64,000 bases of DNA from Schmidtea polychroa (lineage: Eukaryota): assembly GCA_044892525.1 (NCBI GenBank), contig CM097887.1, positions 20,522,001 through 20,586,000 on the forward strand, read 5' to 3'. The position numbers and the translations under genes were made by a program. The notes under the pieces are model-generated. The model had not been told where the DNA came from. It did no database searches and saw nothing but the letters and a program-made list of their open reading frames with translations. Positions 1-64,000 of the stretch are shown here, piece after piece (the first letter of the stretch is position 1; each line of letters opens with the position of its first letter).

Positions 1-26
1 TCATTAAATCTTTTCTTTAGTAGGTA

Positions 27-745
27 CCGTGTTTTCCTTATTTGACGCCCCGGGCTTGTATTGTAAATTTTCATAAAAACTATTAAAATTGAGGTAGGGC
101 CTATAAAAAGAAAAGTTGAATATATGTCTATGAATCCAAACCTATATTATAAAGTAAAATAAAGAAACCAAACCAAAATCCAATTAAATACTTTATTCAT
201 GTCTCTCATCATCACTGAATATTACTAGATCTTCTGGGACATTTATTTCGTTCGGCAATACTGGCATCATCGATAATGACTGAATGATCATTGGACCAAA
301 CCTTTCATGTTTATAGATATGGCTATTTTCGAAACTGCTGGAAGGATTTAAATACCCGGCTATTAAAGCATTACTAATTATCTGAGTCGTGATTTTATCC
401 CATGATTTTTTAACCCAACAAGCAACTTCCTCGATCGCGGGCTTTTTAAAATTCCCTCTAATATTCCGTTCATTTCTTTGTTCAATATATTCGTTGATTT
501 CATTTTTTAGTTAATCTTTAAATGGTTTGTTCACATATATATACCAAAGATTGTAGATAGCTAGTAGTTCCAGAAGGGATCATATTATTTGATGAATTTT
601 GTAGGTATTCAGATATTCCTTCATTTTAATTGCTCTATGCCTGAGTCAACTAATTAGATGACGAGACATTTGGCTATGTTTTTTAATGGGATAATAAACA
701 CTATTAAAGCACTCAAATTATTGCTCTAATAGTGCTGCTTCCGAG
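27..745 (-). mobile_element. pogo-family (DDE_1) transposase remnant with one terminus
   Basis: Minus-strand translation gives MIPSGTTSYLQ..VNKPFKD and GNFKKPAIEEVACWVKKSWDKIT, typical of the pogo DDE_1 C-terminus, with stops and frameshifts. TA-CCGTGTTTTCC at 25-37 resembles a pogo TIR with TA target. Confidence 0.75.
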
Positions 746-820
746 AGATCCGCGCTAACCTTTCTTATCCAAGTTCTTTTCTTCAAAATATTCTTTATGG
801 TAATCTTCCTTCTGTGGACT

Positions 821-2714
821 TCACTTCTCTCTCTTCCACAAGTAGATTCTGGTCCCAAAATATGTGTAGAACATCTTTGCAGTCCAACTCAATACTTTAA
901 CAGACATTATTTTGCCATCCGCTTTACTTATTCCCATGCCTTTCAGCCTCTCCCATGATCCTTTGTACATATTTCCTCGCCAGTTAAAGGTGATCAAGCC
1001 AAACTCCACCTATGTTGCACCTCTCGCCTTGCACCACTCTTGAACCTCCTCCACGTTGTACTTTACACATTTGTTCTCATGCCTTTCCTGGTGATTCGCA
1101 TGGTCTATTACAATTTGAGTGTCGAGGACAATCGCTTTCGTCCCTCGAACACATACCAGACTTTCAGGTTGCCCATCGCATCTTTTGTCACACATCATTT
1201 CATTTCCGACCTTTCTACCTCCCCGCCCTGTCCTTGTTTTTGTTTGGAACAGGTTTGACGCTGCAGATAAATATCTTACCACCTAGAAGCCTCGTCCCAT
1301 TCTTAATCCAGTTATGAATAAAGGGAACTTCATTCGATCCGTTCAGGTCATAACCATCTTTACTTTCGTACAGCCAATGCTTCATCGCTTTGTAGTAGTC
1401 GTTCTTGGTTTTCTTTTTTACTCCATTAACTTTTATCGGTTTCCGGCTTTTTTCAATCTTTAGATTGCGGGGTGCTGCAGAAGATTAACAACACTCTAAT
1501 CTCCCGAATCTACCATGCTCTCGAGTCATTCGACGATCCCTTATTGGATTTCTTCTCTAATCGATGGTATTCCCAGACATCCGTCACCACACTTACTATT
1601 TATGAACGCTGCCGTAGTGTCATTTGGCAGCTTCAACCATTCCCGTACTAACCGCCTTGTCCTCTTATCCAGTTCCTGCAATTCCCCTAACCTCGACTCC
1701 CCCAATATAGTGCGATGCATGATACTAGGGATCAAGAAACTACGAAGTATCTCCAGGCGCTGTTGATGCTTTAGAGGCGCATTGGTAATTTCAAGCAACT
1801 TATCAACATAGGAAGTACCAATATTCGCTTTAACCTTCCCATGTGAGTTAAATTGCACACCAAGGTGTTTATAAGTTGAATCGGGGTCGGAGCTCATATG
1901 AAGGACGTTCCCATCATTGGCAGTCAGTACATCTAACGAACCACTTCTTATGGCCATCTCTTTGTGCCGTTATTGATGCACACTTTGCTGGATTTGGATC
2001 CAGCCCGTTCTTTTTTAGCTCTGCTAGGACTACATTCAGTAATAACTGTAACCCTTCTTTACTTTCTGTACATAAGACGATATCATCCGAGTAAGCCAGA
2101 AGAGGTGCTTTCTTACTTCCGAGTCGGTAACCCATACCAGTTTTCTCCACTGTACCAATCGCTTGCTCAACAATATTATTAAATAGGATCGGTGAGATTG
2201 ATCACCATGTTTTACTCCGCGGTTCATCATTGCGGTTACTGTCCCAATCTTCGTAGACGTGATGTAATCGACAAGAACCTTCGGGTCTCTCAGAATCTTT
2301 GCTCCTCTAATTATCGAATCATAGTTCACAGAGTCAAATGCTTTCCTCATGTCGATAAACGCCAATGATATAGGGCGTTTTTAGCTCCTCGCATCGTACA
2401 ACAAAGCCTCTAGGAGGCAAATGTTTTCCAGCGTTCCGTCACATTTCTTGAACCCTTTCTGAGCATTTGAGCCTGGGGCCCACATCGCGATCCGACTCGC
2501 CAAAATCTTGTGAAAACCAAGTGTCAACACAGAGCTAATGGTAATCGGCCCAAAAACTCCCCTTCCCTGGCATCCTTAATTTTAGGAATTAAAGTCCGGA
2601 ATGTAGCCAGATTTCAGCATGAGATTGAACAACTTGCATATCACTCGCGCCGGAGTTTTCCTTACTTGAGCAACACTTAAGCCGTCCGGTCCTTTTGCCG
2701 AATCCAGCTGATCT
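821..2714 (-). mobile_element. 5'-truncated, degenerate R2-clade non-LTR retrotransposon (RT, CCHC remnant, REL endonuclease)
   Basis: Motifs in order: DSAKGPDGL..KLFNLML, RPITISS, QKGF, FIDMRKAFDSV, GVKHGD, LAYSDDIVL, YKHLGV, WLKLPNDT..GCLGIP, C..RC..PESL, VLDTQIV..H..K..KY, FGLITFNWRG. Spread over several broken ORFs. Confidence 0.9.
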
Positions 2715-2795
2715 GTACTGTTTACCGATAAAATATGGTATTTCCCCACCAGTTTGACTGTTACTATACAATGACAATATATCTGGATTAATCAT
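2715..2795 (-). pseudogene. N-terminus of a Maverick/Polinton core protein (PW/pVII-like), truncated by the R2 element
   Basis: MINPDILSLYSNSQTGGEIPYFIGKQY resembles the Y..Q.GG..P.F.G..Y motif. Its ATG overlaps the stop of the upstream penton fragment (GATGATTAA). Confidence 0.6.
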
Positions 2796-2928
2796 CTAAT
2801 TTACGGAAATGTAATGTCAAATGAGTTTTTGAATCTTTAGGAAATTTAATGAGATTTTCACTATCGCCACGAATATTAATTTCTGTATTGTTTATACATG
2901 TTCTTGCTACTGGTAAATACATGGGATC
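2788..2928 (-). pseudogene. C-terminus of Maverick/Polinton minor capsid protein (penton)
   Basis: Manual translation DPMYLPVARTCINNTEINIRGDSENLIKFPKDSKTHLTLHFRKLDD* matches the YLPV...I.I.I.D.....F......LHFR ending of Polinton pentons. Confidence 0.75.
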
Positions 2929-3208
2929 CTAAATTTCTTACTAACCATTACCTAACAATATGTGTTATTGTATATGTAATTGTATATAATTGTATATTGT
3001 ATATGATTGTATATGTAAATATATGTTGTAATACTAGTATATGAATTTTATTGGTTGTTGTACATGACTATGTGTTTCTTGTGTGTTTAAATATTGGTAT
3101 AAATATAAATACATTATTTATTTATTTCATTATAAATGTTATCTCAATCAATTGAAAGTAAGTTACATTTTTAATTTTAAATTTATTTTAATTTTATTTT
3201 TAGAAATA

Positions 3209-3448
3209 ATGTATCAAGCTCTTGTTAATAAGATGTTACCTATAAGAACTTTGTGACTTGGTGTTCTGTGCACCAGAAACAAGAAATCTGGAGGCTACTG
3301 GAATCAATTTAATTCAAACTACAAGAAAAATAGAAAAAAATGGATTAAAGATGAGGCAATATGCAATTCACATTATATGTGCTGTGGAAATTGGAGGATC
3401 GCCAGAAATAAGCTTTCACTAGATTTTTGTGATAATAAATTATTTTAA
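3209..3448 (+). pseudogene. Small intronless ORF with one internal TGA, probably a Maverick accessory gene
   Basis: 80 codons (MYQALVNKMLPIRTL*LGVLC..GGYWNQFN..ICNSHYMCCGNW) with a single internal stop. Preceded by ATTGGTTG and TATAAAT motifs and adjacent to the capsid remnants. Confidence 0.4.
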
Positions 3449-3609
3449 ATTATTGTTTTTAACTTTTTATTTATGTAATTTTAGTTAAAATTTTATTTTG
3501 TTTATGTTTATTTCAATGAACTTTTTAATTTATGTAAATTTGATTGGTTGCACATGTGCATGATTTAGTATAAATAAAAGTTTTTTATAATGAATGTGTA
3601 CAATTATAA

Positions 3610-3966
3610 ATGTATCTAACAAAAGGAGAAAAAGTATTCAATGGTATTGAAACAGTGAAACCTACTCGAACAAAGAAAGATTTCAAGCCTGTACGAGTGT
3701 TCCATGACTATAAGATGTATTTCTTGGTGAATTGTGAGTACAAGTTATCGAAACCTGTTAGATTGACAAAAACTCAATATTCAAATTTAAACGGAAATAT
3801 ATCAAAAGAGGATGTTAAATCAATCAATAAAGTTTTACAACAGATCAATAAAAAATTGAGTTGTACTGAAAACATATTCATCAATTATCGGCATACAAGA
3901 TTTCATAATGCTTTTGATGAAATAGTTTATAGAAACAGAGAATTGGTATATCAATATCATAATTAA
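3610..3966 (+). CDS. Hypothetical intronless 118-aa protein, probably a Maverick accessory gene
   Basis: Long ORF for this composition. Preceded by the same ATTGGTTG and TATAAAT motifs as the 3209 ORF; start context TAAATG. No family recognised. Confidence 0.45.
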   Translation: MYLTKGEKVFNGIETVKPTRTKKDFKPVRVFHDYKMYFLVNCEYKLSKPVRLTKTQYSNLNGNISKEDVKSINKVLQQINKKLSCTENIFINYRHTRFHNAFDEIVYRNRELVYQYHN

Positions 3967-4224
3967 AGGATATAAAGTATCCTCAAATGAAGTTATGACA
4001 CCAATATAGAGAATTGATCAAGCGAGAATTTCTCTTGGATTTTAATGATCGAGATTTTATTTAAAATAAATTTTTGTATTTTGAAAACTGTCCTTATTAT
4101 TTAATTAAATTAATTTAAAAATTATAGCTCTGGTTTGAGAATAAATCTGATTGCTTCAAAAGTAATTTTATAAGTAATCGTGCTTTGATTGATATAAATT
4201 ATTATTATAATATTATTATTTTAT

Positions 4225-4306
4225 GGGACTGGTGGCTAAGTGGTGAATTTACTTTTCGGTTTTGACGTTATGTATGGGGTTCAAATCCAAGTATTGTCGA
4301 CTTTTT
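4225..4306 (+). repeat. tRNA-derived SINE-like head (Pol III A and B boxes); partial copies at about 4426 and 5237
   Basis: A box TGGCTAAGTGG at 4233-4243, B box GGTTCAAATCC at 4278-4288, followed by a T6 run. The other copies share the A box and 3' flank but lack the B box. No clean cloverleaf. Confidence 0.55.
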
Positions 4307-5439
4307 TCAAAAATTAATTTTTTACATGTTATTTTTAATGGTGCATTGATTGATATAGATTAATATTATTTTTTATTATTATTAAAAATATTAATATTAT
4401 TATTTTATTATTAATATTATTTTGTGGGACTGATGGCTAAGTGGTGATTTTTGATTTTGACGTTAGGTATGGGCGACTTTTTTCAAAAATTAATTTTTAC
4501 ATGCTATTTTTAATATAGATCGAATCAGCATACCTTACTTGCTATAAATTGAAATTTTCGTAAAAATCGGTTAATGATTTTTATTTAAAGGTTCATAGTA
4601 TTTTCTCACCTACTGATATAAAATGCAGTAAACAATCATTAAATAATAATTGATATTAAGTTTTAGACCATTTGGGCATTTATTTTATTATACTTTGTGA
4701 TTTTATTAATTATTTTTTGTACCCTTCAAATAACAATAAACATTTAATCTATTGACCATTTTTTATATAAGGTATGCAAACGTTATGAAATGTATAAAAA
4801 AGGGAAATGATCCATTTATAATGTTTGTGTATGACGCAATGAGCATACGAGTGGTCAGTTAGTAACAATGTATGTATTACGTAAAGGTCACGCGTGAAGT
4901 CAGATAACAACAACACGTGTATTGCGTAATCGGTCATTATTAATACCCCCTTGTATCTGACGGGCTCACATCCTACTTTTAGCAATAGGAATTATTATTT
5001 TTCATTATTATTAGCAAAATTTACATCTAAATTATCTTTAAAATTTATTTCATTATAAAATTTAATTTAAATTTGACTTCTCAAAAGCCGGCTATTATTC
5101 AAACTTTTTGATATTAAATTTAAATTCTTACTTTAATATTCACGAGTCTAGAATCTAGACCATTACTTAATTTTAAAAATTTAGCACTTTAATTTTAAAT
5201 TTTAGACATTTAATTTACCTATTATTTTTATTATTTGGGACTGGCGGTTAAGTGGTGATAATAATAATAACTTTTTTATTTTTTCAAAAAAATAATTTTT
5301 AACAGTTAATTTTTAATAAAGATCGAATAGGCATACTTTAATTGCTCTGAATTGAAATTTTCATAACTAAATTTTCCAATTCTTTTAACAAAATTTCATG
5401 CACGGTAACTGTTTTCATAGAAAAAGATGAAAGGTCTAC

Positions 5440-6150
5440 CTTTAGGACGACTTTTATTTAAATCGCTTGTAATATCTACCAAGCCAAAGTCTATTTGATT
5501 ATTTAAAAATATATTATCGATAATTTCATCACTGATTTTGATTTTTTATTTGGTATAATTTGAATTTACCATCGTTTATTCATATTAACGAATTCTTCAA
5601 TTTGGTTATTTAATTTATTATTCTATTCTTTCAATATATTAATCTGATCTTTCAATATATTTATTTCATTATTTTCGATAGATTTATTGACGGTTTCTTG
5701 TTGTATAAATGACTTATATATAGAGTTGAAAAGAGTCTTCCTAGATGGTTTAAATTGTCTATTATTATTTCTGCGATTATTTCACTATAATACTTAGTTA
5801 AAATCTATTCAATATAAATATCTATCCTGAAAAAATCTATTAAAACAATATTTTATTGTAAAAATCAAAATTAAATCTATTTAACATTTTTTAAATTAAT
5901 CTATCTATTAAAAAAAAATTCTTAAATATATTTCCTATAAATATTATCAAACAACAAATCTTACATTTTGGCTTCCCATTGAAGCGATTCTCGTCATAAA
6001 TTTATTTCCTGTAGCATAAAGCTAATTTCCATTAATAATTTCTGCTTTTAAAAATTAATGACTAAAAATTACCATCGATATCTGTGTTTAAACATTCATT
6101 TCTCCAAGTTTCTTCGAATTGATTGATTGAGGAGATATATTTTTTACTAA
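5440..6150 (-). pseudogene. Spliced gene remnant, coiled-coil-like, product unknown
   Basis: Exon-like blocks 6073-~6150, 5965-6008, 5570-5826 and 5440-5531 with GT-AG borders. Two junctions are phase-consistent (one 38-nt intron), one is not. Two in-frame TAG codons. Confidence 0.4.
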
Positions 6151-6240
6151 AATTTATAAAAAATATTGAAATGTATAATTTAAATATTAATTTAACCATT
6201 TTTGTTTTCGGTTTCTATCTTGGAAATTAATGTCGGTATC

Positions 6241-6260
6241 GGGTTAGGGTTAGGGTTAGG
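6241..6260 (+). repeat. Interstitial telomere-like tract (TTAGGG) x~3
   Basis: GGGTTAGGGTTAGGGTTAGG read directly. Confidence 0.85.
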
Positions 6261-6299
6261 TAAAAACACAAGTACAAATACAAAACACAGAAAATGCGC

Positions 6300-7807
6300 C
6301 GTCATCAGTTCTGCAGATAGCTAAAAAGAGTAAATACTGCGACGAATAATTTTGCTATTTTGCTTGTTATTGCGAGGTATTTAAAAGACAATGAAGCCGA
6401 TGAAAACCTTTTACTTTGTCATGCTCTGTAAGAACACATAACAGGTGAAAATATATTCAAAGCTACCGATTTATTATTTCCAAGAAAAAGTCATAAATTG
6501 GTCTAATTGCTTTGGGCTTTGTACCGATGGTGGCAAGTCTGCGCGGTCGAGTCTTGAAGATAGCTCCCAAAATAAGTTGGAGTCACTGTTGCATCGACAG
6601 GCAAAGTTTTGCATTTAAGCACCTTCCAGTGCAAATGAAGCTTGTTCTTGACGAAGCTACGAAAGTGGTTAATTTTATAAAGTCAAGTTCAACCAACTCG
6701 AAAATTTTTAAAGCTCTTTGTGAAGATTTTGATAGTGATCATTCTACTCTGCTATATCATACAGAAGGTGGCTTAGACATGACGTACAGGCTTTCTTCGA
6801 AGAACATCCTTTTCAACTTGCTTCCAAGTTCCACGACTGTAATTGGCTTCAGACGCTTGCGTATTTATCAGACATTTTCCTACGTACAAACAATCTAAAT
6901 TTAGCACTTCAAAATAACTCCATATCGATATTTGATGTCTCGGATAAAATTAATCAATGATTAAAAAATTAATTTTTGGAGAACATGTATTGAAAACGGT
7001 CAATCGGAGGTATTTGAAACTTTGCACAATTTCCTATCAAAGGATAAACTTTGCCTCTCCAGAGAATTGAGCAACAACATATTTGAACATTTAAAAGAGC
7101 TAAAATCAAATTTCGAGAAGTATTTTCACAAACCTGATGTAGAAAACAATTGGATTTCAAATCCTTTCAATGACTAATACTTTCGAATAGCTAAATTATG
7201 AATCACTGAAAAAGAGAACTTAATTGAACTTTCATATGACTCTACATTGAAAGTCGAATTTAAAGGAAAATGTCTTATTAACTTTTGGTCACATATCAGC
7301 TCCGAATATGAATTGCTTTCTGCCAAAGCGCTTAACGTTTTGTTACCATTTACAAGTACAGTGCTGGTGTAAAGAGCATTCTCTTCATATCTCTTTATTA
7401 AAAACAGATACGGTAATAAGCTGAATGCAGCTCCAGATTTAAGATTATACCTTGCATCAATTGAACCTGACTTCAAAAAACTATGCGCCTCCAAGCAAGC
7501 TCAAGGATCTCACTAAATGTAATAAGTTAAGTTAAAAGTAATGAAAAATTTCAATGTAAAAAATATAATAGTTTATATTCATATCGTTTTTTTGATTAAA
7601 ATATATGTAACTATAATAAATGTTTCATCAATACACATTCTGAGCATACTCCTTGACACATTATTGTTATTTATTTAGTGTTCGAACAAATTTAAAATAA
7701 TAACAAATACGCGAGTATTAATATATTTTTTTTCTAATATAAGGGGTACAATTTAGGATAATGAATTTCCAAGGGGTACTCAAGTCAAAAAAGTTTGAGA
7801 AGCGCTG
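6300..7807 (+). mobile_element. 5'-truncated hAT Buster/Charlie (ZBED5/8-like) element
   Basis: GLCTDGG, WSHC..RQ, VVNFIK, LLYHTE and a C-terminus ending KQAQGSH* (stop 7514-7516). Right TIR GTTTGAGAAGCGCTG ends at 7807, followed by CTTTAACA (NNNTANNN target). Confidence 0.9.
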
Positions 7808-8258
7808 CTTTAACAGACAAACATTTTTGGTTTTCTATAAAATTCGTCTAAGATTAGAATTTTTTAGGGTTCTGTTGTAGAATCTTTTTTTGCTTTGGGG
7901 CTAATAAATGAAAAGCTGTCATGCATTTATAATTGTTCCATAAGACTTCGTAAGCGGATTCTGTTTCAAAAACTTCCAAGATGAACACAGCTATTAATTT
8001 CTTAATTAAAACAAAAATTATTTCTTTATCTGACTACACTGAGTTATAAAAACATTAAAAACCAAATTAAAAGTCAAAAGAAAAGTTAGATTGGAATTAA
8101 ACAAAAAAGTGGATCAAGACTTTTGAATTCGTGGAAGTGGTAATGTAGTAGAATACAATTCTGACACAATTAACCTTTACAATGACTCGCCATTAAATGA
8201 GATCAACCTAACGCGCAAACATTTTCTGAGCTTAGATACAACTCAACATCGTATAAAC

Positions 8259-10230
8259 CAGGGGTGTCCACCTTTTAGCTTCCCTGGGTCACATTAGACA
8301 CAAGATGAGTTGTTTTGGGCCTCATAAAAAAATTCACTTACACTAATAATGGCTGATGAGAAAATAAAACTTATGTTATATAGTTAACATATTTATGTAT
8401 TTTATATATTTATTAATTTCTTATTCCAAAAGTAAAAGACAAAACCAAATTCAGAAATGAGTGAGAAACTTGACTTTGTTTTTGATATACTAATGCGTCA
8501 ATATTTGCTTCGATGGAAGTAGTTGCGATTCTTAGTGATTGCTCAAGGTGCTCATCAGATAGTTTCGTTCTATTTTTATTCTTTGTGTGCTTCATCCGTG
8601 AAAATAACTGCTCACAAATGTTGGTGCTTCCAAATAGCGATGACATAAATAGGACATGGTTGTGAAGCGAGAGATATTTTTCTTTGAGAAGATATATCTT
8701 ATAGAAGTAAAGAGTAAAGAGACTTGATGAAATTTTTCTTTAAATTTAATGTCAGATTGTAACTATGCATTCTATTTGAAAATTGGCTGGTAATAAGTTA
8801 ATTTCGACTGAAAAAGGAATCGAAAATATACCAAAAAGTAGATCATTTTTCCGGAAATCTTGGAATCTATTCTCAAACTCCTGTATCAAATCTGAAAGCA
8901 AAGTTACATATTTTTCGTTGTTCAGAGGACTGTGTTTCGCCAACTTGTTGAAATGCATAAAATTGTTTGGCTTAATTTGTGATTGCCATAATTTCAGTTT
9001 CATTTCAAATGCTGATATGGTTTGAAACGTATTGGTATTTACCTTGAAGACGCGAATTTAACTCATTTAAATGAGTGGTCAAGTCTACTAAAAATGCAAA
9101 ATCGGTGAGCCAGTGTTCATTGTCAAGTTCGGGCACACATTTCGTTTTCGATTCCATAAATGACTTGATTTCATTTCGCAAATCATAAAATCTTTTCAAC
9201 ATGTTTCCCCGGCTTAACCATCTAACTTCCGAAAAGTAAATGATATCCCCATATTCCGCATCCATAATTTTAAGAAATTCCTGGAATTGACGATGATTCA
9301 ATCCCTTGGCTCTTATAAATTTTACAGCGTTGATGACAATCGGCATCACGTTATTCATCTTTTTGCGCATAAATTTTCTTGATGTACTATGCAGTGATAT
9401 TTCATAAAACGTAAATTTTGGGCGGCAAATGCATCGTCTTCTACTAATTTTACAAGTCCTTCTCGTTTACCTACCATTGCTGGAGCACCATCAGTTACTA
9501 TTCCAGACATATTCTCAACGGGCAAAGAAAATCGTTTTAGTGTAGTTTTCACCGCTTCATACAAATCTCTTGATTTAGTTGTGACTTTTAGTGGCACTAA
9601 AGAAGCCATTTCTTCAGTGTCGTTATATTCTTCATCAATACATCTAATAAAAATCGCCAATTGAGCTGTATCAGTAGAATCAGTACTTTCGTCTATCGCC
9701 ATAACATAAAATTTAAAATTAGCTGATCTACTCTCCAAACCTACTTCGACAAATTTTCCGATTTCTTCAATTCGCCTGGCTATTGTCTGGTGAGACAAAC
9801 TGATTTTAGAAAATTCTTTTTTATCAGGGCAAATTATATCTGCAACGCTTTCCATGTATAGCTTAAGTTTTGTGCTATCAAATTTGAAACCACATAACTA
9901 GCTTTTACGGTAGAATTCTTTTGAGTTGCAATTTTCTTTAAAAACTTTGTTGAGATGAGACTTTTTGTCAATTCTGCTATTTTGTCTTTACGACACATTC
10001 CTTGATATGAATTAAAGTTACTAGCATGTTTTTGCGTATAATGCCTCTACAAATTGTAGTCTTTGAAAACAGGTACAAATTCCCGACAGATTAAGCACAT
10101 TGCCTTAGTATTTGTCTCAACAAAAAGTAGTCATCTGACCACTTTTCGTTGAAAAATCTTCTTCTTCCATAATTTTTCTCTTTTTTTTTCGTTCGGTTTC
10201 TTTTTGTGGCGCTGTGGAAGCCATGATGAA
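8259..10230 (-). mobile_element. Defective hAT SPIN/GTF2IRD2-like transposon
   Basis: AIDESTD, VTDGAPAM, YHCIVHQENLCA, SEVRWLSRG, FGSTNICEQLFS over 4-5 broken ORFs. Terminus CAGGGGTGTCCA at 8259 preceded by GTATAAAC. The other TIR was not found. Confidence 0.92.
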
Positions 10231-12185
10231 ATTAAAAAGATTGATAAATATTTATAAATAAATACCCCTCGTGATATTATTTTAAATTTGCCACCTAAAT
10301 TTGTTGTTTAAGTTGGTAATGCCAATTAATATGAAATTTGAAAGCATTTTGTATGCTGTTTTTTTTTCTAACCTAACCGCATTTTTTTTTACTTTTTATT
10401 ACGGATACCTAAGTACTAAATTTTCATGAAAAACAAATTTCGATCATTTCTGGATCTAAAATTCAAAATTAATCCATGCCTTGAGTGATTAAAAGCAGTA
10501 AATAAATTGTTAAATAATAATGATGGTTAAATTTAACGATAATTTCGTAGCTGACAGTACAATACGTGTATAAATCAAATAAAAATACTTTCGTTGTATC
10601 AAATTCTAAAATTTATTAACAGGTTTTAAGATTACTAAAAAATTTTTAAATTTTTTTAAACAAATCATCAATTGGGGGATGAGGTCATAAACAATTAAAT
10701 GAAAAAATTGTGTGAAATAAATTAAAGAGTTATGAATCATATGTGAATTAAACTTATAATGGAAAATTAAATTATTTTAAAGGTTCGATTACTTCGAAAG
10801 AACAAAAGAAATAAGAAAAAAATGACATTACAAACAATCATAAGTATCTACTATTTAATAATAACAAAATAATAACATAATAAAAGTTTTTAGCACTAAC
10901 AAAGCATTAAATAATAATAAAATATTATTGTAAATAATCCCACGTATCTGAATGAAAACTTTCAATTGTTATAGATTCTCCATAGAATAATTCTTCATTC
11001 AGTTCAAATTTTGCTCTCATTCCATGTTGAGAACTGGCAAACATGATATAAGCGGAATTCGGTTTAATGATTATGTCAATTATTGGTTTGAATTTATCCT
11101 CACGTATTTGAATTTATACTCACGTACTGAATCTCATAAAAATGCACATTGAAGATTAAACACAACAGTACTAACAGAATGATTAGAGATTGTTTGAGAA
11201 CACAATATATATTACGATTTTCTGTTATTACAATGTTTGTACTTCAGTAGTGAATTTTATAAAACAGTTTCCGAAATAGAAAGCGCTCTGATATTATGAT
11301 ACAAATTGGCAAACTTTTTTGGTTGTGTTTGATCATAATTTTAATAAAAATAAAAATTTATTTTTCAATTGGTTAATATATTTAAAATTTATCAATTAGT
11401 CTTCCTGTTTCTACACTATGTAAGAGGGGATTCAAAAATGAACACAAAATTAAATAAGAATACAATTATTTTTATTATTAATTTTTTGGTAGTTGTGTAT
11501 TATTCTTTAGGTGCTTTACCCGAAATTCTAAAAATTTAATTTTCATTGATATACAAAAAATGCCTTCAAAATCCACGGAGATAACTCTTTAATTTGACTT
11601 GCTAGTTCTATGATGTTACACATCTTCCATTAAAATAGTTTTAAACTTCAACTTGAAAATATACCAATATCTAAAATGCCATTTTATCATAACATATATA
11701 AATAATGGTACTATATAATTAATTAAAATATACTATTTACAATAATAAGTAACAAATAAAGATCTTAAGTCTAAATTAATAGTGATTTCATGTTAATTTT
11801 GTTACTTAATTGATCTTTTCTTTTGTTGTACTCAATCTCGATGGTTGGTTTACTTATTTCTTTTCCATTAACTTCAGAAGTGACACAACTTTGTCTCATT
11901 TATAAAATGACGGCTCAACATTTAAACCTCAAATAAATTGAACAAAAGTTAAATAAATAACTAAAACTATTATTAACATTGGTTTCATAATTGGTAGGTA
12001 ATATAAATGGAATAAGTAAAATAATAACAAACATATTCCCAATCGTCGGGGTTTGGCTACCCTGGAAAACGATTGAAAATGGTTGGTTGTCAGCATCTAT
12101 ATAAGTAGGCAGTTAACAATTAAATGCGACGAATATGATAAATATCAAAAATGTATAACAATTACTATTATTCGTTATTTATTAT

Positions 12186-12232
12186 TTTTATTATATAAAA
12201 GAAAGAGACTGATAAATAATAGTGCCTCTGTA
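12186..12232 (+). repeat. Dispersed ~47-bp repeat (second copy 19573-19619), possibly a Helitron 5' end
   Basis: TTTTATTATATAAAAGAAAGAGACTGATA is shared by both copies. The Helitron assignment is recall-based only. Confidence 0.5.
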
Positions 12233-14124
12233 ATCTTTCCACTTTAAAACAGCAGTTTTATCGATTGATTTTTATTAGATCAACACTATATTCACTATGA
12301 TTCTCAGTGCAGTGTGTGTCTTCATATGTTTTCCATTCATTCGTGAAAATATAATTTAAAAGAATTGTCAATTCTCTAATTTCTTCATTGCGCAGTGATC
12401 ATGGTTACCTATGGTAATGGATTCTTAGTTGTTTAATTTGTACTTTACATTTGCGATTACGATGCACAACGGAAGAAACATTTCAACTGCACTGGAAACA
12501 TGGAAAGAGGAAAGCTATGTTTCCTTTAAGTTTCAGGTTTTCGAGAAAATGCTTTATTTTCTTTACGCTAGATCATCAAGCCGATTAAGTGGAATTTGAT
12601 GGCACCTGTGTTTTTTCACGACTTACAAGTCCATACTGTTTTCAGAAAGAACTAGTTACAATACTTAAAATTAGATCGATTCACTGCACTAATAAAATAG
12701 TGTACGAAAGTTTCCTTGAATCAATGGATTCCATTGACAACCGCGTTGATATTCAAAATAAACCGAATTTCAAATCTTTCTGTGAATATTAATCATATTA
12801 ACTTTAATACTTCCACTGATGTCAATTGAAGCTACCAGAATTCCTTTTTAAATTGATTACTTAATCAAATTTCAACAATGACATAAATAAAGAACAATAA
12901 TGCTTATGGTAGATAATATATTAAAGTAAATTCAACAACATTTGTTTCTAATCGAGTCGAATAATAATGGAAAAAAATCAGGATAATGAAACAGTCTAAT
13001 AATTATTTACATAAATACAGCTTTTGTTTAATTAATTTAATTGAAACATTTTAGACAAATTATAATTTTTAATTAATTATAAACTCCAGAAGATAAGGCA
13101 TATAATTCTAATGATATATAAATTTTAGACGGCTGTGAAAATAATCGAAGAAATGAAACCGAAAATATTTGATGAAAATATTAATTTGATTAACGAATGT
13201 AGGAAAATAAACTAAAATTGATAGATTTTAACATATTTTCCTCCAGTGTCCCTAGCATTATCTTCATGTGCCGTTGTCGCTGAGAAATTAGAAATGAAAG
13301 CCGGTTTACCTTTATGGAGAACCTTGAAAGCGTATGTAAATCTTTCGAAATAGACCATTTTATCAAACAATTAGACTTACTTCATCCTATTGTGGTACAT
13401 TTATGAGAACATCGACTAATGAATCTTACTGTGAACTGTTGAATAATTTTCGACAGTCGTTCTGGTTTAGATACAACAGTTGGCAGAGTTGCACACAGCA
13501 AGATGTTAGAATTAAATTTTTTATTGATGAATTAAGTAGGATTTTCAGAACAATCTTTCTCAGGAACATTTAACGAAGGAATTGAAAATGTCGTCTTTTC
13601 TCTTAAAATGTTTCCTAACGTTTGTCACTGCACATGAATTAGCACTGACAGAGAATCAACAAATGATGCCTGAAACCCTTAGGCTTGCATTCGAAATTAT
13701 TGAGTAAGGCATTTATAGAAAACGATATTAAAATATTATTAAAGTTTCTTTAGTAGAGAAATATCTTAATCAAACTTGTTTTTATCTGGTTTTTATTTTA
13801 TAAATTTATTATTATTATAGTGATTATTATTATTATGATTAGTGCGCAATTGCCTATAACTCAGATAATGTAATGTTTGTTATTAGTGCTGTGTATGTGT
13901 GCTTGGGGACCTTTCACTATTGTACCGTCAATTAAAATAATATTTCCACATAGAAAAACAGCACCTACCACCTGAAATGAGTCCAGGCAGCCTCAATTTA
14001 TAAACGCACTCCTAATATGACGTCATTAATTGATAACTCATTTCAGCAAGACTGTTTTAAACGTTATAAATAGAAGATTTGAAAACAAGTTTAAAAATTA
14101 AAATTTATAATTAGTTATCTCACA

Positions 14125-15960
14125 TTGAAAATGAAGAAGATTTTTGATTTGTTATCGGCTTCGCAGTCAAACGATTTTTCGGTAAATAAAAAAAGCAGAT
14201 TGAATGAAGAAATACCGGTAGAAATTGGTGTCGCAGCAGAAACAATAACGGAATCGTCGGAAATAATGACTTCAGATAGAGATAATGCTGATTGTCCTGT
14301 CTGCTGGACTTTGTATCAAAAAATGAGTTCTGGCTATCTATCCATGATAAATCACTTGGTTGTTTCTCTTGTCGAAATGTTGGCAGGCTTGGAGTCGAGG
14401 CAACAATGGGAATGAAGGTATCCAAGAAATGATCTAACAATCAAAAAAACCAACTTCGGTATTAATCGAAAATAACTGATTATGTCATTAAGAAAAAATT
14501 GTTCGATCATAAGGAAATTGCGGCATATAAAGCTACAATTAAGATGCTAGCTAAAACCGATGCAGTACCTATCGAGAACGTGTTGTTAAAGGCATTATCT
14601 CGTGAAAAAGTAGTAACTGCAAAGAATTTTGGTACAGCATATAAAGTGGCCAAAAAAACCAATCGTTTCATAATTTTGAATCTGAAATTGATTCGCACGA
14701 ACTAAACGGAATTGAGATGGGCCGTATACTTCATTCAACCAATGTATGTATCAACGTAATGAATCACATAGGTTCTGAAATGAGAAAAAAAATGACTAAA
14801 GAAATTGTAAGGTCGGACAATAAAATTTCATTGATTATCGATGACTCAACTACGCTTTGCCCAAAATCTACTTTAATTGTGTACATTCATATTTGTCATT
14901 AATATAATGGAATGAACTCACCAGTGAATTTATTCTTGGATTTGGTAGAACCCGAAAGAGTAAATGCAACAGGAGTTTTTGATTCATTACTAAACTGTCT
15001 TCATTCCTATGAGATAACAGAAGAATTTCTAAACAAAATTTGATTTGTCTTGCATGAGATGAAGCAGCTGTGATGTTAGGGTGCAAAAGTGGAATTGCTG
15101 AAAGAAATGTTTCCATCTGTTCTGGTTTGGCATTGTACAAATCATCGACTGGAGTTCTCCGTTGGTGATACCATTAAACAAGTTTCGGGGATCAACCGAT
15201 TTAAAGCATCCATTGACAAACTGCATGTCCTTTATCATGCTTCGCCAAAAAATTCAAGAGAATTGCAAATATGTGCTAATTTGTAACAAAATGAGTGGTT
15301 AAAAATTGGACGAATGTTGAGCACGAGATGGGTGGCATCCAGTTTCGTTTAGTTTTAGCAGTTTGGGAAAATTACGAAGTTTTGGTGAAGCATTTTGAAG
15401 AAGCAAAACATGAATCAACCAGGGATAAAAAAGATCAACGCACATATTGAAGTTTGCAGCGAAAGATTACTTCTTCTAAATTTGTATTAGACCTCGGATT
15501 GATGTGCAATGCCCTCCAAGAGTTGTCAGAGGTGCGAGATGAACCTTTACAAAACAGTTTTTGAAGAAAGACAAATCATTCCAGGCCCTTATTATAAAAT
15601 TGTGGCCACCGCGGCAGATAATAAGGAACTTACTGTTAAACGAAAGAACAATGATTCGCGGATTTCGTGAATATCTCACCGAAAAATTGTTCCTGATAAA
15701 ATTCCTTTGCATGTTGCTCTCAGTACAATCCCAATTTCTTCAAATGAAGATGATCGAGGGTTTTCTCAAATGAATCTTATCATCGCCCGACTAGAGCTTC
15801 ATTGATGGCAACAACTGTATCTTCGCTTTTTTATAATATTAGTTGGACACCCACTCACGCGTTTTGATCCCACAGGGTATGCTGCTTCGTGGCAAACACT
15901 CGCCCATAGATACCAACAACAAAGAACGTTGTTGAAATGTGTGTCAGACGAGAACTTGTT
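14125..15960 (+). mobile_element. Degenerate hAT transposase, KIAA1586/ZNF862-like
   Basis: AYKVAK..R, GRILHS, SLIIDDST, WHCTNHRLE, TRWVAS and RGFSQMNLI motifs with many frameshifts. Confidence 0.85.
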
Positions 15961-17559
15961 CAAACTTTCGAGTTTATTATGAATTGTTTCACACCAATTT
16001 CTATGTTATTTTCCACCTTTAAGTAAATAAACTAAATACATTTTGAAAAGTAACCTAAGAATAAGTCGTTAGTTAAATCTTATTCTTATACTATATGGTA
16101 TAACAATGTTATTTAATTTATTTCAAGAATATAATTGTTTTGGTATCTTGAAGTTGTTATTTAACTTAATAGTTTATAGTTTCATTTCAAATCACTTCTG
16201 TATTGAATATATATTCATTCAATGACAACTCTTATTCGCACAGAGTTCTAAGACCAAATTAGACACATCACTCACTATATAGACTACTCTACCGTTAGTG
16301 AAATTTTAATTGTAACGAATTTTAAGAGTTATAAAATTCGTAATATTTATCCCAATAACTAACATCTATTTAGTAACTTAAAAGTCAAATGTTTTAGAAA
16401 ATAATTGAAATATGAATTTATAGTTCTTTTAGTTAATGATTTGAAAATAGGCTTTATAACTGGAACAAGTCTATTTGGATAGACATTTTTTCCTGCATAC
16501 ATTTTTAATAAACATTGACTAATAAATTTACATTATCTATAACTACAAGACACTTAAAAGTTGACTGTTAGAACTTATCAATATTGTAAAACGCAAAACT
16601 TTTAATCTCGTCATAATCTAATACCATTTCTCGTTATAGAGCACATTAAATTTCAGTAATGTTGAGGTTCTGGTCTAATAATACAAATCGTTGAAATTAC
16701 AGATACCATTTGACTTAAAATCTTTTAGTAGAGTGTGACTTATCTTGCATTAATAATTTGTTTAAACATGACATCTCATCTACAGATTTTTATAGATCCT
16801 ACATTACTAACAACTATTAATCGGAAATTTTTTCAATATTTCTCAATTATTATGAGTCAATTTTGGTAGATTTTGACAGAATTTTGTTAAAATTATTTAT
16901 AAAAGTTTTTAATATTTCACATCAATTATGCATCATTAAAAAAAATTGGTTCTCAAATTACATTGAGATAAAAATGTCATGTTGTCGATTAAAATTAAAA
17001 GTTATTGTAAAATTAAGTCCTTACAGTGACATTTTATTTTTAATATATTGAATTTGTTTTGAATCTTTCAATATAGAAAGTCGATTTTCAGATATCATTT
17101 AAATAAAATATATTGTCGATTAAAATTAACATTTAAAATTAATTGCATAATAATAGGGGAACAGAAATGGGACAATTTATATACCGTAAAATCTTGAGTA
17201 TAATAAGCAATTTTTTCGCATTTTACTTATTATACTCGAGAACATAGGGAAATATGATTTGAAACTTATGTATATAGTGATAAATTTTACGTTGGAAGAC
17301 GTTCATATGAAATGTATGTGCAAAACTAAAGTTGACATTGAAAGAGAGATAATTTGTGTTTGTAATAAGAGAGAGATTCGCTAACAAGACAACAATAATT
17401 GTCAAATCGACGCAACAATACTAAGTGAGCTGCATTCTGGTGATAGTGATTAAAAAGGAGTTGCTTAATTTAAGTTGCTTTCCTAACGAATTTGACTTGT
17501 TCTTTTTATTAAAAATTTTAATAAATAATTATATTTTGTTTTTCAAATTTTGAAAAGTT

Positions 17560-17653
17560 ATGAGTGCGTATTATATTCGAAAATTTGATTTTCCGAAAAA
17601 ATCTCGTAAAATCAAGCTTACGTGTTTTAATCGAGATTTTGTTGTAATGTACA

Positions 17654-17710
<57 letters not shown>

Positions 17711-18640
17711 CATTATTATTAATCATCAAAAATCCAGTAGGAAATTAGAACTTGTAATAAGCAATCGGAATGTTTATCAACTCAATCAATCATACGATGA
17801 CTCTATTTTGTATAGCTGTGAAATTATAGCTTCCCTTTTATTAAAGCATTATCAAGTCAACGATATAATCACACAGATTAAAGAGTTCTCCAATGGTGAA
17901 CATGATCTTGAAAGCATATATATATATTCTATTTTAACTTTAATATAGGTCGATTTATGATTGAAACTATGTTCTTTGGATATATTATGAAGATCGTTAC
18001 TGGCCAAAATGGTAAGTTCATATTATTTTGTTCATTATCCATACAAACGTCCACTCGTCTCAAGGTTCACCTTCTATTAGTTCTATTCCACTGGCTTTTT
18101 TTATCTTCACCATACTCATTTTCTATTAATCGTTGACATTTTGACATCGGATGTTACATTCGATTAGTTCAAAAATTATTTGCCAATTAAACTATTTCTA
18201 GAACCTGAACAGTCATCACTATATATTTTGGACCTTTGCCGCGCAGTTGTTGATAATTTATTGCAGATCAAATGTAACTATATTCTATATACATATATAT
18301 TGCTCTTACAATTGTTATCCTTGAATTAGTGTCGTCTAATGATAGTTATGAGAAATTTGAATATGTATACAAGCAGGTTTATATTCAAACTTCTTGTTTT
18401 ATCTGTATTCATCGTTCAGAAGATCTTATACAATTGGTAATATATTTACACATCATTACATAATTATATTTCCTAATCAAGGAGACCTATCTATGGGATA
18501 GCTTATTCAAATGTAATGTTCTTCATCCCTGGATCTTTTTAGCAGACATAATTGTATTTTTATCAAGGTATATATGAACATGGTAATTAGATTCATTGCC
18601 TTTATTTAGATATGGGCCAATAATTATTCTATCTCATTAC
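17560..18640 (+). CDS. Candidate multi-exon host gene, product uncertain
   Basis: Exon 17560-17648 splices in frame (AT|T) across an 89-nt (ATT)n-containing intron to 17738. That frame stays open for about 160 codons. Further small GT-AG-bounded blocks continue to about 18640, but the full model is unresolved. Confidence 0.45.
17654..17720 (+). repeat. (ATT)n microsatellite
   Basis: About 22 near-perfect units. It produces the poly-Leu of the spurious ORF 17560..17748. Confidence 0.97.
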
Positions 18641-20234
18641 TGTGACTTCCTTTCTACTTTGATCCCACAATTAGTCCACAACCATTTTCCAATTAATTTC
18701 ATCATGATGATTGGGAATTTGTTTTCTAGATTTCTTGGATTCTCTACAAATTTGCCCAATGTAATAATTCTATTCTACATTATTTATAAATATATTTGTT
18801 CTACAATCCTTTCTAGTATTTCAAAAATGTATGTACTCTTTAAATAGATATTTATAAATGATTATTAAATTGATTATTAAATAAACAATAAGCAATATAT
18901 TATATTAATTTGGATTTTCTGAAAGACTACATTATTCTGTAATAAATATTTAATTTATTTTCATTCTGATAAAAGATCAAAAATTAATTTCATGCAATAT
19001 AAATTTCCCATTTCGCTTTTATCGATTGTTATATTTAATGTATATTATTTTATAAATGCAAAGCCAAAATTTTTTTTTTGCACAGAATTATTTGGTTTTG
19101 TAATAATAACTATCAAATTCACAAAAATCTGTAAATCAAAGATTCATAGAACTAATTTACACAATGATAATTTGAATAGTCTGACCTAAAATATTTCATT
19201 TTCACTTTATATTTGTAATTTTTGTACAATTTCAAAAACTGTAAAATGATTGATAACACTGTATTCTTGTGTGTGTTTTAAGTTTTCAAAATATGTTCCA
19301 GATAACATTTCCAGAATAAGAAACTTTTGTCGAAGACCAACTTTAACTTTCCTTGATAAACAAAATTTTTATTTTGACCTTCGTTAAGTTAATGAAAACA
19401 ATTTTACAATATTAAAACAAATAATAATGTTGGGATATAGTAAAAAAAATAAAATTATCTTTTATTGTTATTATTATAAACATAACCTCTCATCACATGC
19501 GAAATTAGTATGAATTAAAAAATATATGATAAAAATAGCCGTAACGGTAAATAAAAATTATTTATTTTTTAGTTTTATTATATAAAAGAAAGAGACTGAT
19601 AGATAATAGTCCATCTGCAATTTTTGAATGATAGTGGAAATTGAGAATCAAAATCGTTCCGGAAACATGTGATAGACATATATAATATAAATCATTAATT
19701 CGAGGTTGAACATATATACATTGTAAATATCTTATGTCTTTTCATGCTTCATCTTATTGACATTTTTTACGAGGAGTAACACTACTTTTACCCATAGTAA
19801 ATAATATTATAAATGGGTATTATTAGTAATTTATATTATTAATATAAACAGCACGAGCTTTGTAATACCCAGCGCATATCTCAATAGTAGACTAGTTACG
19901 ACCCTTGGCTCTGATTGGTAATATGCAAGAGACAATATTGCTGATTCAGTTTTATTGCATACTTTCCCAGGTTCATTGAAAATCATATCACTTGCTTGAT
20001 CACAGGAAATTTGTAAACTTGGTGTATGAAAAAAATCAAGTTTCTTGGAACGTTTGTCAAATCAATTTATTGATGATGAACATGAATTATCCGAAAATCA
20101 TTCTGATTCAGAAATATCTCTAGCAGAAATTAACAAAAATTGCACCAGGATATTACACAGCAACTAAGGAAGGAAAAATTAGGCATGCCTATTCATTATT
20201 TAAATAGAATGGAATCATTAAAGAGAACTTACAA

Positions 20235-20406
20235 TTTTTATTGATACCGGTTACAGAGGTTCTTTGTTAACTCTTGTGTATGAATATTTGTTGACAATAA
20301 GACCAACATGCGTTGAATCAGAAAGAGCATTCTCTTCAACATCAAATTTCTGTAATAAGCTGCGTAACCGCCTGAATGATGACTCGTTGGATCATTTATG
20401 CTTTTA
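20235..20406 (+). mobile_element. hAT transposase C-terminal dimerisation domain fragment
   Basis: LLTIRPTCVESERAFSS..NKLRNRLNDDSLDHLCF. Confidence 0.8.
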
Positions 20407-20694
20407 AAACATATTTTCTTAACACTCAAAAATTTTCCCATAATTTCGCAATAATTTTTTTTAAATTAGTTTTGATGATATGCATACTTTACAGGGTATT
20501 TCTGTATTATATATTTATATTTCAGATTATTATCTCAATATTTCTAAACTATATATTGATATTTCAATACCTTTCCATAATAAAATCGCAAACCTTGTGT
20601 GAGGTACTGTTACAATAATTTTGATACTTTGATTCTGAATAAAATCAAGAATTTTTTACGAAAACAGGGCATATTTTTACTCTTTCGAAAAAAT

Positions 20695-20845
20695 CGTCGC
20701 AATTTTCCAATAAAATTGAATGCGGCTCTTTACTGAAAAGATTGAGGACCTCTGTATGGTAGTCGAAAAATAAAATAACACATTAGCAATGCCTTTAACG
20801 ATTAATAAAACTATGATGCAAGTGTTGTGTGTCTCGCTATTATAG
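20695..20845 (+). mobile_element. Possible Helitron (PIF1-like helicase) remnant
   Basis: RRNFPIKL and, in a separate piece, LAMPLTINK resemble the RRQFP.KLAFAMTINK helicase motif. Short and degenerate. Confidence 0.3.
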
Positions 20846-21055
20846 TATTAATATTATTATTTGTAGAATAATATTAATAACGTTAAAATATAATTGATGC
20901 AACTATACTTGAAATCACACTTGAATAGGTTAACCATTGTTGTTTCAACGATAAAATATATACTAACCTATTGCACAATAGTTTAATTATTTTCATTAAT
21001 AATTTACAAATATTATAAAATATACGAATCAAAATTAAAGGTTATTAAAATAGTA

Positions 21056-21316
21056 CCGTAATTTCCGATCGCGGTTTTTTTCAGACGCTGACGGTGCTGC
21101 GACTTAAATAAAGGAGCGACTTATATAATAAGTGTCTTTAATTAAACTTGGCGACCACCACCGAACAAAGTAAACATTTCCGCAGAGGCATGCTTATTAC
21201 TGTATAAGTGCGACTTAAATAACGGAGCGACTTATATATTAATTTTTCCAAAATTTTAGCCATTTTTTACAATTGCAACTTATACACAGGAGCGACTTAT
21301 TACCCGGAAATTACGG
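21056..21316. mobile_element. pogo/Tigger-type MITE (261 bp)
   Basis: Perfect TIR CCGTAATTTCCG / CGGAAATTACGG flanked by TA on both sides. Internal GCGACTTA repeats. Confidence 0.9.
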
Positions 21317-21416
21317 TATTATATTATTTATTACTTATTTAAAAAATTCATTAAATTTTAAATAAATTTAATTAATTATAAAAAGCTTATAAAAATAATT
21401 AATCATGAATTTATTA

Positions 21417-22870
21417 TTTTTATTCTTTGTATCCCAAAACCAGTAGCAGTTATTCCAATTCCATTGAATCCGGTTGTGTTTCTATTTACAGCTATTCTTG
21501 ATGCGTTTCCATTATTTATTTTAGTTCAAATTTTATCTCCGGTCATATTGCTTATAAAATCTAAAAGATATTAATAAATTTAATCAACAAAAATTATGGA
21601 TCATCCTTTTAATTCAACCCCCAGGGGTTAAATTAAAAGGATGAAAAATAGTAAAATTTTATTAATAAGATATAAAATCAATTAATTATCAAATAATTTA
21701 ATAAATATTAATATTTTAAAATTTAATTTTATTTTGCAATATAAATTAACAAAGATACATTTAAATATTATATTTAAAAACAAAGTTTAATTAAATTTAA
21801 GACTGCATTAAAAAATCTGCTCTGTTATTAAAATGATCACAAAATTCAATAAGAAAATCCTATCTTTTTTCTGTTAAAACACCTTTCCTTCGTTTTATTT
21901 CTAACTTTAATTCATTGTGGAATGATTTGATTGCCTGAGTGTTAATTCATTCCTTTTGTTTATAAAGTCATACTTGTGGCAAACTGTACCATGATAAAAA
22001 CTATTCATCAAGATTGAAGTACGCTTAATGTTCATCTGTCCATATTACGATATTATTGGTCACTTGATTAAATATGATAGGCACTATTGTTCTTTCTTTC
22101 TTGTCTGGTATTGTAACTGCAAATGCTCTTTCAATATTATTGTATACCTCTACAATATACAATGAATCACTTCTGTTACTTGGAGCTCGGCCACGATGAC
22201 TTTTGACCTTATAATTAAGCATGGTCTCATCGATTTTTTCAGGCCCCCCTAGTTTAGAATTGCTAAAATAAACTGTAGGTATTTTGCTTTTTAATCTCTT
22301 TATTACCTTTACAATTGTTGAATCAAAGGTATCTAATGCCAATTTGATACTAAAAATAGACTGCCTTGTTGAATATTTTATAATTATTCTTAAAATCAAA
22401 GTCTTCTGAACACTTCATCCATCAAAAAAAAGAATTTTTCCTAGCTTATTCATAGACTTTGTACCTTTGACAAGCTGGTGTCATACACCTCCAAGCAATT
22501 TTGTCTATAGATCTTTTATGATCTACCAATTTCATAAAGGCATTACATGTGCTGCACCCATGTTCATTCTTCAAAAACGAGTTTGTCATAAAAAATAAAG
22601 CAAGATTTTTTTCGTCCAGTATTATGCATATTCTTTCAAATTCATCAGGAGTCATTTTGAATTAATATTGAAAAATTGATTATTATTTTCGGGGGTTAAA
22701 TTAAAAGGTTGATCCAAAATTATAATAATAGTAATGTACCAATGTTAACTTTATTATTGTTGTTGTTGTTCATTACATTTCCTATAAAATGTAATAATAA
22801 TAAATAAACGACTAAATAAGTCTTACCATTCTTTGTTTCTTTGAACAATGTTTGCCATTTTGTTATAATT
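21417..22870 (-). pseudogene. Small spliced (pseudo)gene whose intron hosts the Merlin element
   Basis: Exons ending at 22827, 22740-22781 and 21417-21560 join phase 1 to phase 1 (KWQTLFKETKN-GNVMNNNNNNKVNI-DFISNMTGDKI*TKINNGNASRIAV). Introns are 45 nt and, after removing Merlin plus one TSD, 53 nt. One internal TGA. Confidence 0.45.
21598..22715 (-). mobile_element. Complete-ended Merlin (IS1016/ISXO2-like) transposon with a broken transposase
   Basis: 25-bp TIRs (GGATCATCCTTTTAATTCAACCCCC / GGGGGTTAAATTAAAAGGTTGATCC) and 8-bp TSD AAAATTAT. Zn-ribbon CxxC..WRC..C and ISXO2 motifs IDET, HRGR, IWTDEH, VCHKY, NTQA. Confidence 0.93.
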
Positions 22871-22994
22871 AAAATTTTGGTTATGAAGTAAAAGTGATGA
22901 AAAATCCTAAAACATTGCTTTGTATACCGTAGATTGAGTAATATTTATTCATCCAATAGAAATTGATAGTAACTGTAATACTTGTACACACATA

Positions 22995-23491
22995 CAGGAT
23001 ACCTCGGTAATACGGCGGGTATGGTTCCAGCACAAGCGAGTCATTTGCTTTTTCTTCACTCGCTACAACATATATAAACCTTAAAACTTGTTTACACTAT
23101 CATTTATTATTTGCGCAATAGCGGTAGGCTAAAAATATCAGTTTCAATTTAATGAAGAGTAAATAAAATAAAAATAATATATTTTAGCTTTAAAAACTTT
23201 ATTAATATCATTGAAGGTAATAGTTGAAACTCGTCATCTGACACTTCAACTAATCTAATTCTCTTTCTTGGTGGAGAGTTGATGATGCGATAATGGATGT
23301 TGATTAATAGGATTTGAAGGTGCGGGTATTTGCGTCACTGGCTTATAATAACGTGTCAATGACGTTTGCTTCATTGAGCATCTCTGTCTTTCTCGAAGAA
23401 TTTCAGTGTAGCATGTAATGTCGTTTAGCAATCTTTTGCTAACTTTCGAACTTCTCTCAAAGTTATTGTCAATTCTGACTCTTCTTTTCAC
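22995..23491 (-). mobile_element. Tigger1-like element, 3' end plus transposase C-terminus
   Basis: TA-CAGGATACCTCGG..GCGGGT.TGGTTCCAG terminus. Peptide RIDNNFERSSKVSKRL.NDITCY.EI.RER..SMKQTSL resembles the Tigger1/TIGD1 C-terminus. Confidence 0.82.
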
Positions 23492-23684
23492 TAATCTTAG
23501 GGGCTATGTCTATATGGGTATACAATGAATGTATGTAGAAAGCAATGCGCGTCTTATAAGTGCTGCGTTCAAACTGAATTCCACGTGGAAAATTTGTTGA
23601 TTAAAAGCTATACAGCGCATGGTTGTTGTAAGAGCGAGACAAGTGCCGTAAAACGAGGCATGTATGTATTTGGAAATAATAAAA

Positions 23685-23870
23685 AAATCTAATTTAATGT
23701 ACAGTAATGTATCATTCAAATCGAGATATTCAGTATGAGAACCTGTTATCTTGAATTCGATGTCGTTTTTATTATCAATTGAATTAAATGGAAATACGTC
23801 TCCAAATGTCGCATATTATATTACGTAGTCGGTCGATCAAAAATACATAATTCAGTTTTTCCACAAATAA
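23685..23870 (-). pseudogene. N-terminus of Maverick/Polinton major capsid protein
   Basis: ICGKTELCIFDRPTT* and, after a frameshift, DVFPFNSIDNKNDIEFKITGSHTEYLDLNDTLLYIKL match the C.KSELD.F..P.TQ and IEF.I.G...EY.DL..T.LY.K motifs of Polinton MCPs. Confidence 0.78.
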
Positions 23871-24041
23871 TTTTTCGAATATAGTTCCACGTCCTGTCAA
23901 TCCTCGGAGTCCACACATCTATCTACTTAAAAGGGGAATGAGGTGTCAAAAATAACCTAAAACTATTTCTGGCACTAATAGCAATATTAATGACAATTAA
24001 TAACGAATACCAAAAAAGAGTAACATCATAATAAATAATAT

Positions 24042-25209
24042 TTGCTTTTATCTAATAATCATTTAATAATCATTTCTTTAAAAAGTTTCCGTTGTCCACC
24101 GCTCCCAGTACCGCGAAATAGTAAATTTTTTGTTGGCCTAGAATCCGAATTAAAGCTATTATCCGTGCCATTATTTTCTTTTTGTTTGATATCCCGTAGA
24201 TTATCATCATCAATAGATCTGCCTGTTTTAGACGCAACTCAAGCTCCTTCCATGCTGTAAAGCATTCCAAGTGTTTCGGAATTTTTTCATGCAAAAATAG
24301 GATCGCGGATATATTTTCCCAGTCACTGCAACCATATTAAGCGACGGATGCAGACTTTTTATTCTCCTTCTCAAACCGTTTACAGAAAAAACAAAACAAC
24401 GAATCTTTAGTAAATAAATATTGTAACCAATTTCTTTTTTTATAATGATAGTTGGGAAATTTTCCATTATTAGAATCACTTGGATATTTTTTATCTTGAA
24501 TTGTTTGCGAACCATTTTCAATAATCATGCAGCGTACTGTGCCACTAGATTTCGTTGACCATGTAACATGATCTGTGTAGTTAACCACTTAACAGTCTAA
24601 TTTTTTTTCGAAAAGATGTCCAAATGTCCACCTACCACCACTCAAAGCGCAACTAGCACATTCGTGTTTTAATTTACTAGTACGGTTCGTGAAAATCACT
24701 CTCTACAATTCAAAACAGAATTTGCCCGAACGAGGCTCGGGCATGTCACTATGTCAACAAAATCAAAAAAAGTGTTAAGTGGTTAAGTTATTTTTACATT
24801 CCTTATTAATTTCATTTTCCACAGAAGATTCCCGATTCTCTGTTATGTAAATATTTTCACTAATAATATTATTATTTTAGTTTAAGCATGTAATAGAGTA
24901 ATCAACTTCGTTTTGTTTTTCATTCGAAATATATTTTTAAAAAGCGCCGCTTTGCTTTGCAATGTCTTTCTTTCTCATACCTTCTTTTGCGAATTTCACA
25001 GCCAGATTCATAACCAGTAAAGAATATAAAATTTAACGGTCAAAGAAAACTTGCTCAATTTACAATTGGGGCATCAATAAACTTTTTTTAATAAATTATT
25101 ACATATTATTTTGGTCGGTATATAAAATTGTAAAATGGATTCTGGCGCCCCAAAAATCTGGGCGTCCTAGGCGGTTGTCTAGTTTGTCTATATGGTAAAG
25201 CCACCACTG
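24042..25209 (-). mobile_element. 5' part of a hAT (ZMYM1/Tip100-like) with TTF zinc finger
   Basis: Terminus CAGTGGTGG at 25209, then YESG..RKR and RNWL.Y..TKDSLFCFFCK, degenerating downstream. Confidence 0.75.
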
Positions 25210-25239
25210 GATATGTTGATTGTGTTTATTAACTAGAGT

Positions 25240-25960
25240 TTGATGAGAATTGCATTTGTTATTACCCTTACGAATTTTACATCGTTTTAATATTAACTGA
25301 CAACAAAAAATCCTGAAAAAATATATTTAAAAAATCCTAATATGTGTTTTAGGAACAGATCTTGAACAGGAATCATTCGATATCCGTTCAATATTTTTAT
25401 GAATGGAAACTTTCTGACAATATACATGATGTCGTCAATTCAACATCAAATGTTATCAGGGAATTTTTATTCACCCTAAAGGGTAGCGAAATCATCAAGT
25501 TGCGCTCAATTTACGAAGTGGTTAGTAGACAAATTAATGGTTTTCGTGGATAGTTATTCGTCTTAAGCTATTTGCAGTTCTTACTTTGGAAAAATTAAAA
25601 GACATCGGCCATAAATTAGTGGGAATTGAGACAAATGTATTAATGATTAAAGAATGTATTGGAATGATATCAAATAATGAAGATACTCAGGAAATTAGAC
25701 ACGTGGCAGCGATTCTGGATGGAATTATTGACAAATATCAGGTAGGGTCTTATCAATTATCAACCATTAGAAATTTTATATAGAAAATTAATAATTTGTA
25801 ACAAAATACAAACTGCACAAATTTCTATAGAAATCTTAAAACATAAAACAATAAAATTTATTTACAATCAAAATAAGGAAAATGATCAACAACTGCTTTT
25901 AAGGAAATTGAAGGAAACTATTTCATTGTCGATAAATCTCATTTTTGTTTTCTTTAAAAA
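25240..25960 (+). CDS. Candidate spliced host gene fragment, product unknown
   Basis: ORFs 25362..25553 and 25586..25783 join in frame via a GT-AG intron (A|TT). An upstream exon (EFDENCICYYPYEFYI) is also phase-compatible. The 3' junction is unresolved. Confidence 0.35.
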
Positions 25961-26124
25961 TCTAGCAGCAAATACTAATTATATTATTTATTGATTATTT
26001 TATATTTAATTAATGTTAATACCAAGAAATGATTGATTTATAATATTGAATATTCGATAATTATTTTGAATTTATCTTGAATTTGGTTTTCCTTTCAAGT
26101 AAGCCCCTGAATTACTGTGATGCT

Positions 26125-26819
26125 CAGGGCCGTAGCTAGGGAAAATTACGCCCGGGCGAGATTGAAATTTAGCGCCCTGGTGCCAAAAGAATCCACCACT
26201 CCCATTAATTATGTACTTACAGGAATGGAATTGGTCTTAAAGAGTCAAATTAAGATGCAAAGCTATACAATGCTTAACCAAACTTATATTATAACGAAAA
26301 CCAATTAATTATAAATATTTATTATACATGTGTATATACATAAATATTGAAAATTTATTTACTCCGTATTTATTAAATCTAAGTTCAGAGTTTTGATCAC
26401 TAAGTTCCTATTAAGGTTACTAATATAATATATTTGAGAAGATCAAGTGATCAACTTTAACATTTAACATTGAATTCTAAATAAAAAAAATTAAAGATAA
26501 ATTAAATTAAAGATTATCATCAATTGTTCTTCCTTCTTTCAAACGGTTTTCAAGATCTTTCCAGGCTAAGTAGCATTTTCTATTCTCAAAACTGTTTTCA
26601 TGTTCAGCCACCTTCGGATTTAGTTGCCCGTTTGCAAAAACCTTTAAATAGACCAACAAAACTAAAACAAAAAAACATGGAAAGCAGAATATAAAAATTT
26701 AATATGAAAAAAAGAAAGAAAAGCAAAAAAAATTTAAATGATCATTTCACAGTTTTGGCGCCCTTCGACTCGGCGCCCGGGGCGTTCGCCCCATTCGCCA
26801 CCCCCTAGCTACGGCTCTG
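26125..26819. mobile_element. Non-autonomous hAT (Tip100-type) deletion derivative, 695 bp
   Basis: TIR CAGGGCCGTAGCTAGGG / CCCTAGCTACGGCTCTG with perfect TSD GTGATGCT. Internal minus-strand piece LNPKVAEHENS..RKCYLAWKDLE.RLKEG. Confidence 0.93.
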
Positions 26820-28568
26820 GTGATGCTAATACATTATCTCTTATGGTCTCTTCCTTTGCTATTCGTTAAAATCAGTAAATAATATACGATGTTTTCCTTA
26901 AGGATAGTTTTCTAGCTAGTGTTCTAAATATTTGGGACTTTTCGGGATTATTTTATTAAAAAAAGATGAAAACTTCGTTTTAAAAAATTACTTTTAATTT
27001 CCTGGCGATATTTGTGAAAAGGGCGTCCTCATATTTACTGCAACTTTAATTCTAAAATATCATCTCGGCCAAAAATGATGTAGTTGTGAGTGATACAATT
27101 ACTAAAACAAATGGATGTATTGATTTTTCAAAGAACATCAATTTAGAAAAAATCCCAATCTTTTGAAGGGATGCCACCTATAAATTTCACAGACTTAAAG
27201 GAGTTCGTAAAATCTAAACATTTAAAATGAATATTTGTACTTTGTATTTGTTTTTATAAGATAATTAAAAATATATAATAAAGTATTTTTTGTCTCGATT
27301 AGTCCGCCAATAATATTAATAATAGATAGTCCCGGTTTTTCTAAAACTACTGCCAACTACGAGATAAATCGTAATAATAATGATAAATCACTTCATTTAA
27401 ACAAAGTAAAATATTAATTTTTATTCATATTATTTATTTTTATTAATTAATTATTGTTATTTTTATTAATATATTAATCATTAAAAATGATTTAAAACAT
27501 TCAAAAAGATAAATTATAAATTTTATAAATTGAAGATGCAATTTTTGAAAGTCAAATTTACAAATCAAAATGGTAAATTATCACTATTTTCTAACATAGT
27601 CAACCTCAATTAGTTTTAAAGCTTTGCAGAATATTAGATGATAAAATTGGAACGGATTCTAACTTTATATAAATTGTACTTCATCTGCTACAAATAAGAT
27701 AAATAAAAAACCAACTCCAACTTGGCCAATCGTTGAAATATCCGCTACAACACTTTTAAGCTTAAGATCTTGAACTTGTCCCCAGATTTTATTAAAAAAT
27801 AGATTTCGCCATCCCGATTGTGATTAATGCTAAGTGTTTTTTAAATATAAAATAATAGGAAGTTGATCATAAATATAATAGTCAATAAAAAAGTAATAAA
27901 TTATTAGCAAAATTCAATTCTATTGAAAAAGTCTTAAGGGCTCCTACGTAGGGTGAGTATCTTTTCGATTTCACCCGGAGATCTCAGTTTTTCCAAAATA
28001 TCTCAGGTCGGTTTACGCCATTTCTTTTCGGTTTTTGTATATTAGTGACTTGCAATTTGAAATTATACATTCATTGGGTATTTAACGAGAATAATTTTGT
28101 TTATTTTGCTCCTTTTGCAAAAAATGTTTAATCAAATAAAAGTTCAATAATAACTCAATATATTAAATTTTTATAAGTGAATCTATTAATTGACGTATTG
28201 CAGAAATCATTTTTATTAGGTTTATTTATATTTTATAAATTTAAAAATCGTTTTTAAGGAAAAGGAATAAAAAAATTTATGATTGTAAAATTAAGGTGCT
28301 AACCCTACTTCTGTGATAGCTATATTATTAAGATTATAGAATGTTATCGTATGAATCATTAAATGTTCTTATTGTTTTATTTTCTGCAAATAATCTGTCA
28401 AATAAATGAATAACATGAATTCTTAAATACAATATAAAATATCAAGCTAATAAATTATAACTTTTCAACACATTTTGATACCCAAACCAGCACAATAGAG
28501 ATTTTTTCCATTTACCACAAACATTTTGCTCTGTCAAACCTTAGTCAAAAAATGCACTAGGAACGGAT

Positions 28569-28600
<32 letters not shown>

Positions 28601-28639
28601 TATGTCACTGACAATTTTCATTGGAGGTTATTATTTCAG

Positions 28640-28843
28640 TCCAATCAGAAATTGCCAATTAAGCGCAATTCGCAATTGAACGAAGAAATGCCAATCATTA
28701 AAAAGCAGAAACTTGTAATTGATGAATTGGAAATAACATCTAAGAAGCTTTGTTCATTGGCTGAAAATGGTAATCTGATTTTAGATAGTGTCAGCATGTC
28801 GAAACTCCATGACATTGTATCAACTATCTCTAATTTATTATGA
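28640..28843 (+). CDS. Possible terminal exon of an unidentified gene
   Basis: TTTCAG acceptor followed by 67 open codons of protein-like composition. No upstream exons established. Confidence 0.25.
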   Translation, partial: SNQKLPIKRNSQLNEEMPIIKKQKLVIDELEITSKKLCSLAENGNLILDSVSMSKLHDIVSTISNLL

Positions 28844-29311
28844 ATTTTTCTCTAATAAATATATTTATGCTATTGGATACTTGATTTTTTGAGGTTTGAC
28901 TAAGGATGTATAAGTACAATATAAATATTTCCCCTTCCCATTACTTCTTATTAGCAGACAGCTTATGAAAATTCTTTTCTTTCAAACAGATGAGTATTGA
29001 ATAAATAAGGTAAGCAATATTCTTTTATTGTTTAATTATTTATTTTATTTGTAATTATTATTTTTATCAATTTTTTAAATTAAATAATTTTTTTTAATTA
29101 ATTGATTTATTTAAAATAAATTAATTAATTACAAATTTTTTTATATAATTATTATTTTTTTTGTAATTATGCATAAATATAAATAAAATTATAGATAAAA
29201 GATTAAAAATAATTATAAAAAACACATTATTACATAAAAATAAGTTTTAGATGTTCAATTTTAACATTTAATAAATACAATTTTTTAAAACTATACATGA
29301 TGACTTTTAAT

Positions 29312-29669
29312 TAGGGTTGTTAAACGAAAATCGGAAATCCGATTTTCGATTTTGAAAACGATTATCGGTTTCTTTATTTCACAAAACGATAATCGGTTTT
29401 GTTTCGGTATATACTATATACAAGGAAAATTACCTAAGAAATTGAAAACAAATTTACTTATATGCTTTAACTTTTTACATAAACAGTCAGTTTATATTCT
29501 CCTTGTGTGTGGTATAAACTTTGAATAAAACTAATTATACTATACACGTGCGTGAATAGTAATAATGTAAGTAGCTTTGGTTATGCAAAGTGCAAACGAT
29601 AATCGGTTTAAAATCGGATTTATGCAAACGATAATCGGATTGCTCGAAAAACCGATATTAACAACCCTA
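29312..29669. mobile_element. hAT (Ac-type) MITE, 358 bp
   Basis: TIR TAGGGTTGTTAA / TTAACAACCCTA with perfect 8-bp TSD CTTTTAAT. Subterminal AACGATAATCGG repeats. Confidence 0.92.
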
Positions 29670-30190
29670 CTTTTAATTAATTATTAATCAACTCTTTAAT
29701 TCTAAATCAACCATTTCAATATTTAAAATATCTGTAATTTTTTGTTTAATCTCAGGTCTTGATGCAGTATTTTTCATAAAAGATGAAAGTTGAGATTTGA
29801 AAAATCTAAAATATTCATCAGTAGGTTTTAATTGAAATAAATAAACTTGTATACTATTTTTAATATTAAAGTTCTTGTTAATTAAAATGATAATATAATT
29901 AAACTCAAGAGGTTATTAAAATTTATTGTATTAATTTTTATTGATTCTTATTTATTTCGCATGTTTCCACACGCTACCTTATAAAACAAGGTAATAATAA
30001 TAATAATAATACATGAATAAAGTTGATTACACAGCCATATGAGAAAAGCGCGGAGCATTTGAGAACCATTTTGAAACGAATAAACCTTATGTATAAATAA
30101 TTATTTTAAATATATGATTAATGTATTATAAAATCTTCTTTCGAATTTCACCTTTGATTTCTTTTCAATTGCAATTGTATTTATAAAAAT

Positions 30191-30253
30191 AATTGACTAT
30201 GAATCAGTAAAGATATAAAAAACATCGATATCTTTATTGATTCATAGTCAATT
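30191..30253. repeat. Fold-back: 26-bp stem (1 mismatch) with 11-nt loop; related sequence at about 47045-47130
   Basis: AATTGACTATGAATCAGTAAAGATAT pairs with ATATCTTTATTGATTCATAGTCAATT. Confidence 0.85.
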
Positions 30254-31120
30254 TTTGTATAAATGCATAAATATATATTAATTAAACCCTGAATAATCAG
30301 ACAATCATCAACGGAAGTAAAAGCGAACTCGACCGAGCGCCGGTTAGGAATGTAATTGGTAGGAATCCAATAATCCCCAGAATATTGAAAATAACGCTCA
30401 ACCTGTGTTTGAAAAATTGTCGATAATCCCCAAAAGAATTAAAATAATAACGGATAACGCCGTTCAGAATAAAAAGGAAAATTTGAAAAAAAGACGAGCC
30501 GCTAGTTGGTTGAAGGAAACAATATAAGAGGGCTTTTATGAAAATACAAAAGAACTAAAGAAAGAAAAGAATTCAAGTACAGAGTTATAAATTAATGTAA
30601 TAGAATAGTTTATTAGCTCTGAGACAAACCTACCAAATACCTACGAAAGAAATTTGTAAATCTAGTGACTGCAGAAACAATTATTATATATTTAAACTTC
30701 ATTCCTTAAGTCAGTATTAATATTTTAATATATTAAAACGAAGAAAAGATAAAGTAATCCTCAAAAATGCATTTAATATCACTTGTCATAATTATTTTGC
30801 AAAAATCCTATAAAGTCAAAAAGCAATCAAAATTAGGTAAACAAAGTTAAGTTTTCATAAATTAAAAAAACAGAATATTAAAACAAATATAATTAAATGT
30901 GAAATCAATTATTTAATTTGTAATTTTATTATTAAATTTAAACAAAACAAAAGTTAGTTAAATTAAATTAATTAATAAAAATTATTAATGATATAAATTA
31001 TAATATAAAGCTGATATATAAGATAGAAATTTATAAAAAAATATATTAAAAGACATTCAGAATAAATATATGAAAAATTGTAAGAAAAGAAAGGCTATTC
31101 AATAAATGCGCTCGAATCAG

Positions 31121-34060
31121 TTAATAGAAATTGTAAAATTCTAATTCATCTTTAATTTCCATGCGTTCAAAATCAGGAATTTGAATTTCTGACGAACTTT
31201 CCGTTTTAGTATCCTTTGCTAATATTATTCCGCCGTTTTCCAATCGCTTCACGAGGGAATATCTTTGCGAATCAATTTCATTTAGTTCTATTCCTTTTAA
31301 TAGGGCTGGCACAATTCTTGCTGGATTCTGCAATATTGTACAACGTTCAATATTTCCTTTCTTGTAAATATTTGACTTTGGTATTTCTGTTGACTGGGCT
31401 TTAATAATATTTTCCGTCTCATTTCTCTTGCCTCTCACTTTGCTTGACACACTCAAAATAGCTTTTGATTTAGATACGTTTACTGTCTCTACTTCCGTAA
31501 TGAGGGGATCAGAGTGCTTGAATTTGTCTGGTGATAAATTGGATTTGATTTCAACATTGAGCATTCTCAGATCTTCATTGAGAACAATTACACAGGTCGG
31601 TGTAAATGCCAGGCTGATGAAATTAGCTAGTGGATGCCAGAACCAATAACTCTGAAACACGAGTAGACCAACAACAGCTGCCATATTTGTATTGCCACTT
31701 GTGGTTTCTAATGATATTTTGACATTTCTTCCGCCTGCATTCATGATTCCCATTGCAATTATTGCTCCAAATTTAGTTATTATTTCTTCTCGACTGTTTG
31801 AAATTTTTGCCATGGTTTTATTTCGGAATTCAACTGATTTCGGATTGGTACTTTCTGTTTGTTGCATCATCAACATTGACATTGCAATATAGGCTCCTTG
31901 TTTCACAAATGCTTCGGAATCATCTAAAAGTGGCTCAATGATATCTATTGCTTCCTTCAATGGTGATCCAGAACAGCCAATACCAATGGCCATCGCAACG
32001 CCATATCTGATATGAGGATTATGTGAATCACTCATGAGTGCCAATGTTGACACAATATGTTTTGGATTTCTGAATTGAACAAATCCAATAGCTATCACGG
32101 CCCATCGACGGACATCGTCACTTTTATCACAAGATGCCGCTTTTAATAGTTTCCTAATGGCCTTAATATTTCCTGTTCCACAATATGCCATTGCAATGGT
32201 AGCCATTCCTGCCCATCTGAGAATAGGATTTTGTTCATATATTAATTCTTCAATTACTTCATCCGCATATTCCTCTTTACCATACATTAATAAAGCAATT
32301 CCCAGTGCTATTCCTCGGGATATTTTCTCATGAGTGGTTTCGTTGGCATAATTTATCATTTCCTCAGCAATCCCATAAGAACCGCCACCAAGCATCACTA
32401 GACCAATTGAGATTGCTGCTGCTTCACCGGTTACCGCATTATCATTAAATAATGATGATTTTAGCTGATCATAAACATGTTCTTTTCCTGTTCCCATAGC
32501 AGCTAGACCAAGTCCTAAACAGCCTCCATGTATTAATGCTTCATAATTTGGCCCGGCTAATTTAGTCAATAAATAATCTGTCACTCCCTCATTACAACGG
32601 TTTGCATGAATTAATCCCATTGCATAGAGTGCCCCTCCTTCACTATACATATTCTTTTCAATGCTGTTTTCATTTTCTTTTGGTAAAAACTTTGATAAAA
32701 CATTTCCTGTATTGATCTCATCACCTTTATGGATCACTCCTAATGAAGAAATTCCCGTGAATTTAGCCCAATGGGCAGCTTTATTGGTCCACTCTTTATT
32801 GTTATAGAGGAATGTTTTATCTGTTGTTCCGTAATTCATGAATCCGTTTGCTAAAGCGACTGCGTTGTCAGTGATAGAATTCTTTGAACAATCTTTCAAC
32901 TTATTCAGGATGCTCGAATCAACATGTGCTTGTCGAATCAGGAAATCTGAATGTAACTCGACAACTTTTGTTTTGGACAATATGGATACCAAATTATTAT
33001 GTTTCCTTTCAATATTGAAATATTCTTCAATTTTTTCTATTTCTTCGAAGTAATCATCATCATCATCAATATCAGTTCCAATTATTTCTTTCTCTAACTT
33101 GATCTTCTTAGCAGGAACTTCGGAATAATCATCACCATCAATATAAGTTCCAACTATTTCTTTCTCTAACATGATATTTTTGACAGGAACTTCAGAATAA
33201 TCATCATCATCATTATCATTTGATCTTTTGTAATACTCAGCGTCTCGGATATATGCTGAGAAATTTAATGAATTTATAATCTTAGTCAGAAATTCTTGAT
33301 TAGAATCTTCAGCGAAATCGAACGCCAATTGATATGCCACAAGCTCCATTTCATCGGTTCCTAAAATCATATTTTCTAAAGTCTCTTCAACTCGATTTGA
33401 ATCATTCAAAAGAATCAAGATCCGATAAATGTTTGTATAATCCATCATTTGCTTTCTCGTGCTTATTTCCAATAATTTTATTAATATTTCATCTCGATAT
33501 TTTTTTACTTTGCCAGTTTTCAAAGCGATTTCCAATGCATATTTAAACGCTTCTTCTACCCCACTTGCGTTCTCAATGGCTTTATCTAAAATATCTAATC
33601 TGCAACATTCCAATGCTATACCTATTGTTTTGACATGGTGCCCACTTTCGAAACTTTTTTCAAAAATTTTATTGATAAAACTCTCCAGTTTACCCAAATG
33701 AAAATATTCTATCGTTATTTCTTCTCTTTCGGATTTCTTTAATAAAATATATTTCTGAATGGCTTCCTTATTAATTATATTGATATATTCAATTTCTGAA
33801 TCAGCATAAAATTCTTCTTCGGAAATAAGAGCATAATTTAAGGATTCTTGAAGCTCTCCAAGATGGTAATAAATTTTTGAAACTAAAAGAGCTGCTAACT
33901 TTTGATGTGGAAAGTTTTTATTTTCTGTCAAAGATTCCAATTTTGGGATTTCTTCGGCTAATTCAGGCCAGAACTCACAGACGGTTTCTATTAGATTTGT
34001 TAGAACACAACTTGGAATTTCATTCAAATTATTATTGTACATTGATAATAGCAAATTCAT
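31121..34060 (-). CDS. PSMD1: 26S proteasome non-ATPase regulatory subunit 1 (RPN2), single exon, 979 aa
   Basis: EFWPE, AALLVSKIYYHLG, WAKFTGISSLGVIHKG, YSEGGALYAMGLIHAN, PC repeats, SDDVRR, HNPHIRYG, KFGAIIAMGIMNAGGRNV, FWHPL, NPARIVP. Confidence 0.97.
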   Translation of the reverse strand: MNLLLSMYNNNLNEIPSCVLTNLIETVCEFWPELAEEIPKLESLTENKNFPHQKLAALLVSKIYYHLGELQESLNYALISEEEFYADSEIEYINIINKEAIQKYILLKKSEREEITIEYFHLGKLESFINKIFEKSFESGHHVKTIGIALECCRLDILDKAIENASGVEEAFKYALEIALKTGKVKKYRDEILIKLLEISTRKQMMDYTNIYRILILLNDSNRVEETLENMILGTDEMELVAYQLAFDFAEDSNQEFLTKIINSLNFSAYIRDAEYYKRSNDNDDDDYSEVPVKNIMLEKEIVGTYIDGDDYSEVPAKKIKLEKEIIGTDIDDDDDYFEEIEKIEEYFNIERKHNNLVSILSKTKVVELHSDFLIRQAHVDSSILNKLKDCSKNSITDNAVALANGFMNYGTTDKTFLYNNKEWTNKAAHWAKFTGISSLGVIHKGDEINTGNVLSKFLPKENENSIEKNMYSEGGALYAMGLIHANRCNEGVTDYLLTKLAGPNYEALIHGGCLGLGLAAMGTGKEHVYDQLKSSLFNDNAVTGEAAAISIGLVMLGGGSYGIAEEMINYANETTHEKISRGIALGIALLMYGKEEYADEVIEELIYEQNPILRWAGMATIAMAYCGTGNIKAIRKLLKAASCDKSDDVRRWAVIAIGFVQFRNPKHIVSTLALMSDSHNPHIRYGVAMAIGIGCSGSPLKEAIDIIEPLLDDSEAFVKQGAYIAMSMLMMQQTESTNPKSVEFRNKTMAKISNSREEIITKFGAIIAMGIMNAGGRNVKISLETTSGNTNMAAVVGLLVFQSYWFWHPLANFISLAFTPTCVIVLNEDLRMLNVEIKSNLSPDKFKHSDPLITEVETVNVSKSKAILSVSSKVRGKRNETENIIKAQSTEIPKSNIYKKGNIERCTILQNPARIVPALLKGIELNEIDSQRYSLVKRLENGGIILAKDTKTESSSEIQIPDFERMEIKDELEFYNFY
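33064..33207 (-). repeat. 72-bp x2 in-frame tandem repeat inside RPN2
   Basis: Units start at 33064 and 33136 and encode DDYSEVP.K.I.LEKEI.GT.ID twice. Confidence 0.95.
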
Positions 34061-34899
34061 TTTTACAAGATATAATATAATAATATATTATTACTATTTA
34101 AACGAATTATTTAATATTTATAAAAATAATCAAACATTTATTTTATATCTATTTTTAAAGATTTTTAAATATTTTATATATAATTTATTATTTTTAAAGT
34201 GTATTTTTTTAAAAAATTATTATTAATTTAAATATTTAAAATTGTTAAACAACTAAATCATTTCAATATCAGAACGAGGATATTTTTATATAATTAATGA
34301 ATAAATCTTAATTGTTTTAGGAAATCACTTTGTAATTTTTCTATGGTGACTTGATAAAATTTTATTTATTTTTAATATTTTGATTTTAATTCATTTTCGA
34401 GTGAAAATGTAAAATTTAAAAATAATATATAAATTTAATTTTAAAATAAATTTAATTACAAGTTATTTAAAAAAATATTAAAAATTTTTGAATAAAAATT
34501 TTTGGTTTTAATATATCAAAATAATACTATTGGCTTAATAAATAAAAATGATATATTCATATTTGGAATGAAATTTAAATATATAGTAATTGTTTCGGCA
34601 GACTTGAATTATAAAACATTTATTTATAAATTAAATTATATTATTTCTTTGACAAACATTTTTTAACTAGTTATTTGTAATTATAAATAAATTTTCCAAA
34701 AATGTTTATTATTAATTTAAAATTTGCGAGTGATTCTCGGCATTCAGTGCATTGTTGGATACGGTTAATCATTTGTCACAATGAAAATTATTTTGCCTTC
34801 ATCTAAAAAATAAATCATTATTAATTAAAATAATAATATTAATATATAAATCGATTCCTGAATTAATAAATAGATTAATGACGGAGAAACATTTTCCCC

Positions 34900-35236
34900 C
34901 AATTAATGATTCGAAGACAAATTAGAAAACTTGTTTGAGCATTCTGTAGTGTTTTATCATTTGCATCGATGACCAGTGAAATCAGCTGATCAAAAATATC
35001 TTCAAACTTGCAGCAAAAACTCTGATGCTTTTGTATTTTGCAGACCAACGTGTTTCACAGAGGAAGGAAATATTTGGAACAAGACTTCTCATCTCTAGGC
35101 TTATTCGAAACAATCTAATAATGCTTTTAATTGTTCCAAATTTTTTGCCCCCTTTTATGATGCCCATTATTGCTTTTAATGTTATTGCATCAAAATTTAA
35201 TACTTTGAAAATATGTTCTTCATACATTCATCTATA
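34900..35236 (-). mobile_element. hAT transposase fragment abutting the next element
   Basis: FLCETRWSAKYKSIRVF motif. Confidence 0.65.
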
Positions 35237-35244
35237 ATATAGAT

Positions 35245-38200
35245 CAGGGATGGCGAACCTTTTTTTGACTGCGTGCCAATAAATATTATTTTTATAAAAT
35301 GAAAATACATGCGTGCCAATACAAATTATTTTTATTAAATGAAAATACATGCTTTTAAAAATTATATATAGATTCATTTCTATAATATGCTGACATGTTT
35401 TTTAATGGGATTTTTGTTGCTGAATATTTCTCGATAATGCATCAATATCCGGATCATAGTTTGACAATTTTAATGAAATACAAGCCTCCCCACATTCATC
35501 GGTAAGTCTGTTTCGTACATCAGATTTTATATTATTCATAATCGAAAATAGACTTTCACAGCTATACGTTGATGAAAATATTGTTAGAATAGCTAAAGAC
35601 AATTTCTTCATCGCATTAAATGTTTCTGGGAGCGAACACCATGTCTTCAACAACATATTATTCATGTTTTCGTATTCTTCTTCATTTAATCTTTTTTTTT
35701 CATTATTTTCTATTTCTTGCCTTAACTCTATAAATTTCAGCTTCCAAATAGAACTTGATTGAAACTCTGCCAACTGCATTTCTAAATTCTCCAACTGTAA
35801 CTAGTCTAATTGATCAATTTTAGCAGTTTCCATATCAAACTTGTCTGGATATTTAATAAAGTTAATTAATGGTTGAAATTTTTTGAAATCTTGAAATCTA
35901 TTAGCAAAATTGTCTTGTATGTCACTTATAACTTGGCTATAAAAATTTATATTAATTTCATAGACTCCATGAATAGAAAATTTTTGAAGGTGATCTTTCA
36001 ACAAAGGAAAATACTTAAAATTATTGTTGTCAATATCGCGTTTAAATATTACTAATTTGGACTCAAAACCTTCAATAATATCGAACATTACATCAATTGA
36101 TTTTCCGGGACCTTGCAATTTAATATTTAATTCATTTAAATGGTTGGAAATATCCGTTAAAAACATTAATTTGGTGATCCAGTTATTATCAAAAAGTTCA
36201 GGAAATTCGGTTTTTTTATCATTAAGAAACATGATAATTTGAACCTACCTCTTGTAGAAGCAACTGAAATTGCCGCTTATTCAAAGCTCGAGCTGCTATA
36301 AAATTTATTATTTTGGAAACAATACTTAAAATATCATCAAATGCTGCCAATCCAGACTTCGCACATAGAACTTCTTGATGAATTATACAATGAAAATTAA
36401 TAATTGGATGCCCAACGTGTTCTTGAAAAAGAGATACAAAACCAGCTTGCCGTCCTATCATTGAGGGAGCTCCATCAGTTGTAATTGACACTATTGTTGA
36501 TGTATCTATCTCAGCTATTTGAAACGTTTTTATAACTGCATCACTAATATCTTTCCCAGTTGTTTTTGCTGATAAGGAAACTAGTGAAAGCAATTCCTCA
36601 ACTATTTTTTCTCCTTTAGCATAACGAGCAATTATGGACAAGCGAGCTAAAGATGTTACGTCGGTACTTTCATCAAGACATATAGAAAATAGCTTTGCTG
36701 AACGTATATCATTTATTTTTTTAATATTAATATTTTTATGCATTTTTAATATCCTGTCTTTAACAGTATTTCGACTTATACTTAATTCTTCAATGCGCTT
36801 AAGTATCTGCTCTTTATTTTGAAAATCTTCAAATAAATGTGGTGCACATTTAATGAAAGCTTCTTTAATATAATCTCCATCGCTAAATGGTTTGCTATGA
36901 GTAGCAATAGTCTTGGAAACCTCAAAACTAGCAGCAACTAAATAATTTGTATGTTTCAAAAATGTAGTGAATGAGTTTGATTGGAATTTTTTATTTTTAA
37001 CTTCACGTGCAATATATTCTTTTTGTTCTGAATCACTTTTAGATAAAAGAAATGAATGAGTAGTTTCATAATGACGTTTTACTGAGGATGTTCTGCACAC
37101 TACTGTTTTTCCACACAACGCACACAGGGCATTGTTATTGCTTCATTTTCATTCCATATTTATCAGTCCACCAATCTTGAAATGGTCTGTTAGAGCTGGC
37201 CTCTGTTTTCCTTTTCTTATTTTCTGACATTCTAAAGTTGAAACATATTATTTATTTATCATTAAAATTGTTAATGAATTACCTTTTGAAATCAATTATA
37301 ATTGTCTTCTAAAAATATAAATAGATTTTTTTTTATTAGCAAAAAATAATACTAAAATAAGAAAACACAATTTTCAATCGCACTTACAAAGTTTTTAACT
37401 GAACTGAATTAGAATTAGTGAATTTCAATTTTGGCGAGAATGCAAATATTCATATATATATAGTTGTTATATTATTCATAATCGAAAATAGACTTTCACA
37501 GCTATACGTTGATGAAAATATTGTTAGAATAGCTAAAGACAATTTCTTCATCGCATTAAATGTTTCTGGTTAAAAACTTTGTAAGTGCGATTGAAAATTG
37601 TGTTTTCTTATTTTAGTATTATTTTTAGTATTATTATAGTTGTTATTATAGTTAATGAATTATTGTTATTATTGTTAATTATGTTATTTTGGAGGAGAAT
37701 TTGAAGAGCCCGAAAGAGTCACCGTTAAAACTTGTAGCGGGACAATCGGGGTGCGTGTTATGTTCAAAATATAAGATTTACAAACAATATAAAGTTATAG
37801 ATATAATGCAAAACAATAATAAATGTTACAACTTTTAAAATTTATTACAACAAAGAAATAAAACCTCGTATCTATCTTGGATGTTCGTGAAATATACTTC
37901 CAAATATTTTCTTTGATTTTCTTTCTGTACAATAAACTCTACTTAAAAGTCTTTGGTAAAGAAATGAATTTTCAGTTCTCAAAACTAATACAAATTATCG
38001 TTTCCATATTCTATTCGTCATTGCTTTTTTTAATTTTTCAATTTTCTTTTAACTATAGCGATAATTTACTATAGTAAATTATCGCTATATAGTTTATTTT
38101 TAAAAATCTGGATTTCCCAGATGGTAATATTTTATATTTTAGTATACACAATTCCTAATATATGTATGTATATATTTGAAAATCCAAAGCATACTATATT

Positions 38201-38508
38201 CATTTTAACATTTTTTTTATATTTAAAATTACATGTTCATACTTGTACATACCTATACCTACATACGCAAATAATATAATTATATTTTAACGTTATGAAT
38301 AAAGGCGCCAGAAATCTGGAAGTTCGTTTTTAAATAACAAAATTTATGCATTAAATTTGAATTGAGTTCATAATTTTTTTAATATCAAAAATGCATTTGG
38401 ATTAGTCAGTACATTACATATGTATGAAAATGAAAAATATTATACGTGGCAGCGAAAATTTATCTGCGTGCCACTTTGGGCACGCGTGCCATAGGTTCGC
38501 CATCCCTG
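35245..38508 (-). mobile_element. Full-length but defective hAT SPIN/GTF2IRD2-like transposon, 3264 bp
   Basis: Perfect 16-bp TIR CAGGGATGGCGAACCT; TSD ATATAGAT/ATATAGAG. LDESTD, TTDGAPSM, HCIIHQE, FSSTYSCESLFS motifs. The VRWLSRG segment is deleted; one TAG and an N-terminal frameshift. Confidence 0.96.
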
Positions 38509-39355
38509 ATATAGAGGAACAACCTTATAGATTCTATATTGTTATTATTGTTAGTACATTTTTTGGCGGAGTTGTGCGGTTGCGGGTTACTTTGTGCAAA
38601 TTTAGTTTTTCATTAATATCTCAATAAATCGAAAATTATTTAAATTTTTAACCAACGTTTCTTATTTTGATGGGAACATTTATAATGATATCGTAAATAT
38701 GAAAATTTAAATATAAATATATAGTTTTTATTTTTTAGAATTACATTATATATTTTTTAAATTTCTTCAAATGTTGGTACAGTGACCGCTACCGTCGGTA
38801 TTTCCTACTTTTTTCTGTATTTGCTACTTGATTATAGTACTATAGTATTATACTACTCGTACTATAGTACGGGACCCGCGATCATGTAACAACGTCAAAA
38901 AACGTACTAGTACGTGTTCCGCATACAATGTATTAATACTAGCATTTTTATAAAATTAATTACAGTAAAGGTTATTATGAGTTCCATCGTATTTAACATC
39001 CCCATGACTTTATTATTACAGTAATTGAAAAGGACTATTTTTATTGTTGAAAATTATTTCGTTTTATTGATTATGTACTTCGCAACAAAAAATTTAATTA
39101 GTTGATATTACAAAAATTATTATTATTATAAAAAATGAAATTAACTTTATAAAATTATGGTATAAAATTTTGAGTCATCAATATTTTAAAATATCCAGTT
39201 TTTTCCCATAAAGGATTATTTAATTAAGTAAAAAAGTATTTATTTAAGTAATGTACTTGTTTAAATATTTCCAAATATTTTGACCTTTAAAATATAAAAA
39301 TAATTTTAAATAACTTAATAGTTACCTAATAAGTAAAAACTTTACAATTTTACTT

Positions 39356-40045
39356 ATGCGTGCTGTAATTCAAAGAGTTAAATCTGCTTCTGTAACAGGT
39401 ACACATAAAATAATATTAATATTTTTAGTTTTCATTAGTTGATGGCAACGTTATTAGTCAAATTGGAAGAGGAATTCTCGTATTTGTTGGGATATCTAAA
39501 AATGATTCTGAAAAAGATGTTGAATATATGTAAACTAATATAAATATATTTTATGAAGTAAATAAGTAGAAAATTAAAGATATATTTTTATAGCATTTAT
39601 TATTAATTTAAATTAAAAATAATCAATCAAATTCAATAATTTCATTTAAATTAGAATAAGAAAGATTCTAAATATTAGAATATTTCCTGAAGATAACTCT
39701 GATAAACGATGGCATTTGAGTGTAAAAGATCTAAAATTTGAAATTCTATGTGTCAGTCAGTTTACTTTATATACGGTATTGAAGGGAAATAAATTAGATT
39801 TTCACAATGCCATGTCGCCCAGAGAATCAAAAGTTTTCTATGAGAATTTTGTCGAGAAATTGAAGCGAAGTTATAAAGGTGATTTGGTTAAAGGTATGAC
39901 ATTGGATTGAATAGGAAATTCTAAATGACATAATCAAGATGGTGAATTTGGCGCTCTCATGGAAGTAAGTCTAGTTAATGACGGCCCAGTGACGATAAAT
40001 CTCGACAGTCGAGCCGACTCGAATAACCAAGGCGAAGGTGAATAG
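39356..40045 (+). CDS. DTD1: D-aminoacyl-tRNA deacylase 1, 4 exons, 159 aa
   Basis: Exons 39356-39398, 39439-39529, 39655-39893, 39939-40045 (480 nt; introns 40, 125, 45 nt). [25 protein letters not shown] and NDGPVT (Gly-cisPro) motifs. Confidence 0.96.
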
Positions 40046-40170
40046 TTATTTGGTGATAAATAAATGTTGACTTTCTTATTGATTATTATTTATCAATTTC
40101 GTATTAACCAAACGGGAAATGCTTGCTGATTAAGTTTTTTGTTTCTTTTTTATGGATTTATCTCCTTGTC

Positions 40171-41368
40171 AGTCAAGTCAAACTCAATTATTAGCGTACG
40201 AGGTGCCGAAGTTCTTCTTATTTTTATAGTTTTAGCTTAGCTAACTGGTATTTGTTTTTATTGATTAGTTAATTTGTATTTTCTATATATTCCTGTCTAG
40301 GAACAGCTAATCGATTTTATATTACTATTCGTCTTAGCATCATCTATCCTTCCAATATTGTTTCCTCGATAAAAATTAATTTTTCCAAATATTTAATTAG
40401 TTTGTTACACAGGATTGAATTCAGTATAATTACTGAATATTTGAACTTATCCCTTGATGATAATTTAAGGAAGCTGAAGGTAAATATAATAATGTCACCG
40501 ATAAGAAAAAATCGGCGTATATGACAAACAGAGCGAACCTTTAGTTAAAGAAAACAGTATGCGAAGAACCTCAAACGAAACATAAGAAAAGAATGAAAAG
40601 TGAAAGTACATGATATTTTTAAAATTTCTCTCACCACATTAAGTCTTATGACAGAAGTTTGATTGCTTCTCCGACTTAAAAGTTGTTCGCTCTATTTGGT
40701 CAAAAAATGTTCAACATGTGCTGCAATATCCAAATTCGGTTTTTTACACTGTAAAACTCTAAATGGTGCTTTTAATGGATATTTTGTGAAATTTTATAAG
40801 AACTTTTCAGAAAATTAAATATGTGGCATTTCATAAAATGGTAAATGTTTGAATGGTTGCAGTAGGTAGTCAAGCCAAACTCAATTATTAACCTACGAGG
40901 AGCCGAAGTTCTTCAAAATTTTTATAGTTTAAGCTTAACGCGTTGGCATTTGTTGGTTTTATTGATTAATTAATTTGTATTTTCTTCCTAGTCCTATCTA
41001 GGAACAGCTTATCGATATTTAGCATCAACTATTCGTCTTGGCATCATCTTATCACCCAGTCATATTTGTTTCCTCGATAAAAATTAATTTTTCCAAATAT
41101 TTAATTAGATTCTTAGAATCGAATTCAGTATAATTACTGAATATCTGAACTTATCCCTTGATGATAATTTAGGGATGGAGTGCTAACTTTAAGCTGAAGA
41201 TAAATATAAGAATAAGTCACCGATAAGATATAACTTGCGGATAAGACAAACAAAGCGATTCTTGATTATGTAAGAGTTAAAAAGACAGTATGCGAAGAAC
41301 CTCATAAGAAAAAAATGAAAAGTGAAAGTCCATGATATTTTTAAAAATTTCTCTCGTCAGATTAAGTC
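40171..41368 (+). repeat. Diverged direct duplication (40171-40645 and 40868-41368) separated by an IS630-like fragment (40646-40859)
   Basis: Long shared blocks such as CTCGATAAAAATTAATTTTTCCAAATATTTAATTAG and CAGTATGCGAAGAACCTCA. The spacer matches 42094-42344. Confidence 0.85.
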
Positions 41369-41786
41369 GAACATAATTCCACTCGCGAGATGAAAAAAAA
41401 TATTTGAATGGTTAAAAAATTGGTAGAGATTTTCATAAAAAGTAAGTTACGTCAATGATATAAATAATTAGATTGTTTAAATATTTCTTTTTTAGTATTT
41501 TCATTAAATATAATTATAGCATTTCGCACTTAAAAGGATATATTATAAATATTATAAATAAAAAAAGGATTTAAAAAATTAATGAATCATTAATTATGTC
41601 TTTCGATTATCATTAATTAATACAATTTAACTGTGACCAAGCATATTATTTTTGTTGTCATGCCAGAAACTATTATAGGAAAGAAATAACAAAGAATATA
41701 ATAAACCAGTACAAATCACAAAAACATATATCAAGTGTTTTGTTTTTAAAATATGAGTAAGTGAGAATTAGAACATTTTTTTAAAT

Positions 41787-42340
41787 TTGGTAAAATTGAA
41801 TAAATTAAAAGAAGAATTCCAAAAGTCGAAAAAGATTGCAGTAAATATTGAAAATTTAATTAAATCCAAAGTTCAAACGGATGTCTCAATTACATTAAAT
41901 CAATTAAAAATACAATTCAAACCGAGAAAGGGATTTGTATTTCGCTACCTTCTCAATCGAAAAGTCGTTAAAAATTTTTAATTATTCGTTTAAAAGAGTT
42001 TGTTTGGTACCAGAAGCAAAAACTACAAATTTATATATTGAAGAAAAAATTATTTTTTGATGAAATGAGCGTTAGTTGCTCTTCAAGAATTTTTTATGAC
42101 AGAGGTTTAATTGGTTCTCCGACTAAAAAGTTGTTCGCTCTATTCGGTCAAAAAAAAGTTCAACATGTGCTGCAATATCCAAATTTGGTATTTTTACACT
42201 GTAAAACTCAAAATGATGCTTTTAATGGATATTTTGTGAAATTTTATGAGAACTTTCAAAAATAATGAATAAGCAATGTATGAACAAATTTAGAATCATC
42301 ATGGATAATGAGGCGTTTCATATAATGATAAATGTATGAA
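41787..42340 (+). mobile_element. IS630/Tc1-like DDE transposase remnant
   Basis: HTH-like TLNQLK, then FFDE, AFNG..F..F and IIMDNEAFH, frameshifted. Confidence 0.65.
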
Positions 42341-42371
42341 TGGTTGGTGGAACGAAGTTTCTGGACGACTG

Positions 42372-43280
42372 GACTTGATCATCTGGTAGTTCATAACTCT
42401 TTCCAAACAAGCATTTCTTGTTCAAAAACATGAGCAATGTAATAAAATTTTTCTCTAATATCTCGAACAATTTCTTTTTCAGCAGTGGTTGTAAAACTGT
42501 ATCCTGTCTGTCATAATTTTCATTAGATAATTAGTTAATTCTCTTCCGGCTAAACCAGGGCTGGGGAACCTTTTCATTTCAAAAGGCCACATTCACTTAT
42601 CTGATTTAACATAAGGCCGCAGTAAATAAAACGTTAACCCCCCCCCCTATAAACTATTTATTTTAATTCACATTATAAATTAGCCAAAACGCAATTTAAA
42701 ATAATCTTTTATGAAAAAAATATATATTTACAAATCTAATTTATTATATTGTATATTGTTAAAAAAAATGTTATACATACATAAAACATAATACATATAT
42801 ACATTGTACATCATTAAAAATATTTGTTAATGTTTCATTTTATCAACTTTTAATAGCACAGATTTTGAAATAATAAAGAAAATAGCACGGATTTTATTAT
42901 ATTTAAAAAAAATAGCTCAGTTTTTCTTAAAAACAAAAAAATAGCATAATTTTCCTTAAATATCAAAAAATGGCTCAATTTTTCTTAAAATCATAAAAAC
43001 CGAGGAGTATAACTACGAATAAATAAAAAGCATGTGAAGCGGCATATGCATCATAAACATTTTTTCTCGATCGCATAAAGTGAAACCACGCAAAAAATTA
43101 CCAAAAAATAAAAAAATCGGTATTACTCAAAAGGCCGCACTAGAACAGCCAAAAGGCCGCAGGTTCCCCACCTCTGGGCTAAACCAATTCTACAAATAGC
43201 ATGAAAAAACCATATACTTCTTAAATTGGAATAGAATGTGTCCCACTATCTCAGGCATCTCTCTTATCTGAAACAATCAT
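42372..43280 (-). pseudogene. ACT: Actin pseudogene fragment interrupted by a hAT MITE
   Basis: After removing the MITE: [62 protein letters not shown], with stops, frameshifts and a deletion. Confidence 0.88.
42556..43176. mobile_element. hAT Buster/Charlie-type MITE, 621 bp
   Basis: TIR CAGGGCTGGGGAACCT / AGGTTCCCCACCTCTG with perfect TSD GGCTAAAC. AAGGCCGCA subterminal motifs. Confidence 0.95.
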
Positions 43281-43684
43281 AAAATTATACATACATTCCA
43301 GAAACAAAATATATATTCACCATTTGCAAATAAAGTACAAACTCAACTACTCTTATCTGCACTCAGGCAAGAAGAAGTGCGCGCACACAGCTGCGAGTAG
43401 TGAGTCAATCATATAGGGTTTATTTAAGAATGAATTCGATAGCATTCGAACTCTTTAAAAAATTTTTAAAATAAATCTAATTTATAACTTCGAAATAGAC
43501 TTGAGATGACTTAGGTATTTGTTAATACTTTAAACTTCGTATCATAATAAATAAAACAATAAGAGGTATAGCGGATGTTACATAGCATTATACTACAGGT
43601 TTGATTCAAAAGTTCTTTTTTTTCAGAATGGAATGTCTGAATTCTTAGTTAATTAATTTTTTACCGTGCATTCTACAATAGTTT

Positions 43685-44509
43685 TGTTGGGTATTTTGTG
43701 TAAGTCGGTATTACTGTCTGACTCTTTGGTGTTCTTCTCAAAATAAATAAACGACCCAACACAAAATATTTATTTAAGACAGATGTAGTTACACTTTAGT
43801 TACACTTTTTTATTAATTCAACCACACTTGATACAACCCTTTTTGGTCTGCGCTTTTCAATAGAATATCAATCTCACGCAGGGATAAATCTTCCAACGGG
43901 AGATGTCAATTTCTGGTACTTTCGATTTAAATTATTTATTTGCTACTAATTTTAACGTTTTCTGATCGCTCTCGCTGAACTTCTTGTTTTCGTTTTCTTC
44001 AACCAACTGGCAATTCTGTTTTCTTGCCGGTTGCTTTTATACCCATTTTGTAATTGATTTTATTTTGTCCAATTAGTCTGGATCCAACTTTCCCCCGGGC
44101 TTCCTCTTGTAGCTCTAATTCGCTTTATGGAAATTGCCCCTTTTCTTTGACGGCTCGCTTCAATTTGATTTTATTTGGCTAATTTAATTGCCTTTCCTAA
44201 TTTGATGGGTAATTCTGATTCTCTCAAATAGCTCGGGTTTCCCATTAGCTCGGGTTCTCCATTAGTTAATTAATTTTTGTTTTTTTGTAATTTATTCCTT
44301 CTAAGGACCACCAATTGATTTTATTTTATTATAGTTGAACTCGTCTCATTATTTAGCATCCGCCCATACTAGTTTCCCCTGGAAATATTCATTTTTTAAA
44401 TTTTTTTGATTTTTTAATTAATATTTTGTACTTTAAATTTTTACTGTGAATTTGGTGTTCTTATTGATTTTTCACCTCATTTTTGTGTTTCTCCTTTTGA
44501 ACCCCAACA
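43685..44509 (-). mobile_element. Solo LTR, Gypsy-like, 825 bp
   Basis: TGTTGGG...CCCAACA ends with 4-bp TSD GTTT. Minus-strand TATAAAAG at about 44034-44041 and downstream AATAAA. Close copy at 63581 onward. Confidence 0.8.
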
Positions 44510-44630
44510 GTTTTATTATTAATATATATTAGAATTTTCAAAATTTCTAAACATTATAAAATTATAAAAAATTAATTATAAAATTAAAAATTGTGAGGCC
44601 TATTTTGTTTATGTGGTACACAACATCCAA

Positions 44631-44709
44631 CAATGGGCAGATTTCAAGCTGCGATAATTCTTCGAGTAAGGCATCAACAAGCTACAAGGAAGATGGCAAT
44701 GATGCATTT
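44631..44709 (+). mobile_element. mariner transposase C-terminal remnant
   Basis: FFE*GINKLQGRWQ*CI resembles F..GI.KL..RW.KCI. Confidence 0.5.
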
Positions 44710-44884
44710 ATCACATTGTGTAAAGTTGATGATTAGACAAATTAATGTTAATCATTTGTAATTGAAATATCGGCCGAAACATTTGAGCCAAACTGGTACA
44801 TATGTTTTGCTTTTCTTTGATTGTATTATACTTTATTGGAGATGCATAAAAAAGTAAATAAATAAAAATTAAAAGTTGGGGTAA

Positions 44885-45630
44885 TGTTGGGGTAGTGTAA
44901 AAAACACAAAATAAAACGGGAGTAGAACAAAAATCAATAAAAATTACAAAATTGCAAAAGTGTAAAAAATTAATTCAAATTTATAAAATGGAAAAATTAA
45001 TTTTAATCGGAGGAAATGGGTATGGCTGAACGCTGAATCACGGGACAAATTCAAAAACAATTATAAAAATTTAATGAGGGTCCCTAGAAAAAGTTATAAC
45101 AAAGTAATTAAAAATTAATTAATCGCTAATGAAAAGCCCGAGGTAACTGGAAATCCAAGCAAGGAGGAAAACCCGGAGCGCACTTAGACCCAAATAATTG
45201 GGAAGTTAAACGAATTGACAGATAACTACCGAGATAACAAATAATCCATCCCATAACACGTGAGAAGAATGTCAGTAATCCCCCCAAAGGATTAAAATAA
45301 CGGAGGGATAGATGTTCGTAACCTCCTGAGAAATTAATGTCGTTTAGAAAACTATAAATGGAAAAACTGAACAGAGACGAGTTGCCAGTTGGTCGAAGAA
45401 ACAAAGTTAGCGAGAAACTACAAATCAAGAGATTTCAATAGAAACTAACTCAATTAAATATAGAGCAAATTTATAACTTATCGTACCAGAAAGGTGCAAA
45501 TCGAGTAACTATTTGTAATTGTGATACAGTTCGAATAAAATTGTTCTGTGTTGAGATTTTGTTATTTGATTGGAGAAGAACAAAAGGAGTCAGAAACTAT
45601 TCGACTTGTTAAATATTAACCCCACACACA
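44885..45630 (+). mobile_element. Older, diverged LTR of the same family in opposite orientation
   Basis: Its reverse complement aligns by eye along most of 43685-44509 (TCTGACTC, CTTTCTGGTAC, CCAACTGGCAA, CTCGGG, TCTA.GGACC). Starts TGTTGGGG; no TSD seen. Confidence 0.65.
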
Positions 45631-48600
45631 AAAGAACTGAAAACACATGTCCCACGTGGTATAGAGAAAAGGTTGCGTTAGAAAGTTGCTGCAACCTAGT
45701 TATGTTTTAAACTACATCTTTAAAAAGTAAATTCTCGAACTAAAAAATTTATTTCATATCATTTATAAACCTTGCATTTAAAAGTGTGTTTGAAGTCGAA
45801 ATTTTTTGTAAATAATAAACAAATAATTTGGAGAATTTTATTTCAGAAAATTGACTGTTGGCATTAAATGGACATAAATAACATTGAATGGCATAAAAGT
45901 TAGTATGAATCAAATTAAAATTAATTAAAAAGTAATTAATTGAATAACAAATCTGCGAATAAACATGTTTCAGAGGAAAACTTAAAACAAATGATATTTA
46001 AAAAAGCAAATTCTTATCACATAAATTCAAATTCCAAACGGTCCACTTAAAAATTCAAAGTAATTAATTAATTAAAAATTTGTTTATATCATCAAGCTTA
46101 ACAACATGAGAAAACAAAAATTAATTTTGAAATTCAAAAGATTAAAACTTAAAAAACAAAAAAAATTATATTCATAAAAATTAGATTGATTATCAATAAA
46201 ATGTCAATAAAGTGTAAATAATAAAATGTCAATATTACAAAACTAATTAATAAAGTCAATTATATTTTACGTAAAGAAAATCAGCTGATTTAAACTGGTC
46301 ATTTGACACTTTGTCATATTTTATTTTTATATATATATTTGTCATTCTAATTTTCCAATTTTCATTATTTTCCAAAACATTAATCTTTTAATTTATCAAT
46401 TTAATTAATTTAAATAATTAGTTGATATTTTTACATCTACACGTCTTAGGGATTCCTTTTCTATTTGAAAATATTTTATATGCATTTAATTTTATAAATT
46501 ATTATCTCTTGTCCAAACTAAAATGTATTAATTTTTTAAAAATTTAATTGAATCAATTACTTTTTAATTAGAATTTAATTAATTCCTGACACCTCGATTA
46601 ATTATTGATTTTTTTTGCATTAACATTATTTTATATGCAACTCCTACACTATTAAAAAATGTTTGACTTTATACATAGTTATGACGTCTGTTGGTAAAAA
46701 TAGTTTTACAATGAAATATAATTAATTTTTGAAAATACAAAATAGTCTTAAAATATTTATGAATGAATAAGTTGTGAATTTATATGATCAGCTGATGTGA
46801 TCAGATTGTATGACCTGCAGACCTTGAAGCAACGTCATTTTTAATTTTAAATCAATTTGTTTTTCTAAACTTTAGACTAAAAATACTTGCACTTTTAATA
46901 ATTTGATTTTAATTTTGGCAAATAAACAAGTTTTTCAGTCTTGATTTTTATTTAATAGATTGGCAGTTATTTTTATGTTTGATCAGTTTAATATATAATA
47001 TATAAATCACTTGAAAAAGGCAGTGCCAAAAATTCGTGAATATCAAAAAAAATCGATATCTTTATTGATTGATAGTAAAAAAATTTCTATTAAATGCAAT
47101 GTCAATTGAAAAGAAATCAGAGGTGAAAATTGAAAAAAGTTCTTATATATTCATGCGTGCACCCGCGATTTTTGCTTGGTGGTCTCAATTTCAGAATTTT
47201 TTTCTAACCAGTTCAATACCATGAACGCCAAATATATATTGCGACCAAAAATAATTATAATGCCTTGTATGCCGAATCTTTCTAAATAATAATCCACGTA
47301 CTTGCAATTAAAAAATCGAAGTACCAACTTTATAACAGAGTTGGTGTTAAAATTATTTTATAATTATTATAATTATTTTCGATTAACGAATATTTCAGGA
47401 TGTCTATTTGTTGCTCATTTCACGTGATGATAATAAATCACGCGCGAAATTTTATATGAATTAAAGGTTAACAAATTAAAATTCTAAACTTTTGACAAAA
47501 ATATTGTTAGTGTTGTTAAATTTAAAATTATTATAATTTAATATAATTAAAATGGGAATATTGGAAAATTCAAAATCAATAGATCAACAAATCATCAAAT
47601 TAAAATTTGAAAAACCGGTTAGATGCAAATGAGATAATGGAGAAGATCATGGCGAGAATGGATTTATCAGAATATCTTCAGAAAGGGTTGAAATGCAAAG
47701 AAACACAATAAAACAGAAAATCATTAATTAATTAAGGGACACCTGAGTTAAGCGAACAGATGTTGGAAAACTATTATCATGAAAGCGTGAGTAATTGGGA
47801 AAATAGGAAAAGATTTTCACAAAGGAGACATACGATTAATTATTTCTTTCGACGACAAGAAAATGAAAAAGGCCGCGAAATAAAAATTATCAAATAGAGA
47901 TGACTTAGTGAAATGCAATTAGTAAATGCGATTATTTCAACTATATAAAGAAACTCAAACTTAGAAACAACCGGCATTTGACTCAGGTAGGTACGAACAC
48001 TTTGAATGTAGAATTAAAGAAAAGATTAAAGACAGAATTAACGAAAGAGAAAATAAAAAGATCAAGTTAAGTCAAAGGATTAAAGAAAAGAGGTGATTAT
48101 TATTGTAGAACGTGCAGAACCAAATCGGTCACAGCAAGATCTATCGATTAGTCAGAATAGATTTTTCAAAATTTGTGAATTGTAGATTGTACTATGCCTA
48201 ATTTTAATGAATAAAAGTGATTAACATATATTTAATATAACATTATATCCAATTTATCAAAAAAATAGCGAAAAAAATTTTGTAAAGAAAACGATGAAAA
48301 AACATTATAAGATTTATAAGATTATTTATAAATTTAATATTTCTTTAGAATTTCAGATATTTTCATCAGTATACTTATAACGAACACAAATATCTCATTG
48401 TCTGGTTTAGGAAATATTTTCGTTATAATAACTATAAGTGATAATTGAATATTCAAAACAAATTAAATTCTTTACATTCTAAATGGGAAACACTACCTTT
48501 TTGCGAAGGAGAAGAGCTGGCGCATGATTTATGAATTTAAAAAGAAATACTTAAATAAACACGGTAAAGATTTTATTAACAAAAATCGCCATTCGTACAT

Positions 48601-50685
48601 CTTTTTCACTATATATTTCGATAGCATCACTATTATCATCAGGTTACCTACATTCACTATGGATGAATAACTATACTATATTAATAATTTATAAATTAAT
48701 TATAAAATCTATAAATTTTTAAATTATAAATAACAATTTCAAATAATTATTTTTAAAAATAATTTTCAATAATCAATTATTTTATACTTTTAAAATTCTT
48801 TAAAAATTTTATTTTAATTATTTTTTTTATTATTTAACATAACTATTATCCAACATACATCAACATACAAAAACTTAACTAAAAACATTCAATAGAGTGT
48901 GATATGTGAAGCATTATTGATAAGAACTTTTAATCCTAAAATCAATTGTACGTATGGCAATTTAAAAATAATTTAAATTTTTTACAGTATTTCACATCTT
49001 TCTTTTTAAACTATTATTTTTGTTAAATTTCAAATATTCAATCCGGTTCATCTATCTCTTTTGATTTCGTGGAGAAAATATTGAAAATCGTAAATTTTAT
49101 TAAAATTAATCTTACATTATATCGAGATAATTCCAAATAATTCTGAAATAATTTTTAATGAAATTTCTAAAAAATCTGAAAACTAATTAAAAATCGATTA
49201 TAATGCAAATGTTGACAAAAATTAATGTTTAAGAACTTAAAATTAATACACCTAACTGCGAAAGTTAACATTGTCTATAATATACGTTGGTGTGCACACC
49301 AGTTGAGGCGAGTCACCATTTACATGACAAAACGATTTTTGAATTTAAGTAATTTTTAGGACTTGAATTTTGATTTTATATAATTATGAGATCATTATTC
49401 AAGCTTTTATATATTACTGTTAGTCAGCATTTAACATTGATAATTAAATTTCAGGTGTTTTTTAGGAATTTCATGACATTTTATTTGGATTTATTTCGTA
49501 AAAATGTAAATTAGATATTTTTATAATTATAAATAAATAAAGTATTCACTAAACATTTATTTTTTAAGACATTTAGTAAAGAATTGATAAAATAGTTTTT
49601 TAAGTTTTTGTAATCTTCTTTCGAATTTTGTCTTTTTCTGTAATTCTATGAAAATATTAATTTGTTAAAATAATTTATTAAAATTTACGATTTGCGATTT
49701 TTTCTCTGCAAATTCAAAGATGTCGAAGGACCTTCTACAATGTTTGAAATGCTACCTTCACACAAAGGCAGAGTTTGCCAAGAAATATCTGTTATACTGT
49801 AAAATATTTTAATGAATAAATCTTACATTGTCAGATCTTCAAATATCTGTAAATCTAAAGAAAGTCTATATTCTAAATTATTTTATAATTAAATCTTACG
49901 TATTAATTTTCTTCTTCTTCCCTAAAGCTCAAGGTAGAGCAGTCGGAATCTGATTCAAAAGTTATTTTGTGCATAACTTTTTATATAATTTGAAAATATT
50001 GATATGTTAACTATATATTAATCAATGTTAATTTCGCAAAAAAACACTTTATTAATTTTGTATGTAATTTTCATTATGTGTGCTGTGGTTGTATGCTTAA
50101 TTATTTTCTCTCACTTTTTAGATTCGCAGCATTAAATTTTTACACACAGGTAAGTTTGTGTGTTCCTATAATATATATTTATCGATTTTTTTAGATTATA
50201 GAAACTTTTAAATTTTGGATTTAGGTGTATTTATTTAATTTTCTCCTAAATGGTGAGTCACCAATAATTGGTGTGCACATCAACATGTAATGATTGGTGT
50301 GCGTTGTCTAATTGATTCAGAATCAGAGACACCGAGTTTGATATTTATTTTATATGAAAACTCAAAAATATACAAAAAAATATTATATAAATCATAAATA
50401 GTTTCTTATTTTTAAAAAGTTATTTTTCTCTCTTGTAAAACCTCAATCACAATTTCCAAATAACTGAATTCGTATTTTTCTTGCTGGAATTTTTCATTTG
50501 ACAAAACTATTAAATAAATGTCACCTCAAGTCCAAACTGGCAATTATAAAAATTGAAATTCAGAAAAAATATAAAAAAATATGATCTGTGAAAGGCAGAA
50601 TTGATCCATCGATTTTGGTGGAATTTTCCAATATCATATTTATTGATTAATCTAAATAAATTTAGGTATTCCATTCACCGGGATC

Positions 50686-51606
50686 CTACATGTATATTAC
50701 ATAACCCTTATCTATGAGCCTTTGGCATGTTTGGCAATTTTTTATATTACTTATTTCAAAGCAAGCATTGCAAATAATGACATGATGGCAAGGTTCATAA
50801 AGTATATTAACCTGATTTTGCTTACAAGATTTGCATATTAAGTACGACGACCTCGCTTTATTTAATATTACTGGTATCTGTTTCTCCATTTCCTCAATAT
50901 GCCTTTCTATGTTGATCCATATTTCCTGAGATGGTTTCTTAATTAATCTGTATTTTAACAATTTCCCATAGCACTCCTTGATGGCTTCCTCACTGAAATC
51001 GCCATTCGATTGAATAAACCAGCTAGATAGTTTCAACAGATATTCATTATAACCGAATTTCTCATGTAAATTACCAACGAACTGGTGCTTGAACGATTTT
51101 GAAATCTCTAATAATCTCATTGGTTTATATGTTTGATAATTTTTAATCAAGCTCGCGATCTGATCGAATCGACAGCAACTAAAACATAATCCAATATAGT
51201 CACGCATGAAAGAAGAAATCTCCATCTGATCACTGTTGCAAATTCGACATTTTAAATTACATTCACGTTTTTCTTCTACAATTTTTGATAATTTATTTTG
51301 AATAAAATCGATATTTGATATCCAATTGTTTATAACAATTCGATAATATTTTTCTAATCTCAATTCCATCAACTCCCAAAAATATTCCAAGAAATTTTTT
51401 TGAGAAAATTCCATAAGATTAATATGCAAAACGAAGCTGCACAATTTTAATAGTGGCTTTGAGTATCCGAATTTTTTGTGGAAATATTTGATCATGTAAT
51501 GCCTAAATGAATCTAAAATTTTATCAAGTTCATTATAATCCATTAAATTCTGATTTGAATTTAAAAAAACTTCGATTTTTTTGAAAGTATTATTGATTAA
51601 AATCAT
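50686..51606 (-). CDS. RING-finger (IAP/MIB-type C3HC4) protein with an internal tandem duplication, 306 aa, single exon
   Basis: C-terminal CKSC...LYEPCHHVIICNAC......CQTCQ..I. Two ~125-aa repeats share SF.H....H.KFGY...LLKL.S. The first RING is degenerate. Confidence 0.85.
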   Translation of the reverse strand: MILINNTFKKIEVFLNSNQNLMDYNELDKILDSFRHYMIKYFHKKFGYSKPLLKLCSFVLHINLMEFSQKNFLEYFWELMELRLEKYYRIVINNWISNIDFIQNKLSKIVEEKRECNLKCRICNSDQMEISSFMRDYIGLCFSCCRFDQIASLIKNYQTYKPMRLLEISKSFKHQFVGNLHEKFGYNEYLLKLSSWFIQSNGDFSEEAIKECYGKLLKYRLIKKPSQEIWINIERHIEEMEKQIPVILNKARSSYLICKSCKQNQVNILYEPCHHVIICNACFEISNIKNCQTCQRLIDKGYVIYM

Positions 51607-53035
51607 AGTTTGTTAAAAAATATATATAAATTTTTAATAAATATAATTTGTACCTTTAACATATATATATATATCAAAATATTTCAATTAAAATAGTAAC
51701 AGGATGTATTGTTTGGGACGAATCAGAAATCGTGATTGATATAATAAAACAAATTTATTAATTAATTTTCATTTTTTATTTGAGATTATGATAATTATTA
51801 TTATTATCGTAATTATAATTGTTATTAATTTAATGCATATAATTCATATAAAATTTTGAAATTTAATTAAAATATTGTGTTGGACAAAAACCGATTCTAG
51901 GGTATGGTAATAAGTAATTTTCGAGTACATCAATTAAGCATGAATAATTATGAGAAACTTCAATCAAATAATATACTAGGTTAGTTGCCAAAACTGCTTC
52001 CTTTGCACGTTATTAGGTAGTAATATGCACTCCAGACTTAGGTAACCCCCATAATATTTTTTAAAATTTTTTATATATTGATTACGTAATATGTTAAAAT
52101 TTAAAAAGAATTGAATATCGTTGAAATTGAAACTAATAACTTTTTACTGAAACTTTATAAATGCAAATATTTTTTGCATTTATAAAATGAATTTTGCATT
52201 TTTTAGCAAAATACTTGCCCAGTAATACTAATATCATTATTTTTCACAATGAAAATGAAACCCATTACATTCGAGAAATAATTGTATGCCGATGACAATA
52301 GTAACATTAATTTTTTGAAAAATTGAAGAAAAGTTCCCCTTTTTATTATTTTTTTCACACATTGGGCAGTTTGACTATAGGTTTCAAGTTCACAATGATT
52401 TTTTGTATGACGTTATAGACTGCTTTTAAGCACATTCCAGTCAGCTGTTTCCACCTGTTTATAAACAAGGCATTTACAGATGGTTTTTAATTTATTTTTC
52501 TTCGTTTTGATTATTTTGGATAAACTATCTCGTTTCCAGTGCAAAATTGCAAATCGTATAGAGAGGGAAAAATTATAAGACATTTATACAAATTCAAGCA
52601 ACAGTGTAAAGTCAAACAGGTGTATTTGGATGAAGAATCTACCCTTATCTTCTAAACAGAAAAGGAATACAAGGATTCCATCCGTTGAAAAGATAATCAA
52701 TCTCAGACTGGGTTGGAAACTTCACTTTTCTGTTCAATAGAGAGAGACGGCGACTGGATCGATTCAAAATTTTAATCTTTTAAATCATGTTTGAGAAAAA
52801 TCAATTTTTTTTACCTTTTGAAGGTTTTAGCTCATAATGGTTGAACCCGGAAAGGTCTAAGTGGTACCATAATACAGAGCACGCACGACTCTATCTACAA
52901 ACAATTGATTGTTAAGAACTCTTTGACTTTAAGGAAATTCAAAAATTTTAAAAACTTTATAGCATGTGTCTGTGTGAGTCTATGAAATACTTATTTATAA
53001 AGGGGTCTGATATGACAACTTTTTTTGAAAATGAG

Positions 53036-53036
<1 letters not shown>

Positions 53037-53112
<76 letters not shown>
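53037..53112. repeat. (TA)n microsatellite
   Basis: About 38 perfect units. Confidence 0.98.
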
Positions 53113-53117
<5 letters not shown>

Positions 53118-53254
53118 AATGACTTACATAAAAAATTTGATAAAATTTTAGTGACCAACATAAAAAATTCTAGTTAAAAAATATATTTTTCCTAAGCTGA
53201 GATTGGAGATGGTTTGGATGGGACATTTCTGAATATTCTGAATGCCATATTTTG

Positions 53255-53430
53255 TATGTGTCCCAAAAATTCTGATTTAGCTTTGTAGAATTCACTTACT
53301 TTGATTTATCTTTCACCAATCTTTGAATTCTTATATATCAGTCTTGCTCTCCTGCTGTAAATACCATACATTTTGTACTCTGTAGATCCGTTTCTGAAAT
53401 GTAGTAGAAGCTGCTGACAATCCAAAAAGA
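53255..53430 (-). mobile_element. Gypsy-like reverse transcriptase remnant
   Basis: LFGLSAASTTFQK and, in another frame, EFLGHI. Confidence 0.45.
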
Positions 53431-53652
53431 AATTTGTTAAAAAAGAATTGTATTATACTTTGTATTTGTGGACATTGAATTTAATAGTATCTTTAATTTA
53501 ACGTTAACATGCTTACAATAAAAATATGCAAACCTCCTTCATAGCTTTTATCTCTTGTCGTTTTTGTATTTTTACATTAATAATTACTCCTCAAATAAAA
53601 AGAAAATTATTTTTAGATATTTTTTTTATCAGACTATATTTGTCATTGTTAG

Positions 53653-56600
53653 CAGTGGCGGACTGGGCAGGCGGGACACCCGGACATTTCCCGGTGGCCC
53701 GGTCGAATTAGAGGCCACGAGGCCGGCGATATGTAAACTATTAAATTATTTCTTCTGATTAAAAAAAATAAATAAATGAAAGAATATACAATACTCCCAT
53801 ACCTCGCTTTACGGCCTAGATACGTTCTACGAAACTTGGCCGCAAAGCGAAAAGCCGTATAACGAATCAATTATTCTAATACAAATTCATACAAATTCAA
53901 TGAGATCGGTTCCAAATTTGTTAAATATGTAACTTGGTTTATCATTCAAAATGCATTTTATCTTTTTATTTCATTTAAATCAAAAATACATACATAACAA
54001 GTACATACATTTGTACATAAAATAATAACAGACTCCAAAAACCAGCAATAATCTATAAACAAAGATGAAACAACTTCCTGTTACATAAAAAATAAAATAG
54101 AATTTTAAAAAACATAAAATATCCACTGAACGATGGCTAAGTCTTGTGTCTGTTATTAACCCATTAACGCCGGCCATATTCATTTGAGGACGATAAGAAA
54201 AATAAAGATTCAACAATATTGGAAGACTATAATATTTCTCAAGACTATAAATTTTTTCACAGTAATGAATCAATGGTCCAAATTTGTTTTAAATTTAGTT
54301 CTTTATTTGACGGTCTGTTTGTTAGATAAGATTTAATGTTTTGAAATTAAATACGGAGTTACTATCGCGCTGCTTGTTTATGTCTTTAGGACCACCGGTG
54401 TTAATATTATTAAACAAAATTGTTAACTTATACTGCATCCAACTGGAAGTGTTCATTTTATTTTAATTATATAATATTTTTATTATTATTTTATAAACTA
54501 TATATATGTAAGATGATTTATTGTTCTTTTCATACATTTTTGATAAATCTTATTTTCTTAAAGCGTATACTATCAATGCAAACTTTAAGAATAAATTATC
54601 TATTAATTTTTGTTTAGGCGTTAATGGGTTTAATAAATACTTATTGTATTATATTGTTAAATTATTTACGTTTATTATTTAGAAAAAAGGGAAAAAAGAA
54701 ATTTAAAGAAGGCACTCATAAAGAGAGAGAAAAGCGACAAAAAATCATGCAAGAAGCTGCGAAAAATACTCTTAAATTAAGTGATATGTTTGCTTCAACT
54801 TCTAAGATCAATGCATTTGATATTGAAAATTTGAATAAGGATTTGGATTTAAGTTCATCACTTTCGAGGAATGATGATACTATTATGTGTCCCATTGAAA
54901 CATCAATTCTCGAAGAAATAACTTCAGTTTCAACTTCCACCCAGGCCAATAATGAAATGATAACACCAACAAACAAAATGTTTAATTTCTTATCAGATAA
55001 TTATTTCATAAGGCCAGGAAATCAAAATTATGAAGAGTTTTTTAAAAAACATCCATGCCAACCAACCATTGATGACATTACTAATTTACCTTTTAAACCA
55101 AATTTAATATTTTATAGAAAAGATAAAGTAAATAGGCGTTGGCTATCATATAGTTTGAAAAAAAATGCTCTATTATGTACCATGTGTTTGGCTTACAGTG
55201 ATATTACAAACGAGAGTTCGTTTGTAAATCGTGGAATGACGGACTGGAGGCCCACTTTGCAACGTGTCAAAAAGAACATGAAAATAGTAAAACTCATGAA
55301 AATTGTGTAAATTGTCATATGCTCAAATCTAAAGGCAGAAATATTTATAATTTAATGTTCACAGATGAAGGAAGCATACGTCAGAAAAATATTATTGAAC
55401 GAAAGCAAGTATTGGAAAGAATTATAGATGTTGTAAAATTAATTGGAAAAAGAGGATTAGCTTTTCGCGCTCACCGATCTGAATCTGTTTTTTCACTTTC
55501 ACTTGAAAATAATCAAGAAGACCATGGTAATTTTTTAGAAATAATATTGCTACTCTCTAAATATGACGCTGTTTTAAAATTACATTTATCAAGAGTCATC
55601 AAAGAAAAGAAGAAAAATAATGAAACATCTGTGGGAACTAAAGGTAGAGGCAGTTTTATTTCATTAATTTCAAAATCTACTATTAACCAGGTAATTTTGG
55701 CCAGTGGAAAATTAATTCAAGATAGCATTTTGTTAGATATACAGGAAGCAGGTATTTTTTCTTTGCAAATTAACACCACACATGACATAACACAAAAGGA
55801 TCAGTGCTCAATTGTTGTCCGATATGTAAAGGGAAATATCTATGAACGTGTAGTAGCTGTTTTAAATTGCAAATCGTCTACAGGGAAAGACATGTGCAAT
55901 TTAATTAGTACTTTTATTAAAAACAGTGGATTAAATATTAAAAATTATATCGGTAATTCGACAGACGGAGCAGCAAACATGCGTGGACAGTATAATGGCT
56001 TCACCAGTTGGTTAAGTAAAGAATTGCCTGGTCAAATTCACGTTTGGTGTTATGCCCACGTATTGAATTTAGTTGTCACAGATGCTACTAGTTCGGTAAT
56101 TGAAGGTACTTCTCTCTTTGAATTACTCAACTCGTGTGCCGTATTTCTAAGAGAATCTTATCAACGTATGGATGTTTGGGAAAACACCAGTGTAAAAATA
56201 AGGTATCAGAGACTTAACGTTATAGGTGAAACAAGATGGTCAGCAAAAGAAACAGCACTTAAAAATTTTTTTGGGCATTATGATAACAAAGAAACCTCAT
56301 TATATGTAGACTTATTGATAACTTTGAATTATTTTGTATCGTTCAATGCTCAAATTAGACACACTGCATTAACACTAATGGAGTCTTTATTGAAGTTTAA
56401 AGTTATACTTACGGCGCATATTTATTTAAAAATTTTTCAATATATTGGACCGTTATCTAAATATTTACAAACCAGCAATTTAAATTATTTAACAGCTTAT
56501 AAAATGGTAACTTCCACATTAAATTCTTTAAAAAAATTTTTACGTGATTTTAGTAATGTTAAAGAAAAGTCAAATTCATTTGCTAAACGTGCGAATACAC

Positions 56601-57520
56601 TACTTGAAGAGGAAAATTGTGAAATAATTGTCGAAGAAGATATACCAGAAGAGAGATTTAGACGACGAAAGAGAATGCCCGACGAAATAACCGAAGATCA
56701 TGAATTTCAAAACCCAATCGAAAAATATAAAATAACCACGTTTAACGTAATTATGGATACCACAATAAATACTATAGAAAACCGTTTTTGAAAATCATGG
56801 AAAATTATTTGCAGACATGGCAATATTAGACCCTAAAAATTTTACCGACAATAAATGTTCAGAAAACAGTTTAGAAGAGCTCAGTAAATTACTAGTAAAA
56901 TATCATAAAACAGCTACAGTGTCAAATTTAAGGGAGGAATTAACTGATTTAATGACAAAATGGGACGACTTTAAAATATCTATGCAAGATATATATAACA
57001 CCGATGAATTAACTGATTCAGATTCAGAATTAATAAGTGAAGTATGCCTCGAAAACAAAAAGAGTTGCAAAAATTGTATTTATTGCTGTTTTAATTTCTT
57101 GGCTAAATATAATTTATATAGCAAAGTATACAGCAATGTTTATTTTGCATATAAATTTATTTTAACATTATCTTCGACGCAAGTAGCTTGTGAACGTAGT
57201 TTTTCCAAATTAAAAATTATAAAAAATAGACTCAGATCTTCCTTGTCACAAGATAATTTGCAGTTTTTGATGCTTATGGCGATAGAGAAGGATATTTTGG
57301 TTAATTTAAATAATTATACAATAATAGAGAAAATAAGAGAAAATGCTTCTGGTATTAGTAAATATTTAAATGGTTAAGAATCTTTTGTTTATTTATTTTT
57401 TATTAAGTATGTATTTATATGTAATATTATATTAAAATATTATTTTATATTATATTGTTTTTTTTGAGGCCGGTCCACTTGGGGTTTCCCGGGCCGCTCA
57501 AATTTGCCAGTCCGCTACCG
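53653..57520 (+). mobile_element. Full-length hAT (ZMYM1/Tip100-like), 3868 bp, transposase split by two frameshifts
   Basis: TIR CAGTGGCGGACTGG / CCAGTCCGCTACCG; TSD ATTGTTAG/TTTGTTAG. TTF finger, GLAFRAH, HGNFLE, STDGAANMRG, WCYAHVLNL, ETRWSA, VACERSFSKLK. Confidence 0.96.
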
Positions 57521-57897
57521 TTTGTTAGTGTCAAATTTTAGAAAAATTGTTAGATTAAGTAAAAATGGCAAACAATTTTCCAGACTTAGGACACCTTCTC
57601 AATTATGTTTTACAAATTTAATCGTGTAAAAATTTATTATTCAGGTGTATCAAGTGTTCTAGATGTGTAAAAAATGTTGACGATGGTTTACAACATTCAA
57701 TGATAGTAATTTCAATTTGAAAGATCTGATTGACATCTACTTTCTGCAACCTATAATTACAGATAACGAAGGCTAACAAATTAATACTGACATACCCCGG
57801 CCTACCATATTGCAGCTTATAATGAACTGTTTATAATGAACAGCAATGAGAACATATGTCACAAACACACATCAATACTGAATTTCTGAGAGAGTTA

Positions 57898-58498
57898 TTA
57901 CTTCGTTATATTACCCTTCATCTGGATAACAAGGCGCATTCGTTTATGCATCGCATTGACCAATTTTGCCAGGAAATCAGGGTAGATGTGTGACCATTCC
58001 TCATGCTGATGCGTTTCCAGTTCGGAGGCGTTACGGGTAATGAGAATCCTTTTGCGAATTCGTCTATCAAGGATGTCCCACAGAAATTCAAATGGATTTA
58101 GATCAGGGCTTTGTGGAAACCAATCCAAAACATTGACGCTGTGCTACAGAAAGAATTACCTCATAATGTGCGAAGTATGGGTCAGTTCCACGACCTTAGA
58201 AAAGACTCCAAAACATGATGGAGCCTCCATATTTCACAGTTGGCTGAATGCAGTCAGGGCGAAATCGTTCTCCTACACATCACCAGCAGAATTGCTTTCC
58301 ATCCGATTTGAAAAGAGTGAAACGTGATTTATCACACCAAATGTGCCATTGTTCTGCTGTCCAGCTGCTTCTCTCCCGGCACCACTTAAAGCGACGATGA
58401 CGAATTCTTTTTGTAATCAAAGGCTTCCTTGTGCAGTATCTGCCATGGAAACCATGAAAATGTAATGCGCGACAAATGGCGGACATGCTAGCATGCAC
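57898..58498 (-). mobile_element. Tc1-family transposase pseudogene
   Basis: RKPLIT..R.KWC..R.SWT.EQW, DKSRF.LF.SDG, DWFPQSPDLNPFE.LW. Confidence 0.9.
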
Positions 58499-58896
58499 AG
58501 AGCTAATGTTTAAAAAAAATCAAATTTTATTTTAATCAAATCCACGTGCCGGTTAAGGCTAGAGGGAGAGGTTCTCACCCTTAGAAATCTAAGTCTTTCG
58601 TCGTTCAAACATTTTATTTGTAGGTTAATCAGGATAATAAACATCAAAGTAGTTATTATATTAATGCTATTTAATTAATTACATTTCTTATATATTAGGA
58701 GCCATAATATACAAAATAAATATGAGGAATGCTTTGAATACGTATTATATATCTATATCGTTGTTCAACAATTGGTGTCACAAGAGATAAATAATTAAGT
58801 TTAATAAGAAGTATTTGTAGATAAATTTAATAAGGATATAATAACCATAAAATACAAATAAATAAGAAATGCATTGGATACAAATAATCTATATAA

Positions 58897-60660
58897 TCAT
58901 TCTTTATATATATGTTTTCTGTATATTTGGTAGCTGCTATTAACTGCAACTACACAGGCTTTTTGGCCAGTTCCTTTATCTCGTCATTGGAGAGGCCGAT
59001 AATCTTGAGTATTGGGTCATTCTTTTTTATCTCATGACCCTAAAGTGCCTATTACAAGGGCATGTAAAATGTGCGGACATTTATGGAGCCTTCCAATTTC
59101 CTCGCCTAGTTTCTTATATTTGTCGTAATTATTTTTTCTAGAGTTATCATAATTTTCTCTTGAATCGAATGTGACCTTAATATCCAAGATGTGGATAGAT
59201 TTATTACGTTTTGATTTAAGTAGAAGATCCGGTTTGAGAGTAGAGGAGGTTCCTTCAGGTACTTCTTCTATATCTACCTCATAGTTGATAGAAATAAGAA
59301 ACTCTGCTACAGTTTGTAAGACATTATCGTGTTTATTTCTACGTGCATTTATACGAGCCTGACAGTGATTAAAAATGTGTGCAGGTGTTTCGGGGTGAGC
59401 GTGGCAATGTCTGCAGGGTATTGATTTTTTGGTGTTAAGGCGGTGAGGTGAATAGTTCAATTTTAAGATATTGTTGCGTGCTTAGAAAAAGGAATTGGGC
59501 ATGAGGAAGGATGTCGCTTTTAAAAAAATAATCGGCAATGCTGCTTTCGCCAATTGCCTTTGCAAGGTGAAGTTTAAGCGGGAGTGGATGAATACCTTAA
59601 AGGCGTTAATTTTTTGCGAAGGGTGAAGATGAGAATTAAGAATTTTTTTTGTGTCTTGGATTGCGAAGTCAAGTCTTTCTTTGATGCAGTATTTAGTTTT
59701 ATGAGAAAGGTCCACCCCCAGGTATCTGTACATATTTGAGTCGTCAATTTTAGGAAGAGTTTCACCATAGAGTGATATGGGGTGATAGTTGTTTTCATGG
59801 TCAATGTGGAAGTACCCAGACTTCGAGGGTTTAAATCGTAGGTTAACTTTCGATGCTAAGGATAAGGTAAGAGATAAAGCGGATTTGATATTCGAGTAGG
59901 AGTCAGATATAAGGACAATGTCATCAGCATACGCAAGTATGCTAATGTTATGATCATGGAATAAAAAGGGATGACTTTGTAGCACGTTGCGAAGTATAAA
60001 ATCTATGGACAGACAAAACAAGGGGCAGCCTTGTTTCACGCCTTTAAAAATAGGAGTATAAACTGATTTTTCTCTCTCACATTCAAAGTAAATTTGTACA
60101 TTGTTGTACATGTCTTGAAAGAGAGCGATGGTGGAGGTGTGGAGTCCCATCTGAGAAAGAGTATGCCAGATCAGTTCGTGCGGTATTGATCCAAAGGCAT
60201 CTGCTATATCTAGCCAGATGATATGAAGGTCATTTTTTTACGATAAGAGTAGTCTTTTATAAGGTGGAGGATTAAAGGATTTAATTAGTTTATTAATAAT
60301 TGGTTTCTTTTTAGGAGGGGAATTAAGAGTAGTACGCGATTTATGGATGAAGGAGTTTGAGATTGGTTTAGAGTAGTGTCGTTTACGTGAATTACCTAAG
60401 TTTTTATTGATTGGTTTGCTATTATTCACGACAGGTTTAGGTGGAGAGTCGGAGGTAGCAGAATGGCAAACGATCGGGTCTTCGGAAGGAGTAGAGAAAG
60501 AGCAGTGTTTTTGTTCACGTAAAGGAGGTGATTGGAGGTAGGCAATTGAGTCGTCTAAGAGTAAAGAAGTTGGATCTAGGTAAGAAGCTTCAGACGAAGG
60601 CAAGGAGCTAATTGTAACATCTTTAAATGTTAGTCTTAGAGGATGCGAGTCGTGCGGAAA
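58897..60660 (-). mobile_element. Internally deleted NeSL/Utopia-like REL non-LTR retrotransposon
   Basis: WLDIADAFGSIPHELI, GVKQGCPL, LAYADDIVL, FKPSKS, YRYLGV, CRHC...ETPAHIFNHC, KHDNV, KPDL, ILDIKV, KY, VIGTLGS. Confidence 0.9.
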
Positions 60661-62061
60661 AGAGGGGTATTATATTGATGATATTTAAACAAAGTAAATG
60701 ACTTTGTAAAAGTAGCATCAATATTTAAATTAATAATATTGGACATAATACTCGTTAAATTGTTAATTAGAGGCTTATGGTTTTTAAAGTTTGGGTTTTC
60801 AACGGCATTTAGGTATTTATTAATTTCAATCCTGATACAATTTCTAAGTTTATTTTTTAAGAAACGATTAAATTTATTTATTCTATTTGAATAATTTTTA
60901 CCAATTCTTTAATATAATGTTCAAGAATCAAGAATAAATCCTGACTTAATTCTTTCATCTTTCCCAAAATTAACAGCCCATATTCATCTCTTATATCTTT
61001 AATCTATTTGAATGGGAATTCTTTGAGTAAATTGTTTTGTTGACCAGAGTTATTTTCTATTAAATCGATCTTTTTTCGAAACCTATAATTTATTTGTTGT
61101 TCTTCCTGAATTATATTTATCATTCCAAATTTCTGTAGTTTACACATATATTGTACTTTCGTTTTACGTTGCTTCATGGGAAAGTCTAATATTGATACTT
61201 TGTATAATCCTTAATTATTACCTAAAATTGATTGAGGGTATTTTTCGCATTTTGAAATTACTGCTGATTTAATTACTATTTTTTAAAATTGTTTCCAATA
61301 TGCCCTAAGAATACTAACTTGGTTTAATAAAAGTGGCATTTCGAAGAGCTGGAGAAATCGAGCAATCAGGACCAAGGGGTGCACAGGGGATAAGAAATTC
61401 CTATTCTAGAACTAGGTCAGCGATTAATAAAGCTAAGAGCGGGTGGAAGTGAGTATCAAACCATATGCAGAGCAACAGCTATTCCCAGCAATGTTGGTGC
61501 TCATCACTAAGTTACCGGTATCATTCCGGGTTTCTTTTATTATTTTCATATACTTTTTCTTCAATTTAGAAGATATAAGCCAATTCATTCAAAAAGAAAG
61601 CGCGTGTTCCAAAAACTAAAATAAATTTTCTAACTTTATTTTTATTATTAAAAAATGATCATCTTAATGTAATAAATATTATAAAATCTTTTATAAAAAA
61701 TCAAATCATGTATTTAAAATTTTCAAATTCGCTACCCTTATTTAGATTATATATATTACTAATCATATTTTCTTAATTAGAAATAAAAAATTGTTTTAAA
61801 TTATTAAGACAATGAACTTACATAATTATTTATTATCGTAAGTATTTATTTAGTATAACATTTATGACCTTGACTATATAACAGATATTTTTCATTTATT
61901 TTACAAATAGTTAATAAAATAATAACTTTCTCTTTTTATTTACACATAATTTTGTATTTTAGAATAATTGTTTTTGATTTATTGGATTTCATTTTGTTAA
62001 AAAATTGATGCTGAAATTTTAATTTATTTGAAATTTAGCGTTTGTTTAAATCAATTATAAA

Positions 62062-62957
62062 ATGGAAACTGGTAGCGGTAAAATTTCTTGGATTGATGCT
62101 GTCCAAATTTCTGTCAGGGAAGAATTGGTACATATTGCAAAATTGGCTGAGCAAGCTGAAAGATACGATGATATGGCAGTAGCCATGAAACGAGTTACTG
62201 AAAAAGGACACGAATTGAGCAATGAAGAACGTAATTTGTTGTCTGTTGCATATAAAAACGTTGTTGGCTCACGTCGATCATCATGGAGAGTTATATCAAG
62301 TATTGAACAGAAAACCGATGGAAATGAGAAAAAAGTCAAATTTAGTGGTGAATATAGGCTTAAAATCGAGAAAGAATTGCATGATATTTGTCGTGATGTT
62401 TTGGTGAGAATTAATTTACAAAATTATTTTTTTTATTATTATATTATGTCTATATCAATGTAAATTAGAAACTGCTGAGGGAGTATTTAATACCAAAAGC
62501 GACAATTTCGGAAAGCGTTGTATTCTTTTTGAAAATGGAAGGTGACTATTATCGTTACTTAGCTGAAGTAGCATCTGGTGATGTTAAAGATGAAGCTGTT
62601 CAGAAATCAATGGATGCTTATCAAAATGCTACTGTGCATGCCGACAAGGAATTAGAAACGACTCATCCAATAAGGTTAGGATTAGCTCTTAATTATTCAG
62701 TTTTCTTCTACGAAATTAAAAATGAACCTGAACGAGCTTGTCAGTTAGCTCGAAGTGCTTTTGATAGTGCAATTGCAAATATAGATGACCTTCAGGAAGA
62801 ATCTTATAAAGATAGCACTTTAATAATGCAACTTTTGAGGGACAATTTAACGGTTATTATTATTAGATTTCATGTTGATATCTGATCAATAATTATCTAG
62901 TTGTGGACTTCAGAACAAGATGCCGAACCTGGAGAAGCTGATCCTGGTGACAATTAA
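62062..62957 (+). CDS. 14-3-3: 14-3-3 protein (non-epsilon, zeta-like), 3 exons, 260 aa
   Basis: Exons 62062-62403, 62469-62852, 62901-62957 (783 nt; introns 65 and 48 nt). [57 protein letters not shown]|LWTS. Confidence 0.97.
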
Positions 62958-63165
62958 CAATTTTTTATTGCTATTGTTTGTTTTGTATGTTGTAATTATT
63001 ATGAATAAAACTGAGTTCTTGTTAATAATGGAGAAAATGAAATTGCAGTACGATCTAACTTCCTGGAACTTCGATTTCTTTAGATTTTATGAGTCCTATT
63101 GTAGCTGCATATAACTGGTTGATTGTCATAACTATTTCATAATTATTATATCTGAATGTCTAGAG

Positions 63166-63532
63166 CAGGGTTTACCAAGCTTTTTCAGCGACGGAACACT
63201 TATCTTATTTTTTAGGTTGGGTAATTCATTATAGTATAAATAAAAATAAAAATGTTATCAAAGAAATATCAGCGAATCAGATAAAAACAATCCCATCCAC
63301 CACGTCTTTTTCCCTTATTAAAAAATATTGGCTCTTGTTAAAGACTATTATTGCTGTATCCAACTTCTATGTACTAAATATTTTCGCCTGCTTTTGACCT
63401 AAAAAAATCAATGAAGTTTAACCGTCGCTCGTCTTTCATTATGAAGCAGAATATGTTTAATTTTCTAAATTTACTCCAATTTTTTGCAAATTATCTATTT
63501 AGGCTCGGTGGAGCACAGTTTATGAAACCCTG
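63166..63532. mobile_element. hAT Buster-type MITE, 367 bp
   Basis: CAGGGTTT / AAACCCTG ends with perfect TSD GTCTAGAG. Confidence 0.92.
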
Positions 63533-63580
63533 GTCTAGAGGATTCAAATATTCTATATACAGATATTTTGCATTTAGATC

Positions 63581-64000
63581 TGTTGGGTATTTTGTGTAAG
63601 TCGGTATTACAGTCTGACTCTTTGGTGTTCTTTTCAAAATAAATAAACGACCCAACACAAATTCTTTATTTAAGATCGATATAGTTACACTTTAGTTACA
63701 CTTTTTATTAATTCAACCAAACTTGATACAACCTGCACTTTTCATATACTATCAATCTCGCGCAGGGATAAATCTTCCAACGGGAGATGTCCCTTTCTGG
63801 TACTTTCGATTTAAATTATTTATTTGTTACTAACTTTAACGCTATCTGATGGCTCTCGCTAAACTTCCTTTTTTCTTTTTCTTCGACCAACTGTCAATTT
63901 TGTTTTCTTGCCAGTTGCTTTTATACCCACTTGGTAATTGATTTTATTTTGACAAATTAATCTAGATCTAACTTTCCCCCGGGCTTCCTCTTGTAGCTCT
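63581..64000 (-). mobile_element. Third copy of the LTR family, running off the window end
   Basis: Highly similar to 43685-44110, starting TGTTGGGTATTTTGTGTAAGTCGG. Confidence 0.85.

Follow-up and report, generated by a model that had tools for sequence, protein, structure and literature searches.

A decayed right end of an integrated Maverick/Polinton in Schmidtea polychroa, with a pseudogene of a likely T7-type single-stranded-DNA-binding protein

Which element left the cluster of short reading frames found near the start of a 64,000-nucleotide stretch of Schmidtea polychroa DNA (assembly GCA_044892525.1, contig CM097887.1, forward-strand positions 20,522,001 to 20,586,000; hereafter the window), and what would its genes have done? 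An earlier note, made from the letters alone, read the cluster as the compact virion module of a captured Maverick/Polinton: a penton, the overlapping start of a core protein and two intronless orphan genes. We find that positions 2708-4977 are the dead right-end remnant of one copy of a Maverick/Polinton family and that, instead of a compact captured module, they hold an end that has been deleted, frameshifted and truncated at a retroelement. We put at roughly 0.8 the probability of our main reading, namely that we are dealing with the right end, now decayed, of an integrated element whose last plus-strand gene (ORF-B) likely encoded a T7-type SSB, a protein that binds single-stranded DNA and would coat the strand displaced by the polymerase. 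The locus itself is ordinary transposon debris, one copy among many; the family of origin matters more than the locus.

The features of the remnant and of its left neighbor are collected in Table 1. The two minus-strand peptides read as the earlier note had them: the one at 2788-2928 ends in LHFRKLDD and a stop, and 2715-2795 encodes the quoted 27 residues. Their genes do overlap, the 8 nt in common being 2788-2795; between the stop and the ATG that were said to overlap, no base is shared. On the plus strand, ATTGGTTG stands at 3050 and 3543, each time followed by TATAAAT (3098 and 3569), as described. The two open frames announced behind these motifs are in unequal condition: 3610-3966 is open for 118 codons, while 3209-3448 meets a stop at 3254-3256 after 15 codons. 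Nor is 3610-3966 an entire gene, since it is a frameshifted form of a 146-codon gene (146 aa in unbroken copies) and lacks the last beta-hairpin because of a frame break near 3923. The frame of the other gene, ORF-A, is broken near 3235 and 3312.

Table 1. Features of the Maverick/Polinton remnant and the adjoining retroelement (window coordinates)
Feature	Position	Strand	Basis
Degraded 5'-truncated non-LTR retroelement (reverse transcriptase), outside the Maverick	645..2709	-	RVT_1 E 4.9e-11 for 1917-2201
PW, first 27 codons (putative core protein; 131 codons in longer copies)	2708..2795	-	position and homologues
Penton (minor capsid), last 45 codons (345 in a longer copy)	2788..2927	-	tblastn to residues 297-345
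TATAAACAA box, 101 nt ahead of the start of PW	2888..2896	-	motif
Deletion junction, 3.56-3.60 kb	2926..2927	.	6/6 longer stretches
TBP-like gene, final 9 codons with the stop (longer copies have 156 codons)	2926..2955	+	
Putative ORF-A promoter: inverted CCAAT box with TATA box	3050..3104	+	
ORF-A pseudogene; probable exon 3136-3157, intron 3158-3203, stop at 3254	3136..3448	+	
Inverted CCAAT box and TATA box before ORF-B, putative promoter	3543..3575	+	
ORF-B pseudogene, predicted T7 gp2.5/Enc34-type OB-fold SSB	3610..4045	+	
Right terminal inverted repeat, containing internal repeats, and the end of the element (..CTACT, 4977)	4038..4977	.	

A DNA search of the element's own genome (781 Mb, 1012 contigs) gives 47 matches, and at several places the first 213 query bases and the remainder lie about 3.6-3.8 kb apart. 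We compared six such longer stretches, two of which are a near-identical inverted pair. Relative to all six, the window copy lacks the segment that holds most of the penton gene, the integrase, the ORF at the PZ position, the ATPase and most of the TBP-like gene. The deletion, with 2 nt of microhomology at its junction, fuses the end of the penton frame to the end of the TBP-like frame, and it is the reason why the penton now adjoins the plus-strand genes. Across 2708-2927 the DNA is 98% identical to another copy, and 2926-2966 is a 100% match to the end of the TBP-like gene in other copies. The TATAAACAA box may be a coding coincidence because it lies inside penton codons.

On the left, PW is cut at 2708-2709, its junction with the non-LTR retroelement. 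This retroelement has 85 matches in the genome, other copies extend past the junction, and site-specific targeting of PW finds no support in the 3 of them inspected, each of which continues as retroelement beyond that point. Also missing from the window copy are pPolB and the adenain-like protease. Neither a left end nor a matching left half is found in the 20 kb upstream or in the rest of the window. One candidate for the missing half was a pPolB remnant located 0.2-1.5 kb upstream of the window, which we rejected because it is only about 50% identical to the family polymerase. With 0 unbroken genes, the window copy can form no particle and cannot replicate. Its history was presumably that of a normal element, which would have inserted, then suffered the deletion and the frameshifts, and lost its left part in association with the retroelement.

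The gene content of the family can be read from the longer stretches. On one strand they carry pPolB, a nuclease-like ORF, adenain, a 406-aa gene, a 131-aa gene beginning MINPD, a 345-aa gene ending LHFRKLDD, an integrase, a 171-aa ORF and an A32-type ATPase; on the opposite strand they carry a TBP-like gene, ORF-A and ORF-B, followed by the terminal repeat. In Pfam these genes match rve (E 6.5e-10, with a weak chromodomain), Pox_A32 (3e-5), Peptidase_C5 (9e-7), DNA_pol_B_2 (E 3.6e-6, with pPolB in pieces) and TBP (E 1e-17). One copy has identical matching ends and a 6-bp target-site duplication, of which the window copy keeps the right end only; the two copies whose ORFs were fully listed are defective too. 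The assignment to the Maverick/Polinton class is borne out by these core genes and terminal inverted repeats (TIRs), and the genes from which the earlier note hoped to rebuild a full element (pPolB, rve integrase, A32 ATPase and adenain) are all recovered in the longer copies. The note was also right that the lineage hosted such an element, but not merely once: related families are present with scores of near-identical copies.

For the 345-aa gene we modeled the structure (pLDDT 82), and the model matches the mavirus penton (6g41) at Z 13.1, with an rmsd of 5.8 over 236 aligned residues and a Foldseek E of 1.7e-9, as well as the pentons of Sputnik, PBCV-1 and adenovirus. Capsid proteins from double-jelly-roll viruses fill the first 7 VIA rows (Z 13.1-7.5). 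On this model the proposal holds: the minus-strand peptide forms the end of a penton, predicted to be a single jelly-roll minor capsid protein. The mavirus and Sputnik virophage pentons and the adenovirus penton base likewise combine a single jelly-roll with an inserted domain, at 10-14% identity to the family penton, of which the window retains no more than the final 45 codons. Between the penton and the capsid-sized gene stands the MINPD gene, and we agree in calling it PW by position because the order INT-mCP-PW-MCP-PRO matches that of vertebrate Mavericks (Barreat and Katzourakis 2021, PMC8097293). It has homologues in other families and on metagenome contigs, Gly-Gly motifs and a basic C-terminus. 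PW is likened to the adenovirus pVII core protein; the term pVII has 0 matches in the papers searched. The capsid-sized gene itself (406 aa) is conserved and at the expected MCP place, with no Pfam or PDB sequence match. A Pfam search of the window peptides returned nothing for the penton, PW, ORF-A and ORF-B fragments, and PDB sequence searches with ORF-A, ORF-B, the penton and the capsid-sized gene returned nothing at E<=0.1.

Now we consider the plus-strand genes, which had been described as orphan accessory genes of the element. They are accessory genes and they travel with Maverick core genes; ORF-B is no orphan, having 81 homologues and a predicted SSB-type fold. A protein search of the genome with ORF-B scores at least 150 places. 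Its window DNA is 90-94% identical to 8 other copies, the best of which are up to 99% identical to one another. Beyond this family, one family at 55% identity carries ORF-B in both inverted ends, further families have homologues at 45-50%, and two families have homologues at about 30% with an apparent short phase-0 intron, beside protease and polymerase genes and away from TBP; the intron pattern is found in 22 of 25 loci of one family. Among 30 ORF-B loci kept from the first genome search, a core gene lies within 1.5 kb in 23 and a core or TBP gene in 29, and in the second search all 25 loci have a core gene within that distance. Between families, pN is 0.25-0.35 against a pS of 0.72-0.77.

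A word-seeded search with ORF-B alone is null (0 of 29 candidates), no Pfam family scores above cut-off, and neither PHROG nor PDB gives a sequence match at E<=0.001; weak Pfam and PHROG rows (mRNA_triPase at 0.016, and others) were discarded as inconsistent across 70 members. A profile of 9 sequences finds the 81 homologues at E<=0.001 in a 50%-clustered protein library. Our alignment of 70 sequences consists of 64 of these library proteins and 6 local ones, fragments and the longest proteins being excluded.

The model made from these 70 sequences (pLDDT 90.9) is predicted to be an OB-fold. Among 48,161 solved chains, its top four VIA matches are T7-type or viral SSBs or SSB-type proteins: DUF2815 (4klk; Z 7.2, rmsd 2.7, 101 aligned), the Enc34 SSB (5odk; Z 7.1, rmsd 3.3, 103 aligned), ASFV CP312R (8hw5; Z 7.0, rmsd 4.0, 126 aligned) and T7 gp2.5 (1je5; Z 6.3, rmsd 3.5, 106 aligned). 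The fifth row drops to Z 5.3, baculovirus LEF-3 is eighth, and most of the top 50 are OB-folds. These scores are modest, as a VIA Z below 8 can reflect a common arrangement and OB-folds also bind RNA, dsDNA and proteins. In Foldseek the best PDB row is again the Enc34 SSB (E 0.037, with none at E<=0.001), and in BFVD there are 41 matches at E<=0.001, nearly all of them large-DNA-virus proteins and one a baculovirus DNA-binding protein. Among these matches are mimivirus R506 and ranavirus P31K, which we take to be published members of the T7-like SSB family.

The details of the model point in the same direction. A 14-residue helix (67-80) directly follows the strand at 60-64, which we read as the second long strand, and a long helix after strand beta2 is given as a hallmark of T7-type SSBs in PMC5686142. 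In the last hairpin (n=70), position 123 is aromatic in 86%, position 124 is K or R in 91% and position 135 is aromatic in 81%; between these conserved columns and the DNA-contacting residues of Enc34 (W150, N154, K46 and R112) no residue-level match could be drawn. An acidic C-terminal tail is found in 0 of 70 family members; we therefore describe ORF-B as a protein that would work like a T7-type SSB and do not file it as a strict member. Judged on predicted structure, ORF-B is likely a T7-type SSB. In protein-primed replicons the polymerase displaces one strand and a dedicated protein coats it (PMC11886824), and ORF-B could bind single-stranded DNA and coat the strand displaced as the protein-primed polymerase of the element copies its DNA.

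A wider view comes from a metagenome scan with the TBP alignment, which yields 57 loci, non-independent in that many share accession series. A core gene is found in 23 of them, and in 15 of the 20 that are at least 3 kb long. Nineteen have a strong ORF-B homologue, in 8 cases beside a core gene, and 4 further loci have, beside TBP, a distant ORF-B relative that does end in an acidic tail (hhalign 74.8%, E 2.6e-5). ORF-A is found in 0 of the 57.

Could ORF-B be an OB-fold protein with another job? It might serve the inverted ends as a factor for single-strand annealing or for recombination, or it might work in transcription with the mini-TBP as a cofactor that binds dsDNA or RNA. Tail-less Enc34 SSB binds dsDNA besides ssDNA according to PMC5686142, and ORF-B is itself without an acidic tail; one family has ORF-B in both inverted ends, and ORF-B adjoins TBP in 19 of 57 metagenome loci, though those loci were selected by TBP. 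We nevertheless consider such a job unlikely, for the four best solved matches are without exception SSBs or proteins of SSB type, and in two other families of the genome the homologue sits beside protease and polymerase genes, away from TBP.

The persistence of both CCAAT and TATA motifs in the window might further suggest that the host has co-opted the remnant, as a domesticated penton, core or accessory module or as a source of promoters. We give this very little credence: every window gene is truncated or frameshifted, and identities of 90-94% between the window ORF-B and 8 copies that reach up to 99% among the best are what decay would be expected to leave. As for the plus-strand ORFs being chance frames, or ordinary cellular genes next to a Maverick fragment, the lack of a Pfam family at cut-off and the null word search with ORF-B are the sort of result that this would produce. 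Yet both ORFs lie within TIR-bounded copies, their order is kept in diverged families, pN is well below pS, and ORF-A is close to every TBP locus tested. The earlier note had named, among the grounds for abandoning its reading, ORFs that match ordinary cellular genes and never co-occur with Maverick core genes; the ORFs do co-occur with them. Synteny and selection refute the chance or cellular origin, and only single-copy, host-syntenic orthologues would revive it.

Having favored an SSB for ORF-B, we are left with its neighbor. ORF-A encodes a small Cys-rich protein, whose length in other copies is about 90-115 aa. P, E, TGI and CxxxCxxC are invariant in it, the last present in 9 of 9 sequences and twice in 3 of them, and the gene lies within 1.5 kb of 30 of the 30 TBP loci tested. 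It was described as intronless, which it probably is not: a first exon of 22 nt and, behind it, a GT-AG intron of 46 nt appear to precede the ATG at 3209 in frame. The same arrangement (22-nt first exon, phase-1 intron of 46-48 nt, in frame) is seen in the window and 7 other family copies, one with a stop in the exon, and again in a second family (2 copies); in a third family the phase-1 donor comes after 10 nt, and in a fourth there is no intron. From these patterns ORF-A is probably spliced. In pairwise comparisons pN equals pS in 1 of 10. The ORF-A profile has a single database match, nearly identical to a copy in its own genome, and for a homologue in the ESM Atlas the model is poor (pLDDT 0.52) and gives no usable match. 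We tried ORF-A as an adintovirus Oncoid, as defined in PMC8502044, and rejected this because the LxCxE and CR1 Rb-binding motifs are found in 0 of 9; of the Oncoid traits, ORF-A does have the paired cysteines associated with binding of metal. Our best guess, a weak and doubtful one, is a zinc-binding early regulator.

How does this family compare with known systems? Mavericks and their pentons are already known. With animal Mavericks/Polintons (PMC8097293) and adintoviruses (PMC8502044) the family shares pPolB, integrase, ATPase, protease, penton and the order INT-mCP-PW-MCP-PRO, together with TIRs, a 6-bp target-site duplication and accessory genes near the ends. It differs in having the ATPase and the PZ-position gene on the strand of the capsid module, and in its accessory genes, which comprise a mini-TBP together with an SSB-like and a Cys-rich gene. 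These accessory genes appear to have short introns, whereas none are seen in vertebrate Mavericks (PMC8097293). A TBP gene is labelled in the MELD virus figure of Starrett et al. (2021, PMC8502044), and the terms SSB, ssDNA and DBP have 0 matches in part of that supplement. We found no Maverick SSB in the Polinton literature searched; Repbase or subscription papers may contain an earlier SSB or TBP annotation. In our view the family is a Maverick variant that has, besides a likely T7-type SSB, a mini-TBP and a Cys-rich gene.

Among SSBs, ORF-B shares with T7 gp2.5 (1je5), Enc34 ORF6 (5odk) and DUF2815 (4klk) the OB-fold, the helix after strand 2 and the aromatic and basic residues of the hairpin (PMC5686142). 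It differs from them in its 4-7% identity, its smaller size (core of about 120 aa), a variable N-terminal extension in place of the acidic C-terminal tail (70 of 70) and its setting in a protein-primed system. Its best predicted-structure matches are proteins of Nucleocytoviricota and mriyaviruses, for which T7-like SSBs are described (PMC4889955, PMC10962738 and PMC9963768). Such a family is present in four NCLDV families (PMC10962738), and ASFV CP312R is reported to bind ssDNA; these viruses use RNA-primed replication, and no sequence-level link to ORF-B was found. Adenovirus DBP and PRD1 P12, the proteins with the same putative job, have different folds. A 2016 survey (PMC4889955) describes the SSBs of protein-primed viruses as unrelated to typical OB-fold SSBs, a statement partly qualified by the OB-like but distinct open fold of PRD1 P12 (PMC11886824).

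The interest of the family lies in this contrast. Replication by strand displacement lays bare long single strands, and both adenoviruses and tectiviruses have coating proteins encoded in their own genomes. Adenovirus DBP is the SSB of a protein-primed system. If ORF-B is what it appears to be, a protein-primed replicon would be using the SSB type of RNA-primed viruses, and this protein might, more speculatively, be a Maverick-side relative of the Nucleocytoviricota SSBs and an extra shared gene for the proposed link from polintons to giant viruses. A conserved T7-type SSB in Mavericks would fill the coating-protein gap and be an exception to the pattern stated in PMC4889955.

Finally, the promoters of the family seem to fall into two types. 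Plus-strand ATTGGTTG sites in the 64 kb are only the two at 3050 and 3543, against 63 plus-strand sites for TATAAAT alone; the composite of ATTGGTTG and TATAAAT, a motif chosen post hoc, turns up one or more times in 8 of the 5000 shuffles made of the bases of 2715-4060, as against 2 observed. ORF-A and ORF-B are without TATAAACA and carry ATTGG and TATAAA(A/T), for ORF-B at -67/-41 or -61/-45, a spacing kept in three diverged families of the genome. The CCAAT-TATA composite is found in 0 of 21 metagenome ORF-B homologues, and we therefore regard the CCAAT and TATA promoter as local to families of the S. polychroa genome. In two family copies TATAAACA lies within 200 nt of the ATPase, integrase, PW and capsid-sized genes, mostly at -33 to -66, and, wherever this was checked, also before the PZ-position gene; in a second family it accompanies 4 of those 5 core genes, the integrase being without. 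No TATAAACA box is found within the 200 nt checked of the TBP, pPolB, nuclease-like and penton genes.

We infer from these motifs an early/late split, in which the CCAAT and TATA boxes would let host factors transcribe ORF-A and ORF-B early and the TATAAACA box of most core genes would be read later, possibly with the element's own TBP. More tentatively, and with somewhat less than even odds in our estimation, this may be a widespread Maverick lineage with a compact early end module (an OB-fold SSB of T7/giant-virus type, a mini-TBP and a small zinc protein), in which CCAAT and TATA drive the SSB and zinc genes and TBP then reads TATAAACA on the packaging and capsid genes. A mini-TBP together with two promoter types makes an early/late programme in Mavericks testable.

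As a side observation on transcripts, contigs of two runs presumed to be RNA contain scattered pieces only, one of them with an A-run about 240 nt past the ORF-B stop.

The Maverick/Polinton family whose dead right end lies in the window carries a TBP-like gene, which in a longer copy fetched from the same genome (L028:8598-9065) encodes 156 aa and matches the Pfam TBP profile with an E-value of 1e-17. This gene has matches at 150 or more places in the S. polychroa genome, its tail is still present in the window copy (2926-2955), and the 92 database homologues of its protein are mostly of a similarly small size (140-170 aa). The same longer copy holds, 3' of the protease gene, a 135-aa ORF (L028:2867-3271) that begins like a nuclease and contains Cys/His motifs; it has no Pfam match, and homologues are found in 14 of 57 metagenome loci, which were themselves selected through TBP and are not independent samples.

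The SSB-like gene, which encodes a predicted OB-fold, T7-type ssDNA-binding protein, recurs in other families and in different arrangements. A related family (L113-L114, together with many paired matches) has the gene duplicated, with one in each inverted end, and is present in the S. polychroa genome as many copies with identical scores. Two further families (L120 and L123) have an apparent intron of 40-52 nt at the same codon boundary of the gene, and in both the protease and polymerase genes adjoin it. On four metagenome contigs (L196, L198, L201 and L204) the relatives of the protein are 230-270 aa long with acidic C-terminal tails, and their genes are convergent with the mini-TBP gene.

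Two other observations concern genes associated with these elements. Diverged penton genes stand as a tandem pair both in the L120 family (L120:5455-7486) and on a metagenome contig (L171:5616-7684). Near the TBP and SSB genes of seven metagenome contigs (L158, L159, L163, L176, L187, L195 and L206) there is a conserved 105-aa ORF with a CxCC motif at its start, which the profile of ORF-A, the small Cys-rich accessory gene, does not match.

Elsewhere in the genome, two nested Maverick copies lie inside an inverted duplication of about 28 kb (contig C2 of assembly G000, 164.459-164.487 Mb against 164.500-164.528 Mb, 98.7-99.97% identity), which is either a recent duplication or an assembly artefact.

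Further features in the window and directly upstream of it (L039)
Feature	Position	Strand	Remarks
Second Maverick family, fragments	22852-22971, 23500-23900		includes start of capsid-sized gene; 90% DNA identity
Degraded pPolB, yet another Maverick family	L039:8547-9826		~50% identical to families examined
RPN2/PSMD1-like frame	31124-34087	-	988 codons, uninterrupted; has 72-bp tandem repeat
Frame with C-terminal C3HC4 RING finger	50689-51612	-	308 codons
14-3-3 gene	62050-62882	+	split over two frames
ISXO2/IS1595-like transposase fragment	22028-22414	-	E 1.4e-4, below cut-off
Several hAT-like transposase remnants and second non-LTR reverse transcriptase	6500-10200, 35400-37140, 54600-57370, 59035-60900

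The RPN2/PSMD1-like frame could be a retrocopy or a divergent paralogue, and the ISXO2/IS1595-like fragment we take to be, probably, a Merlin-type element.
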